DNA of 64,000 nt. Origin: Deltaproteobacteria bacterium (lineage in GTDB: Bacteria; Desulfobacterota; Desulfobacteria; Desulfobacterales; B30-G6). How positions within the stretch are numbered: position 1 is the stretch's first letter; each line of letters begins with the position of its first letter. The stretch covers positions 3,280 through 67,279 of the forward strand of contig JAJDNW010000096.1 of the NCBI GenBank assembly GCA_022340465.1, in the 5' to 3' direction. Positions 1 through 64,000 of the stretch are shown one piece after another. The translations under genes and the position numbers were made by a program. Under the pieces are notes generated by a model, which ran no database searches, was not told where the DNA came from, and saw only the letters and a program-made list of their open reading frames with translations.

Positions 1-2217
1 CGCTCGGTCAAAGACGGCAGGATCGTCAGGCCCGAGGAGGATCTGGCCTTTTTGAAAAAGATTTATGTCCGGGTTGTCGCCTGGTCCCTGAACCACCGAT
101 TCAGCGTCGTTTGCCTGACCCTGGTCAGCATGGCCTGGGCCGTCGGCCTCGTCGGGCTGAACGTCATCAAGATAGAAATGTTCCCGGACATCGATTTCGA
201 TTACATCTATATACCCATCGAAACCCCCACGGGTACGGATGTGGAAATCACCGACCGTGTCGCCAGGCGGGTGGAATCCATCGTTGCCGACATGGTGCCG
301 GAGGCCACTCAAGTGGTCGCGACAGTGGGGTACCGGGGTCAGAGCGCTTACGAACTGTCTTTCGGGCAGGGCGCCGTCAGCCATTTTGCAGAAATTACCG
401 TGGAGTTGCTGGACGGCAAGGAGTTCGCCCGCGCCTCCCACCGGGAAATTCAGCGGCGCATCCGAGGCCGGCTGGACAGGATACCCGGTGCCGCCATCCG
501 CTTTCGCCCGCTGTCCTGGGGCCCGCCCACCTTTGCACCGGTGGTGGTGAAAGTCATCGGTCCCGAGCTCGCGATCCTGCGGAAAATTTCCACCGAAATT
601 AAGACGCGTCTATCCCGCATCGAGGGAGCTGTGGACGTGACGGACGACTTTTCGAATGCGCCCCCGGAATTACGGATAAAGGTTGATCGCGAGAAATCGG
701 CATCCCTCGGCATCCCGCTGGATCTGTTGGCCATGACTCTCCGCGGTGCCACTGCCGGACTGGATATCCGGGAATTTCAAGATGAAATGGATATATCCAA
801 AAAGTACGACGTGCGGGTTCGGTTTTCGCCTGCATCACGGACCACCGCCAGGATGCTGGAAGATGTCAAGGTGCGCTCGGACACCGGCATGCTGGTGCCC
901 CTGTCCAATATTGCCGAATTTTCCCGGGGGCCGGGAATCAGCAAAATTGGGCACGTGGACCGGCGCAGGGTTGTACGCGTTTCGGCACGCAACGAGGGGC
1001 GGCCGGCGGTGGAAATCTCCAAGGAACTCATCAGAAAGCTTTCAGGGTTTGAACTGCCGCATGGCTACAGCCTCGATTTTTCGGGGGAACATCAGGAAAC
1101 CGAAGAGTCCTTCGCCAGCCTGAAGCTGGCCTACCTGATCGCTTTTCTCCTGATCTTTGCGCTTCTGGTTACCCAATTCGATTCCTATTTTCAGCCGTTG
1201 GCCATCATGACCGCACTGCCCCTGTCGATTGTCGGCGCCATGCTCGGGTTGCTGGTAACGGGCAACAATTTCTCGATCATGAGCTTTGTGGGACTGGTAG
1301 GTCTTACCGGCATCGTCGTCAATGACTCCATTGTGCTGGTGGACTGCATCAACAGCAAGCGCACAGAGGGCATGCACATATTCGAGGCCGTCGTGTCTGC
1401 CGGTCAACAACGGCTGCGGCCCATTCTTTCAACCACCCTCTCCACCATCGGCGGCATCATCACCCTGACCATCACCGACAAGTTGTGGGAGGGGCTGGGC
1501 GTGGTGATCATCTTCGGTATCGGATTGGCCACCGTGCTGACCCTGGTCGTGGTGCCGGTGATGTACTCGCTTTTCGAAAATCTGGGCTACTACACCATTT
1601 CCGCCTTCAAGGGCCCCCGGTTTCAGGACGTACCCCAGGGAACCAGCTTTTTTCTGTCGAGAAGGCGCCGCGCAAAAATTTGGCTTGTCGCGACCGTCCT
1701 CGTGCAGGCGGCGGCTTTTGTTGCCGCGGCTTATGCGCTGGCCCCTGAAGTACTCCGGTTGTGGTCCACGACCCAGTTCCAGGCGCCGAACCTGATAAAA
1801 CTGGTGATCGAAGTGGTGGTGTTTTTCCTGATTCTCGGGTTGAAGGCTGCCGGTGTGGTGGTGGTCGTCATGCTGCCGACCTGGATCGGGTTCTTTTTTC
1901 TGATGGGCCGCAGGACGACGGAAGAACACTATGTGGACGTCACCCCTGAGGGGCTGACCCTGACGTCGCCGGTGGAGTCGCTCTTCCTTTCAGCCGAATC
2001 GATTGAACGGGTAAGCTACTCCCGGGTCACCGGAAGATTGACCATTCGGGCGGGAAGACGACGCGTCAAACTGCACGGCGTTTTGCCCGCCAGACGAAAG
2101 CCTCAAAAAGTGCCGTTGAAAAAATGGCTCGCACATCGCCCGCCCTCGCGTGGAGAGCTTCGGAAGGGCATACGCGATCTGAAAACCGCCATAGAGGCGG
2201 TGGTAAGCGGTGTATAG
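1..2217 (+). CDS. RND (AcrB/HAE-type) efflux permease, 5-prime truncated by the window edge, with a ~200 aa non-RND C-terminal tail
   Basis: Frame 1 is open from base 1 to the stop at 2217, so the TTG at 52 in the ORF track is probably not the true start. The translation matches the second half of RND pumps: a porter-domain repeat followed by TM8-12, e.g. 'LAIMTALPLSIVGAMLGLLVTGNNFSIMSFVGLVGLTGIVVNDSIVLVD'. An extra tail begins after 'VPVMYSLFENLG'. Confidence 0.85.
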   Translation, partial: RSVKDGRIVRPEEDLAFLKKIYVRVVAWSLNHRFSVVCLTLVSMAWAVGLVGLNVIKIEMFPDIDFDYIYIPIETPTGTDVEITDRVARRVESIVADMVPEATQVVATVGYRGQSAYELSFGQGAVSHFAEITVELLDGKEFARASHREIQRRIRGRLDRIPGAAIRFRPLSWGPPTFAPVVVKVIGPELAILRKISTEIKTRLSRIEGAVDVTDDFSNAPPELRIKVDREKSASLGIPLDLLAMTLRGATAGLDIREFQDEMDISKKYDVRVRFSPASRTTARMLEDVKVRSDTGMLVPLSNIAEFSRGPGISKIGHVDRRRVVRVSARNEGRPAVEISKELIRKLSGFELPHGYSLDFSGEHQETEESFASLKLAYLIAFLLIFALLVTQFDSYFQPLAIMTALPLSIVGAMLGLLVTGNNFSIMSFVGLVGLTGIVVNDSIVLVDCINSKRTEGMHIFEAVVSAGQQRLRPILSTTLSTIGGIITLTITDKLWEGLGVVIIFGIGLATVLTLVVVPVMYSLFENLGYYTISAFKGPRFQDVPQGTSFFLSRRRRAKIWLVATVLVQAAAFVAAAYALAPEVLRLWSTTQFQAPNLIKLVIEVVVFFLILGLKAAGVVVVVMLPTWIGFFFLMGRRTTEEHYVDVTPEGLTLTSPVESLFLSAESIERVSYSRVTGRLTIRAGRRRVKLHGVLPARRKPQKVPLKKWLAHRPPSRGELRKGIRDLKTAIEAVVSGV

Positions 2218-2339
2218 AGTGGTTGCCAGAAAAACGTTCCGATTGTGTTGCATCCAAAAAATGGCGCTGTCGATTTTATATCCACTGTAATAACAAAGCA
2301 TTATATACACTTTGCCATGTTGTTTGTGCAACCATGAGG

Positions 2340-3371
2340 TTAAGCGCCGATCCGCAAGACCTTGGCGCCCCGGATCTTGCGCTGCTTGAGTTCCAGCAGG
2401 GCGGTGTTGGCCTCATCCAGGGCGTACGCCTGGTATTCCGGTTTGATGGGGATGTCCGCGGCAATTTTCAGAAACGCCGACACGTCCCCGCGGGCCACGT
2501 TGGCCACGCTTTTGATCTCCTTCTCCATCCAGAGCTGCGCCGGATAGTCCAGCCCCATGAGCAGGTCATTGTCCCGGCTTTCCTTGCGGATGGCATTGAT
2601 GACCAGCCGGCCGCCCGGCTTGAGGCACTTCAGGGCCTCCAGCACCGGTTTCCAGACCGGAGTGGTATCGATGACCGCATCCAGAAGCGCCGGGGGCTTA
2701 TCGCCGATCTCCCCGGCCCAAACAGCGCCCAGTTCCAGGGCAAAGGCCCTTTCCCGGGCGCTGCGCGCAAACACATAAATCCGGGAGCGGACATAGCGAT
2801 GCTGCATCATTTTCAGCACCAGGTGCGCGGACGCCCCGAATCCCGTCAATCCCAGGTGCTGCCCGTCCTCGATGCCGGTCAACCGGAGGGAACGGTAGCC
2901 GATAGCCCCCGCGCATAAAAGCGGCGCGGCCTCTGCATCGGCCATGCCGGACGGAATGGCAAAGGCGAATTTTTCGGGCACGCGCATGTATTCCGCATAG
3001 CCGCCGTGGGCGTCACGGCCGGTGGCTTTGAATTCCGGACAAAGGTTTTCTCTGCCGCTGCAGCAGAATTCACAGTTGCCGCAGGCGGAAAAAATCCAGG
3101 CCACGCCGACCCGGTCGCCGTTGTTGAACCGCGTCGCGTTCGCCCCCCTGCCCACGACCCTGCCCACGGCCTGGTGTCCCAGCACCATCGGAAAAAACGC
3201 CGGGGGGGTGCGCCCCTCGATCTCGTCCAGCTCCGTGTGGCACACGCCGCAGGTGCTCACCGCGATGACGATATCCCCCTCCCCCGGCTGCGGGTCCGGC
3301 AGCGTCACCGCCTTGAGCGGCCGGGTTTCCTTTTCCAGGTCGCAGAGTCGCTCCAATACCATTGCTTGCAT
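2340..3371 (-). CDS. Zinc-dependent alcohol dehydrogenase (MDR superfamily)
   Basis: 343 aa. Catalytic Zn motif 'CGVCHTELDE...GHQAVGRV'. Structural Zn cluster 'CGNCEFCCSGRENLC'. Rossmann region 'GLTGFGASAHL'. Confidence 0.9.
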   Translation of the reverse strand: MQAMVLERLCDLEKETRPLKAVTLPDPQPGEGDIVIAVSTCGVCHTELDEIEGRTPPAFFPMVLGHQAVGRVVGRGANATRFNNGDRVGVAWIFSACGNCEFCCSGRENLCPEFKATGRDAHGGYAEYMRVPEKFAFAIPSGMADAEAAPLLCAGAIGYRSLRLTGIEDGQHLGLTGFGASAHLVLKMMQHRYVRSRIYVFARSARERAFALELGAVWAGEIGDKPPALLDAVIDTTPVWKPVLEALKCLKPGGRLVINAIRKESRDNDLLMGLDYPAQLWMEKEIKSVANVARGDVSAFLKIAADIPIKPEYQAYALDEANTALLELKQRKIRGAKVLRIGA

Positions 3372-3734
3372 ACGATCAATCCTCGCTGATGGTCATCTTC
3401 CTACCCAAGTTGCAACCCCCATGGGGTTTATCCCCCGCCAGTTGCGCGCATCCGGGTGCTCGATATTCTTTTTATTGATTCAGGGTTGCATAGCATACCA
3501 CATGACCCGTCACTTATGCAAAAATTACAGTACTGTTGGCGCGGAAAGCGTTTTGAACCTTGACAGCGGGAACAGCCTCATTGTATTTTTTGTTTACAGA
3601 TTTGCACCAACAATGGAGAAATTCGAGGTTTGATGATAAACATGCGGGCAGATCCTGATTCAATTTAAATTTTCATGGGTGGGTATGAAGCATCGGTGGC
3701 CGTTAAGATCAGTTGAACATGAAAATTTACAACT

Positions 3735-6700
3735 ATGAAATCACTCGGTATATGTCTCGGCGCTTCCTCGGTATCGATTGCCCGGCTTGAAACCGACGGC
3801 AGTGCACCCTCAACTTCCGGCAAGGCGAGAAAACAGCCTCCACGCATGATCGGCAACGCCGTCTACCCCCACGACGGCAACCCGAAAAGGACCCTCGTCG
3901 AGGCACTTGCAGGACTGGATGTAAACCGCTTCGACCGCATCGCCGTCACCGGCAGAAAATTCCGCAGCGTTCTCCGTCTATCGTCAATATCCGAACCCCG
4001 CGCCGTGGAATACGCCTACCGCTACACCCGCCCCCCCGGCGTGTCCTGCCCGGCCATCGTTTCCGCCGGCGGTGAAACCTTCATGGCCTACGTCCTGGAC
4101 AGTTCCGGACGCATCGCCAACGTCCTCACCGGCAACAAGTGTGCATCGGGAACGGGAGAATTTTTCCTGCAGCAAATCCGCCGCATGAACGTATCCCTGG
4201 ACGAAGCCGCCCGCTGGTCCTCGACGGAAAAGCCATACCATGTTTCCGGACGTTGCTCCGTTTTCTGCAAATCGGACTGCACGCACGCCACCAACAAAGG
4301 GGTTCCCAAGTCCCAGGTAACCGCCGGCCTCTGCAAAATGATGGCCGATAAAATTATCGAGCTGCTGAAAAGGGTGGATCGGCGCAACATCATGCTCACC
4401 GGCGGTACGACCAGGAACGGCATGATGGTGACTTACCTCAAACAGGCGATTCCCGGGCTGATTATCCCTAGCGAGGCACCGTACTTCGAAGCGCTGGGAG
4501 CCGCCTTGTGGGCCCTCCAAAACAGCACCCAACGTCCGGCCGACCAGGTCGCCGAGTGGTTTATCGACGGCGCGGCCGCTCCCGCTTGTCTGCCCCCGCT
4601 GAACGAAGCCGCCGATCAGGTCACCTTCAAAACCATAAAAAGCGGCCGCATCGTTCCCGGAAAGGATTGCATTCTGGGGCTGGACGTGGGCTCCACCACC
4701 ACCAAAGCGGTGCTCATGCAAAAGGACAGCAACGCACTGCTGGCCTCGGTCTACCTGCGCACCGACGGCGATCCCGTGGGGGCCTCACGAAAATGTTACA
4801 CCGCTATCCTGAAACAGGTAAAAGGCGTTGTCGACCCGGCCGAGCTTCCCATCGTGGGACTGGGGGTCTGCGGCTCCGGCCGCCAGATTGCCGGCCTGCA
4901 TGCGCTGACCGACGGCGTCATCAATGAAATCGTCGCCCACGCCGCGGCCGCCGTTTTTTTCGATCCGGAAGTCGACACCCTGTTCGAAATCGGCGGCCAG
5001 GATGCCAAATACACCTACATCACCAACGCCGTGCCATCCGATTACGCCATGAATGAAGCCTGCTCGGCGGGGACGGGATCCTTTCTCGAAGAATCCGCCC
5101 TGGAATCGCTGGGCGTCGCCATGGAAGATATCGCCGGCATCGCCCTTCAGGGGAGCAGGCCGCCAAATTTCAACGACCAGTGCGCGGCCTTCATTGCCTC
5201 CGACATTAAAAATGCCATCCACGAGGGCATCCCGCATGCCGACATCGTTGCCGGCCTGGTCTATTCCATCTGCATGAATTACAGCAACCGGGTCAAGGGA
5301 AACAGGACCGTGGGACGCAAGGTGTTCATGCAGGGCGGGGTTTGCTACAACCACGCCGTGCCGCTCGCCATGGCCACGCTTGTCGGCAAGCCCATTGTCG
5401 TCCCCCCGGAGCCCGGACTCATGGGCGCCTTCGGGGTGGCCCTCGAGGTGAGCAAACGACTGGACCTGGGGCTTATGGAGCGTAAAGCCTTCGACCTTGC
5501 CCAACTGGCGGCAAGAGACGTCCGGTACTGCCGCGAGTTCACCTGCAGGGGCGGCAAAGAAAAATGCGATCGAAAATGCACCATCACGATGATAGAGCTG
5601 GAAGGCAAGCGCTATCCCTTTGGCGGTGCCTGCAACCGGTACGACAACCTGCGCCGCCGCATCGAGCACGACACGGCAAAACTGGATCTGGTCCGGGTAC
5701 GCCAGGAACTCGTTTTCAATCTTGAAGGCACCCTGCCCCGCCGGCGTCAAGGCCAGGGATCCAGGGGGCGCATCGGGTTCAACCGCAGTTTCCTGGTCAA
5801 TTCCTATTACCCGCTGTACGCCGCCTTCTTTTCACGCATCGGCTATGAACCGGTACTTCCGGACGAGCCCTCGCAAACCGGAATCGAACAGCGCAATGCG
5901 GCCTTCTGCTACCCCGGTGAGCTGGCCCACGGCTTTTTTCACAGCCTGATCGGAATGGAACCGGCGCCGGACTACCTTTTTCTGCCCCATGCCAAATCCA
6001 TCCCCCTGGAAAACGGCACCCGCTCCTCGCAGGTATGCCCGCTTGTCCAGGGAGAAACCTTTTATCTTCAATCCACTTTTAGAGACAGGCTCAAAGAGCT
6101 TGAAAAAAAGGGCACCCGCGTGCTGGCACCGCTTCTCGATTTGAATGGCGGGTTCGAAAAAGCGCGCGCGCCTCTGCTGGAAACCGCCGGCCGCATGCAT
6201 GTCGACAGAAAAATCGCCCGGCGCGCCTTCGACACGGCCGTGGCGCAACAACAGCTGTGCGTTGATAAAATGCGGGCCGCCGGCCTGCAGGCCCTGGCCG
6301 ACCTCGAGGCCGACCCCGACCGGACCGGCGTGGTCATCTTCTCCAGGCCCTACAACGGTCTGGTGGCCGAAGCCAACATGGGGATTCCCGCAAAACTGGC
6401 CACACGCGGCATCACGGTGATTCCTCTGGATTTCCTGCCTTTTGAAAAGGAGGACGCCAAACGGCATATGTACTGGGGCATGGGTCAGATTATCCTCAGA
6501 GCGGCTCGCCTGGTCAAACGCCACCCCCAGCTGTTCGGGGTATTCATCACCAATTTTTCCTGCGGCCCCGACTCTTTCATCGTCGGGTATTTCAGGTCAA
6601 TCATGGGCCGCAAGCCCTCCCTGACGCTCGAACTGGACAGCCATACGGCCGACGCAGGACTGGATACACGCATCGAAGCCTTTCTCGACATCGTTTCCGC

Positions 6701-8114
6701 TTATCGACAGCTCACCATGCAGAAGCGGATAACGGAAAAAGTCGATCCCTTCAAACCGGCCGAAATCAGCCTCGAGAGAGGCGTTTCCACGGTGGTGACC
6801 ACTTCCGGTAAAAAAATCCCCCTGACCGATCCCCGGGTCACCCTGCTCGTCCCCTCCATGGGCAAGCTGGGGTCCGAAGGTATCGCCGCCGTTTTTCGGG
6901 GGGTGGGCGTCAACGCCGTGGCTCACCCGCCCTCCGACGAAAACGTTCTCAAAATCGGCCGGGGAAACACCTCGTGCAAAGAGTGCCTGCCCCTTATACT
7001 TACCACGGGTACCCTGCTGAACTACGTTAGTCACCGCAAACCCGGCGAGGTAATCGTCTACCTCCTGGCCACCGGCTCAGGCCCCTGCCGCTTCGGGCAG
7101 TACTACATTTTTATGGAAGACCTTATCCGGCGCCTGCAAATCCCCGATGTTGCCGTGTTCACCCTCACTTCCGAAAACTCCTATCTGGGGCTCGACAAAA
7201 CCCTCGAGCGCAGAACCTGGTGGGCGGTGGTCGTTTCGGACATGATGGAGGACATTCGCTCCATGCTGCTGGCAAACGCCGTCGATGTCGTGTCCGCGCT
7301 TTCGCGGTTCGATACCGAATGGCAAGCCATCCTCGAGGCCTTGGAAAGCGGCCGCTTCAAGCACCTGGAAAATCAGCTGTCCCTGAGCACTGCCCGTTTC
7401 AGGGAGATCCCCCTGAAAAAGCCCGCCCGTGACGTTCCCACCATCAATCTGACCGGGGAGATATTCGTACGTCGGGACGGGCTCTCGCGCCGGTATCTTA
7501 CCGAAAAACTGGCTGAAAAGGGTTTCGCCGCCACCTGCACGCCCGTCGCCGAATGGGTTTTCTATTCCGAATACCTCGTCGAGGAGGGCCTGAACGAGCA
7601 CACCATGACCCTGTCTGAAAAATTGCGCTTCAAAATCAGGAAAAAAGTAATGCTGGCAACCGCCAACCGTCTGCGCGCCATTCTGGAAAAAACGGGTCTG
7701 TTCCATAGCGCGGCGGTGGACATTCCCACCATCGTCGGCAACGCCGTGCCTTACATATCAAGAGATCTCACGGGCGAAGCCGTTCTGACCATCGGCGGCT
7801 CCCTGACCGAAATCGGCACGCATGCGTGCGGGGTGATCGCCATCGGCCCCTTCGGCTGCATGCCCAACAGGCTTTCCGAAGCCGTGATGCACGAAACCAT
7901 GCGCCGGAGTGAAAAACTGAAAACCGAACCCGACAATGACGATCTAAAGGCCGTACTGAACCGGGTTGACGACCTGCCGTTTCTGGCCATCGAAAGCGAC
8001 GGCTCCCCCTTCCCTCAAATCATCGAAGCCAAGCTCGAGGCTTTCTGCCTGAGATCGCGTCGCCTGCACGAAAAAATGCTGCGGGCCGGTACCGCCCAGC
8101 CGAAAAGCACCTGA
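3735..8114 (+). CDS. Giant fusion of two BcrAD/BadFG/HgdC-type ATPase (activase) modules with a DUF2229-type CoA-enzyme-activase C-terminal region
   Basis: 1459 aa. There are two ASKHA ATPase repeats, each with the cluster-bridging Cys pair seen in HgdC-like activators: 'NKCASGTGEFF' / 'GRCSVFCKSDCTH', and 'NEACSAGTGSFLEE' / 'NDQCAAFIASDIKNA'. The long C-terminal half carries conserved Cys ('FSCGPDSF', 'GSGPCRFGQYY', 'GPFGCMPN'). Confidence 0.85.
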   Translation: MKSLGICLGASSVSIARLETDGSAPSTSGKARKQPPRMIGNAVYPHDGNPKRTLVEALAGLDVNRFDRIAVTGRKFRSVLRLSSISEPRAVEYAYRYTRPPGVSCPAIVSAGGETFMAYVLDSSGRIANVLTGNKCASGTGEFFLQQIRRMNVSLDEAARWSSTEKPYHVSGRCSVFCKSDCTHATNKGVPKSQVTAGLCKMMADKIIELLKRVDRRNIMLTGGTTRNGMMVTYLKQAIPGLIIPSEAPYFEALGAALWALQNSTQRPADQVAEWFIDGAAAPACLPPLNEAADQVTFKTIKSGRIVPGKDCILGLDVGSTTTKAVLMQKDSNALLASVYLRTDGDPVGASRKCYTAILKQVKGVVDPAELPIVGLGVCGSGRQIAGLHALTDGVINEIVAHAAAAVFFDPEVDTLFEIGGQDAKYTYITNAVPSDYAMNEACSAGTGSFLEESALESLGVAMEDIAGIALQGSRPPNFNDQCAAFIASDIKNAIHEGIPHADIVAGLVYSICMNYSNRVKGNRTVGRKVFMQGGVCYNHAVPLAMATLVGKPIVVPPEPGLMGAFGVALEVSKRLDLGLMERKAFDLAQLAARDVRYCREFTCRGGKEKCDRKCTITMIELEGKRYPFGGACNRYDNLRRRIEHDTAKLDLVRVRQELVFNLEGTLPRRRQGQGSRGRIGFNRSFLVNSYYPLYAAFFSRIGYEPVLPDEPSQTGIEQRNAAFCYPGELAHGFFHSLIGMEPAPDYLFLPHAKSIPLENGTRSSQVCPLVQGETFYLQSTFRDRLKELEKKGTRVLAPLLDLNGGFEKARAPLLETAGRMHVDRKIARRAFDTAVAQQQLCVDKMRAAGLQALADLEADPDRTGVVIFSRPYNGLVAEANMGIPAKLATRGITVIPLDFLPFEKEDAKRHMYWGMGQIILRAARLVKRHPQLFGVFITNFSCGPDSFIVGYFRSIMGRKPSLTLELDSHTADAGLDTRIEAFLDIVSAYRQLTMQKRITEKVDPFKPAEISLERGVSTVVTTSGKKIPLTDPRVTLLVPSMGKLGSEGIAAVFRGVGVNAVAHPPSDENVLKIGRGNTSCKECLPLILTTGTLLNYVSHRKPGEVIVYLLATGSGPCRFGQYYIFMEDLIRRLQIPDVAVFTLTSENSYLGLDKTLERRTWWAVVVSDMMEDIRSMLLANAVDVVSALSRFDTEWQAILEALESGRFKHLENQLSLSTARFREIPLKKPARDVPTINLTGEIFVRRDGLSRRYLTEKLAEKGFAATCTPVAEWVFYSEYLVEEGLNEHTMTLSEKLRFKIRKKVMLATANRLRAILEKTGLFHSAAVDIPTIVGNAVPYISRDLTGEAVLTIGGSLTEIGTHACGVIAIGPFGCMPNRLSEAVMHETMRRSEKLKTEPDNDDLKAVLNRVDDLPFLAIESDGSPFPQIIEAKLEAFCLRSRRLHEKMLRAGTAQPKST

Positions 8115-8125
8115 AAAAAGGAGAT

Positions 8126-9802
8126 ATGCTCTTGCGACAACACAGATCGTTAATAATGACCGCGCCGGCCAAAGCGTACAGGTTGCTTCTATCAGTGTTG
8201 CCCTTTTTCATACTCGCGATAGGTCCAACGGCGCAGGCCGTCAAACCGGAAAGGATTTTGATCCGCAACGTCGCGCTCATCGACCAGAGCGGCAGGCAGG
8301 AGGATGTGATCGTAAATATTCTGGTTCAGAACCACAAGCTTAAACTCGTCACCAAGGACGACATTCCAGACGATGACGTAGACCTGGCGTTCGATGCCAG
8401 GGGAGGCTATCTGATCGGCAAACTGGCCACGGGGCAGGCCCCCAGTTTCATGATCCTTGACCAAGACCCGCGAACCGACATTCAAGTCATGCTGGACACG
8501 GACACCCACGCGCGCTTTGCCATGCAGGAAGGCGTCATCGTCCGCAACCGGCTGAACCGCGCCCGGGCGGCCCATCCCCAGAAAAAGCAGGGTGAATGGT
8601 TTGCCTACTCCCCACCGCCCGTATCGCTTCCCGTGGGGTATCAGAGCGGATCGCGGTGGAACCAGTGGGAAAGTGGATGGACAAACGGGATTCTCATCGG
8701 CACCGTTGTCCTGGACCGTCAGTTCTGGCCCTACCAGAACGGCGGCAGCCGAGAGCGGGAGGGCGACCTCAGCGAATACGAAAGGGGTGAGATCAGGGCC
8801 CTGCGGCTGGGTGTGGTCGGGACCCTGAATTTTGAACTGCCTTGGGTGTACACCCTGTTTGCCGCCACCAACGCCTTCGACCAGGGCTTTGACGCCCGCA
8901 AGGACAAAAACATCAGCCTGCTGGACTGGCGCCTGGACATCCCCCTGTACGAGCAGACATCGCTGTCTCTGGGCAAGCAGAAAGAGCTGATTTCCATGGA
9001 ACGCATCAGCAGCCTGGCCTATCTTCCATGGCAGGAGCGCTCGGCGCCGGCGGACGCCTTTCTCCCATCGCGCAACATCGGCGTAACCATAAGCGGCAAC
9101 GGCTTCGACCAGCGCATGACTTGGGCCGGCGGTGTATACAACGACTGGTTCGACACCGGCAAGGTGTTTAACAAGAGCACCGACCATTACGTGGGGCGCT
9201 TGACCTGGCTGCCCTACCGCGAGGCAAATGAGGATGTGCTCCTGCACCTGGGCGTCGGCCTGCGGTATGACGACGCACACGAGGAGGTCCGCTACAAAAC
9301 CCGGCCGGAATTTTATCAGGCGCCCTTTTTCGTGGATACCGGGCCCATGGCGGCGAACGGTGCCCTGACTTGCGCAACGGAAGTTTCCTACCGCATGGGA
9401 CCCGTTTGGCTGGCCGGTGAGTATATTCGCAGCTGGGTGGACGCACCGGAACTGGGAGACCCCGTTTTAGACGGCTACCATGTCGGCATCAGCTGGGTGC
9501 TCACCGGTGAAATGCGCCGCTACAACAAGAAGAACGGCACCCTCGATCGCTATCCGGTGGCACGTTCGGTCTACCAGGGCGGTCCGGGTGCCTGGGAGGC
9601 GGCCACCCGCTGGTCCAGCATCGACCTAGCCGATGGAGCCGTATCCGGAAGCGCAATGGACATACTTTCCGCCGGTGTCAACTGGTGGCTGTCATCTTTT
9701 TTCCTGACGAGCATCAACTATCGGCGCATCTGGCTTGACAATGAAGAAGGCCATGGTATATCCGACGGTGTCAATTGGCGTGTTATGCTGATGCTCGAAT
9801 AA
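8126..9802 (+). CDS. Phosphate-selective porin O/P-like outer-membrane protein with an N-terminal amidohydrolase-like beta-sandwich domain
   Basis: Signal peptide '...LAIGPTAQA'. The C-terminal two-thirds resembles Porin_O_P, e.g. 'GYHVGISWVLTGEMRRYNKKNGTLD...GGPGAWEAATRWSSIDLADG...SAGVNWWLS'. The N-terminal ~100 aa resembles amidohydrolase flanking strands. An alternative start is the ATG at 8156. Confidence 0.7.
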   Translation: MLLRQHRSLIMTAPAKAYRLLLSVLPFFILAIGPTAQAVKPERILIRNVALIDQSGRQEDVIVNILVQNHKLKLVTKDDIPDDDVDLAFDARGGYLIGKLATGQAPSFMILDQDPRTDIQVMLDTDTHARFAMQEGVIVRNRLNRARAAHPQKKQGEWFAYSPPPVSLPVGYQSGSRWNQWESGWTNGILIGTVVLDRQFWPYQNGGSREREGDLSEYERGEIRALRLGVVGTLNFELPWVYTLFAATNAFDQGFDARKDKNISLLDWRLDIPLYEQTSLSLGKQKELISMERISSLAYLPWQERSAPADAFLPSRNIGVTISGNGFDQRMTWAGGVYNDWFDTGKVFNKSTDHYVGRLTWLPYREANEDVLLHLGVGLRYDDAHEEVRYKTRPEFYQAPFFVDTGPMAANGALTCATEVSYRMGPVWLAGEYIRSWVDAPELGDPVLDGYHVGISWVLTGEMRRYNKKNGTLDRYPVARSVYQGGPGAWEAATRWSSIDLADGAVSGSAMDILSAGVNWWLSSFFLTSINYRRIWLDNEEGHGISDGVNWRVMLMLE

Positions 9803-9853
9803 ACCACAGGGTAAAGCCGTGCGCCACGATTTTATGAAAGGAATGAACTGAAA

Positions 9854-11029
9854 ATGGATAAAAAAGCAGAGGCTTGCAACGACGTTGACAGGTGGAGAAG
9901 CATGCTGTGCATGGCGGCCGTACTGTGCTGTTTTTTGTTTATCATCCCGAACAGTGCGTTGGCGGAGGGCGGAAAGCCGGTGTGGACCCCGGCGGGAGCA
10001 GCCCCCGAGGGTTTCGACTGGATCCAGCTGGCCAACGGCGAATGGTTCAAGGGGGATCTCAAGGTGCTCTACAACGACTCCCTGGAATTCGACAGCGATG
10101 AAGTGGGCCTCTATCAATTCGACTGGGAGGACGTGCAGCAGGTTATCTGCCATCAACCCCAAAGCGTCCGCATCGAGAGCCAGAATACCAAGGAGAAGGA
10201 TCTGTTCAACGCGGGCGGCAATGGCCGGACGGTCGTCGGAATCCTGCGCATAAGAGGGGACAGGGTCTTCGTGGATACCGGAGAGGGGGTCGAGGAATTC
10301 GACCGCAGCAACCTGGTCTCCATTGCACCCGGCAAAGCCAGGGAACTGGACTACTGGGCGGCTAAAATCACCCTCAGCGTCGATATTGCCGCGGGCAACA
10401 GCGAAAAGGAGGATTACAGCGCCAACGCTAACTTCAAACGGCGCACCTCCCTGACTCGCTTCTACCTGGACTATCGCGGCATCTACTCGGAAACCGAAGG
10501 CGTGAAAACGTCGAACAGCCACAGGGCAAACAGCTATTTCGACATCTTCAGCACCCGGCGGTTTTTCTGGCGACCGGTTTTTGCCGAGTATTACCGGGAC
10601 TCTTTCGCCAACATCGCCCACAGGGGAACCATCGGCGCCGGGGCGGGTTACACCATCATCGACACGGCTAAAACCGAGTGGCTCGTTTCCCCCGGAATCG
10701 CCTACATGTTCACCGAGTTCGACTCCGTTCAAGCCGGTGAAGATAAATCCACCTCGACCCCGGCTTTTGTGTTCTCAACCGAATTCGACACCGAGCTGAC
10801 CAACAAAGTCGATTTCAATGCCCTTTACAACTTCAGCGTGGTCAACGAGGAATCGGGGCGCTACACCCACACGGCCAAATCGGGGATAGAAATAGAGCTC
10901 ACCGGCCGTTTGGACCTGGACCTTTCGATCGTCTGGAATCGGATCCAAAAGCCCGAGCCCGCATCCGACGGCAGGGCACCGGAAAAAGACGACTTCTATT
11001 TCTTTTGCGGACTGACGTTCGAACTGTAA
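9854..11029 (+). CDS. DUF481 (YdiY-like) outer-membrane beta-barrel protein
   Basis: 391 aa with a signal peptide '...IIPNSALA'. N-terminal 'WIQLANGEWFKGDLKVLYNDSLEFDSDEVG' repeat-type domain. The C-terminal region has alternating beta-strands and ends in 'GLTFEL', typical of an outer-membrane barrel terminus. Confidence 0.65.
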   Translation: MDKKAEACNDVDRWRSMLCMAAVLCCFLFIIPNSALAEGGKPVWTPAGAAPEGFDWIQLANGEWFKGDLKVLYNDSLEFDSDEVGLYQFDWEDVQQVICHQPQSVRIESQNTKEKDLFNAGGNGRTVVGILRIRGDRVFVDTGEGVEEFDRSNLVSIAPGKARELDYWAAKITLSVDIAAGNSEKEDYSANANFKRRTSLTRFYLDYRGIYSETEGVKTSNSHRANSYFDIFSTRRFFWRPVFAEYYRDSFANIAHRGTIGAGAGYTIIDTAKTEWLVSPGIAYMFTEFDSVQAGEDKSTSTPAFVFSTEFDTELTNKVDFNALYNFSVVNEESGRYTHTAKSGIEIELTGRLDLDLSIVWNRIQKPEPASDGRAPEKDDFYFFCGLTFEL

Positions 11030-11054
11030 GGGCCGCTATCAAAGGCAGACAAAC

Positions 11055-12791
11055 ATGCATTTGCACAAGGTGAACATCATTCTGCTTGCAGCGCTGCTGG
11101 CTTTAATCCCCCTGTGCGCGGGTACGCCGGCATGGTCGGCTGATGAATCCGGCTCATCCGGCGTTGCCAGGCAGAAAATTATCGAGGCCTCTTCCGAGAT
11201 CCCCGATGATGACACCGATCAAATGCTGAAGCGGATCAATGCGAGCTTCAAGCGGCTGAAACGTTATATGAGCCGCCTGAGTGACGCCGGCGCCGAAGAC
11301 CGGGAGGTCCTGCAGCTGCAGATTTACAACGAACGCGTGGCAATTCTGCAAGCGATGCACAGGTTGGCCGATGTCCTTTTGGAGCTGGAAAAAAAAGCGC
11401 CGCAGCCCGAACTGCGACGAGAAATGGAAAGCGCCTTTACACGCATCGTGCCCCAATTCTGGCACCACATCGGTAGACTGCGCAACGACATCGACAAGGC
11501 CCGCGCCCAGCGGAGCGAAGCCGACGTGGAATCGCTGCAGAGCATCGAATACGAAATTGCCAAACTCACGAAACGGCTCGATGTGTTTTTCCGGCTGAGT
11601 TTTGAACACCTTCTCAAAATGGAAACCGTGGGAATGGCGGTGGAGACACCGCGCCGGAAGCTGTCCGTTTTACTGACGGACCGCAGCGATGAACTTACGG
11701 GTAGAATAAAGCTGGCCTTGATGCGTATCGAGGACCTGGAAAAACAGCGCAAGGATCTGCCGGATAGCGCCGCCATTAGCGCTCGCTTGGTTGCAACCCG
11801 CATGGGCCTGAATACCAACGTCGCCAGTCTCCAGGCCACGTTGGATCTGATGGAAAATCTGGACTTGGACACCAGGGCGCCCCGCGCCCTCCTGGTCACA
11901 GCCACCCACGATATCGGGTCCGGCCTGCTGGACACAGGCGTAGCCTTCAACCTGGCCCATCGCACGACGAAGCGTTTCACGGCCTGGATCATCGAAAAAG
12001 GGCCCGGGTACCTGATCAAGGCACTCGCCCTGCTCGCAATTTTGTCGGCCTTCATTTTTGCCTCCCGCGTTATCCGTGCCGGATTGGACAAAGCCCTCAG
12101 GGCCTCCAACCTGAACCTCTCGACCCTGGCCCGCCGAATGCTGATCTCGACGGCATCCAAGCTGGTTGTCATCTTGGGCATCATGGTCATTCTGTCCCAG
12201 ATAGGTATCAGCCTGGGGCCGCTGTTGGCCGGACTCGGTGTGGTAGGCTTTATCGTCGGCTTTGCCCTGCAGGACAGCCTGAGCAATTTTGCGGCGGGCG
12301 TGATGATTCTTCTCTACCGCCCTTACGACGTGGGTGATTTCGTGGACGTGGGCGGCGTTTTCGGCGCGGTGGAGCGAATGAGTCTGGTATCCACCAGTTT
12401 GCTCACCATCGACAACCAAGTGTACATCGTTCCCAACAGCAAAATCTGGGGAGACGTGATAAAAAACGTCACGGCGCAAAAACTCCGCAGGGTGGACATG
12501 GTGTTCGGTATATCCTACCGTGACGACGTGGAAAAAGCCGAAGCGGTCCTGGCGGATATCTTAAAATCCCATGGCAAGGTGCTCGACTACCCGGAATCCA
12601 AGATACGGCTCCACAAGCTCGGCGAGTCGTCCGTCGATTTCGTCGTGCGCCCCTGGGTAAAGGTCGACGACTACTGGGATGTCTACTGGGATATCACCCG
12701 TGCGGTCAAATTGCGCTTTGACGAAGAAAACATTTCCATCCCATTCCCGCAGCGCGATGTGCATCTTTACAACGAAGACAAGGAGAAATAG
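11055..12791 (+). CDS. Mechanosensitive ion channel (MscS family) with a long N-terminal periplasmic coiled-coil domain
   Basis: 578 aa with a signal peptide and a charged helical N-domain. MscS pore and beta-domain signature: 'GFALQDSLSNFAAGVMILLYRPYDVGDFVDVGGVFGAVERMSLVSTSLLTIDNQVYIVPNSKIW'. Confidence 0.85.
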   Translation: MHLHKVNIILLAALLALIPLCAGTPAWSADESGSSGVARQKIIEASSEIPDDDTDQMLKRINASFKRLKRYMSRLSDAGAEDREVLQLQIYNERVAILQAMHRLADVLLELEKKAPQPELRREMESAFTRIVPQFWHHIGRLRNDIDKARAQRSEADVESLQSIEYEIAKLTKRLDVFFRLSFEHLLKMETVGMAVETPRRKLSVLLTDRSDELTGRIKLALMRIEDLEKQRKDLPDSAAISARLVATRMGLNTNVASLQATLDLMENLDLDTRAPRALLVTATHDIGSGLLDTGVAFNLAHRTTKRFTAWIIEKGPGYLIKALALLAILSAFIFASRVIRAGLDKALRASNLNLSTLARRMLISTASKLVVILGIMVILSQIGISLGPLLAGLGVVGFIVGFALQDSLSNFAAGVMILLYRPYDVGDFVDVGGVFGAVERMSLVSTSLLTIDNQVYIVPNSKIWGDVIKNVTAQKLRRVDMVFGISYRDDVEKAEAVLADILKSHGKVLDYPESKIRLHKLGESSVDFVVRPWVKVDDYWDVYWDITRAVKLRFDEENISIPFPQRDVHLYNEDKEK

Positions 12792-13357
12792 GCTCCGCCG
12801 GCACAGTTGCGGCACTGAATCTTTCCTGCTTTGAAAACTTCCCGCTTGTCCCTGACCGTCACGCCGCAAACCTCGCAGACAGCCTTGAACTGCGTCGGAC
12901 CGGGCATATCGCTGAAAGGAACGTCCACGACCACGGCCTGAACTTCGAAAAGCGCGTCCAAAGGCATTTTTTTATAAGCTTCCAGCTGCTGTTTTCTTTT
13001 ATCCTCGATACCGGGAGCGTATTTATCCACGGCATCGCGCGAAGTCTCCCTGGAACGCACCCTGAAGGCCCTGCCCGTATCGAGGTTGACAAAGGTGGCC
13101 GCCATGATGCCGTTGTCCACATATTTCAGGGAGCGCCGCCCCAATTTTACACCCGTGACAAAGGCAATCGCATCGGTGGCGCAGCGGTCGATCTCCACGT
13201 ACACCACCAGGGATTTTATCTGCGGCATCTTCGAGGGCTCGTCCAATCCGATCAGGTTGCAGCCCAGCATGGCCATGCGCACGCCGATGACCTGTCCCGC
13301 ACACAGATGACCGTGGGCTTGGGCCGAGCCTTTCAACAGGGTCTCAAAATCTTCCAT
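12767..13357 (-). CDS. FmdE/FwdE-family protein (formylmethanofuran dehydrogenase subunit E-like) with a C-terminal zinc ribbon
   Basis: 196 aa. Motifs 'HGHLCAGQVIGVRMA' and 'IDRCATDAI', plus a C-terminal 'CEVCG...CRNCAG' ribbon. Its 3-prime end overlaps the convergent MscS gene by 25 bp. Confidence 0.8.
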   Translation of the reverse strand: MEDFETLLKGSAQAHGHLCAGQVIGVRMAMLGCNLIGLDEPSKMPQIKSLVVYVEIDRCATDAIAFVTGVKLGRRSLKYVDNGIMAATFVNLDTGRAFRVRSRETSRDAVDKYAPGIEDKRKQQLEAYKKMPLDALFEVQAVVVDVPFSDMPGPTQFKAVCEVCGVTVRDKREVFKAGKIQCRNCAGGAYFSLSSL

Positions 13358-13417
13358 CGGTTGTTTCCTTCTTCCGCGCTGCGTGTTATTCTTATTGTTA
13401 CATCTTTCAACGTAGGA

Positions 13418-13437
13418 TTATGTTAATCTTAACATAA
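13418..13437. promoter_or_regulatory. Perfect 9-2-9 palindrome TTATGTTAA-TC-TTAACATAA in the FmdE / ModE-like divergent intergenic region (candidate operator)
   Basis: Read directly from the sequence. Each half is the exact reverse complement of the other. It lies 61-80 bp upstream of the FmdE-like start and 44 bp upstream of the regulator ATG. Confidence 0.5.
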
Positions 13438-13480
13438 CTTGGGTCTCAGCAAAAGGACCCTGAAAACGGGGACACACGTC

Positions 13481-13813
13481 ATGACGGCTTATAGAATAAA
13501 ATCAAGCCACTGGATAGTGGATGAAAAGAACCGCATCGTAATGGGTGAAGGCAGACTGGCCATACTGGACCGCATCGAAAGCACGGGCTCCATCAACCAG
13601 GCCGCCAAATCCCTGCGCATGTCCTACAAAACCGCCTGGAGCAAGATCAAGTCCACGGAAGGCCACCTCAAGATCAAAATTGTCGAGACGGACAGAAACA
13701 AGGGCACACGGCTGACCCGGGATGGAAAGGCGCTGCTCGAAAAATACCGCGGGCTCAAAAAGGAATGCGTGGCTGCCGACGACCGGATCTTCAAACGCAT
13801 TTTCGAGCCGTAG
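13481..13813 (+). CDS. ModE N-terminal-domain-like winged-helix transcriptional regulator (no Mop/TOBE domains)
   Basis: 'ILDRIESTGSINQAAKSLRMSYKTAWSKIKSTEGHL...RNKGTRLTRDGKALLEKY' matches the ModE/LysR-type HTH_1 N-domain. I prefer the ATG at 13481 because the TTG at 13439 in the ORF track directly abuts the palindrome. Confidence 0.75.
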   Translation: MTAYRIKSSHWIVDEKNRIVMGEGRLAILDRIESTGSINQAAKSLRMSYKTAWSKIKSTEGHLKIKIVETDRNKGTRLTRDGKALLEKYRGLKKECVAADDRIFKRIFEP

Positions 13814-14172
13814 TCCGGAAACACAAAATTTTTAACGACCCCAAGCTTGTGTAGATTCCCCCGGAAAAGCCCTCAGAAATACGTATACGCATCCGATCAC
13901 CTTGCACCGGAAAAAAGGTTTTCATCGGTCTTGACTTATTAACCAGGCAATTAAGTAGACCAAGGCTTCAGCCCTGAAAAAACAAATCGCCTTATGCCGA
14001 AATTCACTTAACACCTGACACTGGATCACTCGGCCACTTGAACCCTCGGATCCTTGGCCCCTGGTTCATTAAAGCGTATACCGTAACCCAGAGTCTGCGA
14101 CTGTCTGCGGTTAATAATCATTCTCTGCGTCCTCCACCACGCTCTACCGAAGTGGGCCAGAGACATATTCGC

Positions 14173-14214
14173 TAACCCAAATAACCCAGCAAACCCAATA
14201 ACACGCTAACCCGA
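14173..14214. repeat. Short tandem ~9-mer array (NNTAACCCA-like, 4-5 units) directly 3-prime of the HD gene stop
   Basis: 'taacccaaa taacccagc aaacccaat aacacgc taacccga', read directly from the sequence. Confidence 0.5.
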
Positions 14215-14826
14215 CTACCGCCCGCCGTTCAGCGGCGCAGGTCTCTGCCACGGGCCCAAATGTGCACGCAACACCTCCGGCGCAAAATCGATATGAGTAA
14301 ACAAGCGTTTTTCCAGCATCCGTGATTGTTCCCACAAGGACATGATACGCTGCCGGTGTTCCGCTGTCCGGCCATAGCGCTCGACAATGTAGTGCATGCG
14401 CCGTTCCAGCGAGACCACCTCGTCATGCAGAACACGCTTGTCGGCATAGTTGACGATCTGCGCTTCATCGGGGACCTGCAGAAGGTCCCCGGCGGGGATA
14501 TGCACGTGCCGTCCAACGACACGCCCCACTTCAGGGTATCCGCGCTCCTTCAAGAGCTGTTCGCCCGTCAGAGCGTGATTTTCGCCGGTTTCAAAACTTC
14601 TCGTCTTGGTGATGTCGTGCAACAGTGCCGATGCGATGACGAGATGGCGGTCCAACGCGGAGAAACGCCCGTCGAGGCGGTCGGTGAGGCAAAGAGCCAC
14701 CCGGCAAACCTGTTCGGAATGGGACACGATGTGATCGAGCATCCCCATCTCTTCAATCAATTGATAGCACGTCTGGGCTGATGGCACCATTTTCTGCTTC
14801 TCCCTGTCGTTACAAAGGTCTGTCAA
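14215..14826 (-). CDS. HD-domain phosphohydrolase (YqeK-like)
   Basis: 203 aa. Motifs 'HSEQVCRVALCL', 'ASALLHDITK' and 'GRHVHIP' fit the HD superfamily metal ligands. Confidence 0.75.
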   Translation of the reverse strand: MTDLCNDREKQKMVPSAQTCYQLIEEMGMLDHIVSHSEQVCRVALCLTDRLDGRFSALDRHLVIASALLHDITKTRSFETGENHALTGEQLLKERGYPEVGRVVGRHVHIPAGDLLQVPDEAQIVNYADKRVLHDEVVSLERRMHYIVERYGRTAEHRQRIMSLWEQSRMLEKRLFTHIDFAPEVLRAHLGPWQRPAPLNGGR

Positions 14827-15056
14827 TTCCCTAAAAGCGTGACTATATCACAAATATAGCCATCGAGCGAATACACCATTGCAATGCCGGGGCACATGCA
14901 GCCTTGTTTTGACACCATCACTGAATTCATGCTACAAAACCCCCACGCTGCAAACTATGAGGAAAATTGAAGATTCCCAGCAGCATGCTGCAGGGTAGGC
15001 GCTCGTGAACGCGGTTCAACCCGTTACCCAATTTTAACAGAATAAGGAACGCATCC

Positions 15057-16391
15057 ATGGACAAAAGCAAGAAAGCGATCTGGGGCTGGGCCATGTACGA
15101 CTGGGCCAATTCTGCATTTGCATGTACGGTAATGGCCGGCTTCTTTCCGGTTTTCTTCAAACAATACTGGAGCCATGGCGTCGACGTCAACATGAGCACC
15201 GCGCAGCTGGGTATCGGCAACTCCCTGGCAAGCCTGCTGGTAGCACTGATGGCGCCGGTTCTCGGGGCCATCGCCGACAAGGGGTCTTCGAGAAAAAAAT
15301 TCCTGGTTTTCTTCTGCTATTTAGGTGTGCTGATGACCGCCGCGCTCTTCACCGTCAATCAGGGTCAATGGGCGCTGGCGGTATTTTTCTATGCCATGGG
15401 CATCATCGGTTTCTCCGGCTCGAATATTTTTTACGATTCGCTGCTTCCAAGCATAAGCGACGAAAACAATATCGATTTCGTATCCGGCCTGGGGTTTGCC
15501 ATGGGATACCTCGGGGGAGGCCTGCTGTTTCTTATCAATGTGCTCATGACCCTGATGCCGCAAAAATTCGGTCTGCCCGACGCCGGTGCAGCCGTGCGCT
15601 ATTCCTTTATATCCGTGGCTGTTTGGTGGGGAGGTTTCGCGCTGATGACCATTTTCTGGGTCCCTGAGAAGCATACGTCCGCCGCCGCAAAAAAGGGCCT
15701 AAGCCCTATAGCGGAAGGATTTGGTCAACTCGCAGACACCTTTAAAAAAATCAGGCACCTGAAAACCATCATGCTGTTCCTCGTGGCCTACTGGTTCTAC
15801 ATCGACGGCGTGGACACCATCATCCGCATGGCGGTTGATTACGGCATGTCCCTCGGTTTCGACTCCAACGACCTTATCCTGGCCCTGCTCATCACCCAGT
15901 TCGTGGGGTTTCCGTCGGCCATCGTCTTCGGCAAACTCGGCCAGAAGTGGAGCGTTCGGAAATCCATTTACCTGGCCATTGCCATTTATATCGGCGTCAC
16001 CGTCTGGGGCACCATGATGACCCAGAAGCACGAATTCTACATCCTGGCCATTGTCATCGGCCTGGTGCAGGGAGGCATCCAGGCCCTCAGCCGTTCCTAT
16101 TATTCCCGTTTGATCCCTACAGAAAAGGCCGCAGAGTACTATGGCTTCTACAACATGCTGGGAAAATTTGCAGCGATTCTCGGCCCCCTTCTGATCGGGA
16201 TTGTCGGCCTGGCAACGCGACACGCACTGATGCCCCCCGCCCCCACCCCCGAACAGGTCGTTGCCGTGGGAAGAATTGCCTCGCGTTGGGGTATCGGTTC
16301 CATCCTCATCCTGTTTTTCATCGGGGCGTTTCTGCTCCACTTGGTGGACGAGGAAAAGGCCAAAATAGACCTGACGTTTCTATCCGAATAG
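15057..16391 (+). CDS. MFS transporter, UMF1 (Atg22/YxiO-like) family
   Basis: 444 aa with about 12 predicted TM helices. The N-terminus 'KKAIWGWAMYDWANSAFACTVMAGFFPVFFKQYW' is characteristic of UMF1. Confidence 0.85.
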   Translation: MDKSKKAIWGWAMYDWANSAFACTVMAGFFPVFFKQYWSHGVDVNMSTAQLGIGNSLASLLVALMAPVLGAIADKGSSRKKFLVFFCYLGVLMTAALFTVNQGQWALAVFFYAMGIIGFSGSNIFYDSLLPSISDENNIDFVSGLGFAMGYLGGGLLFLINVLMTLMPQKFGLPDAGAAVRYSFISVAVWWGGFALMTIFWVPEKHTSAAAKKGLSPIAEGFGQLADTFKKIRHLKTIMLFLVAYWFYIDGVDTIIRMAVDYGMSLGFDSNDLILALLITQFVGFPSAIVFGKLGQKWSVRKSIYLAIAIYIGVTVWGTMMTQKHEFYILAIVIGLVQGGIQALSRSYYSRLIPTEKAAEYYGFYNMLGKFAAILGPLLIGIVGLATRHALMPPAPTPEQVVAVGRIASRWGIGSILILFFIGAFLLHLVDEEKAKIDLTFLSE

Positions 16392-16466
16392 CCTTATTCG
16401 GGTGTGCGGCAAGGAGCGTCTCCTTCCCGCATCTTTATATCAACCCGGCAATTCGATGGAGTTATC

Positions 16467-19400
16467 ATGAACCCTCTGCGTACCAGGCGCTACCCGTTTT
16501 ATATCAGCATCGCCACCCTGGTGGTGGCCGTCATTGCCTCGCTGTCAGGCGTTTTCCTGTGGATCAGTGACAAGGAAAGCTCGGCAACGGCCATTAGCCT
16601 GGCCGACCGTTTATTTACCGAAGTCAACGACAAGGTGGCGGAGCGATATGAAAATGCGCTGCAATCCGTTTCCATCCTGGCGACTTCGGCCTCGCTAATG
16701 CCCGCCATGACCCGGCGACCGGAAAAAGACGGTCTCTCCCACCCGGGGTTGGCCTTCATGGTCAAGGCGCTGGAGAGCTTCGACTACCTCCTTTCCATGT
16801 ATGCGGGATACGAAGACGGCAGTTTCATACAGGTAACGGCTTCAAGGGGCCATGCCGGCGTCAATGTCAGCTATGGTGCCCCCGAAAACACCTTTTACAT
16901 CATCCGCACCATTTCACCGGACCCGAACGCCGATTTACGCCAATGTTGGACCTACATGGACCGCAACCGGAATCTGATCGCTTCACGCCTGGAACGCGGG
17001 GCCCATTACGACCCACGCCGCCGGCCGTGGTACATCGATGCGGTCAAAGCGGGTGAAACCGTCTACACAGACCCATACATATTCAGCGCCACCAAACTGC
17101 CCGGTATCACCTGCACCAGGCAACTTTTGGATGCCGGTGGCGTTTTCGGCGCCGACATCACCCTGGAACGCTTCTCTGAATCGCTGGCCCGGCAGCGGAT
17201 CTCCGACAACAGCGACATGTTTCTGTTCGACGATTCAGGAAGAGTACTGGCCCACCCGGCTGAAAAAACGATAAAGTCGACAGTCTCCCGCAAGGAGGGG
17301 CTTTCCATCGAAGGCGCCCGTTTTCTCAAAGAGGCGGAAAGCCGTGACGCCGTCCTCAAGGCGGTGATGGCCTCCTACGCCAGCGCTCGGGGTATTCCGG
17401 TCAATAAAACCGAAATGATGACAATCCAAGACCGTCCCTACCTGGTGCGGTTGTCGCCTATGGAGTCATCGCACGGGTTGGAGGAAATTATCGGTAGTGC
17501 GGCCCCGTTGTCGGACTTCAATGGACACATTCGCCGCATGCAGACCAGAATCACCCTGTTTTCGCTGGCAGTGCTGGTAATTGCCCTGCCGGCGGTGCTT
17601 TTTCTGTCGAGACGCCTGGCGGGCTCGATGATGCGCCTGGAAAAGGAAGCTCAGAAGATCCAACAATTCGACTTTTCGGAATCCCCTCCCTTCGACTCGG
17701 CCATCAAAGAGATGCATTCCCTCATCAAGGCCTTCCGGCTGATGAAGGCAACCATACGGCAACGAACGGAAGCGCTGATCGCCACCCAGGGAAAGCTCGA
17801 AAAACTGGTGCAGGGCGGCATCTCCCTTTCCGCCGAACGGAACCTGACCAAACTTCTCGAGCAGATTTTCATCTCCGCCCGCGACCTCGCAAGAGCGGAC
17901 GGCGGTTCGCTCTATCTGCGCGGTGAAGACGATGTGCTTAGGTTCGAGATTATGCAGACCGGTTCGAAAATGGCGCACTACGCGCAAGATCCGGACGGTG
18001 AAGGAATCATGTCGGACATCCCTCTTTACAAACCCGGGACAGGGGCCGAAAACCATATGAACGTCGCGAGTCACGCTGTTCTTTCCGGAGACACCGTTCG
18101 GATCAGCAACATCGGGAATGAGCGCCGTTTCAATCTTTCCAACGAGTACCGTTTCAACGAACTTTCCGGAACCGAGAGCATCAGCTTCATCGCCGTGCCG
18201 CTCAAGACGCGGCAGGGAAAAACCATCGGCGTGCTGCAGCTTTTCAATGCCCGCATGCCGGACACCGAAGCCGTCGTCCCCTTTGAAGGCGAAAGCGTCA
18301 GGTTCGTGGAATCCCTGGCAGCTCAGGCGGCGGTCGCCCTCAACAACCAGCAGCTGCTCGAAGCCCAGCGCAACCTCTTCAATGCGCTGATACAGATGCT
18401 TGCGGGCGCCATTGACGCCAAATCCCCTTACACGGGGGGACATTGCGCCCGCGTTCCCGAGGTGGCCGTCATGTTGGCCGAGGCGGCCAGCATGACCGAA
18501 GACGGCCCTTTTGCAGACTTCAAGATGGATTCCGAAGATGCACGGCGCGAGTTTCACGTGGCGGCCTGGCTGCACGACTGCGGCAAGGTAACCACCCCTG
18601 AATACGTAGTGGACAAGGCCACCAAACTGGAAACCATATACAACCGCATCCACGAAATCCGCACACGCTTTGAAATTCTATGGCGGGATGCGGAGATCGA
18701 CTACTACAAAAAATGCCTGGAAACCGGTGAGAACGAGGCCGATCTGAGGGCCGAAATGGAAAGCGAACAAGAGTGGATCAGGGAGGCGTTCGCCTTTGTA
18801 GCCACCTGCAATATCGGCGGTGAATTCATGGGCGACGAAAAGGTGCAGCGGCTGCAGCAGATCTCCCGCCGCACGTGGCTGCGTCACCTGGACGACCGCC
18901 TGGGCCTTTCCCAGGAGGAAACCGGCAGGATGTCCGCCGAGCCGCCGGAGGATCTCCCGGCAAAAGAATACCTGCTGACCGACAAACGGTTCCACATCAT
19001 ACCACGCGGTATGGCCGACCCCTTCGATGGCAACAGATACGGTTTCAAAATGGACATTCCCCAAAACCTCTACAACCACGGCGAACTGTACAACCTCAGC
19101 ATCCGCAAGGGCACCCTCACCGATGAGGAACGGTTTAAAATCAACGAACATATCATCCAGACCATCATCATGCTCAACAAGCTGCCCTTTCCCGATTACC
19201 TGAGCAGGGTACCCGAGTTTGCCGGAGCCCATCACGAAACCATGATCGGCACGGGATATCCCAAGCGGCTCAGGAAGGAGGAGATGTCCATACCTGCCAG
19301 GATCATGGCCATAGCCGACATCTTCGAAGCCCTGACAGCTGCGGACCGCCCCTACAAAAAGGCCAAAACCCTGAGCGAGGCTTTGCGCATCATGAGTTTC

Positions 19401-19541
19401 ATGCGCAACGACCGGCACATCGACGCCGATCTGTTCGATCTTTTTCTAACCAGCGGCGCCTGCATGCGGTATGCTGAAAAATTTCTGGAGCCGGGGCAGA
19501 TAGACATGGTAGACTTCCGGGATTATCTCCAATCGCCATGA
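16467..19541 (+). CDS. Membrane sensor HD-GYP phosphodiesterase (Cache-like periplasmic domain, HAMP, GAF, HD-GYP)
   Basis: TM, ~330 aa extracytoplasmic domain, TM, then HAMP ('RRLAGSMMRLEKEAQKI'). GAF region ('GGSLYLRGEDDVLRFE...IAVPLKTRQGKTIGVLQLFN'). HD-GYP motifs 'AAWLHDCGKVTTP' and 'HHETMIGTGYPKRL'. I prefer the ATG at 16467 over the GTG at 16404. Confidence 0.85.
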   Translation: MNPLRTRRYPFYISIATLVVAVIASLSGVFLWISDKESSATAISLADRLFTEVNDKVAERYENALQSVSILATSASLMPAMTRRPEKDGLSHPGLAFMVKALESFDYLLSMYAGYEDGSFIQVTASRGHAGVNVSYGAPENTFYIIRTISPDPNADLRQCWTYMDRNRNLIASRLERGAHYDPRRRPWYIDAVKAGETVYTDPYIFSATKLPGITCTRQLLDAGGVFGADITLERFSESLARQRISDNSDMFLFDDSGRVLAHPAEKTIKSTVSRKEGLSIEGARFLKEAESRDAVLKAVMASYASARGIPVNKTEMMTIQDRPYLVRLSPMESSHGLEEIIGSAAPLSDFNGHIRRMQTRITLFSLAVLVIALPAVLFLSRRLAGSMMRLEKEAQKIQQFDFSESPPFDSAIKEMHSLIKAFRLMKATIRQRTEALIATQGKLEKLVQGGISLSAERNLTKLLEQIFISARDLARADGGSLYLRGEDDVLRFEIMQTGSKMAHYAQDPDGEGIMSDIPLYKPGTGAENHMNVASHAVLSGDTVRISNIGNERRFNLSNEYRFNELSGTESISFIAVPLKTRQGKTIGVLQLFNARMPDTEAVVPFEGESVRFVESLAAQAAVALNNQQLLEAQRNLFNALIQMLAGAIDAKSPYTGGHCARVPEVAVMLAEAASMTEDGPFADFKMDSEDARREFHVAAWLHDCGKVTTPEYVVDKATKLETIYNRIHEIRTRFEILWRDAEIDYYKKCLETGENEADLRAEMESEQEWIREAFAFVATCNIGGEFMGDEKVQRLQQISRRTWLRHLDDRLGLSQEETGRMSAEPPEDLPAKEYLLTDKRFHIIPRGMADPFDGNRYGFKMDIPQNLYNHGELYNLSIRKGTLTDEERFKINEHIIQTIIMLNKLPFPDYLSRVPEFAGAHHETMIGTGYPKRLRKEEMSIPARIMAIADIFEALTAADRPYKKAKTLSEALRIMSFMRNDRHIDADLFDLFLTSGACMRYAEKFLEPGQIDMVDFRDYLQSP

Positions 19542-19646
19542 GAAGTCAGCCATCCGGAAAACCGAATTACAATTGGGACTTCTGGCGTAGCAGCGGCTGC
19601 CGGGCCGGTCCGAAGCAGCCTCGAGGATAATGTCACGCTTCATTTT

Positions 19647-20477
19647 TCATCTTCCCGCCGTCCCGCTTTCCAGCCTGTGTCTGCAATCGTCGACAACCCG
19701 CTGCATCGCCACGGCATGGTTGGAGAAAATCCATTCCACACCGCGGTTGGCCTCCCTGAAAAGACAGTTTGCCGATCGGGGATAGCCCGTTCCCACACAC
19801 TGCCCGGCCGCCGCATGCAGAGCGGCCGTCCTTCTGCCCACAAGCAGGTAATGGCCGGCGACGCCGGCATACCCCCGGGCCAGTGCCAAGCGGCTTAAGG
19901 TTCTTATATTGGTCTCCGCCACCGGAAGCAATGCTGCGGCGGGCACAAAACCGACATGCCTGAACATTTCCGGAACAAGGGAAAGGAAATGGTAGTCCTT
20001 TACGGGCTTCAACGGGGACAAAAGGGCGGACAGGTTTTCCGCCTGGCGTTCAGGGCGGGGATAGGTCTCCTCCTTGAGTTCCACCATCAGGTGTACCCGC
20101 CGTCCATACCTTGCAAGCACTTCTTCAAGGGACGGAATCATGGGGAATCGCGCGCGCAGATCCTGAAAATCAGCTTCACCGACAACCAGCGGCTCGCCGA
20201 ATAGTCTTGAAAGATCCCTGTCATGAAAAACGACGGGCTTGAGGTCGCGCGTCCAGCGGATGTCGAATTCGATCCCCCACACACCGGCCTGTATCGCTCT
20301 GTCAAAAGCGTTCAGCGTATTCTCGAAGACGGTTCTGTTGTCATGCTGGCCGCGGTGAGAAATGATTTTACACCTCTCTAGAACCGGCAGAGCCGGTTTC
20401 GGCTGAGGTCGCGCGGCAAAGAAGGCATCCACTACCGAAAGCAATAATGTTTCCAACAGCTTACGCATGGGCGTCAA
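19647..20477 (-). CDS. Glycerophosphodiester phosphodiesterase (GDPD family)
   Basis: 276 aa. Motifs 'IISHRGQHDNRTVFENTLNAFDRA' and 'GIEFDIRWTRDLKPVVFHD'. Its start overlaps the stop of the upstream gene by 4 bp (ATGA). Confidence 0.85.
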   Translation of the reverse strand: MTPMRKLLETLLLSVVDAFFAARPQPKPALPVLERCKIISHRGQHDNRTVFENTLNAFDRAIQAGVWGIEFDIRWTRDLKPVVFHDRDLSRLFGEPLVVGEADFQDLRARFPMIPSLEEVLARYGRRVHLMVELKEETYPRPERQAENLSALLSPLKPVKDYHFLSLVPEMFRHVGFVPAAALLPVAETNIRTLSRLALARGYAGVAGHYLLVGRRTAALHAAAGQCVGTGYPRSANCLFREANRGVEWIFSNHAVAMQRVVDDCRHRLESGTAGR

Positions 20478-21898
20478 TCCTCGTTATATAATCCGGCGGT
20501 CGAGATGTTTTCCATGTACCTTCGCGCCAGTGGTTCCAGCCTGTTGAGCAAAAATCCGGCAACCCGGTCAATGTCATAATCGGCATCGGACAGGTCCACG
20601 TCGTCAATGTCGAGGTAGATCCGGTTGACCGCCGGCAACGTGTCCTTTTTTTCATCCAGGGGGACGGATAGATACACGTTTTTCCCCAGTATAATGAAGC
20701 TGAAGTCGGCATCCGGGCAGAGGGTCCCAATCACCGCCTCGGCATTGCCCGGGTAGATGACCAGCGGACGTTTGTCCAGTTCGAGAAACCGCAGATGCGC
20801 ATGCACCGCATCTGCAACGGCCGCCCCGTGTTGTTCGGGCGGCAGGCGCCCTCCTGCATCGGGCATAGCGCCCAGAATACGCTGTTGCAGCGACGCCATG
20901 AGCTTGTGTTTTAATACCTGTATCGCACGGGTGTAATCGTCGGTTGCTCTGAAACCCATAGGATAACCCGGCGAGCCTTTTTCCGCAAAATCGTACGTAC
21001 CAATCATGGAAGGCAGAATGGCCACCCTGACAACGTCGCTCGAAGGCTTCCGCCCGGGGTAGCGCTCTGCCAGGTCTCCGTAATCTGCCGCAAGGATTTT
21101 CGATAACACGTAGGCGTCCATTTCAACCAAACCGACCCTGTAAAGTGCATCGACCAGGAAAGGGTCTTCCAGGTACGCCATGAAGAAAGGTTCCGCGTGG
21201 ACGACATCCCGCAACAGCTTCAGTTCTTCATAGCTGATTTTGAAAGAGTCCAGGTCCGCCTGCGACGGTTCGACCAAAACACTCCGGATAAGCGCCTTGC
21301 GCGCCATCAGATTCCCCAACCGGACCTTTTCGCCACGGGCAATTTTCTGTACCATGAGCAGGCGTATGGTCAGCAGTTCCTCGGAAGGCCAAACACTCTG
21401 CTGCAATGCCTGCCCTTTGAAAAGGTTCAAGCGCTCGTTGTAGTGGAAAAGCACCTTGGACAACCCCAGGATATTGGGGTCGTACACCATCAGTTCGGAT
21501 ACTTTTCTCTGGGGGTCGCTCATGATATTGACGACCTCCTTATAATCCGGCCTCGCGAAAAGCGATCTCGTCCTCCATGCCTCCCTGACGGTGGGATCCC
21601 CCGCGGCCCCCACCACAATCTGCATCAGATAGGAAAGAATTTCGGCAGCATACTTTTCAGCCGGTGTCAGATGCGGAGGGCTACCAGCCGCTTCCGGCTC
21701 GGAGGGAGCGCTCCTGCCTGGATCCCAAACACCGCCGCATTGCAACAAAAGCAGCATCATCATGGAAGCAACGGTCACTCCGGCCGCATGGGCCGCTTTT
21801 CTGTAATAACCGTTTTTTACCTGGCACAAATTGAAATAGCCCATCCCCAAAATTTGAAACGCTCGGCTTAGAATGATGAAAGAGGCGGATAAAGTCAC
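20474..21898 (-). CDS. Hypothetical protein, probable lipoprotein, translationally coupled to the GDPD gene
   Basis: 474 aa. The N-terminus has a charged, hydrophobic, 'LLLQC' lipobox-like pattern. I recognise no other domain. Coding-like composition and 4-bp overlap coupling support a real gene. The true start may be an internal Met. Confidence 0.6.
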   Translation of the reverse strand: MTLSASFIILSRAFQILGMGYFNLCQVKNGYYRKAAHAAGVTVASMMMLLLLQCGGVWDPGRSAPSEPEAAGSPPHLTPAEKYAAEILSYLMQIVVGAAGDPTVREAWRTRSLFARPDYKEVVNIMSDPQRKVSELMVYDPNILGLSKVLFHYNERLNLFKGQALQQSVWPSEELLTIRLLMVQKIARGEKVRLGNLMARKALIRSVLVEPSQADLDSFKISYEELKLLRDVVHAEPFFMAYLEDPFLVDALYRVGLVEMDAYVLSKILAADYGDLAERYPGRKPSSDVVRVAILPSMIGTYDFAEKGSPGYPMGFRATDDYTRAIQVLKHKLMASLQQRILGAMPDAGGRLPPEQHGAAVADAVHAHLRFLELDKRPLVIYPGNAEAVIGTLCPDADFSFIILGKNVYLSVPLDEKKDTLPAVNRIYLDIDDVDLSDADYDIDRVAGFLLNRLEPLARRYMENISTAGLYNED

Positions 21899-22056
21899 AT
21901 GTAATGGACCGATTTGTCAACAACCACCCTAAGCTTTGAAATGATTGTCCGCAACCGGAAAATTGTCCCTTGAAAATGCAGATGTTTTTTTTGTAAAATA
22001 AATGTCAAACTCCCTATACGCCTTGATATCCTTCCCGGTTTCGCCTATCAGGGCTC

Positions 22057-23016
22057 ATGAAGTTATTATCGCACACAATACGTGGTACGCTGGCTCTGGC
22101 GCTCTATGTCATCAACACGTTTTTTTTCTGCGTGCCGCTTTTCGCCGTGGCCCTCTTGAAGGTGGCCGTGCCGTTCGCCCCCTGGCGCAGGCTGTGCAGC
22201 CGGGCACTAAACGGCATTGCCGGCGGATGGATCGGGGTCAACATTTTCAATCAGAATTTTTTTTCCTCGACACCCATACACGTGAGCGGCCCGTTGTCTC
22301 TGGATCCCGATGGTTGGTACCTGGTTATGGCCAATCATCAATCCTGGGTGGACATACTCGTCTTGCAACGCATCTTCCACTCCCGCATTCCCATGCTGAA
22401 ATTTTTTCTAAAAAAGGAGTTGATCTGGGTTCCGCTGCTGGGGCTGGCCTGGTGGGCGCTGGATTTTCCATTCATGAAACGCTATTCGAAATCGTTTCTT
22501 GAAAAAAATCCGCATCTCAGGGGCAAAGACATCGAAATCACCAAACGGACCTGCCAGAGATTTAAAACCATCCCGGTGTCAATTATGAACTTCGTGGAAG
22601 GTACCCGCTTCACGGTGCAAAAGCACAGCCTGCAGGGCTCCCCCTACACTCACCTGCTGAAAACCAAAGCGGGGGGAATCGCTTTGGTGCTGACGGCCAT
22701 GGGGGAACAAATCCGCACCATTCTGGATGTCACCATTGCCTACCCCGGCAGGTCAGGCAGCTTCTGGCGGTACATTTCGGGCGGAATTCCGGAAATCAGG
22801 GTCGCTGTCAGGCCCCTGCCCGTTGATCCTTCGCTGATGGGCAACTATGCCATGGATGACGATTTTCGGACCCGTTTTCAAACCTGGTTAAACGAGCTGT
22901 GGGCTGCAAAGGATGCACGCATGGGCCGTATGTTGTCCCTGAACGCTGCAACTGTCCGAACCCGCGCGCAAAACGAGGAATGTCCGCGCAATGAAGTACC
23001 AGAGGCGCAAGGCTGA
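22057..23016 (+). CDS. Membrane-anchored acyltransferase (PlsC/YihG-like lysophospholipid acyltransferase)
   Basis: 319 aa with an N-terminal TM helix. HX4D motif 'ANHQSWVDIL' and 'NFVEGTRF'. Confidence 0.8.
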   Translation: MKLLSHTIRGTLALALYVINTFFFCVPLFAVALLKVAVPFAPWRRLCSRALNGIAGGWIGVNIFNQNFFSSTPIHVSGPLSLDPDGWYLVMANHQSWVDILVLQRIFHSRIPMLKFFLKKELIWVPLLGLAWWALDFPFMKRYSKSFLEKNPHLRGKDIEITKRTCQRFKTIPVSIMNFVEGTRFTVQKHSLQGSPYTHLLKTKAGGIALVLTAMGEQIRTILDVTIAYPGRSGSFWRYISGGIPEIRVAVRPLPVDPSLMGNYAMDDDFRTRFQTWLNELWAAKDARMGRMLSLNAATVRTRAQNEECPRNEVPEAQG

Positions 23017-23023
23017 TTTGCAA

Positions 23024-23056
23024 TCACTTGAATCCTCGAGCCCTCGAACCCTTTTT
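23024..23056. repeat. Single arm of the CTCGAR-CCCT intergenic repeat family (related copies at 14026-14064 and 56797-56883)
   Basis: 'tcacttgaatcctcgagccctcgaacccttttt' shares 'ccctcgaacccttt' and 'tcact' with the right arm at 56852-56883. Confidence 0.55.
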
Positions 23057-23207
23057 CCACCCATTCCCGTTTGGAACATTAATATATATTGAATTCCACT
23101 CCTTTTTTGTATACGGTTGCCCCTCGGCAACGTTCTTCGACCGGCGCACATTTTACAAGTGCCCAAGTTGAATTCTGGAAGTGGTTAAATTGAGGAAGGA
23201 GTTTCAT

Positions 23208-23954
23208 ATGCCAGTGGTGGGTATCATCGGCGGGTCCGGACTGGACGACCATGACATTCTCGAAAATGCCGACGTATTGGATGTGGAAACACCCTTCGGT
23301 AAACCTTCCTCAAAACTGGCAACGGGCCGCATAGCAGGCCAAGACGTCGTGCTGCTTTCCCGTCATGGAACCCGCCATCAGTTGAGCCCGACCCAGGTCA
23401 ACAACCGGGCCAACATCCATGCCCTCAAGGAGGCGGGGGTAACCCATATCCTGGCCACAACCGCCTGCGGCAGTCTTCGCCGCAAAATAGATCGGGGGCA
23501 TTTTGTCATCATCGACCAGTTTATCGACTTTACGCGTTTCAGAAAAACCACTTTTTTCGATTCCTTCGAAGGGGGCGCCAGACACACGGCCATGGCCGAA
23601 CCCTTCGATGCGGCCCTGAGGCGTGTACTTTACAGGACCTCGGTCGATCTCGGTTATCCCACCCATGACGGCGGAACCGTTGTCACCATCGAAGGCCCCC
23701 GCTTTTCCACCAGGGCCGAATCCTGCATGTTCAGGGCCTGGGGGGCGGACATCATCAACATGTCGATCGCTCCCGAAGCAGTGCTGGCCAACGAGGCGGA
23801 AATACCTTACGCCGCCGTTGCCATGTCCACCGACTACGACTGCTGGAAGGAAGATGAAGATCCGGTATCATGGGAAGAAATCCTGACCGTGTTCAATAAA
23901 AATGCCGAAAGGGTGAAACAGTTGCTGGTCAAGGTCATTGAAAAAATAGAATGA
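23208..23954 (+). CDS. mtnP: S-methyl-5-prime-thioadenosine phosphorylase
   Basis: Motifs 'VGIIGGSGL', 'LSRHGTRHQLSPTQVNNRANIHALKEAGV' and 'TIEGPRFSTRAES...WGADIINMS..PEAVLANEAEIPYAAVAMSTDYDCW'. The ATG at 23208 has a GAGGAAGGA ribosome-binding site upstream. Confidence 0.9.
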   Translation: MPVVGIIGGSGLDDHDILENADVLDVETPFGKPSSKLATGRIAGQDVVLLSRHGTRHQLSPTQVNNRANIHALKEAGVTHILATTACGSLRRKIDRGHFVIIDQFIDFTRFRKTTFFDSFEGGARHTAMAEPFDAALRRVLYRTSVDLGYPTHDGGTVVTIEGPRFSTRAESCMFRAWGADIINMSIAPEAVLANEAEIPYAAVAMSTDYDCWKEDEDPVSWEEILTVFNKNAERVKQLLVKVIEKIE

Positions 23955-23971
23955 CGGACAAGGAGCTTCAC

Positions 23972-24491
<520 letters not shown>

Positions 24492-24493
<2 letters not shown>

Positions 24494-24517
24494 AATCGTG
24501 TTCCACGATTTTATGAA
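24492..24517. repeat. Stop-codon-overlapping hairpin AAAATCGTG-TTC-CACGATTTT followed by ATGAA (family member)
   Basis: Perfect 9-bp stem with a 3-nt loop, starting inside the apt stop codon. Related copies lie at 9813-9838, 33310-33335 and 55322-55347. Confidence 0.6.
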
Positions 24518-24571
24518 ACGCGACGACGTCGCTCCTGTACAAAAGACCAAAATTACGCAAACAAATGGACC

Positions 24572-24771
24572 CTTCTCCTGAAACATATATAGATCGTTGT
24601 TGCTCGCACTCCCGGCGGTGCCCAGGCCGACCGTGACGCCGGCCTTCAGGTATTTTGTCACCGGTGCAACGCCGGCGGCCAGCTTCATGTTGCTCTGCGG
24701 GTTGTGGAAGCCCCTTTGCGGATAAACGCGGCGGCCTTCTCCACATTATGCCGGTATTGATCCATCGTCAT
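24572..24771 (-). pseudogene. Remnant of an MtaD-like amidohydrolase (MTA/SAH deaminase family), frameshifted and truncated
   Basis: The minus-strand translation gives '[45 protein letters not shown]', resembling the 'HCPxSNMKLASG...GTDGAASNN.LDMFEE' block of chlorohydrolase-type deaminases. Only about 65 aa remain, the upstream part is in a different frame, and the metal-ligand Asp is replaced (GTAG). Confidence 0.45.
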
Positions 24772-24879
24772 TTTGAAAGAATTACAAAAATATCTTGTAG
24801 TTGTCAATGCGGTTCATTTATCCCTCACCACAAATCCTGCCGTTGACTTTCCTTTCATTTTATGAAATATTGGCGCCCT

Positions 24880-25233
24880 ATGAAAGTGTCGGAAGTATGT
24901 GAAATATTGAAAGCGGACCTCCTGACGGGTGAAACCCATATGGAGGACCGCGTCGCAGGCGGCGGCAGCGCAGACCTGATGGAGGATGTGTTGTCGGCGG
25001 CAACCGAAGGCTGTGTGCTGCTGACAGGCGTTACCACCGAACAGGTCATCCGTACGGCAAAGGTGGCGCGCGTCGGTGCCGTTGCTTTCGTACGCGGGAA
25101 GAAACCGGCGCCGAACGTGATAAAGCTGGCCGAATCGTATGACATGCCGATCCTGCTGACCCGTTACTCCCTATTTGTCGCCAGCGGCAGGCTGTATATG
25201 GGCGGCTTAAGGGGACTCGACGGATCCTGGTAA
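24880..25233 (+). CDS. DRTGG-domain protein
   Basis: 117-123 aa. 'LTGETHMEDRVAGGGSADLMEDVL...GCVLLTGVTTEQVIRTAKVARVGAVAFVRGKKP...LAESYDMPILL' fits the DRTGG fold pattern. The start is either 24862 or 24880. Confidence 0.6.
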   Translation: MKVSEVCEILKADLLTGETHMEDRVAGGGSADLMEDVLSAATEGCVLLTGVTTEQVIRTAKVARVGAVAFVRGKKPAPNVIKLAESYDMPILLTRYSLFVASGRLYMGGLRGLDGSW

Positions 25234-25416
25234 GGATGTCTTCACGGCCCCCTGAACCAGGGCTCCGGAACCGGAACATCCCTGCAGGACGGCGGCACCA
25301 AACATCGTACGACCACGGTGAGCGACGAAGCCACTTGGCTCGTACCTGACCCGAGTGAGCGAACTTTTTTACTGAAACGAATTTATGATGGTACATCCTG
25401 GATCGGGAGTTGGAAA

Positions 25417-27561
25417 ATGATTGAAGCTTTGTTTATGTTGGGCGGATTGGGCCTCGTTGTCGGTGTCGGCCTGGCCGCGGCGTCGAAGATATTCTATGTA
25501 TACGTTGACCCGATGATCGTCGCGATAGACGATGTCCTGCCGGGCGCCAACTGTGGCGGGTGCGGGCAACCCGGCTGCTCGGCTAACGCGGAAGCGATCG
25601 CTGCCGGCAAGGCCGCGCCAAATTCCTGCGTGGCCGCCGGGCCGGAAGTTGCCGAAGCCATCGCCGCCATCATGGGTGTCGCCATCGAAGCCAAAGAACC
25701 GGACATCGCCAGGCCCGGCTGCACCTACGGTGTTGAAGACGCGGAAACCAAGTTTATTTACGACGGCCTGGGAGACTGCCGGGCGGCGGCATTGATGAAC
25801 GGCGGCATGAAGGTCTGCAACATCGGCTGTCTGGGTCTGGGGACCTGCGCCAAAGCTTGTCCCTTCGGTGCCATTACTATGGGGCCCAAAGGGCTCCCCG
25901 TTGTCGACGAAATCAAATGTACCGGATGCGGTACCTGCGAAAAAGTTTGTCCCAAGCACATCATCACACTTTCGTCAGTCACCCGGCGGATTCTCCGGGA
26001 ATACACCACCGACGACTGCACGACTCCCTGCCAGCGGGCCTGCCCGGCAGGCATCGACATCTGCGACTACATACGCCAGATTTCACTGGGAGACTATCCG
26101 GGCGCCCTCCAGGTAATCAAAGAACGCAACCCGTTCCCTTCGGTCATCGGCAGAATCTGTCCGCGGCCATGTGAGCAGGACTGTCGACGGCAGCTGATCG
26201 ACGAACCCGTTGCAATCAACTTCCTGAAGCGCTATGCGGCCGACCATGAAAGAGAGTCCGGCCAGCGGGTGCAGCCTTACAAAGCACCCGATACGGGGAA
26301 AAAGATAGCCGTTGTCGGCGGAGGCGTCGAAGGCCTTTCAACCTCCTTTTTTTCAGCACGCTTGGGTCATTCCGTCGATGTCTACGAAGCCGCCCCTCGG
26401 CTAGGTGGTCTTCTTAGAAGCGCCATTGCCGCTTACAGGCTCCCGTCGGAAATTCTGGACTGGGATATCGACGGCATCCTGGAAATGGGCGTAACCGCAC
26501 ACACGGAAAAAAAGCTGGGCATCGACTTCACCATAAACTCACTGCTCTCCGAGGGATGCCAGGCCGTTTTTACCGCCCTGGGCGGTTGGGACAGCCGGCT
26601 TGCCAGAAATGCCGGACGTACGGTTGAAAGCCCCATCCCCGGCGTTTTTTTGCTGATGGACGTCATGAAGTCGCACAAAGCCGCCTCCGGCAAGGAGGAC
26701 CTCCCGCAAATCCAGCCTGCATCCCGGGTGGTCATCTTCGAAGGAGGCAAGTTGGCTCTCGAAGCGGCTGACCTGTGTCTCCAAAAAGGGTCCAGCCAAG
26801 TGACCGTTCTCTTCAGGGGGGCGGAAAGCGATCTCGACCTCGAAAAGGAGGAAGTCGAAGGCCTCCGCAGCAAAGGCGTTGAAATTATTTTCGCCGCCGC
26901 CGTCAACACGCTGGCCGGTGAGCGGGACAGCCTTCAGCAAATCGAATGGGTGGACCTGGAAGAAAAAGTCTTGAAAGAAATACCGGCCGACATGCTCGTC
27001 GTGGCCTCGGGCCGCTTTCCGGAACTGGTATTCACCAGACCCCGGGACACCCACGACGAAAATGGTGAAAATGAGCTCCCCCGAGATCAGGAGGACACGG
27101 AAGAAAGCGCAACCGGCGCCGGCGACCTGGAGGCCGCAGACAACCGCTGGATCGGTGCCTATACCTACAAACGCCCCGAGCACCGTCATGAGATAGGTTG
27201 GCTGTCCGAGGGCGATTCCATCAGCGACTACAGCGGGGCCATCAAGGCCATTGGCGGCGGCAGGCGTGCAGCGGCGACCATTCATAAAATCATCTACGGC
27301 ATCGACCTAGCTCTGCCGGAGAATGTTGTCGACTCACATGCGTTGATTCAGAATGTCGACCATGTCCAAAACGTAGCGGCGTCGCCGCGAACCCGCATGC
27401 CTCAGGCAGGCCCCAAAGAACTTGCAGCCGCCATGGAAATAGAAAAGGGCCTTTCCAAAGAAGACGCCGACAGGGAGTCCAAAAGGTGCCTGCAGTGCGG
27501 CCTGATATGTTACGAACACACGGAACTCAAACCGGATCTGGCCCAGGCAACGATTCAGTAA
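25417..27561 (+). CDS. Membrane-anchored RnfB-like Fe-S domain fused to a 2x[4Fe-4S] ferredoxin and a GltD/NfnB-like FAD/NAD(P)H oxidoreductase
   Basis: N-terminal TM helix, then 'LPGANCGGCGQPGCSANAEAIAAG...NSCVAAG' (RnfB N-domain). 'CTGCGTCEKVCP' ferredoxin motif. 'CPAGIDI...CPRPCEQDC' (GltD N-terminal Fe-S). 'KIAVVGGGVEGLSTSFFSARLGH' (dinucleotide fold). C-terminal 'CLQCGLICYEH'. Confidence 0.85.
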   Translation: MIEALFMLGGLGLVVGVGLAAASKIFYVYVDPMIVAIDDVLPGANCGGCGQPGCSANAEAIAAGKAAPNSCVAAGPEVAEAIAAIMGVAIEAKEPDIARPGCTYGVEDAETKFIYDGLGDCRAAALMNGGMKVCNIGCLGLGTCAKACPFGAITMGPKGLPVVDEIKCTGCGTCEKVCPKHIITLSSVTRRILREYTTDDCTTPCQRACPAGIDICDYIRQISLGDYPGALQVIKERNPFPSVIGRICPRPCEQDCRRQLIDEPVAINFLKRYAADHERESGQRVQPYKAPDTGKKIAVVGGGVEGLSTSFFSARLGHSVDVYEAAPRLGGLLRSAIAAYRLPSEILDWDIDGILEMGVTAHTEKKLGIDFTINSLLSEGCQAVFTALGGWDSRLARNAGRTVESPIPGVFLLMDVMKSHKAASGKEDLPQIQPASRVVIFEGGKLALEAADLCLQKGSSQVTVLFRGAESDLDLEKEEVEGLRSKGVEIIFAAAVNTLAGERDSLQQIEWVDLEEKVLKEIPADMLVVASGRFPELVFTRPRDTHDENGENELPRDQEDTEESATGAGDLEAADNRWIGAYTYKRPEHRHEIGWLSEGDSISDYSGAIKAIGGGRRAAATIHKIIYGIDLALPENVVDSHALIQNVDHVQNVAASPRTRMPQAGPKELAAAMEIEKGLSKEDADRESKRCLQCGLICYEHTELKPDLAQATIQ

Positions 27562-27621
27562 AGAATCCTGGCCTGAGGGTCAGGTTTTACATACTGGAAT
27601 AAATAGGTATGTAAGCCCCTG

Positions 27622-28107
27622 GTGGCAAGCATGGCAACAGAAGAAGGTATCGTCATAAAACTGGGTAGCGGCAGCGCCTGGGTAAAGACTACCCGGTCGA
27701 GTGCTTGCAAATCCTGTTCTTCCAGGGAATCCTGCCAGGCAAGCGAGCAGGGCAAAGCCATGGAAGTCGAGGCCGCCAACCCGGTGGATGCTAAAATCGG
27801 GGATCGGATCCTCCTCTACTTTGAGACGTCGTCCCTTCTTAAGGCCGCCTTTCTTTTGTACATCTTTCCAGTGCTGTGCATGCTTGGGGGGGCCGCCCTG
27901 GGGCACTGGCTCTCCCTTAATTATTCCCTGAACACATCGTTGGGATCGGCGGCCGCGGGATTCGGCTGTCTGGCCCTGTCGTTCATGCTAGTCAAAAAAC
28001 GGGGCGATAAAATGGCTTTGAAGGACAGTTACAAACCCCGAATCATCAGGATACTGAGAAATCTCCCAGCCATGGAGAAAGAGGCTCACAAAACCGTTAC
28101 CGGGTGA
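27622..28107 (+). CDS. RseC/MucC-family protein (SoxR-reducing / Rnf-associated)
   Basis: 161 aa. 'EGIVIKLGSGSAWVKTTRSSACKSCSSRESC' followed by two TM helices, the canonical RseC_MucC layout. Confidence 0.75.
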   Translation: MASMATEEGIVIKLGSGSAWVKTTRSSACKSCSSRESCQASEQGKAMEVEAANPVDAKIGDRILLYFETSSLLKAAFLLYIFPVLCMLGGAALGHWLSLNYSLNTSLGSAAAGFGCLALSFMLVKKRGDKMALKDSYKPRIIRILRNLPAMEKEAHKTVTG

Positions 28108-28256
28108 TAAATGAAAGCATGAAACTTACACACCTAATCTGAGCGATTGTCGAGGCGTGTCACCTATGGCGGCGTTGCTGCCTTTACAAAGAAGATGCTT
28201 TTCCGCAAATTTGAAACGCTCACTTTGGGTACAGCCTGAACGTATGGTGTCACAAA

Positions 28257-28730
28257 ATGAAGACCGTATACCTATCGCCGACAAACCAAATCACGATTAC
28301 CTGCCCTCGATGTGAAGCCACCAAAACCGTTGACGCTTCCAAATACGCAACAATAAAACATACGGTAAAAGTGAAGTCCAAATGCTCCTGCGGCCACACC
28401 TGGACATCCGTCTTGGAGAAACGCAAGCAGTATCGCAAAGGGGTCAGCCTGCCGGGAACCTTCACCCAAATTGTCGGCAGTAAACCCACGCGCAAAGGCA
28501 CCATGTCGGTAACCGACATTTCGGCCGGCGGACTGAAAATAAAACTGGACCACCCCCTCGATCTCCGGCAGGACGACAAGCTGAAAGTTGAATTTCGTCT
28601 GGACGATGCCCGCAACACACTGATCAGCAAGCACGTACTGGTAAAAAATATAGACGGCCTATACATCGGGACCGCCTTCAGCCATCGCGAGCGGAATGAC
28701 CCTGCACTCGGGTTTTACCTGATGGGCTAA
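28257..28730 (+). CDS. PilZ-domain protein with an N-terminal Cys-rich ribbon
   Basis: 157 aa. 'CPRCEA...CSCGH', then 'EKRKQYRKGVSLPG' (RxxxR-like) and 'VTDISAGGLKIKL' (DxSxxG-like) PilZ motifs. Confidence 0.7.
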   Translation: MKTVYLSPTNQITITCPRCEATKTVDASKYATIKHTVKVKSKCSCGHTWTSVLEKRKQYRKGVSLPGTFTQIVGSKPTRKGTMSVTDISAGGLKIKLDHPLDLRQDDKLKVEFRLDDARNTLISKHVLVKNIDGLYIGTAFSHRERNDPALGFYLMG

Positions 28731-28862
28731 CCAACCCCTGCATCGGGGCTATTTCAGCACCTATTTGTACAAATCCCATCATGTTTGCGAAAGATTTTAG
28801 TTTAGGTATTTAACCGCCGGGTTAATATGTACCTCAGCTATGAAATTTAGTGGGAGACAGCC

Positions 28863-30149
28863 ATGAACAAGTGCCCTTACTGCAACTCGGTTCACAACGT
28901 AGGCTTCGTATCCATGCGACTGGCGGGCACGGATGGCGTATCTTTAGAAACTGCCAAATGGGCCCGGATTTTTGAACTGGAAGGGTTCCGTTGCCACTAC
29001 TTTGCCGGGGAACTCGACCGCCCCAGGGAACGCTCTTACCTCCTTCCTGAAGCTCATTTCTCTCATCCTGCAGTCAAAGAGATCTACCGCAACTGCTTCG
29101 GTGCGCATAAAAGACCCAGGCGCATCACCCGCGAGATTTACCACCTGAAAGAAAAGATCAAGGATCACCTTTACGATTTTATCCGCAGGAACCATATCGA
29201 CATCCTGGTCCCGGAAAATTCCCTTACCATCCCCCTCAACCTTCCCCTGGGCATTGCTATCACGGAAATGATATCGGAAACGCAAATCCCCACCATCGCG
29301 CATCACCACGACTTCTTCTGGGAGCGTCAGCATTTCATGACCAATGCGGTATGGGAATACCTCAACATGGCATTTCCACCTCACCTCCCCAGCATCAAAC
29401 ATGTCGTCATCAACTCCTCAGGCGACAATCAGTTGAGCCTGCGCACGGGTATATCCGCACATATCATCCCCAATGTCATGGATTTTGAAAACCCTCCGCC
29501 GCCGGTGGATGCCTATGCAGCCGACGTACGCCAGGCGCTTGGCATCGCCAACGATGAACTGTTGATTCTCCAGCCCACACGCGTGGTCAAACGCAAAGGC
29601 ATCGAACATGCCATCGAACTCGTTCGTCGCCTGGAGAAAAAGGCCAAGCTGGTCATATCCCATGCTTCCGGGGACGAAGGCTTCGACTATGAAATGCGGA
29701 TCCGTGAATACTCTGATATGATGGGTGTGGACACCCGCTTCGTCTCGAACATCATCAATGAAAGAAGAGGCGTGACAGATGACGGGAGAAAGATCTATAC
29801 GCTCGAAGACGTCTACCCGCACGCAGACCTCGTGACCTACCCATCGAATTTCGAGGGGTTCGGCAATGCCTTTTTGGAAGCCATTTACTTTTCCAAACCC
29901 ATCGTCGTCAACAACTACTCGATCTATTCGACCGACATAAAACCCAAGGGTTTCGATGTCATCGAAATAGACGGCTACGTGACGCAGGAAGCGGTGGAAA
30001 AAGCCGGGCAGGTGCTTAGTGATCCCCAAAGAAGCCGGGCGATGGTGGAACACAACTACCGCGTGGCTAAAAAACACTATTCTTACCGGAACCTCCACCA
30101 GCATTTGAAAACCATAATCTTCGAATCGCTGCTCTGCATTCAGGCATGA
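28863..30149 (+). CDS. Glycosyltransferase, GT-B fold (GT4/group 1-like)
   Basis: 428 aa. C-terminal 'YPSNFEGFGNAFLEAIYFSKPIVVNNY' matches the EX7E-type group-1 motif. The substrate cannot be determined from sequence alone. Confidence 0.8.
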   Translation: MNKCPYCNSVHNVGFVSMRLAGTDGVSLETAKWARIFELEGFRCHYFAGELDRPRERSYLLPEAHFSHPAVKEIYRNCFGAHKRPRRITREIYHLKEKIKDHLYDFIRRNHIDILVPENSLTIPLNLPLGIAITEMISETQIPTIAHHHDFFWERQHFMTNAVWEYLNMAFPPHLPSIKHVVINSSGDNQLSLRTGISAHIIPNVMDFENPPPPVDAYAADVRQALGIANDELLILQPTRVVKRKGIEHAIELVRRLEKKAKLVISHASGDEGFDYEMRIREYSDMMGVDTRFVSNIINERRGVTDDGRKIYTLEDVYPHADLVTYPSNFEGFGNAFLEAIYFSKPIVVNNYSIYSTDIKPKGFDVIEIDGYVTQEAVEKAGQVLSDPQRSRAMVEHNYRVAKKHYSYRNLHQHLKTIIFESLLCIQA

Positions 30150-30275
30150 TTTTCTTGCTTGACCCGGTATACCAGAATGTGAAACATGTGTACTTTCTGC
30201 AATTCGCGAAAGGATGTGCAAACAACAATTTAAATGATCGCACGGCGCGACAATCAAACAGCTGAAGGAAAACCG

Positions 30276-31253
30276 ATGAAATACATGACGAAAAAAAACC
30301 TTGTGACGCTCCTGCTATTCATCTTTATAACCATCCCGGTAACGGACCTTCGTGCAACGGAATCGAGCGATGTACTTGCCCGGGTCAACGGAAACGCCAT
30401 CACCAGCAAGGATCTGGACATGGAACTCGCGCGGGTGGAAAAGCAGGCGCAAATGAAGCAGAGTCCCATCCCTGAATCACAGTATCCGCAAATCCGGGCG
30501 GAACTTTTAGAAACCCTCATCAACCGCGAGCTGTTGTACGAGGAGAGCGTTAAAAACGGATACGCGGTTTCGCCGGCGGAACTTGACAGTGCCGTCGATG
30601 GGATCCAGGCACGTTTTGCCGATCGTAAGGGGCTCAAGGAGGCGCTTGCTGCGATGGGCATTACCGAAGCCGATTTCAGAATACAGGTTAAAAAAGGGCT
30701 TTGCATTCAGAAACTGCTTCAAAAGGAGGTTTTCGAAAAAATCGAAGTGACAGAGAAAGAAAGCCGCTCTTTTTACGACAACAACCCCAATTTATTCCAA
30801 AAGCCCGAGCAGGTTCGCGCGAGCCACATTTTGATCAAGGCAGCCCAGAATGACGACGATGAAAAAAAGGCCGCAGCCAGAAAAAAAATCGAAGAGATCC
30901 AACTGAAGATTGACGCCGGAGAAGACTTCGCCCAGTTGGCTCGCACCTATTCCGAGGGCCCCAGCCGGTCCCAGGGCGGAGATCTGGGGTATTTTGACCG
31001 CAAAAAAATGGTCAAACCCTTTTCCGATGCAGCCTTCCAGCTTCAACCAGGGCAGGTGAGTCCCATTGTCAAAACGCGCTTCGGATATCACCTCATCAAA
31101 GTGGTCGACCGCAAGCCTGAGGCCAAACTGACGTATGAATCGATAAAAAACAGGCTTGAGGAATCTCTTAAAAACAAAAAAATGCAGGCTGCAGCCGCCG
31201 AATTCGTCAATCGGCTCAAACAGGGCGCAACCATAGAAAGGATTTCGGGATAG
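30276..31253 (+). CDS. Periplasmic parvulin-type peptidyl-prolyl isomerase (SurA/PrsA-like)
   Basis: Signal peptide, then a chaperone-like N-domain. PpiC domain 'VRASHILIK...[43 protein letters not shown]'. I prefer the ATG at 30276. Confidence 0.85.
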
Positions 31254-31265
31254 TTAGCTTTTTTC

Positions 31266-31293
31266 TTGACCTTGAACCTACAAATGTCATAAT
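31266..31293 (+). promoter_or_regulatory. Candidate sigma-70 promoter for cspA (TTGACC-N16-CATAAT with a TGn extended -10)
   Basis: TTGACC at 31266-31271, 'TGT' at 31285-31287, CATAAT at 31288-31293. This implies a ~140 nt leader, as is typical of cspA-type genes. Confidence 0.45.
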
Positions 31294-31438
31294 ACTAAAT
31301 CCAATTCAGATTATAAACAGGCAACGGAATCCCCGAAGATACGACCGGCCGATTCTCAAACGCATGCGTGTCCACGGAACCGGCATGGCCGCCCAACGCT
31401 CGGGTCAACAACAACGTTCATCAGAGGAGGTCAGCGCT

Positions 31439-31639
31439 TTGGCACAAGGAATTGTTAAATGGTTCAATGACAGAAAGGGTTACGGTTTCATCAGCCAGGA
31501 GGAAGGCAACGACGTCTTTGTACATTTCTCTTCCATAGAGTCAACCGGGTACAAGACTCTTTCAGAAGGGGATCGGGTCGAGTTTGACATCGAGGAAAGT
31601 GATCGGGGGCCTGAAGCCAAGAATGTAAGAAAGCAGTAA
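31439..31639 (+). CDS. cspA: Cold-shock protein (CspA family)
   Basis: '[30 protein letters not shown]' carries the RNP1/RNP2 motifs. The TTG at 31439 sits 8 nt after AGGAGG and gives a canonical 66 aa protein. The 91 aa ORF-track version (31364) adds an unlikely N-extension. Confidence 0.9.
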
Positions 31640-31944
31640 TTGACAGCGCGTGGAAGTGCCTAACGAGCGCCATGCAAATTCATTTTCAAATGCATGCCCC
31701 GTCAGCCTGCCCGGCAGGGATGACGATCAAAAAACAAGACAAAACCGCGTAAGCGTTTGCTGCCCGCCAGCCTGCCGCGGGGGCAGCGGGTGCTGCCGCG
31801 GTTCAACCTTCGCGGCTGCTTACCGTATCTTGAGGCGTTGAAGGGCAATATAGCACCGGAGTTGCGCCAAAAGATAGGTGGGCGAGACCGTTCAATCACG
31901 AAGGCGAGCATACGTGTTTATCTATTCCCAACCGTGAAATCCAA

Positions 31945-32994
31945 ATGAAGAAGCTTCTGAATGCAGCCATTGTTCTTTTTTTATTCTTCGCGGCACAGGG
32001 TGTAAGCGGGCAGGAGTTCAACGCCGTCGTTTTGATGTACCACAAATTCGGCGAAGATCGCTACCCCAGCACCAGTGTCAGCCTGGAACAGTTCCATGCC
32101 CATCTGGAATACCTCGCAACCAACGGCTTTCATGTGCTGCCGCTGGAAGAAATCGTAACGGCGTATCGCAACAAAAGCCCGCTGCCGGACAAGTGCATCT
32201 CCTTCACCGTGGACGATGCCTACCTGTCCGTATACACACAAGCCTTCCCGCGCATGAAAAAGCGCAATTGGCCGTTCACCGTTTTTGTATCCAGCGATGC
32301 GGTGGACAAGGGGTATCGATCCTACATGACCTGGGATCAGATGCGCGAAATGAGAAAAAACGGCGTCTCCTTTGCCAACCACACCGCCAGTCACGACTAC
32401 CTGGTACGCAGAAAGCAGGGAGAGTCGGCGCAAGCCCATATCGATCGCGTGCGCAACGATATCGAACACTGCCAGAGGCGCCTCCTCGAAGAATTGGGCG
32501 ACGCCCCCATGTTGTTTGCCTATCCCTACGGCGAATACAACACCGAAATTGCCCGGTTGGTGGAATCCATGGGTTTCACAGCCTTTGGTCAGCACTCGGG
32601 CGCCGTGGGTCCCTTCTGCAACCCCGCAACCCTGCCCCGGTTCCCCGTAAACCAGCATTACGGCGATTTGAAAAGCCTGAAAACCAAATTCTACTCCCTT
32701 GCCCTGCCGGTGTCGTCCATAGTCCCCTTCGAGCCGGTGACGGCGGAAAGACGTCCTGTGCTGAAAGTTTATCTTGAGGAGACGGATGCGCGCTTGAACG
32801 AGCTGGCCTGCTTCGTAAGCGGTCAAGGAAGAACCATGCCCAAATGGATAGAGTCAAACAGACGTTTCTCCATTCAAGCGGCAAAAGACCTTGGCAACGG
32901 TAGAAATCGCTATACCTGCACGGCCCCCAATCGGGAACGCAGCCGGTATTACTGGTTCAGCCACCAGTTCGTTATTACCCCCCCGGTAGATTAG
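31945..32994 (+). CDS. Secreted polysaccharide deacetylase (NodB-homology, PgaB N-domain-like)
   Basis: Signal peptide. Motifs 'VVLMYHKFG', 'ISFTVDDAY', 'MTWDQMREM' and 'FANHTASHDYL'. Confidence 0.8.
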   Translation: MKKLLNAAIVLFLFFAAQGVSGQEFNAVVLMYHKFGEDRYPSTSVSLEQFHAHLEYLATNGFHVLPLEEIVTAYRNKSPLPDKCISFTVDDAYLSVYTQAFPRMKKRNWPFTVFVSSDAVDKGYRSYMTWDQMREMRKNGVSFANHTASHDYLVRRKQGESAQAHIDRVRNDIEHCQRRLLEELGDAPMLFAYPYGEYNTEIARLVESMGFTAFGQHSGAVGPFCNPATLPRFPVNQHYGDLKSLKTKFYSLALPVSSIVPFEPVTAERRPVLKVYLEETDARLNELACFVSGQGRTMPKWIESNRRFSIQAAKDLGNGRNRYTCTAPNRERSRYYWFSHQFVITPPVD

Positions 32995-33046
32995 CGGGCC
33001 CTCGAGAGATGCAATTGAAGGATATTCTCTGGCACCACCGTGGCGG

Positions 33047-33070
33047 AATGGAATAAGTAATGGAATAAGT
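33047..33070. repeat. Perfect 12-bp tandem duplication (AATGGAATAAGT x2)
   Basis: Read directly from the sequence, in the lower-GC spacer between the deacetylase gene and the 530-aa gene. Confidence 0.8.
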
Positions 33071-33309
33071 GTTGATCGCAGCAGCTTGATTGGATTTATC
33101 GGGCAGCTGTATAGTAACGTCAGTGTTCGAAAAAAAATCTTTATCCGGACAGATCCGGGAAAGGCGTCTGAAATTGACCACCACGACATGGAATTACCGC
33201 TGCCAGCAAGACAATGACGATGAATACGATGAGGAAAAGCAGCACCTGACATACACCCAGGAACCACCCGAAGATGAGGATGACGACGAGGAAATGGATG
33301 AAATGGGAT

Positions 33310-33335
33310 AAAAGCGTGTACCACGCTTTTATGAA
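33310..33335. repeat. Hairpin AAAAGCGTG-TAC-CACGCTTTT followed by ATGAA (family member), overlapping the stop of the 530-aa minus-strand gene
   Basis: Perfect 9-bp stem with the same architecture as 24492-24517. It sits where plus- and minus-strand ORFs converge. Confidence 0.6.
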
Positions 33336-34921
33336 TCGCCGTATCTAGCGTGCCAGAACTTCCCGGCAACGCACATGGCAGCCATGCTGCCGGCGGCTTC
33401 GATGAGTTCGGGAACCGATATCGCGGCATTGAATGCTCCCAGGTGCGGTCCGCTGTTAATGACGATGTCGGCCCGGTCCTTTTCGTAAGTTCCGACCCTC
33501 TCCTCAGCTACCCCCCTGTCGATCAAGAACGATCTGAATTCAGCGGTGGTCATCGTCTGCTGGTCGGCCACCCTGACCAGTTCTTCCATGTGGCGGTCAA
33601 CGCCCATCTCCTCGATCATGCGGTTGGACAACCGTTTCGGATCGAGGGGTACGGCACCCTGGAAACGCCTCCCGACAAACCCTTTATAGTAGTTGCGAAA
33701 GAGGCCGGTAATAATTTTCTCCAGCACTGTTTTCTCGAACAACCCCCTCGCATCCACAGGCCTCCCGTCGGCATCCAGCCCCACGAGATTCGTATCCTTG
33801 TTCCTGAAATAGCTCCCGGCCACCAGCAGGAGGCTCAAAAAATGCTGGCCTATGGTCAGGTAAAAATGTCCGTTTTTCCCGTCCGACGCCAGCAGGTGTT
33901 CGAAATCCCTGACGCCGCTGACGCCGATGTTGGGATAAGCGCAGGAGTGCAACCACCGATCCAGGCGACCGGCACGCACCCATTGGTATGCCCCCCGATC
34001 GTCTCGGCGCCCACGTTGTGTCCTGTTGTGAAAAAGGGGAATCAGGGCATCGTGCAGTATTCCCATGGCGGCCATCCTGCCCAGGATCCGGGCATTTCTG
34101 AACATCACCTCCCGGAACCTCCGGCTGCCCAGACGTCTGCCGGGGCAGGTTTCGTTGGGATAACCGAAATAAGTGTTGTCCGCCCAGAAACAGATGGCAT
34201 ATCCTTTGGGATGCAGCTCCTGCTCTGTGGGCAAGCGGGATGCAGGCACGCCGTGCAGCCGGAACACGAACGCATTGCCGATTTTGACGGGTTTGGGGAT
34301 GGCGAACCTGCGTCCAAAGGCACTTTTTCGGAAGTGCAACAGTTCCAGCCAGATGGATTCCCTTTGCAGTGTCGGGGGCGTGTCCCCGGATCGGGCCATT
34401 TTGAACACCAGGACGAGGCCGTCCGCCCGCGGGCCAAAAATCAAACTTCTGCCGACGGTATCGAATCCCCGCTCCCTGTTTTGCATGCCTGCCTGACGCA
34501 GCGCATCGTCTATGTGTACCGCCGGGAGCCTGTCGGTGGGGGGCACTTCGATGTCGGGCCCTTTTATTTTAAGGGGCAGCGCACCCAGAGCACCGGCTAC
34601 CGCCCTGTGAACCTCGCCGGACGTGGTCCCCAGCACCTCGATCAGCGTCCCCAAAGCCTCGCGGACGATTTTTCGCTCTCCTGCCCTTACAACGCAGGTG
34701 GTCAAGGTTTCCGCGGCTTCACGGTATAAAAAAAATCCCTGGCGCTGATGGTCGTAGGCCCGCTTCAGGAGCAGCTTTTTAATATCGACCGCCACCCGGC
34801 TGTCCATCGGTTCGGAATGGGCTTTGAGGCGCTCGTGCAACCGCACCAGCGCCATATACCTGGCGGAAAAATCCGTTGACCTGCCCGCAAAAAGATCGTC
34901 CGACGTCATACCCGATTCCAT
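33329..34921 (-). CDS. Hypothetical protein: N-terminal HEAT-like repeats plus a C-terminal domain with protein-kinase-like motif spacing
   Basis: 530 aa of normal composition, whereas the antisense 459-aa ORF is G/H/P/R-rich junk. 'REALGTLIEVLG...VHRAVAGALGALP' is HEAT/PBS-lyase-like. Downstream lie 'GILHDALIPLFHN' and 'VRDFEHL'. I can assign no confident family. Confidence 0.6.
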   Translation of the reverse strand: MESGMTSDDLFAGRSTDFSARYMALVRLHERLKAHSEPMDSRVAVDIKKLLLKRAYDHQRQGFFLYREAAETLTTCVVRAGERKIVREALGTLIEVLGTTSGEVHRAVAGALGALPLKIKGPDIEVPPTDRLPAVHIDDALRQAGMQNRERGFDTVGRSLIFGPRADGLVLVFKMARSGDTPPTLQRESIWLELLHFRKSAFGRRFAIPKPVKIGNAFVFRLHGVPASRLPTEQELHPKGYAICFWADNTYFGYPNETCPGRRLGSRRFREVMFRNARILGRMAAMGILHDALIPLFHNRTQRGRRDDRGAYQWVRAGRLDRWLHSCAYPNIGVSGVRDFEHLLASDGKNGHFYLTIGQHFLSLLLVAGSYFRNKDTNLVGLDADGRPVDARGLFEKTVLEKIITGLFRNYYKGFVGRRFQGAVPLDPKRLSNRMIEEMGVDRHMEELVRVADQQTMTTAEFRSFLIDRGVAEERVGTYEKDRADIVINSGPHLGAFNAAISVPELIEAAGSMAAMCVAGKFWHARYGDS

Positions 34922-35118
34922 ATTTCAGCATAGCATCAACGCCCTGCGATTTGAAAGCTTGAAAAACCGGCGGGGAAGCATTAACGTAGTGCTATCGTTC
35001 GTTGCCAATAATATCCCGACGGCAAATCGGCGACCTCCGGTAGAGCCTTAAGGTATTGGGGAGGCATCTTGAAGTGGCCGCTCTGCCCTCGATTCCGATG
35101 CTTTTCTATGGGGTGCAC

Positions 35119-37017
35119 ATGAAAACCGAAGGTTACTGGGCCGACAATTACGTCGAAAAAAAATGCAATGCGGAACATGCCATTAAAAAGATAAAAGCGG
35201 GGCAGCGCGTGTTCATCGGCTCCTCGTGCGGCGAACCCCAACATCTGGTTCAGGCCCTGGGGGAAGCCTCCAACCGCTATACCGACATCGAAATCGTCCG
35301 CCTCCTGGCCCTTGAAAGCACCCCCCTGACACTGATTGCCAACAAGTCCAAAAGTCAGAACCTGACCATACGGTCCTTTTACCTGGGGTCGGCCAAGGCG
35401 GAGCGGTTGTCGAGAAACCAGCGCTTCATCACCCCCATCAACCTGTCGGCCATACCGCGTCTGTTCCGCAGCCGTTTCCTACCCATCAATGTGGCCCTGA
35501 TCCAGGTGACGCCGCCGGATGATTTCGGCTGGATGAGCCTGGGGGTATCGGTGGACATCACCCTGGCCGCAGCATTGTCGGCAGACATCGTCATCGCCCA
35601 GGTGAATACCAACATGCCGCGCGTGCTGGGCCAGAGCTTCGTCCACGTGAACGACGTGGACTACATCGTCGAGCACGACGAACCCCTGATCAGCATCGAC
35701 AAGCGTCCGGAAAATGAATCGGCCGAGGAGGTCGGCAGGCTGATCGCGCGGCTGATAGAGGACGGTTCCACGCTCCAGTTCAGCCCGGGAACGACTCCCC
35801 AGGCCACCCTTCTGGCGCTGGCCGACAAGAACGACCTGGGGGTGCACACGCACTACCTGACGGATGAAATCATGCACCTGGTTTCACGGGGCGTCATCAA
35901 CAACCGGAAAAAGGGATTCAACGACGGAAAACTAGTGGCCAGCACCGCCTTGGGGACAAAAAACCTGTTCGAGTTCATCGACAACAACCCCAGTATCGAA
36001 TTTCATCCGTCGGACTACGTCAATGACCCCTCCGTCATCAGCCGCCACAACAAAATGGTGTCATTCAGCGTGGGCATGGCCATGGACCTTACCGGCCAGG
36101 TGGCCGCCGATGCCTTGCCCCACAACAATTTTTCGGGTGTCACCGGCATGCTGGACTTCATCAGGGGCGCCTCGCAGTCCCCGGGCGGCAAATCCTTTAT
36201 TCTAATGACCGCCACGGCCATGCAGGGGAAAAAAAGCCGCATCGTGCCCATGCTTGACCACACCGCCGTGGTGGTTCCCCGTGGGGACGTGCATTACGTA
36301 GCCACCGAATTCGGCGTTGTGAACCTCTTCGGCAAAAGCCTTCAGGAAAGGGCCACGGCCATGATCAGCATCGCCCATCCGGATTTTCGCGATGAATTGT
36401 TCCACGAAGCCAAGCAGCAGGGCCTCTTCGGGGCCGAACGGACCCTGGCGGAATCCATATCCGGTATATACCCGCGCCACCTGGAGGAGAATATCCTCAT
36501 CGACAACCAGACCGTAACCGTCCGACCGTCCAAGCCTGTGGACGAACGCCGCATTCAGGAACACTTTTATACCCTCGAGAAAAACGATATCGTGGCCCGG
36601 TTTTTTCACGAAAAAACCGCATTTGTTCACGACGAGGTAGGCAAGGTTTCCCAGGTGGATTACGTCAAGGATCTGACCATCGTGGCCGTCGTCGGGGAAT
36701 TCGGCTTCGGCAAGGTCATCGGTGTGGGGGAATACCTGCTGGACCCTTCCAATAATATGGCCGAGGTGGCCTTTTCCGTGTCCAAGGAATTCAAACGCAA
36801 GGGCCTGGGGAAAATCCTGATGAAAAAACTCTGCCAGGCGGCCCGGGAAAAAGGCATTTCCGGCCTGTTTGCCTACACCTCCCACGAAAACAAGGGAATG
36901 ATCAATCTTTTCAAGACGCTGCCCTACAAAGTCAAAAAAATATTCGAAGAGGACATGATTCTTTTGAAATGCAGCTTCGATGAACCGTTAACCAGCGACA
37001 ATGATCAAGCGAGGTAA
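35119..37017 (+). CDS. Acetyl-CoA hydrolase/CoA-transferase-family domain fused to a C-terminal Pat-type GNAT acetyltransferase domain
   Basis: N-terminal ~480 aa: 'KAGQRVFIGSSCGEPQHLVQAL', 'LQFSPGTTPQATL' and 'GVTGMLDFIRGA' fit the 4-hydroxybutyrate/acetate CoA-transferase fold. C-terminal ~150 aa: 'AEVAFSVSKEFKRKGLGKILMKKLCQAAREKGISGLFAYTSHENKGMINLFKTL' resembles the GNAT of protein acetyltransferase Pat. Confidence 0.8.
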   Translation: MKTEGYWADNYVEKKCNAEHAIKKIKAGQRVFIGSSCGEPQHLVQALGEASNRYTDIEIVRLLALESTPLTLIANKSKSQNLTIRSFYLGSAKAERLSRNQRFITPINLSAIPRLFRSRFLPINVALIQVTPPDDFGWMSLGVSVDITLAAALSADIVIAQVNTNMPRVLGQSFVHVNDVDYIVEHDEPLISIDKRPENESAEEVGRLIARLIEDGSTLQFSPGTTPQATLLALADKNDLGVHTHYLTDEIMHLVSRGVINNRKKGFNDGKLVASTALGTKNLFEFIDNNPSIEFHPSDYVNDPSVISRHNKMVSFSVGMAMDLTGQVAADALPHNNFSGVTGMLDFIRGASQSPGGKSFILMTATAMQGKKSRIVPMLDHTAVVVPRGDVHYVATEFGVVNLFGKSLQERATAMISIAHPDFRDELFHEAKQQGLFGAERTLAESISGIYPRHLEENILIDNQTVTVRPSKPVDERRIQEHFYTLEKNDIVARFFHEKTAFVHDEVGKVSQVDYVKDLTIVAVVGEFGFGKVIGVGEYLLDPSNNMAEVAFSVSKEFKRKGLGKILMKKLCQAAREKGISGLFAYTSHENKGMINLFKTLPYKVKKIFEEDMILLKCSFDEPLTSDNDQAR

Positions 37018-37024
37018 TTTAGAA

Positions 37025-39004
37025 ATGACAAGCTACACCGTCCGTTTCCTTCCCCACGATAAAACCGTCCAGATCCCCGAGGGGGAAATCCTTATTCGTG
37101 CAGCCATAGAAGCCGGCGTGCATGTCAATGCCTCCTGCGGTGGCGAAGGGGTATGCGGAAAATGCCGCGTGATTGTAGAAAAGGGGGAAGTGGAAGGCGG
37201 TCTCAGTGAACGGCTCAGCGATGACGACCGCCGTAAGGGGTACCGGCTCGCCTGCCAGAGCCGTGTCATGCAGGATATCACCGTACGTATTCCGGTCGAG
37301 TCCACGGTGGATGCCAGCGTATTGAACACCCGCAGCACCCCCAGGCAGACCGCCCGCATCCGGCAAATGGATCTCGACGACCTCAAGGAAAAGGGCCTTT
37401 TCCTGGCACCGGTGGAAAAGAAATATCTCGAACTTCCCGAGCCTACGGCGGACGACCACCTGCCGGACGTCACCCGGCTGGTCAGTTTTCTGAAGCTGAA
37501 GCACGATGAACGCCGCATCAAGGTCAGCCTGCCCGTCATTCGCAAGATGCCTGATTTGTTGCGAAAGGATAATTTCAAAATTACAGCCACCCTGGAACGG
37601 CCTGTTCGTGAAATCGGCAAGACCGACATCATCAATGTGCAGCCGGGCGACACCAGCGACCGCAACTACGCCATTGCCGTGGACATCGGTACTACCACCG
37701 TCTACGGCCAGCTCATCGACCTCGTAACCGGCGATGTTCTGGCTGAAAACGGGGACTTCAACGCCCAGATCAGCTATGGGGAAGACGTGATCAGCAGGAT
37801 TGTCTACGCTGAAAAAGAGGGCGGGCTCGAAAAACTGCACCAAATCGTGGTGGGCACGATCAACACAATTATCGGCAAACTTTTTAAAAAGTCGGGTGTG
37901 GACAGGGACGACATCTCAGCCATCACCCTGGCCGGCAACACCACCATGACACAGCTTCTGCTGAAAGTGAACCCGCGCTACATCAGGCGTTCCCCCTATG
38001 TTCCGGCGGCCACCCTCTACCCTCCGGTAAAGGCCGTCGACCTGGGCATCGAATTGAACGACCATGTGTCCGCCCTGGTTTATCCAGCGGTTTCCAGCTA
38101 CGTGGGCGGTGACATCGTTGCCGGCGTCATGGGATCGGGCATGTATCTCACGGATAAGCTGACCCTGTTTATGGACATCGGCACCAATGCGGAGATCGTC
38201 GTGGGAAACCGGGAATGGTTTGCCTGCGCAGCCTGTTCCGCGGGGCCGGCATTCGAGGGCGGCGGCATCGAATTCGGCATGCGGGCCTCCAAGGGGGCCA
38301 TAGAAGATTTTTCCATAGATCCGGATACGCTGGAGCCCATGAACATCTGTATTGGCAATGTCCGACCCAAAGGCATATGCGGCTCGGGCCTCATCATCAT
38401 GGTGGCCACCTTCTTCGAAATGGGAATTATTAACAATCTCGGAAAGTTCGATCGCGATCTGGAAACGCCGCGCATCCGTGAAAAAGACGGTGTATACGAA
38501 TATGTCCTGGCATGGAAGAATGAAACCCAGATCGACAGGGACATCGTGCTGACGGAAATCGACATCGAGAACCTGATTCGCGCCAAGGGAGCGATTTACA
38601 GCGGCTGCCTGACCCTCCTGGAGGAGGTCGGTCTTTCGGTTAAGGATCTGGAGCACATCATTCTGGCGGGAGGATTCGGCAGCTACATCGATCTGGAACG
38701 CGCCATGGTGATCGGCCTGCTCCCGGAGATCGACCCCGCAAAAATCACCTATATCGGCAATGGGTCACTGATGGGGGCGAAAATGAGCTCCCTCAGCAAC
38801 CACATTCGCCGCAATGTCGTCGAAGTGACCAAAAACATGACGAATTTCGAGTTGTCTGAAACCGTGTCCTACATGGACAATTACATCGCCGCCCTCTTCC
38901 TGCCCCATACGGACATGGAACAGTTCCCCAAATTGAAGGCACGGATGAAAAAAAATATAAAATTAACAGCCGGTTATAAATCAAAACCGACATCCCTCCC
39001 TTAA
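37025..39004 (+). CDS. acsV: Reductive activator of the corrinoid Fe-S protein (RACo/AcsV; 2Fe-2S ferredoxin + ASKHA ATPase/DUF4445)
   Basis: N-terminal plant-type 2Fe-2S motif 'CGGEGVCGKCRV...ACQ'. ASKHA phosphate loops 'AVDIGTTTV' and 'MDIGTNAE'. 'CSAGPAFEGGGI'. Begins 8 bp after the upstream stop. Confidence 0.85.
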   Translation: MTSYTVRFLPHDKTVQIPEGEILIRAAIEAGVHVNASCGGEGVCGKCRVIVEKGEVEGGLSERLSDDDRRKGYRLACQSRVMQDITVRIPVESTVDASVLNTRSTPRQTARIRQMDLDDLKEKGLFLAPVEKKYLELPEPTADDHLPDVTRLVSFLKLKHDERRIKVSLPVIRKMPDLLRKDNFKITATLERPVREIGKTDIINVQPGDTSDRNYAIAVDIGTTTVYGQLIDLVTGDVLAENGDFNAQISYGEDVISRIVYAEKEGGLEKLHQIVVGTINTIIGKLFKKSGVDRDDISAITLAGNTTMTQLLLKVNPRYIRRSPYVPAATLYPPVKAVDLGIELNDHVSALVYPAVSSYVGGDIVAGVMGSGMYLTDKLTLFMDIGTNAEIVVGNREWFACAACSAGPAFEGGGIEFGMRASKGAIEDFSIDPDTLEPMNICIGNVRPKGICGSGLIIMVATFFEMGIINNLGKFDRDLETPRIREKDGVYEYVLAWKNETQIDRDIVLTEIDIENLIRAKGAIYSGCLTLLEEVGLSVKDLEHIILAGGFGSYIDLERAMVIGLLPEIDPAKITYIGNGSLMGAKMSSLSNHIRRNVVEVTKNMTNFELSETVSYMDNYIAALFLPHTDMEQFPKLKARMKKNIKLTAGYKSKPTSLP

Positions 39005-39390
39005 CGTTGATCCGTTTTTTGAGGCGTCAACCTGCAGGCGTTGGAAGGCAGCCGTTATCTATTGACAAAGCCGCATCCCTAATATAGATAATCATATTTG
39101 TAGTAATTTGCTGTAAATTGCGTTTGTTGGAATCAATTTAGTCGGAATTGGCAGTATGAAAGCGGTGGTGAAACACGATGCCGCCGGAGAGCAATTGAAC
39201 AAGGTTTCCAGGCCGATCAGGCCGGAACTTTGCGAACGTTTAATTTCCGAATGCCAAAAAAATTGAAAAAAAATAATCACTAGGAAAGGGGGGTGTAGAC
39301 TTAGAGTAATTGCTAAAAAATGTCAGTAAAATCAGTTCAACATCGCAAGACCTCAATCATTAACCGGTATTTTGATAAGGAGGTATAAAA

Positions 39391-40974
39391 TTGGGTTTCG
39401 AATTCACTAAAGAATCTTATACCGGCGCCGTAAAAGAAATCACACTAGGTGAGGGCGCCAAGGCTGTTACCGTTGGGGGAGAGACCTGCTACCCGTTCTA
39501 CCAGTTTGAAGGTGACATGCCCCACAAACCGAAAATTGCCATGGAAGTGTGGGATATGGAGCCTGAGGAATGGGCGCCGGCAGCACTTGAACCATTCAAG
39601 GATGTCGTGTCGGATCCGGCCGCCTGGGCAAAAAAATGTGTGGACGACTTCGGTGCCGAACTCATCGTTCTGCAGCTCAAGAGCATCGATCCCAACGGGG
39701 ATGACGCCAGCCCCGCGGATGCGGCCGCCAGGGTCAAGGCCGTGGCCGAAGCCATCGATGTCCCCCTGATCGTCTGGGGTTGTGCCAACCCCCAGAAAGA
39801 TGAAGACGTGCTCAAAGCGGTTGCCGAAGCCTGCCAGGACTTCAATCTGGCCATCGGCCCGGTGGAAGACACCAATCACAAGGGGATCGGAGCGGCTGCC
39901 ATGGGCTACGGCCACATCGTGATCTCTTCCTCACCCATCGACGTCAACATCGCCAAACAGGTCAATATTCTGCTCGAGAACCTGGGCATGCCCATGGACC
40001 GGGTGATCATCGATCCCACCACCGGCGGATTGGGTTACGGACTCGAATATTCCTATTCGGTCATGGAACGGTTGCGCATGGCCGCCATGGCCCAGGGGGA
40101 CGACAAGCTGCAATTCCCCATCATCAACAACCTGGCCAATGAGGTCTGGAAGTGCAAGGAGGCCAAACAGGGTGTCGACGAAGCGCCTGAACTGGGAGAC
40201 CCCGAAAGACGCGGGATTCTCATGGAAGCCGTGGGCGCCGTCTCCTATCTGATGGCGGGCACCGACATCATGATCATGCGCCATCCGGAAGCCATCCGCA
40301 TGGTCAAGGCCTTTATCGACCTGGTAGTCGATGGCGGCAGTGCCGCCGACGTCACCCCCGTCGCCAAGGCCCTGGACGATGTAGAGATCGACTTTGCCGC
40401 CATCTCCCCGAAACCGGATCTTACCATCGAAGAGGAAAAAGAGGCCAAGACCGCTCCGGCCAAGAAGGCCGAGGCCAAACCCAAGGCCGAGAAGAAAGCG
40501 CCGGCCCCAAAAGCCGCTCCCAAGCAGGAGGCTCCCGAAAAGGCTGAAGCTAAAAAAGCCGAGCCGAAAATAGAGGAAGCCCCCGCGGTAGACGAAAAAG
40601 CCGATGCAGAAGCCAAGGCCAAAGCCGAGGCCGACGCCAAGGCCAAGGCCGAAGCCGATGCCAAAGCCAAGGCCGAGGCCGAGGCCAAGGCCAAGGCCGA
40701 TGCCGAAGCCAAGGCCAAGGCTGATGCCGAAGCCAAGGCCAAGGCCGAGGCCGATGCCAAGGCCAAAGCCGACGCCGACGCCAAAGCGGCCCGCGAGGCC
40801 GAGGAAGATTCCCTCCGTCAAAAACGCGCCGCCGAACGCGAGGCGCTGGAATCCAAACGGGAAAAAGGGGAAGCCAAGGTGGTTTCCCTCACCGCTGCAG
40901 CCGCCCAGAAGGATCAAAATGAAAAGATTCTGGAAAAACTCAACTGGGTACACCGTCGGGTGAAGCTGTATTAA
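39391..40974 (+). CDS. acsD: Corrinoid Fe-S protein small subunit (AcsD/CdhD) with a ~190 aa low-complexity C-terminal extension
   Basis: TTG start 5 nt after AAGGAGG. The first ~330 aa is a TIM-barrel AcsD-like domain ('[14 protein letters not shown]', '[24 protein letters not shown]'). It is followed by an Ala/Lys/Glu/Pro-rich tail. Confidence 0.85.
40600..40788 (+). repeat. In-frame tandem repeat, 24-nt period (about 8 copies), encoding (A-E/D-A-D/E-A-K-A-K)n within acsD
   Basis: 'gccgaggccgacgccaaggccaag'-type units read directly from the sequence. The protein reads '[63 protein letters not shown]'. Confidence 0.9.
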
Positions 40975-41037
40975 CGCGCGGCCGTCAAACATTAACGCCA
41001 ACGTTTTAAAATTAATCAATATGAGGAGGAACCTCTA

Positions 41038-43056
41038 ATGGCAGTAGAAAAAAAGGAAAAAGCCCCGAAATTAGCAGATCCGGTAGCGGCGTCCATCGAT
41101 GTCGCCAGCCAGGAAATGATTGCTCGCGCCCAGGAACTGGGTGTGGAAACCGTTTTCGACCGGGCCGTCAAAATGAAGCCCTGCAACATCGGCATCCAGG
41201 GAATCTGCTGCAAAAATTGCGCCATGGGCCCCTGCCGCCTGCCGCTCCCCAAGGGTGGCATCCAGGGCGAGGATGACCGCAAGGGCCTCTGCGGCGCCAC
41301 CGCCAACACGATCGCGGCGCGAAACTTCATCCGTATGATCGCCGGCGGTGCTTCGGCCCATTCCGACCACGGCCGCAGCGTCGCGCACGTATTCATGTCG
41401 GCCGCCAGGAAAGAGACCGACGCCTACAAGATCAAGGACACCAACAAGCTGCTGCAGATCGCTCCCTATCTGAACGTAGCCACCACCGTGGAGGTGGACG
41501 GCGAGACCAGGGACCGCGACATCGACGAAATCGCTCTCGAGGTAGCCGAAGTGGCTCTCAAAGAGTGGGGCAAGCCCGAAGGCGAACTGCTGTACGCCAA
41601 AAGAGCACCCGCGGCCCTGTACGAAAAATGGAAAAAAACCGGTGTCGTCCCCCGCAATATCGACCGTGAAATCGTCGAAATCATGCACCGGACCCACATG
41701 GGCGTGGACCAGGACTACAAGAACCTGATGAAGCAGGGCACCCGCGCGGCCATCGCCGACGGCTGGGGCGGCTCCATGCTGGCGACCGATCTCCAGGACG
41801 TCTTGTTCGGAACCCCCTACCCCCTGCAGTCCGAATCCAACCTGGGTGTCATGAAAGAAGACCATGTCAACCTCGTGGTCCACGGCCATGAACCGGTTCT
41901 GTCGGAAATGATCGTGGCGGTATCCCAGAAACCCGAAATCGTCGAATACGCCAAGTCCAAAGGCGCCAAAGGCATCCAGCTCAGCGGTATCTGTTGCACG
42001 GCCAACGAGATCCTGCAGCGCCACGGCGTTCCCCCCGCAGGCACCTACCTGCAGCAGGAACTGGCCATCGTCACCGGCGCCTGCGATGCCATGGTGGTGG
42101 ACATCCAGTGCATCTTTCAGAACCTGGCCAACGTGGCCAAGTGCTTCCACACCAAGCTGATCACCACCCACCCCATCGCCAAGATGGAGCAGGACAATGT
42201 GATTCATATCGAGTTCGACGAGCACTACGCCCTGGAAGATGCGGAGAAGATTATACGCATGGCCATCGACAACTTCGAGAACAGGGGCGCGGAGGTCATG
42301 ATTCCAAGGCACAAAACCACGCAGGTAGCCGGTTTTGGCGTGGAATCGATTCAGTATCACCTGGGCGGCACGTTCCGAGGCGACTACTACACGCTCAACG
42401 ACAACATCATCAACGGCCGTATCCGCGGCATTGCCGGCGTGGTCGGCTGCAACAATGCCCGGGCCCGGCACAATGAAGCCCACATAACCGTGGTCAAGGA
42501 GCTCATCAAAAACGATGTGATCGTGCTCACCACCGGATGCAACGGCATCGCCTGCGGCATGGCAGGGCTGCTGACACCGGAATCCGCGGCGGTCTACTGC
42601 GGACCGGGCCTGGCGGAAGTGTGTGAAACCGTCGGTATTCCACCGGTTCTCAGCCTGGGATCCTGCGTCGACAACAGCCGTATCCTGCTGGCGGCCACCG
42701 AAGTGGTCAAGGCCGGCGGATTGGGCAACGACATTTGTGACCTGCCGGCGGCGGGCAGCGCCCCGGAATGGATGAGCGAGAAGGCCATCAGCATCGGTCA
42801 CTATTTTGTCGCCTCCGGCGTCTACACCGTTTTCGGGCTGCATCTACCCACGTCCGGGGCACCGGTTTTTCATGATTACATCTCCAAAGAAATGGAAAAG
42901 CTCTATGGAGGCAAATGGGATCTGGAAGCCGATCCGATCAAGCATGCACAACTGATGATCGCCCATATCGACAAAAAACGGAAAGAACTGGGCATTGACA
43001 AGGCCAGAGAGAGGGTCCTCATGGACATGGCGGACCGCCAGGCCCTCGAGGCTTAA
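41038..43056 (+). CDS. acsA: Anaerobic Ni-Fe carbon-monoxide dehydrogenase catalytic subunit
   Basis: 672 aa. D/B-cluster motif 'CNIGIQGICCKNCAMGPCRL', plus 'HGHEP' and 'GCNNAR' C-cluster regions. Confidence 0.95.
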   Translation: MAVEKKEKAPKLADPVAASIDVASQEMIARAQELGVETVFDRAVKMKPCNIGIQGICCKNCAMGPCRLPLPKGGIQGEDDRKGLCGATANTIAARNFIRMIAGGASAHSDHGRSVAHVFMSAARKETDAYKIKDTNKLLQIAPYLNVATTVEVDGETRDRDIDEIALEVAEVALKEWGKPEGELLYAKRAPAALYEKWKKTGVVPRNIDREIVEIMHRTHMGVDQDYKNLMKQGTRAAIADGWGGSMLATDLQDVLFGTPYPLQSESNLGVMKEDHVNLVVHGHEPVLSEMIVAVSQKPEIVEYAKSKGAKGIQLSGICCTANEILQRHGVPPAGTYLQQELAIVTGACDAMVVDIQCIFQNLANVAKCFHTKLITTHPIAKMEQDNVIHIEFDEHYALEDAEKIIRMAIDNFENRGAEVMIPRHKTTQVAGFGVESIQYHLGGTFRGDYYTLNDNIINGRIRGIAGVVGCNNARARHNEAHITVVKELIKNDVIVLTTGCNGIACGMAGLLTPESAAVYCGPGLAEVCETVGIPPVLSLGSCVDNSRILLAATEVVKAGGLGNDICDLPAAGSAPEWMSEKAISIGHYFVASGVYTVFGLHLPTSGAPVFHDYISKEMEKLYGGKWDLEADPIKHAQLMIAHIDKKRKELGIDKARERVLMDMADRQALEA

Positions 43057-43126
43057 GGTCTGAACAGACTTGCCATGACGGAATTCTTAAACCTTAACAC
43101 TAAATCCTCAGCGAAGGAGGACACAT

Positions 43127-45340
43127 ATGTCTAAGTTAGTCGCATTTGCCGCCATACAGGGTGGCTACAAAGTCGTATCAGCCGCCGAAGGCGCTTTCCA
43201 CAATGCCCTGGAGTCTTACAATGCAGACACCAAGATCGAGTTCCCCAATACCGGTTACTATCTCCCGGTGATCTACTCCCTCACGGGCATGAAGGTGGAA
43301 AAACTGGAAGACCTGAAAAAACCACTGGATTTTGCACGCGGCCTGTTGCCGCCGCACGTCAAGGGCAAAAACCATCTGCCCTATCTGGGGCCCCTGCTGG
43401 ACGCCGGTATGGCCGCCATCTTTGCCTATGAAATCATCGAAGCCATCCGCATCATGAAAGACCCCGACTTCTACCTGCCGGGGGAGGATCCCGACATCGA
43501 AGCCGGCAAAATCTGGCTGGGGCCGGCGGACGACGTCATCCTCAGAAAGAGGGGCGTCGAGTTCGTGGACGGCAGCGCCCCCGGTTTTGCCGCCGTCGTC
43601 GGCGCCTGCCCGGATCCGGAAACCGCCAAGATGATCGTGGAGGACTACCAGAAGAAAAACCTCTACATCTTCTGTGCCGCCAACCACAACGGAACGTCGG
43701 TCATTCAGCAGCTGCTGGAAGCCGGTGTCCAGGTGGGCTGGAGCACCCGCATCGTGCCCTTCGGCCCGGATATCTCCTCGGCGGTGTTCGCCCTCGGGTT
43801 CGCCAACCGCGCCGCCATGGCCTTCGGCGGCATTCAGCCGGGCGACTACAAGAAAATTCTGCATTACAACAAGGACCGCGTATTCGCCTTTGTCAATGCC
43901 TTCGGCGACATCGGCACCGAATGGGGCGTCGCCGCGGCCGGTTGCGTCAACTGGGGCTTCCCAACGCTGGCCGACACCGACATCCCGGAAATCCTGCCCA
44001 CGGGTATCTGTACCTACGAGCACGTGGTGGCCAACGTTCCCCACGATGAAATCTGCCAGAGATCCGTTGAAGTTAGGGGCCTCAAGGTCACGGTCTCCGA
44101 AATCGACATCCCGATGTCATTCGGCCCGGCCTTCGAAGGTGAGCGTGTCCGCGGCGCCGACCTGCACTGTCAGATGGGCGGCGGCAAGACCCAGGCCACG
44201 GAGCTGGTCAAGATGGCCGACATGAAAGAGATCGAAGACGGCAAGGTCGTGATCGAGGGACCCGACGTCAGCGATCTGAAAGAAGGCGAGACCCTGCCTC
44301 TCGGGATCTTCATTCAGGTGGCCGGCCGTGAAATGCAGGTCGATTTCGAGCCTATCCTGGAGCGTCAGATCCACCATCTGATCAACTACATCCAGGGCAT
44401 CATGCACATCGGCCAGCGCGACATCGCCTGGATTCGCGTGAGCAAGGCCGCCATGGAAAAGGAGTTCTCCCTCAAGCACATCGGCGTGGTCCTGCATGCC
44501 AAATTCCACCAGGAGTTCGGCAAAATCCTGGACAAGGTCCAGGTGACCCTCTACACCGACAAGAAAAAGGTGGATGAGCTGACCAAGACCGCCCGCGCCG
44601 AATACAAGACCCGTGACGAACGCGTCGAGAACATGACCGACGAGGATGTGGAAACCTATTACTCCTGCACCCTCTGCCAGTCCTTTGCGCCCACCCACGT
44701 GTGTACGGTCAGCCCGGAAAGAACCGGCCTGTGCGGCGCCTACAACTGGATGGACTGCAAGGCCTCCTTTGAAATCAACCCCACCGGCCCCAACCAACCC
44801 ATCGAAAAAGGTGAGGTCCTCGACCCGGTGCTGGGGCAGTTTAAGGGCGTCAACGAGTTCGTTAAAAGTGCCTCCCGCGGGGCCATCGATCACTACAATT
44901 TCTACTCGATGGTAATTGACCCCATGACCACCTGCGGCTGCTGCGAGTGCATTGCAGCCATGCTGCCGTCCTGCAACGGCGTCATGACTGTCAACCGGGA
45001 CTACACCGGGGAAACCCCCTGCGGCATGAAGTTCACCACACTGGCCGGGGTGATGGGCGGCGGGGCTTCTTCGCCGGGCTTCGTGGGCCACTCCAAATTC
45101 AACATCACCCAGCGTAAGTTCATCAAGGGTGACGGCGGCCTGCTGCGCATGGTTTGGATGCCCAAAATGCTCAAGGAAGAAATCAAAGAGCGCATCGACA
45201 AGATGGCCGCAGAGCTGGGTGAACCGGACCTGTACGACAAGATCGCCGATGAAACCGTGGGTATCACCGAAGAAGAGATATTGCCGTGGCTCGAAGAAAA
45301 GGGCCACCCGGCACTCTCCATGGATCCTCTGATCGGCTAA
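43127..45340 (+). CDS. acsB: Acetyl-CoA synthase (A-cluster subunit of CODH/ACS)
   Basis: 737 aa. 'CTLCQSFAPTHVCTVSPERTGLCG' ([4Fe-4S] of the A-cluster) and 'TTCGCCECI' (Cys-Gly-Cys Ni site). Confidence 0.95.
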   Translation: MSKLVAFAAIQGGYKVVSAAEGAFHNALESYNADTKIEFPNTGYYLPVIYSLTGMKVEKLEDLKKPLDFARGLLPPHVKGKNHLPYLGPLLDAGMAAIFAYEIIEAIRIMKDPDFYLPGEDPDIEAGKIWLGPADDVILRKRGVEFVDGSAPGFAAVVGACPDPETAKMIVEDYQKKNLYIFCAANHNGTSVIQQLLEAGVQVGWSTRIVPFGPDISSAVFALGFANRAAMAFGGIQPGDYKKILHYNKDRVFAFVNAFGDIGTEWGVAAAGCVNWGFPTLADTDIPEILPTGICTYEHVVANVPHDEICQRSVEVRGLKVTVSEIDIPMSFGPAFEGERVRGADLHCQMGGGKTQATELVKMADMKEIEDGKVVIEGPDVSDLKEGETLPLGIFIQVAGREMQVDFEPILERQIHHLINYIQGIMHIGQRDIAWIRVSKAAMEKEFSLKHIGVVLHAKFHQEFGKILDKVQVTLYTDKKKVDELTKTARAEYKTRDERVENMTDEDVETYYSCTLCQSFAPTHVCTVSPERTGLCGAYNWMDCKASFEINPTGPNQPIEKGEVLDPVLGQFKGVNEFVKSASRGAIDHYNFYSMVIDPMTTCGCCECIAAMLPSCNGVMTVNRDYTGETPCGMKFTTLAGVMGGGASSPGFVGHSKFNITQRKFIKGDGGLLRMVWMPKMLKEEIKERIDKMAAELGEPDLYDKIADETVGITEEEILPWLEEKGHPALSMDPLIG

Positions 45341-45395
45341 GAGTGGTCTGGAAAGAAAGGACCCACCTATACATAGACTTGGAGAAATATTACCT

Positions 45396-45442
45396 GGAGG
45401 GGCCGCCGGTCGAACGGCTGCCCCTCCGGCGGGCTCTTTTTT
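45396..45442 (+). terminator. Intra-operon GC-rich hairpin plus T-run between acsB and acsC (partial terminator / attenuator candidate)
   Basis: 'ggaggggccgcc'-loop-'ggctgcccctcc' (one mismatch), followed by 'ggcgggctctttttt'. Confidence 0.45.
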
Positions 45443-45472
45443 GAATAGCTGAAAACACATAAGGAGACAAAA

Positions 45473-46813
45473 ATGGCATTAACCGGTATTCAAATTTTCA
45501 AACTCCTGCCAAAAACCAACTGCAAGGAATGCGGTGTGCCCACGTGCCTTGCTTTTGCCATGAACCTGGCTTCGGGCAAGGCGGAGCTGGACAGTTGTCC
45601 GTACGTTTCGGACGAGGCCAAGGAGCAACTGGCCGAAGCCTCGGCACCGCCGATTCGTCCGGTAAAAATCGGTAAAGGCGTCAGAGCCTTTACCACCGGC
45701 GGTGAGACCGTTCAGTACCGTCATGAAAAAACCTTTTTCAACCCAACCGCCCTGGCGGCCATGGTCGCATCTGACATTGCGGACGCCGACCTGGAAGCCA
45801 AACTCAATGTCTGGAACGCCTTCCAGTTTGAACGGGTCGGCCTCAACTTGAGGCCCGAACTCGTCGCCCTGAAAGACGCCAACGGCGATGCCGGCGCCTT
45901 CGCGGCCAAAGCCAAAACCATCGCGGAAACATCCGAATTCAACCTGGTGCTGATGTCCGACAGCCTCGATGCCATGAAGGCCGCCGTCGAAGCCGCCGGG
46001 TTCAAGCGCCCCCTGATCTATGCCGCCACCGAGGCCAATGTCGATGATTTCGGCGCCCTGGCCAAGGATAACGATCTGCCGCTGGCGGTCAAAGCCGATT
46101 CGGTCGAAGCTCTGGTGCCATTGACGGAAAAACTGACGGAAATGGGCCTCAAGGATCTGGTGCTCGACCCCGGTTCCCGCGATGTCAAGCAGGCCCTGGA
46201 AGACCAGATCGCCATCCGGCGGGCCTCCCTCAAAAACGGCAACCGCGCCGTGGGATTCCCGACCATCACCTTCCCGTGCGAAATGGCGTCCAATCTGGAG
46301 ATGGAAACCCTTCTGGCTGGCATGTTCATCGCCAAATACGGCGGCATAGTGGCCCTGTCCGATTTCACGGGGGAAAGTCTGTTCCCGCTACTGCTTGAAC
46401 GCCTGAACATCTTCACCGACCCGCAGCGGCCCATGACCGTCACCGAAGGCATTTACGAAATCAACAACCCGGACGAAAACTCGCCCGTCCTGGTCACCAC
46501 CAACTTCGCCCTGACGTACTTCATCGTCAGCGGCGAAATCGAAGGCAGCCGCGTTCCGGCTTACCTGTTGATCAAGGACGCCGAGGGTCTTTCCGTCATG
46601 ACCGCCTGGGCGGCCGGTAAATTCGCCGGTGACGACGTGGGCATGTTCGTCAAGAAAAGCGGCATCATGGACAAGGTCAAGCATACCGAGCTTGTCATCC
46701 CCGGTTATGCAGCGGCCATCGCCGGCGATGTCGAGGAAGAGCTTCCCGGCTGGACTATTACCGTCGGTCCCAGGGAGGCGGCGCATATTTCGGGATTTCT
46801 GAAATCCAAATAA
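45473..46813 (+). CDS. acsC: Corrinoid Fe-S protein large subunit
   Basis: 446 aa. N-terminal [4Fe-4S] motif 'CKECGVPTCLAFAMNLASGKAELDSCPYV', followed by TIM-barrel and Rossmann-like B12 domains. Confidence 0.92.
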   Translation: MALTGIQIFKLLPKTNCKECGVPTCLAFAMNLASGKAELDSCPYVSDEAKEQLAEASAPPIRPVKIGKGVRAFTTGGETVQYRHEKTFFNPTALAAMVASDIADADLEAKLNVWNAFQFERVGLNLRPELVALKDANGDAGAFAAKAKTIAETSEFNLVLMSDSLDAMKAAVEAAGFKRPLIYAATEANVDDFGALAKDNDLPLAVKADSVEALVPLTEKLTEMGLKDLVLDPGSRDVKQALEDQIAIRRASLKNGNRAVGFPTITFPCEMASNLEMETLLAGMFIAKYGGIVALSDFTGESLFPLLLERLNIFTDPQRPMTVTEGIYEINNPDENSPVLVTTNFALTYFIVSGEIEGSRVPAYLLIKDAEGLSVMTAWAAGKFAGDDVGMFVKKSGIMDKVKHTELVIPGYAAAIAGDVEEELPGWTITVGPREAAHISGFLKSK

Positions 46814-46906
46814 GGATTTTCGCAATCCAACCCGGGCTGAACGATATATAGGTTTAACTGTGTCGACCATTCAGCCAAGGATCAAATTGTTTTGACGTCT
46901 AAAGAA

Positions 46907-46931
46907 CGGGGGGTATCTGGATTGCCCCCCG
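46907..46931 (+). other. 7-bp G/C stem hairpin (CGGGGGG-11 nt-CCCCCCG) in the acsC-acsE spacer
   Basis: Read directly from the sequence. There is no T-run, so this could be an RNA processing or stability element. Confidence 0.35.
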
Positions 46932-46972
46932 ATCCCTGGATTTAACCCGTCAATTAAGCGTAGGGAGGTTAT

Positions 46973-47854
46973 ATGTTACTCATCGGCGAAAGTTTAAACG
47001 TAATTTCCAAGAAGATCGGCCGCGCATTCAAGGAACGCGACCCCAAGCCGATCCAGGAGGAAGCCCTTTTTCAAAAGGAAAAAGGCATGGACTACATCGA
47101 CATCAATCTCGGGCCGGCCAAGAAAGACGGCCCCGAACTGATGCCCTGGGTGGTGGAAACCGTTCAGGAAGTCGTGGATGATGTCCCGCTGGTCCTGGAC
47201 ACCTCCAACATCGATGCCATCGCAGCGGCACTCAAGGTTTGCAAGCTGCCGCCCATCATCAACTCCATCATGGTCCGGCCCGAGCGCTATGAAAAAATGG
47301 TGCCTCTGACGGCGGAACACGGTGCAGATTTCATCGCCCTGATGTGGGGGCCCGACGGCCTGCCGCGTGATGAAAACGAACGCGCCGCCCTGTGTGTGGA
47401 ACTGCTCTATTTTGCCAACGAGGCCGGTATTCCCAATGAAAAGATCTGGGTTGACGGTATTGTCACCCCGGTCAACATCCAGCAGCCCCAGGCCATCAGC
47501 CTGATGGAGTTCCAGGGAATGATCCAGGACATCGCCCCGGGCGCCAGGAGTACCTGCGGCCTCTCCAACATCTCCAACGGTCCTCCGGACCATCTGCGGC
47601 CCATCCTCAATCAGACCTACATGGTTATGCTGCAGAAATACGGTATGGAGTCGGTCATCGCCGATCCCAGGGACGACCAGCTCATCGACATCGCCAAGGG
47701 CAATCGTCAGGACATCGTCGACCTGATTTACGGTATTATGGACGGTGAAGCCCCCGACATTGACAGCCTTTCCAAGGAACTGCAGGACTATGCCAAGACC
47801 ACCAACGTCATCCTCGGCAAAACCCTCTACTCCGATTCATGGCTGGAGATCTAA
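46973..47854 (+). CDS. acsE: Methyltetrahydrofolate:corrinoid Fe-S protein methyltransferase (pterin-binding domain)
   Basis: 293 aa. 'MLLIGESLNVISKKIG', 'YIDINLGP', 'LVLDTSN' and 'GLSNISNG' match MeTr/DHPS-like pterin-binding barrels. Confidence 0.9.
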   Translation: MLLIGESLNVISKKIGRAFKERDPKPIQEEALFQKEKGMDYIDINLGPAKKDGPELMPWVVETVQEVVDDVPLVLDTSNIDAIAAALKVCKLPPIINSIMVRPERYEKMVPLTAEHGADFIALMWGPDGLPRDENERAALCVELLYFANEAGIPNEKIWVDGIVTPVNIQQPQAISLMEFQGMIQDIAPGARSTCGLSNISNGPPDHLRPILNQTYMVMLQKYGMESVIADPRDDQLIDIAKGNRQDIVDLIYGIMDGEAPDIDSLSKELQDYAKTTNVILGKTLYSDSWLEI

Positions 47855-47879
47855 TCCGGTTTCGACTTGAAGCTACGAA

Positions 47880-47918
47880 CTGAAAAAGCCCTTCCGAAAA
47901 CCGGAAGGGCTTTTTCAG
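47880..47918. terminator. Strong bidirectional rho-independent terminator between the convergent acsE and MFS genes
   Basis: Perfect 17-bp stem 'ctgaaaaagcccttccg' / 'cggaagggctttttcag' with a 5-nt loop. A/T runs on both sides. Confidence 0.8.
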
Positions 47919-48014
47919 TTCGGTACTACCTACCAAAAAAGGGGTTCACTTGCCGGTCAACGCCCACTCCTTACTATTGTAGATAGGTCCATTTTATTTT
48001 TTCTTTCCACAAAA

Positions 48015-49268
48015 TCAGTCCTCCACCTCTCCTGCCCCGCCACCGCTTTCCGGCTCCCCCCGCGGATCCAAGTGGCTGGCCACAGGCGACGTCCTGTGAA
48101 GGGGCACAAAGGCCACCTGATTTTCCACATTACTGGGCAGCTTATAGCGGACGAGCCAGGCGCTCACACCCAGCACCCCGCCGCAGCAAGCCGTAAAATA
48201 GTAAAGTCCCCAGGGGCCGAAGGCGGCAATCGCCCAGGAAGCCAGCAGGGGACCGAAGCAGGCCCCCACACCGAAAAAGAGAATCAGGGCGGCACTGGCC
48301 GGAACGATCTCCTCCTTTTCGAGATTGTCCTGAGCCCTTGCAACCGACACCGGATAAACCGTGAATGCGACGCCGAAACCAACCGTCAGCGGCATCAGAA
48401 CGCCCATACCGCCGCCGCCCAATTGGGCAAGGGCCAGACTCACCAAGGCGATCGCAAATCCGAGTCCGGACAAAATCATGAGACGATCGATACGGTCCGA
48501 CAAGAACCCAACCGGAAATTGAAACATCAGGCCGGCCCAAACCGTCACGCCCATGAACAGGGACACCTGAGAAATCTGCAGCCCGATGTCCAAGCCGAAG
48601 ACCGGGCCCATGGAATAAAAGGCGCTGTTGATCAGCCCGGCGAGAAAACTTCCCGCCATGCCGACAGGGGCCAGGCGAAACAGCTTGATCAGGTTGTACG
48701 TGGGGACTTTGAGGGGTTCGGGGTTTACGGCGCGTGTCATGCAGATCGGCACGAGGCACACAGCCGACAGGATGGCCGCAATCATGAAAAGGGTCGGGCC
48801 CTGCACATCACCGGCGTTCAGCATAAGCTGGCCGCTGCCGGTGCCCAGGTAGACCAGCGTCATGTAGACAGACAACAGCCTCCCGCGAAAAACAGGCTCC
48901 ACCTTTTCATTCAGCCAGCTTTCGAGGACCATGTAAACACCCGTGACGCACAGCCCGTTGCAGATTCGTAAAAAAGCCCAGAGCCAGGCCGACACATACA
49001 AGCCGTGCAACAGCGATATGGCGGTAATACTGGCGGCAAAAGCGGCAAAGGATCTTATGTGTCCCACCCGATGAACGACCCGCTGGGAAAAGAAGATCCC
49101 CAGGACAATCCCCAGGTAATTGCAGGAGAGAACCAGGCCGATGACCTGGTCACTGGTGCCGGCGAGCCGCAGGTTGATGCTCAACAGACTGTTCATCAAT
49201 CCACCGGCCATACAGAGGAAAATTGTGGCTGCCAGCAGTGCCAGGAATGACCTGATGATGACGATCAT
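48015..49268 (-). CDS. MFS transporter (12 TM)
   Basis: 417 aa, hydrophobic throughout, with the MFS loop motif 'SDRIDRLMIL' between TM8 and TM9-like segments. Confidence 0.8.
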   Translation of the reverse strand: MIVIIRSFLALLAATIFLCMAGGLMNSLLSINLRLAGTSDQVIGLVLSCNYLGIVLGIFFSQRVVHRVGHIRSFAAFAASITAISLLHGLYVSAWLWAFLRICNGLCVTGVYMVLESWLNEKVEPVFRGRLLSVYMTLVYLGTGSGQLMLNAGDVQGPTLFMIAAILSAVCLVPICMTRAVNPEPLKVPTYNLIKLFRLAPVGMAGSFLAGLINSAFYSMGPVFGLDIGLQISQVSLFMGVTVWAGLMFQFPVGFLSDRIDRLMILSGLGFAIALVSLALAQLGGGGMGVLMPLTVGFGVAFTVYPVSVARAQDNLEKEEIVPASAALILFFGVGACFGPLLASWAIAAFGPWGLYYFTACCGGVLGVSAWLVRYKLPSNVENQVAFVPLHRTSPVASHLDPRGEPESGGGAGEVED

Positions 49269-49512
49269 CAGAATTGCCCCCCGCCAAAAAATGTGTCCCC
49301 AGTCTATATTTCCATACGTGTGGGTAGAGATTTCCCGTTACCAGATTGCGCTTTTGAAATAAATAGATTTATGAAGCATCGACCCATTATTTTTGCATTT
49401 TCTGGCCACCCTGTTTTTTATCTTGACATCCATGCAATTATAAGTGTATCTTTCTCCATCAGTTGATGGAAACATTTAATGGGACAATATTGCTGGAACA
49501 GGGGATGTAACC

Positions 49513-50139
49513 GTGCCCTCACCGCTTGAAAAAGCCCGTCAGGATCCCGGCTCCATGAAAGCCCGCATCCTGGCCTCCGCCAGGAAATTGTTCGGGGAAT
49601 ACGGATACAACCGTACGACCACGCGCATGATTGCCGCGGACGTGGGCATCGATATTTCCACCCTTTACTATCACTGGGGGGAAAAGCTGGATCTTTACGA
49701 AGCCCTCATCACCGATCTCAACGACGAAATCCTGGGTAAATTCGAAGAGGTCGAGAAGCAGGCCCGGGGCAAATCCCTTTCAGAACGCCTGGAAATATCT
49801 ATCGATCTTCTCACGGCCTACCTGTTCAAACACCCGGAAGTGTCCAACCTGATTCTTTTCGGCTATTTCAACAAAACCGAGCCGGGAAGCGTTCCCGACA
49901 TAAAAATAAAAATCGACGACTACACATCGGGCATCGCCGTTGCCATGGACCTTGCGAAAGACAAAGCCCATGTGGCTGTTCAGGACAAGGCCCGCATCCT
50001 GGCCGTCTGGAACTGCGTGCTCAACTTCATTTCAGGCGAAAATTTTTTCAGGCCCATCTTGAAAGTGGACCGCGAAGGCTACCGGTCGGTGGTCCGGGAA
50101 ACAGTCAAATTCATGATGGTGCCGGCGTTCACAAAATAA
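49513..50139 (+). CDS. TetR/AcrR-family transcriptional regulator
   Basis: 'ILASARKLFGEYGYNRTTTRMIAADVGIDISTLYYHWGEK' is a TetR HTH. GTG start at 49513, with an alternative ATG at 49555. Confidence 0.85.
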   Translation: MPSPLEKARQDPGSMKARILASARKLFGEYGYNRTTTRMIAADVGIDISTLYYHWGEKLDLYEALITDLNDEILGKFEEVEKQARGKSLSERLEISIDLLTAYLFKHPEVSNLILFGYFNKTEPGSVPDIKIKIDDYTSGIAVAMDLAKDKAHVAVQDKARILAVWNCVLNFISGENFFRPILKVDREGYRSVVRETVKFMMVPAFTK

Positions 50140-50251
50140 ATTTTCATGGATGGCTGAAAAAGCCATTCATGCAGTTAACAGTAGTTTCCGTACAAACTGA
50201 TCATCATCGTTCCTTTTAATCAAGAAAATTTATTTCCAAAGGAGGAATCCC

Positions 50252-52360
50252 ATGGCGTTGAATCTTGATGCTGTCGGAAAAAAAATCGGCCCTGTTTCCA
50301 AAGACTACACCTGGAAGGACGCCGTGTTGTACGCCTTAGGCGTCGGTGCCGGTTTTTCCGATCTGGAGTACTGCTACGAAAAGGACCTGAAGGTTGTCCC
50401 CAGCTTTGCCATCACCACAATTTATGATGTCATGCCCGAGGCCGTCTCGCTGACCAATGTCAACCTGGCCGGCATCCTGCACGGTGAACAGGAGATCGTC
50501 TTTCACAACCCCATACCGCCTGATGGCACCATGATCTCGGAAGGAAAGATCCTCAACTACTACGACAAAGGCAAAGACAAAGGTGCCCTGGTGGTTGCCG
50601 AGGCCGAGACAAAACACTCCAACGGCCAGAAGCTGTTCACCTCCAGCATGACCATCTTCTCACGCCTCGACGGCGGCTTTGGCGGCGAGAACCGGCCCCG
50701 GGAAAAATTCGAATTTCCGGACAGAGAGCCGGATTTCAGTGTCAATGCGTCCCCGTCCGAAAATCAGCCCCTCCTCTACCGGCTCTCCGGGGATGTCTTC
50801 CAGCTTCACGTGGATCCGGAATTTGCCAAAATGGCCGGCTTCGAAAAACCCATCATGCACGGGTTGTGCACCCATGGATATGCCTGCCGGGCATTGATCC
50901 AGAGCCTCATTCCCGGGGAACCCGAAAAAGCCCGGCGTATGTGCTGCCGCTTCTCGAGACCCCTCTATCCGGGCATGCCGCTTGCCATACAAATCTGGAA
51001 AACCGAAGAGGGCAAAGCCGTCTGGCGCGTCCAGAATATAGAGACCCAGGAGATCGTTATCGACAACGGTATTTTCGAATACGGTGACATCCCCCGGGAC
51101 GAGATCCGCTTTGACGGCCGTGTTGCCGTGGTGACCGGTGCCGGTGCGGGGTTGGGACGCGTGTATGCCCTGGAATTGGCCAAACGGGGTGCCAAGGTTG
51201 TGGTCAACGACCTGGGTGGCGCAAGGGATGGCGCGGGGGAAGGCTCCTCCAGCCCGGCCGACAAGGTTGTGGAGGAGATCAAGACCGCCGGTGGAGAGGC
51301 CGTAGCCAACTATGACAACGTGGCCACGGCGGAAGGCGGTGAAAACATCGTCAAAACCGCCCTGGATGCCTTCGGCACCGTCGACATCCTGATCAACAAC
51401 GCCGGCATCCTGAGGGACAAGAGTTTCCTCAAGATGGATCCCGAAAATTGGCAAGCCGTATTGAACGTACACCTCAACGGCGCCTACAACGTCACCCGTC
51501 CGGCGTTTGCCGTCATGAAGGAAAAGGGCTACGGACGCATCCTCATGACCACCTCGGCCGCCGGCCTCTACGGCAATTTCGGTCAGACCAACTACACGGC
51601 CGCCAAAATGGGCCTCATCGGCCTGATGAACACCCTAAAAATCGAAGGCCAGAAATACGGCATCCATGTCAACACCATCGCCCCGGTAGCCGCCTCCCGG
51701 CTGACCGAAGACGTGCTGCCGCCTGATTTTTTCGAAAAATTGAAACCGGAATTCGTGGCGCCCATTGCCCTGTATCTCTGTTCCGAGGCGTGTGATGAAA
51801 CCGGCGGTATCTACAATGCCGGCATGGGCTGTTACAACCGGGCGGCCATCGTTACCGGCCCCGGTGTGGTCGTCGGCGACGGCCAGGCCGTCCCCACCCC
51901 GGAAGAGCTTGTGGCCCAGTGGGATAAGGCCAAGAGCCTCGAGGGAGCCAAAACCTATTTTCAGCTGAACGAACAGATCGGCGACCTCATCGGCGCCCTG
52001 GCGAAACCCGCCGACGACGCCGGCGTCGCAGTGCCGGCCGAGGTCTCCGTCGCCGACATTTTCAAAGGCCTGCCCGATGCCTTCGTGCCCGAAGCGGCCG
52101 GCGGCGTGGAAGTCGTCTTCCAGTTCACCATCACGGGAGACGACGGCGGCGAATGGTACTGTGACATCAAGGACGGTGCCTGCACCATCAAATCCGGCAA
52201 GCATGCCAAACCGGTCTGCACCCTGGAAATGGGAGACAAGGATTTCGTTGCCCTGATGACCGCCAAGCTGCCGGCCATGCAGGCCTACACCTCCGGCAAG
52301 CTGAAAATCGGGGGTGACATCATGAAATCCCAGCTCATCGAAAAACTCTTCAAAATGTAA
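50252..52360 (+). CDS. Trifunctional fusion: double hot-dog MaoC (R)-hydratase, MFE-2-type SDR (3R-hydroxyacyl-CoA dehydrogenase), SCP2 sterol-carrier domain
   Basis: 702 aa. MaoC: 'LLYRLSGDVFQLHVDPEFAKMAGFEKPIMHGLCT'. SDR: 'VAVVTGAGAGLGRVYALELAKRGAKVVVNDLGG', 'INNAGILRD', 'YTAAKMG'. SCP2: 'FQFTITGDDGGEWYCDIKDG...AYTSGKLKIGGDIMKSQ'. Confidence 0.85.
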   Translation: MALNLDAVGKKIGPVSKDYTWKDAVLYALGVGAGFSDLEYCYEKDLKVVPSFAITTIYDVMPEAVSLTNVNLAGILHGEQEIVFHNPIPPDGTMISEGKILNYYDKGKDKGALVVAEAETKHSNGQKLFTSSMTIFSRLDGGFGGENRPREKFEFPDREPDFSVNASPSENQPLLYRLSGDVFQLHVDPEFAKMAGFEKPIMHGLCTHGYACRALIQSLIPGEPEKARRMCCRFSRPLYPGMPLAIQIWKTEEGKAVWRVQNIETQEIVIDNGIFEYGDIPRDEIRFDGRVAVVTGAGAGLGRVYALELAKRGAKVVVNDLGGARDGAGEGSSSPADKVVEEIKTAGGEAVANYDNVATAEGGENIVKTALDAFGTVDILINNAGILRDKSFLKMDPENWQAVLNVHLNGAYNVTRPAFAVMKEKGYGRILMTTSAAGLYGNFGQTNYTAAKMGLIGLMNTLKIEGQKYGIHVNTIAPVAASRLTEDVLPPDFFEKLKPEFVAPIALYLCSEACDETGGIYNAGMGCYNRAAIVTGPGVVVGDGQAVPTPEELVAQWDKAKSLEGAKTYFQLNEQIGDLIGALAKPADDAGVAVPAEVSVADIFKGLPDAFVPEAAGGVEVVFQFTITGDDGGEWYCDIKDGACTIKSGKHAKPVCTLEMGDKDFVALMTAKLPAMQAYTSGKLKIGGDIMKSQLIEKLFKM

Positions 52361-52387
52361 TTTTTGCCAAGAAGAAATTACTTGACG

Positions 52388-52452
52388 CGGCTTCCGTCTT
52401 CGCTCTGCAAGCTACGCCGGACAAGACACCGAACCAAGCCGCCGCTATAAAA
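52388..52452. repeat. Conserved ~50-65 nt non-coding element (copy 1), 3-prime of the first SCP2 fusion gene
   Basis: 'cggcttccgtcttcgctctgcaagctacgccggacaag...gccgctataaa' is near-identical to 55351-55403 apart from a 15-nt indel. Confidence 0.75.
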
Positions 52453-52520
52453 CAATACATTTTCCAAACACTTTTTTCTAATACTGATGGCAACAATTTT
52501 TCGACCACAGCGACATGCGG

Positions 52521-52562
52521 CAAACACACGAAACAATCTTTGTGACCTTTGTGCCTTTGTGG
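52521..52562 (+). repeat. 5-prime-UTR element: three tandem CCTTTGTG octamers preceded by a partly complementary ACACACGAAACAA tract
   Basis: 'caaacacacgaaacaa tc tttgtgacctttgtgcctttgtgg', 20 nt upstream of the AAGGAGG ribosome-binding site of the next gene. Confidence 0.55.
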
Positions 52563-52596
52563 TTCGAACGTATACAGAATAAGGAGGAATCACACG

Positions 52597-55323
52597 ATGA
52601 TTGGAATTACTTCATACGGCGCATACATCCCCCGCCTGAGACTGGACAGGATGTCCATTTTTCAATCCATGGGCTGGTTCGCACCGGCCATCATGATGGT
52701 TGCACAAGGGGAGCGCTCCATGTGCAACTGGGACGAAGACACGATCACCATGGCCGTGGCCGCATCGAGAGACTGCCTGAAGGGCGTCGACAAATCCGCC
52801 ATAGACGGCCTCTACCTGGCGTCGACCACCCTGCCCTTTGCCGACCGGCAGAACGCCGGCATCGTCTCCGCGGCCCTGAATCTGGGGAGCCGGCTCATCA
52901 CCTCGGACTTCTCCGCCTCGCAAAAGGCCGGCAGCACGGCGCTGATCACGGCCCTGGAATCGGTCAAGAGCGGCGAGCGCAAGAACGTGCTGGTAACGGC
53001 TTCCGACAGGCGCGAAACCAAGACCGCCTATTTCTACGAGATGTGGTTCGGCGATGGCGCCGGAGCCTTCACGGTGGGCGCCGAAAACGTCATTGCCGAA
53101 TACAAGGGGTCCTTTTCCGTGTCCCACGACTTCGTGGACCACTACCGCGGCGCGCGGAAGGCCGTCGACTACATGTGGGAGGAACGCTGGACCAGGGATG
53201 CCGGTTATGCCCTCATCATCCCCGAAGCGGTCAACGGACTGCTGGAAAAACTCGCTATGTCCATGGACGACGTGGACAAACTGGTCTACCCGTGCTTTTT
53301 CAAGGGCGACCACAAGAAGATTGCCGCCAAACTGGGAGCGGCCGATAAGCTAGTGGACAACCTGCACGACGTGTGCGGCGAGTGCGGTGTGGCCCACCCC
53401 TTCCTGATGATGATGTCGGCCCTGGAAACCGCCAAGCCCGGCGACAATATCCTCATGGCCGGTTTCGGCCAGGGCTGCAACGCCATGCTTTTCACCGCGA
53501 CCGACAACATTGCCGCGCTGCCTCCCCGCAACGGGTTCCAGGGAACGCTGGCCAACAAGAAAACCGTTTCCAACTACGAAAAATGGCTGAAATTCAGGGA
53601 TCTGATCCAGACCGAGATGGGCATTCGCGCCGAAGCCCCCACCCAGACCGCTACCACCGTTTTGTGGCGCAAGAACAAGATGATCCTGGGACTGGTGGGC
53701 GGAAAATGCCGTGAATGCGGCACGCTGCAATTCCCCAAACATGACATCTGTGTCAACCCCACGTGCGGGGCCGTCCACAGCCAGGATGATCATGAATTCG
53801 CCGATGAACCGGCCGTGGTTAAAACCTTCACCGGCGACATGCTGTCCGTTTCCGTGGACCCGCCGGCCATCTACGGCATGGTGCAGTTCGAGAACGGCGG
53901 CCGGCTGATGGCCGACTTCACCGATTGTGAACTCGACGACATGAAGGTGGGCCTGCCCGTCAAGATGGAGTTCAAACGCAAGGGGGTGGACGTCGAACGA
54001 GGGTTCACCAACTATTTCTGGAAAGCGGTCCCCGTACCCGGGGCTGCCGCCGCTGCCGACCGGATAACTTTCGACGGCCGCGTCGCCGTCATTACCGGCG
54101 CCGGTGCCGGCCTGGGCCGGGTGTACGCCCTGGAGCTGGCCAAGCGCGGTGCCAAAATCGTCGTTAACGACCTGGGCGGCGCCCGGGACGGCTCGGGAGA
54201 AGGCTCTGCCAGTCCGGCCGACAATGTCGTGGCCGAAATCAGGGAACTGGGCGGAGAAGCCGTTGCCAACTACGACAATGTCGCCACCCCCGAAGGCGGC
54301 GAGGCCATCATCCGGTCCGCCGTGGACGCCTTCGGCGGCGTGGACATCGTGATCAACAACGCCGGCATCCTGAGGGACAAGAGCTTCCTAAAGATGGACC
54401 CCGAAAACTGGGCCACCGTCCTCGCGGTTCACCTGAACGGTGCCTATCACGTCACCCGGCCGGCCATGCAGATCATGAAGGAAAAGGGCTATGGCCGCAT
54501 CGTCATGACCACCTCGGCCGCCGGACTCTACGGCAACTTCGGCCAGACCAACTACTCGGCGGCCAAGATGGGCCTGGTCGGCCTGATGAACACCATCAAG
54601 CTGGAGGGCGCCAAATACAACATCAAGGTCAACACCATTGCACCCATCGCGGCTTCCAGGCTCACGGAGGACGTCATGCCGCCGGACCTTTTCGAAAAAT
54701 CCAAACCCGAATTCGTGGCCCCCATGGTTATCCGCCTGGCCAGCGAGGCCTGTGAGGAGACGGGTGCCATTTTCAACGTCGGTATGGGCTACTTCAACCG
54801 GGCCGCCGTACACACCGGTCCGGGCGTGCAGCTGGGAGACCAGGACAACATCCCCACCCCGGAAGACATACGGGACAACTGGGAGGCGATCAACTCGCTC
54901 AAAGGCGCCAGGGAGATGGCGGATGCCAATGACGCCATCTTCGCTCTTATCGCTCCGCCCAAGGAAGAAGCGGCCGCAGAAGATGCCGCTGCTGCCGGCG
55001 ACCTGGACGTCAAGACCTTCTTCGAAGAGAAGATGCCGGCAACCTTCAAAGCCGATGCCGCCGATGGCGTGGACGTGGTCTTTCAGTTCATCATTTCCGG
55101 AAGCGGGGGGGGCGATTGGCACTGTGTGGTCAAGGACAACACCTGCACCATTCAGGCCGGGAAGCACGGAGCTCCCACGTGTACGCTCAAAATGGGCGAC
55201 GGCGATTTCCTGAGCATGATGACCGGTAAACTGCCTGCCATGCAGGCCTTCACGTCCGGGAAGCTGCAGATCGAAGGTGATATTATGAAGTCACAGCTGA
55301 TTGAAAAGCTGTTCACCATATAA
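52597..55323 (+). CDS. Tetra-domain fusion: HMG-CoA-synthase-like thiolase-fold domain (catalytic residues apparently absent), DUF35 Zn-ribbon/OB fold, MFE-2-type SDR, SCP2
   Basis: ATG at 52597, 10 nt after AAGGAGG. N-terminus 'MIGITSYGAYIPRLRLDR' and 'NWDEDTITMAV' are archaeal-HMGCS-like. 'GGKCRECGTLQFPKHDICVNPTCG' is the DUF35 ribbon. The SDR and SCP2 domains are about 75-80% identical to those of the upstream gene. Confidence 0.8.
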   Translation: MIGITSYGAYIPRLRLDRMSIFQSMGWFAPAIMMVAQGERSMCNWDEDTITMAVAASRDCLKGVDKSAIDGLYLASTTLPFADRQNAGIVSAALNLGSRLITSDFSASQKAGSTALITALESVKSGERKNVLVTASDRRETKTAYFYEMWFGDGAGAFTVGAENVIAEYKGSFSVSHDFVDHYRGARKAVDYMWEERWTRDAGYALIIPEAVNGLLEKLAMSMDDVDKLVYPCFFKGDHKKIAAKLGAADKLVDNLHDVCGECGVAHPFLMMMSALETAKPGDNILMAGFGQGCNAMLFTATDNIAALPPRNGFQGTLANKKTVSNYEKWLKFRDLIQTEMGIRAEAPTQTATTVLWRKNKMILGLVGGKCRECGTLQFPKHDICVNPTCGAVHSQDDHEFADEPAVVKTFTGDMLSVSVDPPAIYGMVQFENGGRLMADFTDCELDDMKVGLPVKMEFKRKGVDVERGFTNYFWKAVPVPGAAAAADRITFDGRVAVITGAGAGLGRVYALELAKRGAKIVVNDLGGARDGSGEGSASPADNVVAEIRELGGEAVANYDNVATPEGGEAIIRSAVDAFGGVDIVINNAGILRDKSFLKMDPENWATVLAVHLNGAYHVTRPAMQIMKEKGYGRIVMTTSAAGLYGNFGQTNYSAAKMGLVGLMNTIKLEGAKYNIKVNTIAPIAASRLTEDVMPPDLFEKSKPEFVAPMVIRLASEACEETGAIFNVGMGYFNRAAVHTGPGVQLGDQDNIPTPEDIRDNWEAINSLKGAREMADANDAIFALIAPPKEEAAAEDAAAAGDLDVKTFFEEKMPATFKADAADGVDVVFQFIISGSGGGDWHCVVKDNTCTIQAGKHGAPTCTLKMGDGDFLSMMTGKLPAMQAFTSGKLQIEGDIMKSQLIEKLFTI

Positions 55324-55347
55324 AATTTGCGGAGCAAATTTTATGGA
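55322..55347. repeat. Stop-overlapping hairpin AAAATTTGC-GGA-GCAAATTTT followed by ATGGA (family member)
   Basis: Perfect 9-bp stem beginning inside the TAA stop at 55321-55323. Same layout as 24492-24517. Confidence 0.6.
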
Positions 55348-55350
55348 ACA

Positions 55351-55403
55351 CGGCTTCCGTCTTCGCTCTTCGAGCTACGCCGAGACAAGTCGCCGCTATA
55401 AAG
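55351..55403. repeat. Conserved non-coding element (copy 2), 3-prime of the second SCP2 fusion gene
   Basis: 'cggcttccgtcttcgctcttcgagctacgccgagacaagtcgccgctataaa'. See 52388-52452. Confidence 0.75.
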
Positions 55404-55449
55404 ATTCTATCGGGAATTTATATGAAATCGCATTTTAAAACGACGACAT

Positions 55450-55497
55450 CACGAAGGCAAAGAGGCTGCTTAACATTGTGCTCTTTGTGTCTTTGTG
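55450..55497 (+). repeat. 5-prime-UTR imperfect hairpin with a CTTTGTG-repeat arm, upstream of the thiolase gene
   Basis: 'cacgaaggcaaagag' ... 'ctctttgtgtctttgtg'. Several pairs are G-T, which would be G-U wobble only in a plus-strand transcript. Confidence 0.55.
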
Positions 55498-55532
55498 GTT
55501 CCGTTTAATCCTGATTTAGAAGGAGGCATATA

Positions 55533-56741
55533 ATGGCCACTGGAATTAAAGATAAAGTAGCAATTATCGGTATGGGATGCACCCGCTTTGGGGAACGCTG
55601 GGATGTCGGATCCGAGGAACTCATGGTGGAGGCCTTTCAGGAGTGCCTGGAGGATGCCGGTATAGAAAAAAACGACATCGAGGCGGCCTGGTTCGGCTGC
55701 TGCCTGGACGAAGTCAACGTGGGCAAAAGCGCCCTGCCCCTTTCACTGACCCTGCGGTTGCCCTTGATTCCCGTCACCCGGGTGGAAAACTTCTGTGCCA
55801 CCGGCACCGAGGCTTTCAGGGGGGCTGTTTACGCGGTCGCATCCGGCGCCTACGATATCTGCCTCGCCCTGGGCGCCGAGAAACTCAAGGACACGGGCTA
55901 CGGGGGGCTGCCCAGCTTTACCGGGTCCAACGCGGGCACATTGACCTGGCAGTGGTTCCCCAACCTGACCGCGCCGGGCTCCTTCGCCCAGCTGGCCAGC
56001 GCCTACGCCGCCAAGTACAGGGTTCCGGATCAGGACCTCAAACGGGCCATGGCCCACGTGTCGGCCAAGAGCCACGCCAACGGCGCCCTCAATCCCAAGG
56101 CCCATTTGAGAAAAAAGGTGACCGAAGATCAGGTAATGGCGGCCCCCATCATCGCCCATCCCCTGGGGCTCTTCGACTGCTGCGGGGTGAGCGACGGTGC
56201 GGCCTGTGCCATCGTGACCACGCCTGAAATAGCCCAAAAGATGGGCAAAAAGGATTTCGTTAGCGTAAAGGCCCTGCAGCTGGCATTGAGCAGCGGCGAA
56301 GAAATGGGGTACAACGAGTGGGACGGCGACCACTTCATGACCACCAGCAAGTGCAGCCGGATGGCTTACAAGGAAGCCGGCATCGACAACCCGCGCGAGG
56401 AGATCAGCATGATGGAGGTTCACGACTGCTTCTCCATCACCGAACTGGTGACCTATGAAGACCTGCACATTTCCGAAAGGGGCCGGGCGGTCAAGGACAT
56501 CATGGACGGGTTTTACGACCGGGACGGCCAGGTTCCCTGCCAGGTGGACGGCGGCCTCAAGTGTTTCGGCCACCCCATCGGGGCATCCGGCCTGCGCATG
56601 CTTTACGAAATGTACCTGCAGCTGCACGGCCGGGCCGGCGACCGACAGATCGACAATCCGACCTACGGCCTGACGCACAACCTGGGCGGATTCCCGGCCA
56701 TGAACGTGTGCAGCATATCCATCATCGGCAAATACAATTGA
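55533..56741 (+). CDS. SCP2-type (SCPx/archaeal-like) thiolase
   Basis: 402 aa. Nucleophile region 'VENFCATGTEAF'. The diagnostic 'EVHDCF' loop of SCP2-thiolases. 'CFGHPIGASGLRM' and 'THNLGG'. Confidence 0.9.
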   Translation: MATGIKDKVAIIGMGCTRFGERWDVGSEELMVEAFQECLEDAGIEKNDIEAAWFGCCLDEVNVGKSALPLSLTLRLPLIPVTRVENFCATGTEAFRGAVYAVASGAYDICLALGAEKLKDTGYGGLPSFTGSNAGTLTWQWFPNLTAPGSFAQLASAYAAKYRVPDQDLKRAMAHVSAKSHANGALNPKAHLRKKVTEDQVMAAPIIAHPLGLFDCCGVSDGAACAIVTTPEIAQKMGKKDFVSVKALQLALSSGEEMGYNEWDGDHFMTTSKCSRMAYKEAGIDNPREEISMMEVHDCFSITELVTYEDLHISERGRAVKDIMDGFYDRDGQVPCQVDGGLKCFGHPIGASGLRMLYEMYLQLHGRAGDRQIDNPTYGLTHNLGGFPAMNVCSISIIGKYN

Positions 56742-56796
56742 TACAAAGACCGGTATCAATTGCATTTGTGAACGCGACTGCGCCGCTAATAAACTA

Positions 56797-56883
56797 GGAT
56801 TCGAGGGTTAAAGGGCTCGAGTGAATTAAATGATTTGCTAATTAAATAGGTTTCACTCGGCCCCTGGATCCCTCGAACCCTTT
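56797..56883. repeat. Imperfect ~29-bp inverted repeat (CTCGAR-CCCT word family) flanking a 26-nt AT-rich loop, between the thiolase and ACAD genes
   Basis: Left arm 'ggattcgagggttaaagggctcgagtgaa'. Right arm 'ttcactcggcccctggatccctcgaaccc', about 24/29 complementary. The loop contains a direct 'aattaaat' x2. Confidence 0.65.
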
Positions 56884-56910
56884 CGAAAAACCAAACACCA
56901 AATAAAAACC

Positions 56911-58053
56911 ATGCAAATACTGAACTTCACGCCTGAACACGACGCCTTCCGGAAACGGCTGCGGGAATTTATCGCCCAAGAAATCACGCCCAACGTCGAG
57001 CAGTGGGAAAAGGACGGAATCGAGCCCAAGGAGATCTGGCGCAAGATGGGCCGGGGGGGATTTCTCTGCACGGACGTAAAAGAGGCCTACGGGGGCATTG
57101 GCGGGGACTTTCTCTACTCCGTCATCGTCACCGAAGAGATCTCCTACACCTTCCACACGGGTCTGGCCGCGGCGCTTCACTCGGATGTCGTGGTGCCCTA
57201 CATCAGCTCTTTCGGTACGGAAGCGCAGAAACAACAATACCTGCCGGGATGCGTGAGTGGAGATATTGTCACTGCGATCGCCATGACCGAACCCGGGGCC
57301 GGCAGCGATCTGGCCGGCCTGGCCACCACCGCCGAAGAGGAGGGCGGCGAGGTCGTCATCAACGGTTCCAAAACCTTTATTTCCAACGGTATCAATGCCG
57401 ACCTCGTGATTGTGGCCGCCAGGGATCCGGCCGTGGAAAACCCCTACCAGGCGCTGTCGCTTTACATCGTCGAAAACGGTACGCCCGGCTTCGAACGCGG
57501 CCGGCATCTGGACAAAATGGGCTGGCGCAGCCAGGACACGGCGGAGCTGTTTTTTTCCAAGTGCAGAATCCCCGTGACAAACCGCCTCGGTGAAAAAGGG
57601 CAGGGTTTCCTCATGCTCATGCAGAAACTCCAGCAGGAAAGGCTGGTGACCGCCGTGGGGGCTGTCACGGCGGCCGAACGCATCGTGGAGTGGATCACCC
57701 GCTTCTGCAAGGAGACCCAGGTGTCCGGTAAACCGATCTCCAAGTCGCAGGCCGCCCAGTTCGCGCTGGTCGAAATGGCTGCCGATGTCAAACTGGGCAG
57801 AACTTTTATGGAGAAGCTGGTGGCCGACCACATGGAAGGAAGCGACATCATCATCGAGACCTCCATGGCTAAATTCTGGACGACGGAGATGGTCAGAAGG
57901 GTCGCCGACCGCGCCATGGACCTGCTGGGCAACGAGGCCACCGTGGAAAAGTACCCCGTGACCCGCGCCTGGCGCGATGTCCGCGTAATGTCTATCTTTG
58001 CCGGAACCAACGAGGTGATGCGGGGGATCGCCGCCAAGTTCATGGGACTCTGA
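56911..58053 (+). CDS. Acyl-CoA dehydrogenase, IVD/LCAD-type placement of the catalytic base
   Basis: 380 aa with a typical ACAD fold ('AMTEPGAGSDLAG', 'INGSKTFISNG'). The C-terminus reads 'IFAGTNEV' (Ala where MCAD-type enzymes have Glu), while 'KLQQERLV' supplies a Glu at the isovaleryl-CoA-dehydrogenase position. Confidence 0.9.
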   Translation: MQILNFTPEHDAFRKRLREFIAQEITPNVEQWEKDGIEPKEIWRKMGRGGFLCTDVKEAYGGIGGDFLYSVIVTEEISYTFHTGLAAALHSDVVVPYISSFGTEAQKQQYLPGCVSGDIVTAIAMTEPGAGSDLAGLATTAEEEGGEVVINGSKTFISNGINADLVIVAARDPAVENPYQALSLYIVENGTPGFERGRHLDKMGWRSQDTAELFFSKCRIPVTNRLGEKGQGFLMLMQKLQQERLVTAVGAVTAAERIVEWITRFCKETQVSGKPISKSQAAQFALVEMAADVKLGRTFMEKLVADHMEGSDIIIETSMAKFWTTEMVRRVADRAMDLLGNEATVEKYPVTRAWRDVRVMSIFAGTNEVMRGIAAKFMGL

Positions 58054-58061
58054 ATGCCCGG

Positions 58062-58172
58062 CGTTTTACGTTTTACGTGTTAGGTTTTAGATGGCAGCGT
58101 GGCTTATGTCACTCGACAAAAAAATCATTCCACCAACAATTCCCCGAAACGTAAAACATAAAACCTAAAACG
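58062..58172. repeat. Long imperfect inverted repeat whose arms are tandem heptamers (CGTTTTA x4 / TAAAACN x4) around a ~54-nt loop
   Basis: 'cgttttacgttttacgtgttaggttttag' ... 'cgaaacgtaaaacataaaacctaaaacg', starting 9 nt after the ACAD stop. Confidence 0.65.
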
Positions 58173-58251
58173 GCTTGTCATTGATATGGTAAATCAATCA
58201 TTAAAACATAACTGAACCCTGCCATATTTTTAAACAAAGAGGAAGGAATCA

Positions 58252-59748
58252 ATGGACTACGACGTCATTGTCATCGGAGCGGGAAACGGGGGCCTGACCG
58301 CGTCAGCAACCCTGGCTCGCAAGGGGCGGAAGGTGCTGCTGCTGGAACGGCACAACATCCCCGGAGGATGCGCCACCAGCTTCTGCCGGGGGCGTTTCGA
58401 ATTCGAGATCGCCCTGCACCAGCTCAGCGGATTGGGGACTCCTGAAAAGCCCGGCCCGCTGCGCATGACCCTGGACGGTCTCGGCATTATGGATGACCTC
58501 ACGTTCGTCGAAATCTCGGATCTGTACAGTGTCTGCATGCCGGACGGTTTTCATGCCGCTCTCAAGCCCGACAAAGGCCAGGTCGTAAGCGAACTCAAGG
58601 CGAAATTCCCCCACGAAAAAGAAGGCATCGACGGTTTTTTCGATCTCGTGTACAAGTACGCCGGCGATATGATCGGGGCCTTCATTTTTCGCGACCCGGA
58701 GCCTTCCCGGGAAAAATACCCCCACCTGTACCGCTATGCCTTAAAAAATGCCAAGGCGGTCATCGACGACTTTTTCAAGGATCCGCTCCTGAAGGCCGTC
58801 ATATCGGTATACTGGGGATATCTGGGTCTTTCCACCGACCAGCTTTCTTTTGCCTACCTGGCCATGGTCCTTTTCCAGTACATCGAGTTCAAGCCCTTTC
58901 ACGTCAAGGGCGGCTCCCAGGCGTTGTCCAATGCCATTCTGAATGTGTTCCTGAAAGCCGGCGGGGATGTCCGCTTCAACTGCGGGGCGAAGCGCATTCT
59001 CACCGAAAACAACCGGATAATAGGCGTCGCCACCGACGACGGCGATACCGTGGAAGCGCCGTATGTGGTCTCGAACATCTCCCCGGTGGTCACCTACTCC
59101 GAGCTGATCGGCAAAGACCTGATCCCAGCCAAGACCCTGCAAAAGATGCACAGCAGAAGCTTGAGCAACTCGGCCTTTACCATGTTCATCGGATTCGACT
59201 GCGAGCCCGACGTGCTGAACATCGAGGAGTCCACCAATTTCCTGATGGCCTCCACGGATATCTCACGATCGCTCCATGACCGCATGCAGAGCGTCGACAT
59301 CACGGACGAATTGCTGGTACTGAGCTGCTACGATATTTCCGACCCCACTTTTTCCCCGCCGGGAACCTGCCAGGCCAACCTCGTGACGCTAAAATACGGC
59401 GAACCCTGGCTGAACATTCCCCCGGGCCGATACCATGACGTAAAGTTCCGCTGCGCAGAATCGATGCTGAAACGGGCCGAGGCAATCTTTCCCGGCCTGC
59501 GGCCCCACATCGAAGAGATCGATGTGGGCACGCCGCTCACCCACATGCGCTACCTCGGTCACCCGGCGGGCGCGGTATACGGTTTCGAGCACCGCACCAA
59601 AGACTCCATGTTTTTTCAGCCCGGCCGCAACTCACCGGTTGAGGGTCTCTCCTTTGCCGGCAGCTGGGTCGGCGACGGGGGCTTCGAGCCTACTTTGCGC
59701 TCCGGAGTGGCCGCCGCCAAATCTATTTTACGCAAAAGCGGCGGTTGA
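58252..59748 (+). CDS. CrtI/RetSat-family FAD-dependent oxidoreductase (phytoene-desaturase-like; possible C=C saturase or desaturase)
   Basis: 498 aa. 'YDVIVIGAGNGGLTASATLARKGRKVLLLERHNIPGGCATSF' is a dinucleotide fold of the COG1233 type. C-terminal 'FAGSWVGDGGF'. Confidence 0.8.
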   Translation: MDYDVIVIGAGNGGLTASATLARKGRKVLLLERHNIPGGCATSFCRGRFEFEIALHQLSGLGTPEKPGPLRMTLDGLGIMDDLTFVEISDLYSVCMPDGFHAALKPDKGQVVSELKAKFPHEKEGIDGFFDLVYKYAGDMIGAFIFRDPEPSREKYPHLYRYALKNAKAVIDDFFKDPLLKAVISVYWGYLGLSTDQLSFAYLAMVLFQYIEFKPFHVKGGSQALSNAILNVFLKAGGDVRFNCGAKRILTENNRIIGVATDDGDTVEAPYVVSNISPVVTYSELIGKDLIPAKTLQKMHSRSLSNSAFTMFIGFDCEPDVLNIEESTNFLMASTDISRSLHDRMQSVDITDELLVLSCYDISDPTFSPPGTCQANLVTLKYGEPWLNIPPGRYHDVKFRCAESMLKRAEAIFPGLRPHIEEIDVGTPLTHMRYLGHPAGAVYGFEHRTKDSMFFQPGRNSPVEGLSFAGSWVGDGGFEPTLRSGVAAAKSILRKSGG

Positions 59749-59813
59749 CAATTCTTGGCGCAACACGTTTGACAACCGGCATTTTAAAGAAGCAAACAAA
59801 ATGAACCATGAAA

Positions 59814-59865
59814 ACACGAAAACCGAAAATCACGAAACCGGCGACATTTTTCGTGCTTTCGTGAT
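59814..59865. repeat. Imperfect inverted repeat with tandem CACGAAA / TTTCGTG units, between the RetSat-like and reductase genes
   Basis: 'acacgaaaaccgaaaatcacgaaa' ccggcgaca 'tttttcgtgctttcgtgat'. Confidence 0.6.
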
Positions 59866-59940
59866 GGCATGATCTTCTTCTCCAGGTTGTTCAGGATGGA
59901 TGGAAGGTCTGTCGGCCGTTTTTTTTAATATCGGGAGGGC

Positions 59941-61101
59941 ATGATGAGAAAAGGCATCTGGCAGGAATTCGACGGGTACGAGGAAATTGCCGGGGAGATC
60001 GAAAACAGCCTCTGGGCCGCCGGGGAGCGCTCTTTTGACAAGGTGCTGGCCGCCCGTTATATCCAGCGGCTCCACCCGCGGCAATTGAAACTCAGGGTAG
60101 TGGATGTCATCCAAGAAACGCCCTCGACCAGGACCCTGCGTCTTACCCCGGTCGATGCGGCCCTGCCGCCGTTTCTTGCCGGCCAGTACATCCCGCTGTA
60201 CCTCACCATCGGCGGCATCCGCACCAGCCGGCCCTACAGCATCTCGTCCCAGCCAAGGCAGACCGGGTTTTACGACATCACGGTGCGTCGCGTCCCCGAT
60301 GGACTGGCATCGAACTATCTCATGGATGACGTCAAGATCGGCAATCTGCTCGAAAGCGCCGGCCCCCAGGGCAATTTTTACTTCAACCCCCTCTTCCATG
60401 ACGACCACATGGTGTGTATCGCCGGCGGCAGCGGTATTACGCCCTTCATGAGCATGATCCGTGAAATCGTGGAGTGCGGGCTGGACAGGACCGTTACCCT
60501 CCTCTACGGCAACCGGCAATTGGACGACGTCATCTTTCACGACGAGCTAGAACGCATCGCCGCGCGGTTCGACAACATCACCTACATACCGGTGATCGAA
60601 AAACCGGCCGAGGGCTACCGGGGTGCCTGCGGATATATCAACGCCGCGCTGCTCAAAGAAATGCTTGGCGACCTGCAGGGTAAAACATTCTTTCTCTGCG
60701 GGCCGCAGGGCCTGTACGACTTCTGCCTGCCTGAGCTCGAAAGCCTGGGGATTGAAAGGCGCAAGATCAGAAAGGAGATGTACGGACCGCCCGGCGACAT
60801 ATGTTCATATCCGGGGTGGCCGGAAGAGATCGCTGCCGAAGACCGCTTTACGGTGACGCTCAAGGACGGTCGGACCGTCAGCGCCAGGGCGGGCGTCCCC
60901 CTGCTCGTCTCCCTGGAGAAGAAAGGCATCGTGCCGTCTTCCATCTGCCGGTCCGGTGAATGCAGCATGTGCCGGGTCAAGGTTCTTTCCGGCAAGGTGT
61001 TCCAGCCCGCCGGTACCCCGGTGCGCAGGTCGGACACCCGGTACGGGTACGTGCATTCGTGCGTTTCGTATCCGCTCGAAGATTTGGAGATAATGATCTG
61101 A
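59941..61101 (+). CDS. Ferredoxin-NAD(P)+ reductase-like flavoprotein with a C-terminal plant-type 2Fe-2S ferredoxin domain
   Basis: 386 aa. FAD motif 'RPYSISS'. NAD motif 'IAGGSGITPF'. 2Fe-2S motif 'CRSGECSMCRVKV...HSC'. GGGAGGG ribosome-binding site upstream. Confidence 0.85.
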   Translation: MMRKGIWQEFDGYEEIAGEIENSLWAAGERSFDKVLAARYIQRLHPRQLKLRVVDVIQETPSTRTLRLTPVDAALPPFLAGQYIPLYLTIGGIRTSRPYSISSQPRQTGFYDITVRRVPDGLASNYLMDDVKIGNLLESAGPQGNFYFNPLFHDDHMVCIAGGSGITPFMSMIREIVECGLDRTVTLLYGNRQLDDVIFHDELERIAARFDNITYIPVIEKPAEGYRGACGYINAALLKEMLGDLQGKTFFLCGPQGLYDFCLPELESLGIERRKIRKEMYGPPGDICSYPGWPEEIAAEDRFTVTLKDGRTVSARAGVPLLVSLEKKGIVPSSICRSGECSMCRVKVLSGKVFQPAGTPVRRSDTRYGYVHSCVSYPLEDLEIMI

Positions 61102-61102
61102 A

Positions 61103-61462
61103 TCAAGAAGTATTATTGGAATGCTCCCTGATGATCTTTGGCAATTCAATCGTTTTGGTCTTATCTATTACTGTCGGTTCCGGATTATACAAGCGCAACG
61201 TAATTTTCAAAGGCCCTTTTCCCCTGTCAAGGGGAAGCCAATTTCCATTCTGCTTTTCATTGGATATCCGTATGACCCAACTGCCGTCTTTTTCATAGGC
61301 AATATTTGTTTCTGAAAACGAATAACGCTTCAGAGGGTTTGCTATCCAATAATTACCCGGGTATATGGTTATGTTCCACCACCTTGTGTTAAGATCCCCT
61401 TTCCCGGTAATTTTATAGGTGCAGTTGTCTTCGAGGATCTTTCCTTCTGAATCTTCAGGCAA
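61103..61462 (-). CDS. DUF1214-domain fragment protein (short; possibly a remnant)
   Basis: 119 aa. 'WWNITIYPGNYWIANPLKRYSFSETNIAYEKDGSWVIRIS...NWLPLDRGKGPLKITLRLYNPE' matches the DUF1214 C-terminal pattern. Low GC. Overlaps the upstream gene by 8 bp. Confidence 0.55.
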   Translation of the reverse strand: MPEDSEGKILEDNCTYKITGKGDLNTRWWNITIYPGNYWIANPLKRYSFSETNIAYEKDGSWVIRISNEKQNGNWLPLDRGKGPLKITLRLYNPEPTVIDKTKTIELPKIIREHSNNTS

Positions 61463-62543
61463 CGATCAATTTTCTATCCGGCAATAATTCCCGCAATACA
61501 AATTGCCGGTGGATGGACGCGGCCTGATAGAAACGGTAGAGATGCGATCTTAAGGCCGCCTTTGAATTTTCGGTACTGTTCATATCCGCGGACTGTTTCA
61601 TCCATAATTCGGGCTTGTACAACGGTATATCGAAGGCATTTTTTCCGATTTTACCCTGCTTTGCTTCTTTCCGCCACCTGGCGATCCGGTCTTCCTTTTT
61701 TGCCTGGTACGTGAGAATGGCGGTGATCTGCTTTTCAATGCTGGAAAACGAAACGCCGCTTCCATCGGAAAGCTTGGTATTGTTCTCTGCAAATTGGGCA
61801 AACATGGCGTGCAGCGCACGGCACCCGTTGAGAAAGTGCGCTGGATTGTCCCGCTCGATACGCAATTTTTTGGGATATTCGTATTTGAAGCTCCATTTTA
61901 AATAGGGCCGGTCAGGGTACGTGGCCACCGCCCCGTGTCCCAGGGCGCCCGAAACGGTTTCCGCAAGCCAGGATTTGATGTTGGCAATAAAACCGCCCCC
62001 TTTCCCGTACCGACGGAAAAAATCCTTTTCCTTTCCTTTAATGTAGTCGGCAATGTCCGGATCCAGCCCTTTATCGAATTTGAAACTGTCATTATCCACC
62101 TTGTTGCGGCGGGAACCGACACCGGAAAACCCGAAATGCGAAAATGTATCTGCGTATACATGCGCTGCGATACCGATCAAGTAGATGCCCACACCCTGTT
62201 TTGCATAGCCGAGATGATGCTGCACCATCTCTTTTGCAACCCTGCTGTCTGCCCGGCACAACAGCCGTTCTGAAAAGGCGCTGCCTTCATTTCCGGGAAG
62301 AAAGTGAAACGGCACCCAGACCTGACGCTGGTCTTCAGGATCCCGATTTGCGATGAGATCGGATACGTGGTGAGCGGTCGCCTGGGAATCGACTCTGCCG
62401 CCATCCTGAAACTCGATGTGAGTTCCAGCGGCATTGTCGTCCACATATTGTGAAGCGAGGGCGATGGTTTTACATACTGCCGGTTTCAGCCCTGCCGTTC
62501 TGGCCAACGCATACGTTCCATAATAATGCATATCGATTTGCAT
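61455..62543 (-). CDS. Hypothetical His-rich protein (possible metal-dependent hydrolase fold)
   Basis: The ATG at 62543 is preceded by AAGGAGGG. The N-terminus 'MQIDMHYYGTYALARTAG', together with 'HHVSD', 'VPFHFLP' and 'AAHVYADTFSHFGFSG', suggests His/Asp metal ligands. No family is assigned. Confidence 0.6.
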   Translation of the reverse strand: MQIDMHYYGTYALARTAGLKPAVCKTIALASQYVDDNAAGTHIEFQDGGRVDSQATAHHVSDLIANRDPEDQRQVWVPFHFLPGNEGSAFSERLLCRADSRVAKEMVQHHLGYAKQGVGIYLIGIAAHVYADTFSHFGFSGVGSRRNKVDNDSFKFDKGLDPDIADYIKGKEKDFFRRYGKGGGFIANIKSWLAETVSGALGHGAVATYPDRPYLKWSFKYEYPKKLRIERDNPAHFLNGCRALHAMFAQFAENNTKLSDGSGVSFSSIEKQITAILTYQAKKEDRIARWRKEAKQGKIGKNAFDIPLYKPELWMKQSADMNSTENSKAALRSHLYRFYQAASIHRQFVLRELLPDRKLIVA

Positions 62544-62612
62544 GGTACCCTCCTTTGGAGGTTTCCTCTTTATTATGGGTATAATTGGAATATGAACGAG
62601 CAAGAGTTGGGT

Positions 62613-63806
62613 TTATATTTTCATGATTACCCTTGCATAAAATGTACAAGCGTCAAGAATTTGACGTACATCACAACTTTCATTTCGCATGTGAGCAAGT
62701 TTGTATTCTCCAGGTCCGAAACCGATTGTAGGAATACCCATGCTTACAGGCGTCACGGCATTCGTGCTGAAATCCCAAAAATCATACTCGGCGGGTTCTT
62801 GCCCGAAATTTTCCCGATATGCGGCAGTGCATGCCTGTGAAAGTTCGTGGTTCACGTCTATCTTCCACGACGGATGAAACGGTTCGTACGTGATGTCCAG
62901 TCCGGTCCAGCTTCTTCGATGGAGCGTTCCCACCTCCCATGTCGCATTTTTACCTTGAATAATCCGTTCCATTTCCTGCCTGATCTCTTCTTTCGTTTCT
63001 CCGGGAATCATTCTTCTGTCCAAATAAACTTCGCACGCCGAAGGGACGGCATTTAAGGAGGCGCTGACACTGGAAATGTTCGACATCACCAGGGTGCCCC
63101 GTAATTCCCCTTTTTTCATGAGCTCGAGATTGGTTCTATCGACCCGGTGGATGATGTCGGCCATTTCGTAAATGGCATTGACACCTTTTTCGGGAGCTGA
63201 ACCATGCGCAGAGACGCCGTGCGTCTTGATAGATATCTGGGCCTTGCCCTTATGCCCTAGTGCAATGACATTGTTGGAAGGTTCGCAAATCACGACATAA
63301 TCGGGTTTGAGGCCGAGTTCGTTGAATAGGTGTTTTAAGTTTTCCCCATCGCAGTCTTCTTCAAAAACACTGCAGGAAACATAAATTGTTTTGCCAGCCG
63401 TAAAACCAAGTTGCCTGGCCAAGGCGCCGGCATAGATGGAAGCGGCTGCTCCCGATTTCATATCGACCGAGCCTCTGCCGTGCAAGCGTCCATCCACAAT
63501 ATCCCCGCTAAATGGCGGGATGTCCCACTTTTCTTCGTCCTTAACGTCGACCGTGTCGACATGCGAATCAAACAGAATGGCTTTTTCGCCGTTGCCGATT
63601 CTGCCGACGATATTCCCCATCGAATCAATCGTGACTTCATCATAGCCGAGATCCAACATTTTCTGTTCGATACATGTGATCACTTCACCTTCCTGCCCTG
63701 AAAGGCTTTTGATCCTGACAAGGTTTTGAGTGAATTCAATAAGTTCGTTTTGTAATTCCGGAGCAAGCAAATCGGATGAATTCATTATTTCCTCTTTTAA
63801 GAACAA
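62613..63806 (-). CDS. M20-family metallohydrolase (ArgE/DapE/YgeY-like)
   Basis: 397 aa. 'FDSHVDTV' (HxD), 'GRGSVDMKSG' (bridging Asp), 'FEEDCDG' (catalytic/metal Glu) and 'HGSAPEKGVNAI'. An alternative start is the ATG at 63785. Confidence 0.85.
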   Translation of the reverse strand: MFLKEEIMNSSDLLAPELQNELIEFTQNLVRIKSLSGQEGEVITCIEQKMLDLGYDEVTIDSMGNIVGRIGNGEKAILFDSHVDTVDVKDEEKWDIPPFSGDIVDGRLHGRGSVDMKSGAAASIYAGALARQLGFTAGKTIYVSCSVFEEDCDGENLKHLFNELGLKPDYVVICEPSNNVIALGHKGKAQISIKTHGVSAHGSAPEKGVNAIYEMADIIHRVDRTNLELMKKGELRGTLVMSNISSVSASLNAVPSACEVYLDRRMIPGETKEEIRQEMERIIQGKNATWEVGTLHRRSWTGLDITYEPFHPSWKIDVNHELSQACTAAYRENFGQEPAEYDFWDFSTNAVTPVSMGIPTIGFGPGEYKLAHMRNESCDVRQILDACTFYARVIMKI

Positions 63807-63838
63807 TCAACAGACAAAGGACGGGATGTCGATTTCAG

Positions 63839-64000
63839 CTATTTTACAGCGAGGGCCAGTTCTTTGCCTAAGCGATATGCGCTGCTGATGGCATGTTTAT
63901 CGTCTTTGACCTTTCCTTTATCGAAGATCCTGAAGACAGGCAGTTCTCCTATGATTTCATAACCGAGCGCTTCAATAGGCCGTTTCATGGCCTCTAAAGT
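63839..64000 (-). CDS. 3-prime end of an unidentified gene that continues beyond the window
   Basis: The minus-strand frame is open from base 64000 to a TAG at 63841-63839 and translates '...TLEAMKRPIEALGYEIIGELPVFRIFDKGKVKDDKHAISSAYRLGKELALAVK'. At 53 aa it is too short for the ORF track. Confidence 0.35.
   Translation of the reverse strand, partial: TLEAMKRPIEALGYEIIGELPVFRIFDKGKVKDDKHAISSAYRLGKELALAVK

Follow-up and report, generated by a model that had tools for sequence, protein, structure and literature searches.

A catalytically dead HMG-CoA-synthase-like (HMGS-like) domain is a known phenomenon. The HMGS-like subunits of the P. protegens ATase PhlACB (PDB 5m3k, 5mg5), of MucABC (9vbo, 9vbt) and of the 9skh ATase have neither the catalytic Glu nor the Cys, are inactive and form complexes with a DUF35 protein and a catalytic subunit of thiolase fold; in PhlACB, the latter, PhlC, is the only subunit with catalytic activity (PMC6392133). 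The PhlACB and MucABC subunits are separate polypeptides, and PhlC and MucB, which have lost the HDxF motif, carry out Friedel-Crafts C-acylation in antibiotic biosynthesis. P. fluorescens has a fused HMGS-DUF35 protein without the Glu-Cys-His-Asn tetrad and an ACAT with Cys, HDxF and GHx, which together cleave acetoacetyl-CoA and make no HMG-CoA (Liao et al., Nat Commun 2026, PMC12960953). Of 1,030 such loci in bacteria, 1,001 lie outside biosynthetic clusters, and the authors saw in their complex an 'evolutionary intermediate' with no defined pathway (PMC12960953). Even in the characterised systems, the dead HMGS subunit may be no more than 'an evolutionary vestige' needed for assembly. The archaeal thiolase/HMGCS/DUF35 complex (6esq) contains an active synthase (E82, C114, H238, N270) and is anabolic, working in the mevalonate pathway.

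DUF35 proteins also occur in complexes with no HMGS-like subunit. In the breakdown of steroids, the enzyme that cleaves the C-C bond has a thiolase fold, and DUF35 docks the preceding-step enzyme onto it (PMC12329534). In the steroid side-chain aldolases ChsH1-ChsH2(DUF35)-Ltp2 and Shy(DUF35)-Sal, DUF35 is fused to a MaoC hydratase, and Ltp2 and Sal are thiolase-like retro-aldolases without the nucleophilic Cys. The benzoylsuccinyl-CoA thiolase BbsAB (7pxp) pairs a DUF35 zinc-finger subunit with an SCP2-type HDxF thiolase in an anaerobic beta-oxidation-like pathway. Peroxisomal MFE-2 (HSD17B4; yeast Fox2, 2et6) together with SCPx combines (3R)-hydroxyacyl-CoA dehydrogenase, hydratase-2, SCP2 and an SCP2-type thiolase, and yeast MFE-2 has duplicated dehydrogenase modules.

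We analysed a 64,000-nucleotide stretch of DNA from a Desulfobacterales bacterium (the window), in which an earlier note had described a synthase-like domain lacking Glu, Cys and His, fused to DUF35 and followed by an active thiolase gene. All features given below are on the forward strand.

Domain layout of the fusion protein

The fusion gene (52597-55323) encodes a protein of 908 aa. Its ATG at 52597 is preceded, 9 nt upstream, by a ribosome-binding site (AAGGAGG, 52581..52587) that was read directly from the sequence. Four domains follow one another in the protein: HMGS-like, DUF35 zinc-ribbon/OB, MFE-2-type dehydrogenase and SCP2. The first is an HMG-CoA-synthase-like thiolase-fold domain without catalytic residues (aa 1-345, 52597..53631), identified by phmmer against the PDB, tetrad mapping, AF2 with Foldseek, and NCBIfam. 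The peptides previously quoted from it were all found in the translated protein: IGITSYGAYIPRLRL at aa 2-16, NWDEDTITMAV at 44-54, ASTTLPF at 75-81, SDFSASQKAGSTAL at 103-116 (nt 52903-52935) and LVYPCFFKG at 229-237. A linker (aa 346-365, 53632..53691), with low pLDDT at aa 340-350 and then a short helix, leads to the DUF35 module (aa 366-480, 53692..54036), in which a rubredoxin-like zinc ribbon is followed by an OB fold (Pfam zf-ChsH2 and OB_ChsH2_C). The fusion to DUF35 on one polypeptide was thus correctly recognised. The zinc-binding residues Cys371, Cys374, Cys385 and Cys390 are each 88-94% conserved among 125 representatives of the fusion family, and the top PDB match of the module is 6esq_E (3.2e-11), the DUF35 subunit of the archaeal thiolase/HMGCS complex, with PhlB next (2.3e-5).

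The same polypeptide runs on into an MFE-2-type dehydrogenase and SCP2, a part on which the earlier note was silent. After a linker of only ~10 residues comes an MFE-2-type (3R)-3-hydroxyacyl-CoA dehydrogenase SDR domain (aa 493-745, 54073..54831; Pfam adh_short 6.3e-42) with intact motifs (TGAGAGLG at 500, NNAG at 587 and Tyr653-x3-Lys657). Its PDB matches are MFE-2 dehydrogenases (2et6, 4.7e-131; 1gz6, 2.3e-95; 1zbq, 1.4e-94). An Ala/Glu-rich linker (54832-55050) separates it from the SCP2 sterol/lipid-carrier domain (aa 819-908; 55051..55323 with the stop codon; Pfam SCP2 9.4e-17, and conservation by domain).

Like its P. fluorescens counterpart, the protein carries HMGS-like and DUF35 modules on one polypeptide and no E-C-H-N tetrad; unlike that protein (~480 aa, compared by its published description), it has 908 aa and adds an MFE-2-type dehydrogenase and SCP2. 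This extension is the less-described part. The novelty that the earlier note implied for the dead domain was overstated, since PhlA (2018), MucA and the P. fluorescens HMGS-DUF35 fusion (2026) precede it.

Loss of the catalytic tetrad within an intact synthase fold

The HMGS-like domain was compared with solved structures at two levels. With phmmer, it matched the PhlA-type chain 9skh_A (1.4e-36), PhlA 5m3k_A (3.3e-30) and archaeal HMGCS 6esq_I (5.6e-22), which by sequence puts its homology far above chance; its nearest solved relatives are of the PhlA type, to which it is closer than to true HMGCS. The structural comparison was made with an AF2 model of aa 1-480 (pLDDT 86.5, pTM 0.90). In Foldseek, the best structural match of the N-terminal domain was the archaeal HMGCS (6esq_I/J; TM 0.91, 2.0 Å, ~350 columns), with PhlA-type chains at TM 0.87-0.88 and MucA at 0.86-0.89. 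The model indicates that the HMG-CoA-synthase fold is intact and that the alignment is no artefact.

The catalytic residues themselves are absent. A MAFFT alignment in 6esq_I numbering placed E82 at Thr77 (nt 52825-52827), C114 at Gln109 (nt 52921-52923), H238 at Pro232 (nt 53290-53292) and N270 at Glu262 (nt 53380-53382), with conserved anchors on either side of each position. The numbering was verified on 6esq_I rebuilt from the phmmer alignment, in which the published E82, C114, H238 and N270 land on E, C, H and N; PhlA C83 and G115 also agreed with the published residues. This mapping bears out the three substitutions noticed earlier and adds a fourth, that of the Asn. The T/Q/P/E replacements differ from the C/G/Q/D found in the PhlA/MucA group.

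In 68 Desulfobacterales orthologues, the four positions are held by T (68), Q (66; L in 2), P (68) and E (67; D in 1). Across the HMGS-DUF35 fusion family, sampled by 125 diverse representatives (clusters at <=50% identity), the positions that correspond to Glu, Cys and His never hold any of these three residues. The former nucleophile is Leu in 62 of the representatives, Gln in 18 and Arg in 9, with Met, Ala, Thr, Pro and Val also occurring, and the other former catalytic positions are likewise variable. Tetrad loss is therefore a trait of the whole fusion family and not a local oddity. Curated NCBIfam cutoffs for HMGCS were not reached either (NF003274, 184.8 bits against 244; TIGR00748, 121.7 against 353.35). 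The HMGS-like domain is thus predicted to be catalytically dead and, having lost the Glu-Cys-His-Asn tetrad, to be unable to make HMG-CoA.

The remainder of the domain has been kept. Family-wide conserved residues (Mt numbering: G5, P14, R17, D49-E50-D51, P85, D109, K115, E153, R191, R203, G269, G299, G301, Y337) are mostly common to true HMGCS, suggesting that the framework is retained and only the chemistry is gone. Mean column identity among orthologues is 0.82 for the dead domain and 0.86 for the catalytic SDR, so the former is under purifying selection.

Partner thiolase and operon

The next gene (55533..56741), which adjoins the fusion gene in 60 of 62 loci, encodes a 402-aa archaeal/SCP2-type thiolase (NCBIfam NF004810, 709 bits; cutoff 403). 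In line with the active thiolase of the earlier note, its catalytic residues are intact: Cys88 (55794-55796), His297-Asp-Cys299-Phe (56421-56432) and Gly346-His347-Pro, the Cys, HDxF and GHx motifs being retained in 59 of 59 orthologues. Its closest PDB matches are the biosynthetic archaeal acetoacetyl-CoA thiolases 7yvy and 6esq_A (the latter second-best, 1.1e-53); BbsB 7pxp_C (1.5e-41) and PhlC (5.6e-21) also match it. An Ltp2/Sal-type retro-aldolase, whose partner has no nucleophilic Cys and carries Tyr/Tyr or Tyr/Cys (PMC12329534), was considered and rejected on account of Cys88 and HDCF. For all three modules (HMGS-like, DUF35 and thiolase), the best or near-best solved homologues are subunits of the same complexes (6esq I/E/A, 5m3k A/B/C, 9skh A/E/I); the HMGS-like domain is derived from the HMG-CoA synthase subunit of an HMGS/thiolase/DUF35 complex.

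The cluster is headed by a TetR-family regulator (49513..50139; Pfam TetR_N) that is kept in most loci. It is followed by a 702-aa MFE-2 hydratase-2 (N domain and MaoC)-SDR-SCP2 protein (50252..52360; Pfam, BLASTP), which by BLASTP shares 68% identity with the fusion protein in its SDR-SCP2 half and whose gene lies upstream of the fusion gene in 64 of 65 loci. Downstream of the thiolase, a conserved gene (56911..58053) encodes a 380-aa acyl-CoA dehydrogenase (Pfam Acyl-CoA_dh N, M and C), which probably supplies the first step of beta-oxidation. TetR, hydratase2-SDR-SCP2, fusion gene, thiolase and acyl-CoA dehydrogenase form a conserved Desulfobacterales operon, near which CODH/ACS is encoded; the host is a complete oxidiser. 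Of the 68 orthologous genes that are complete, 60 encode the four-domain form of ~909 aa, among them those of Desulfosarcina alkanivorans PL12 and D. widdelii PP31, and strong relatives (E up to 1e-30) make up at least ~570 sequence clusters at 50% identity. Two further genes, for a CrtI/carotenoid-isomerase-like flavoprotein (58252-59748) and for an FNR-like FAD/NAD/2Fe-2S reductase (59941-61101), follow the operon here and, as a conserved feature, in the closer relatives only; they may or may not be part of the system.

As in the P. fluorescens system, an adjacent thiolase with Cys, HDxF and GHx is found and the locus lies outside a PKS/NRPS cluster; unlike there, the gene lies in an operon that covers beta-oxidation in full and is conserved across Desulfobacterales. 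The combination of DUF35 with an HDxF thiolase recalls BbsAB, which has neither an HMGS-like subunit nor a dehydrogenase fusion. The dehydrogenase, hydratase-2, SCP2 and thiolase families are those of MFE-2 with SCPx; however, the eukaryotic proteins have another domain order and other partners, no DUF35/HMGS-like scaffold, and an SCP2 that in SCPx is fused to the thiolase itself.

A putative platform for (R)-specific beta-oxidation

We consider it likely that the dead HMGS-like-DUF35 part serves as a non-catalytic platform in the beta-oxidation of fatty acids by sulfate-reducing bacteria, with the thiolase docked on it and the preceding dehydrogenase tethered to it. Of the two options offered by the earlier note, the scaffold or substrate-channel role is thus the best-supported one. 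The HMGS-like domain and the fused DUF35 would most likely bind the dimeric thiolase from the next gene in an assembly resembling, by analogy, PhlA/PhlB/PhlC, MucABC and the P. fluorescens ACAT/HMGS-DUF35 complex, possibly with the interfacial CoA-binding chamber preserved. The tethered dehydrogenase would make 3-ketoacyl-CoA, the substrate of the docked thiolase; since it is on the same polypeptide, behind a ~10-residue linker, the last two steps of beta-oxidation would be held together. Downhill thiolysis could then pull the uphill NAD-dependent oxidation, with the hydrophobic acyl chain held by SCP2, and the operon, with acyl-CoA dehydrogenase and hydratase-2, would provide a complete (R)-specific, MFE-2/SCPx-like beta-oxidation set. 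We infer complex formation, the thiolytic direction, channelling and the substrate class from these features. Channelling from the SDR to the thiolase can be envisaged purely as speculation; in Shy-Sal, direct channelling was judged unlikely (PMC12329534).

Such coupling of an uphill to a downhill step through a shared CoA site would be akin to that in the archaeal 6esq complex, but here the HMGS site is dead, and thiolysis would be coupled to the dehydrogenase step that precedes it. The fusion of DUF35 to a preceding-step enzyme is shared with ChsH1-ChsH2-Ltp2 and Shy-Sal, whose context also includes (R)-type hydratase and SCP2-thiolase-like proteins. In contrast to those systems, the fused partner is an SDR rather than a MaoC hydratase, an HMGS-like module is present and the thiolase is canonical.

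A more elaborate version, which we regard as rather doubtful, is a metabolon of the four-domain protein, the thiolase and the hydratase2-SDR-SCP2 paralogue on a fossil mevalonate-pathway scaffold. Heterodimerisation of the 68%-identical SDR modules might join the two proteins, as with the A and B dehydrogenases of yeast MFE-2. The dead HMGS domain would keep its CoA chamber, so that the CoA end is anchored and the acyl end swings from dehydrogenase to thiolase, a mirror image of archaeal thiolase-to-HMGS channelling. If this were true, energy-limited sulfate reducers would pull an uphill NAD-linked oxidation by immediate thiolysis.

With the platform as preferred reading, the inactive HMGS-DUF35 scaffold would be deeply conserved in Desulfobacterales as a component of a core catabolic operon; in this order, it has taken up the preceding dehydrogenase and a lipid-carrier domain to form a single polypeptide. 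The 1,001 orphan non-biosynthetic HMGS/ACAT/DUF35 loci would gain a concrete physiological context, (R)-specific beta-oxidation, and the scaffold a testable rationale, the coupling of uphill dehydrogenation to downhill thiolysis.

Alternative explanations

The other option of the earlier note was a repurposed active site, as in Ltp2. The close sub-clade keeps a set of polar residues around the former pocket (Cys233, His257, Cys260, Glu262 and His267), which are invariant in 27 close homologues and could have an extra ligand-binding or catalytic role; new chemistry or ligand binding through them in a Desulfobacterales sub-clade, comparable to Ltp2 and Sal, would also fit the near-invariance of T77, Q109, P232 and E262 in the 68 orthologues and a conservation of the domain on par with the catalytic SDR. 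However, ~42% of the columns in the orthologue alignment are >=97% conserved, so that four-out-of-four invariance has only p ~0.03. The sub-clade residues persist only to ~55-60% identity and vary beyond, and across the family the nucleophile position is mostly Leu and the others vary. The dead subunits PhlA, MucA and P. fluorescens HMGS-DUF35 showed no activity (PMC6392133, PMC12960953), and the protein that is rewired in the Ltp2 and Sal systems is not HMGS-like but the thiolase-like partner (PMC12329534), which here is a canonical thiolase. We thus hold a repurposed site to be improbable.

The same complex might also run in the condensing or reductive direction, as a reversed beta-oxidation or a synthesis like that of PHA precursors. 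Acyl-CoAs would be condensed by the thiolase, and the tethered (R)-specific SDR would at once reduce the 3-ketoacyl-CoA, pulling condensation in a mirror of the archaeal pulling of an uphill condensation. The stereochemistry of the (R)-specific dehydrogenase and hydratase-2 is that used by PhaB and PhaJ, and the nearest relatives of the thiolase, 7yvy and 6esq_A, are biosynthetic. We nevertheless give this direction little credence: the operon has an acyl-CoA dehydrogenase and TetR, typical of catabolic fad-like clusters, and neither PHA synthase nor reductive enoyl-CoA reductase; the host is a complete oxidiser with CODH/ACS nearby; and P. fluorescens ACAT/HMGS-DUF35 cleaved acetoacetyl-CoA and did not condense acetyl-CoA (PMC12960953).

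A CoA-independent or acetyl-CoA-dependent Friedel-Crafts C-acyltransferase of the PhlACB/MucABC type, acting in secondary metabolism, is very unlikely. Although the best PDB sequence matches of the N-terminal domain are the PhlA-type subunits 9skh and 5m3k, the thiolase keeps the HDxF (His297-Asp-Cys-Phe) lost in PhlC and MucB (PMC12960953), is much nearer to 6esq_A than to PhlC, and is encoded among beta-oxidation genes with PKS/NRPS absent nearby. Least credible of all is a genuine HMG-CoA synthase with its catalytic residues elsewhere, as many relatives' database names would have it, since the flanking anchors, the verified numbering, the close superposition, the missed HMM cutoffs and the 125 representatives all show the apparent loss to be no artefact, and since the archaeal quadruple mutant E82C/C114G/H238Q/N270D is inactive (PMC12960953).

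Relatives of the fusion protein are often named 'hydroxymethylglutaryl-CoA synthase' or just 'SDR family oxidoreductase' in databases. This mis-annotation is widespread, and it could lead to a mevalonate pathway being wrongly inferred when the metabolism of sediment MAGs is reconstructed.

Domain layout of the fusion protein

The fusion gene starts with an ATG at 52597, nine bases 3' of a strong AAGGAGG ribosome-binding site, and ends at 55323 (+), encoding a protein of 908 aa. Pfam assigned to this protein both the N- and C-terminal halves of a KAS-III/HMGS-type thiolase fold (aa 1 to ~345; the HMGS-like domain), a ChsH2-type zinc ribbon (aa 366-392), a DUF35 OB fold reaching aa ~480, a short-chain dehydrogenase (SDR; core aa 495-684), and an SCP2 domain (aa 819-906). 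The linker between DUF35 and the SDR comprises only ~10 residues. The database entry for the protein, derived from a Deltaproteobacteria MAG, is MCG6911280.1 ("SDR family NAD(P)-dependent oxidoreductase"), and the peptides that an earlier note had quoted from it were all found where that note placed them. The C-terminal half is a (3R)-3-hydroxyacyl-CoA dehydrogenase of the MFE-2 type by its PDB matches (2et6, 4.7e-131; rat 1gz6, 2.3e-95; human 1zbq, 1.4e-94). Its SDR motifs TGAGAGLG, NNAG, and Tyr653-x3-Lys657 are intact, and SCP2 comes next.

Loss of the catalytic tetrad

We compared the HMGS-like domain with all PDB chains using phmmer. It matched PhlA-type chains (9skh_A, 1.4e-36; 5m3k_A, 3.3e-30) and the archaeal HMG-CoA synthase (HMGCS) of the thiolase/HMGCS/DUF35 complex (6esq_I, 5.6e-22). 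The three reference chains were reconstructed from the phmmer alignments, and their numbering was verified against the literature: positions 82/114/238/270 of the archaeal MtHMGCS are E/C/H/N, the catalytic tetrad, and positions 83/115 of PhlA are C/G, matching the publication. In a MAFFT alignment, the tetrad positions of the fusion protein are occupied by Thr77, Gln109, Pro232, and Glu262. This numbering-checked alignment bears out the claim of the earlier note that the catalytic Glu, Cys, and His are lost, and adds that the fourth tetrad residue, Asn, is likewise substituted. The NCBIfam HMGCS models scored the domain far below their cutoffs (184.8 versus 244 bits and 121.7 versus 353 bits).

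An AF2 model of aa 1-480, built on an alignment of 51 sequences from two clades (pLDDT 86.5, pTM 0.90), superposed on 6esq_I/J with a TM score of 0.91 at 2.0 Å and on PhlA-type and MucA chains with TM scores of 0.86-0.89. In this model the HMGS-like fold is retained in full, and the superposition gives the alignment a sound structural basis. A previous AF2 model (pLDDT 66) had only 27 sequences in its alignment, none below 66% identity; it was set aside, and its Foldseek rmsd of ~7 Å was not used.

Conservation across the family

The protein falls in a very large family: when 1.84 billion cluster representatives were searched exhaustively with HMMER, 3,021 relatives were found at E up to 1e-3, 571 of them below 1e-30; most are HMGS-like-DUF35 fusions of 465-490 aa. 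We surveyed the tetrad in 125 representatives among the matches listed, each of at least 440 residues and one per 50%-identity cluster. In all 125, the three matching catalytic positions are free of Glu, Cys, and His. Among them, the Glu position is Thr in 106, the Cys position is most often Leu (62), Gln (18), or Arg (9), the His position most often Pro (47), Tyr (29), or Ala (19), and the Asn position most often Asp (40) or Asn (35). Tetrad loss is, on these alignments, a family trait.

A framework largely common to true HMGCS is conserved family-wide (G5, P14, R17, D49-E50-D51, P85, D109, K115, E153, R191, R203, G269, G299, G301, and Y337 in Mt numbering), as are the four zinc-ribbon cysteines of DUF35. 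The retention of this framework around a variable, often hydrophobic nucleophile site points to a structural or binding role for the HMGS-like domain and not to new conserved chemistry. Mean column identity among orthologues is 0.82 for the HMGS-like domain, 0.84 for DUF35, 0.86 for the SDR, and 0.74 for SCP2, the dead domain being conserved like DUF35 and the SDR and more than SCP2.

Partner thiolase and DUF35

The next gene (55533-56741, +) encodes a thiolase that scored 709 bits against NCBIfam NF004810 (cutoff, 403). In the PDB, this partner thiolase is closest to archaeal-type thiolases (7yvy, 4.5e-56; 6esq_A, 1.1e-53), also near BbsB (1.5e-41) and SCP2-type thiolases, and far less like PhlC (5.6e-21). 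It contains Cys88, His297-Asp-Cys299-Phe, and Gly-His347-Pro, which are kept in 59/59 orthologues. With these catalytic motifs and the zinc-ribbon DUF35 intact, the description in the earlier note of a DUF35 fusion followed by an active thiolase gene holds at the level of sequence. The DUF35 segment matched the DUF35 subunit of the archaeal complex first (6esq_E, 3.2e-11) and then PhlB. Each of the HMGS-like, DUF35, and thiolase modules thus has its counterpart among the subunits of the same three-subunit complexes of solved structure, and it is chiefly this mapping that argues for a comparable assembly.

Operon and host

Relatives were scanned in one genome per GTDB species, which gave 364, and the best 80 of these were examined. 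Almost all of the 80 belong to Desulfobacterales, including Desulfosarcina alkanivorans PL12 and D. widdelii PP31, and among them the four-domain form of ~909 aa is conserved in 60 of 68 complete genes, the remainder being truncated or without SCP2. Gene order is remarkably constant: a TetR regulator, a hydratase-2(N+MaoC)-SDR-SCP2 gene, the fusion gene, the thiolase gene, and an acyl-CoA dehydrogenase gene. In the same 80 relatives, the thiolase directly follows the fusion gene in 60/62 loci and the hydratase gene lies upstream in 64/65. A complete CODH/ACS Wood-Ljungdahl cluster (35056-47854) lies directly upstream of the operon, which fits a complete-oxidizing sulfate reducer. Its members include an acetyl-CoA hydrolase/transferase fused to GNAT (35056-37017), RACo (37001-39004), CdhD-like proteins, the CODH catalytic subunit, the ACS beta subunit, and a pterin-binding protein.

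Published precedent

PhlA of the PhlACB acyltransferase is without Cys and Glu, leaving PhlC as the sole catalytic subunit (PMC6392133), and was labeled an inactive thiolase-superfamily member as early as 2010, when DUF35 was also seen fused to thiolase-superfamily, SDR-like, SCP2, and hot-dog domains (PMC2954200). Liao et al. (2026; PMC12960953) reported that the E-C-H-N tetrad is absent from MucA and PhlA, that the archaeal mutant E82C/C114G/H238Q/N270D is dead, and that, of 1,030 bacterial HMGS-ACAT-DUF35 loci, 1,001 do not belong to a biosynthetic cluster. In their Pseudomonas fluorescens representative, a tetrad-less HMGS is fused to DUF35, and its ACAT partner retains Cys, HDxF, and GHx and splits acetoacetyl-CoA without forming HMG-CoA (PMC12960953). 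The core of our finding, a dead HMGS-like domain, is thus already described; what goes beyond it is the Desulfobacterales four-domain form and its operon, an uncharacterized variant. No account of the four-domain protein was found in the literature searched, the coverage of which is incomplete.

Tetrad-less HMGS-DUF35 proteins are widely named "hydroxymethylglutaryl-CoA synthase" (JGI and some NCBI entries), and databases annotate the four-domain form merely as "SDR family oxidoreductase"; both names misdirect pathway reconstruction.

Proposed role and alternatives

By analogy with PhlACB, MucABC, and the archaeal complex, the HMGS-like-DUF35 part would dock a thiolase dimer, and the assembly would run thiolysis, like the P. 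fluorescens complex. With the dehydrogenase part of the same polypeptide, 3-ketoacyl-CoA would arise beside the thiolase. Thermodynamics disfavors the NAD+-dependent oxidation of 3-hydroxyacyl-CoA and favors thiolysis, so that co-localization would pull the pathway, to the obvious benefit of energy-limited anaerobes. Such an arrangement would mirror the archaeal complex, in which the uphill thiolase condensation is drawn by the HMGS reaction via a shared CoA site. In Shy-Sal and ChsH2-Ltp2, DUF35 tethers the enzyme acting one step earlier to a thiolase-fold enzyme (PMC12329534), a rule that the fusion protein would also follow. We consider the fusion protein and thiolase a candidate channeling assembly, and the Desulfobacterales form a physiological home for "orphan" bacterial HMGS/ACAT/DUF35 complexes. 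Because the enzyme set resembles MFE-2/SCPx and includes two SCP2 domains, its substrates may be long-chain or 2-methyl-branched acyl-CoAs.

The same complex could in principle run in the synthetic direction; the acyl-CoA dehydrogenase, the TetR regulator, and the P. fluorescens data argue against this, and we consider it improbable. The earlier note had offered a scaffold or channel role and an Ltp2-like repurposing of the active site as options. Of these, the scaffold is supported, by the retained framework and the mapping onto subunits of solved complexes; Ltp2-like repurposing is not, given the variability of the former nucleophile site. A repurposed pocket specific to the close sub-clade is similarly unlikely: the polar Cys233, His257, Cys260, and Glu262 are kept down to ~55-60% identity, that is, only in this sub-clade, and nothing positive favors such a pocket. 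A hidden alternative catalytic set (C233/H257/C260/E262/H267) as a family-wide feature was rejected, its conservation being confined to the same sub-clade. A Friedel-Crafts acylase was ruled out by the retained HDxF motif and genomic context, and a cryptic true HMGCS by sequence, structure, and family evidence.

Other features of the window

The SDR-SCP2 modules of the adjacent hydratase and fusion genes (51101-52360 and 54061-55323), one behind hydratase-2 and the other behind HMGS-like-DUF35, are paralogous (68% identity over 420 aa). A comparable duplication is that of the A/B dehydrogenases in yeast MFE-2 (2et6, to which there were two separate stretches of match), and by this analogy SDR-SDR heterodimers might link the two proteins.

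The intergenic stretches behind these two SCP2-ending genes share two repeats: a 32-nt repeat (52388-52419 and 55351-55382), identical at 30/32 positions, the two differing ones being pattern wildcards, and a CTTTGTG-repeat element (52547-52565 and 55483-55501), identical at 18/19. They are near-identical though the upstream coding modules share only 68% protein identity; the window holds no further copies, and none are expected by chance. An 18-nt core occurs in three copies in the closest relative, L002 (behind the hydratase, fusion, and thiolase genes), and at no other locus. Gene conversion may have left them behind, or they may constitute a REP-like or mRNA-processing element confined to this lineage.

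Scanning the operon for promoter and terminator consensus sequences gave results no better than those from shuffles. Two strong hairpins lie between genes of the operon: one at 50145-50171, closely following the TetR gene, has an 11-bp perfect stem (CATGGATGGCT/AGCCATTCATG; region z = -3.3), and the other, long and imperfect, is at ~56796-56881 in the gap between the thiolase and acyl-CoA dehydrogenase genes (region z = -3.6). Either may act in termination, as an operator, or in processing; the remaining operon gaps (~200 nt each) had no more structure than shuffles.

Behind the beta-oxidation genes, as in ~20 closer relatives, come a CrtI/carotenoid-isomerase-like flavoprotein (58252-59748) that scored below every curated cutoff and an FNR-like FAD/NAD/2Fe-2S reductase (59941-61101); together they might constitute an accessory double-bond isomerase or saturase system. 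Elsewhere, the predicted long ORFs 20474-21898 (-) and 33329-34921 (-), of 474 and 530 aa, yielded no Pfam match at E up to 1e-5; DUF6765 (4.7e-96) is the sole Pfam match of the 382-aa ORF at 61455-62603 (-). A 1,459-aa protein (3735-8114) has two BcrAD/BadFG-type ATPase modules and DUF2229 ("CoA enzyme activase"); we take it to be a large activase-like fusion of the kind tied to 2-hydroxyacyl-CoA dehydratase or benzoyl-CoA-reductase-type radical enzymes.
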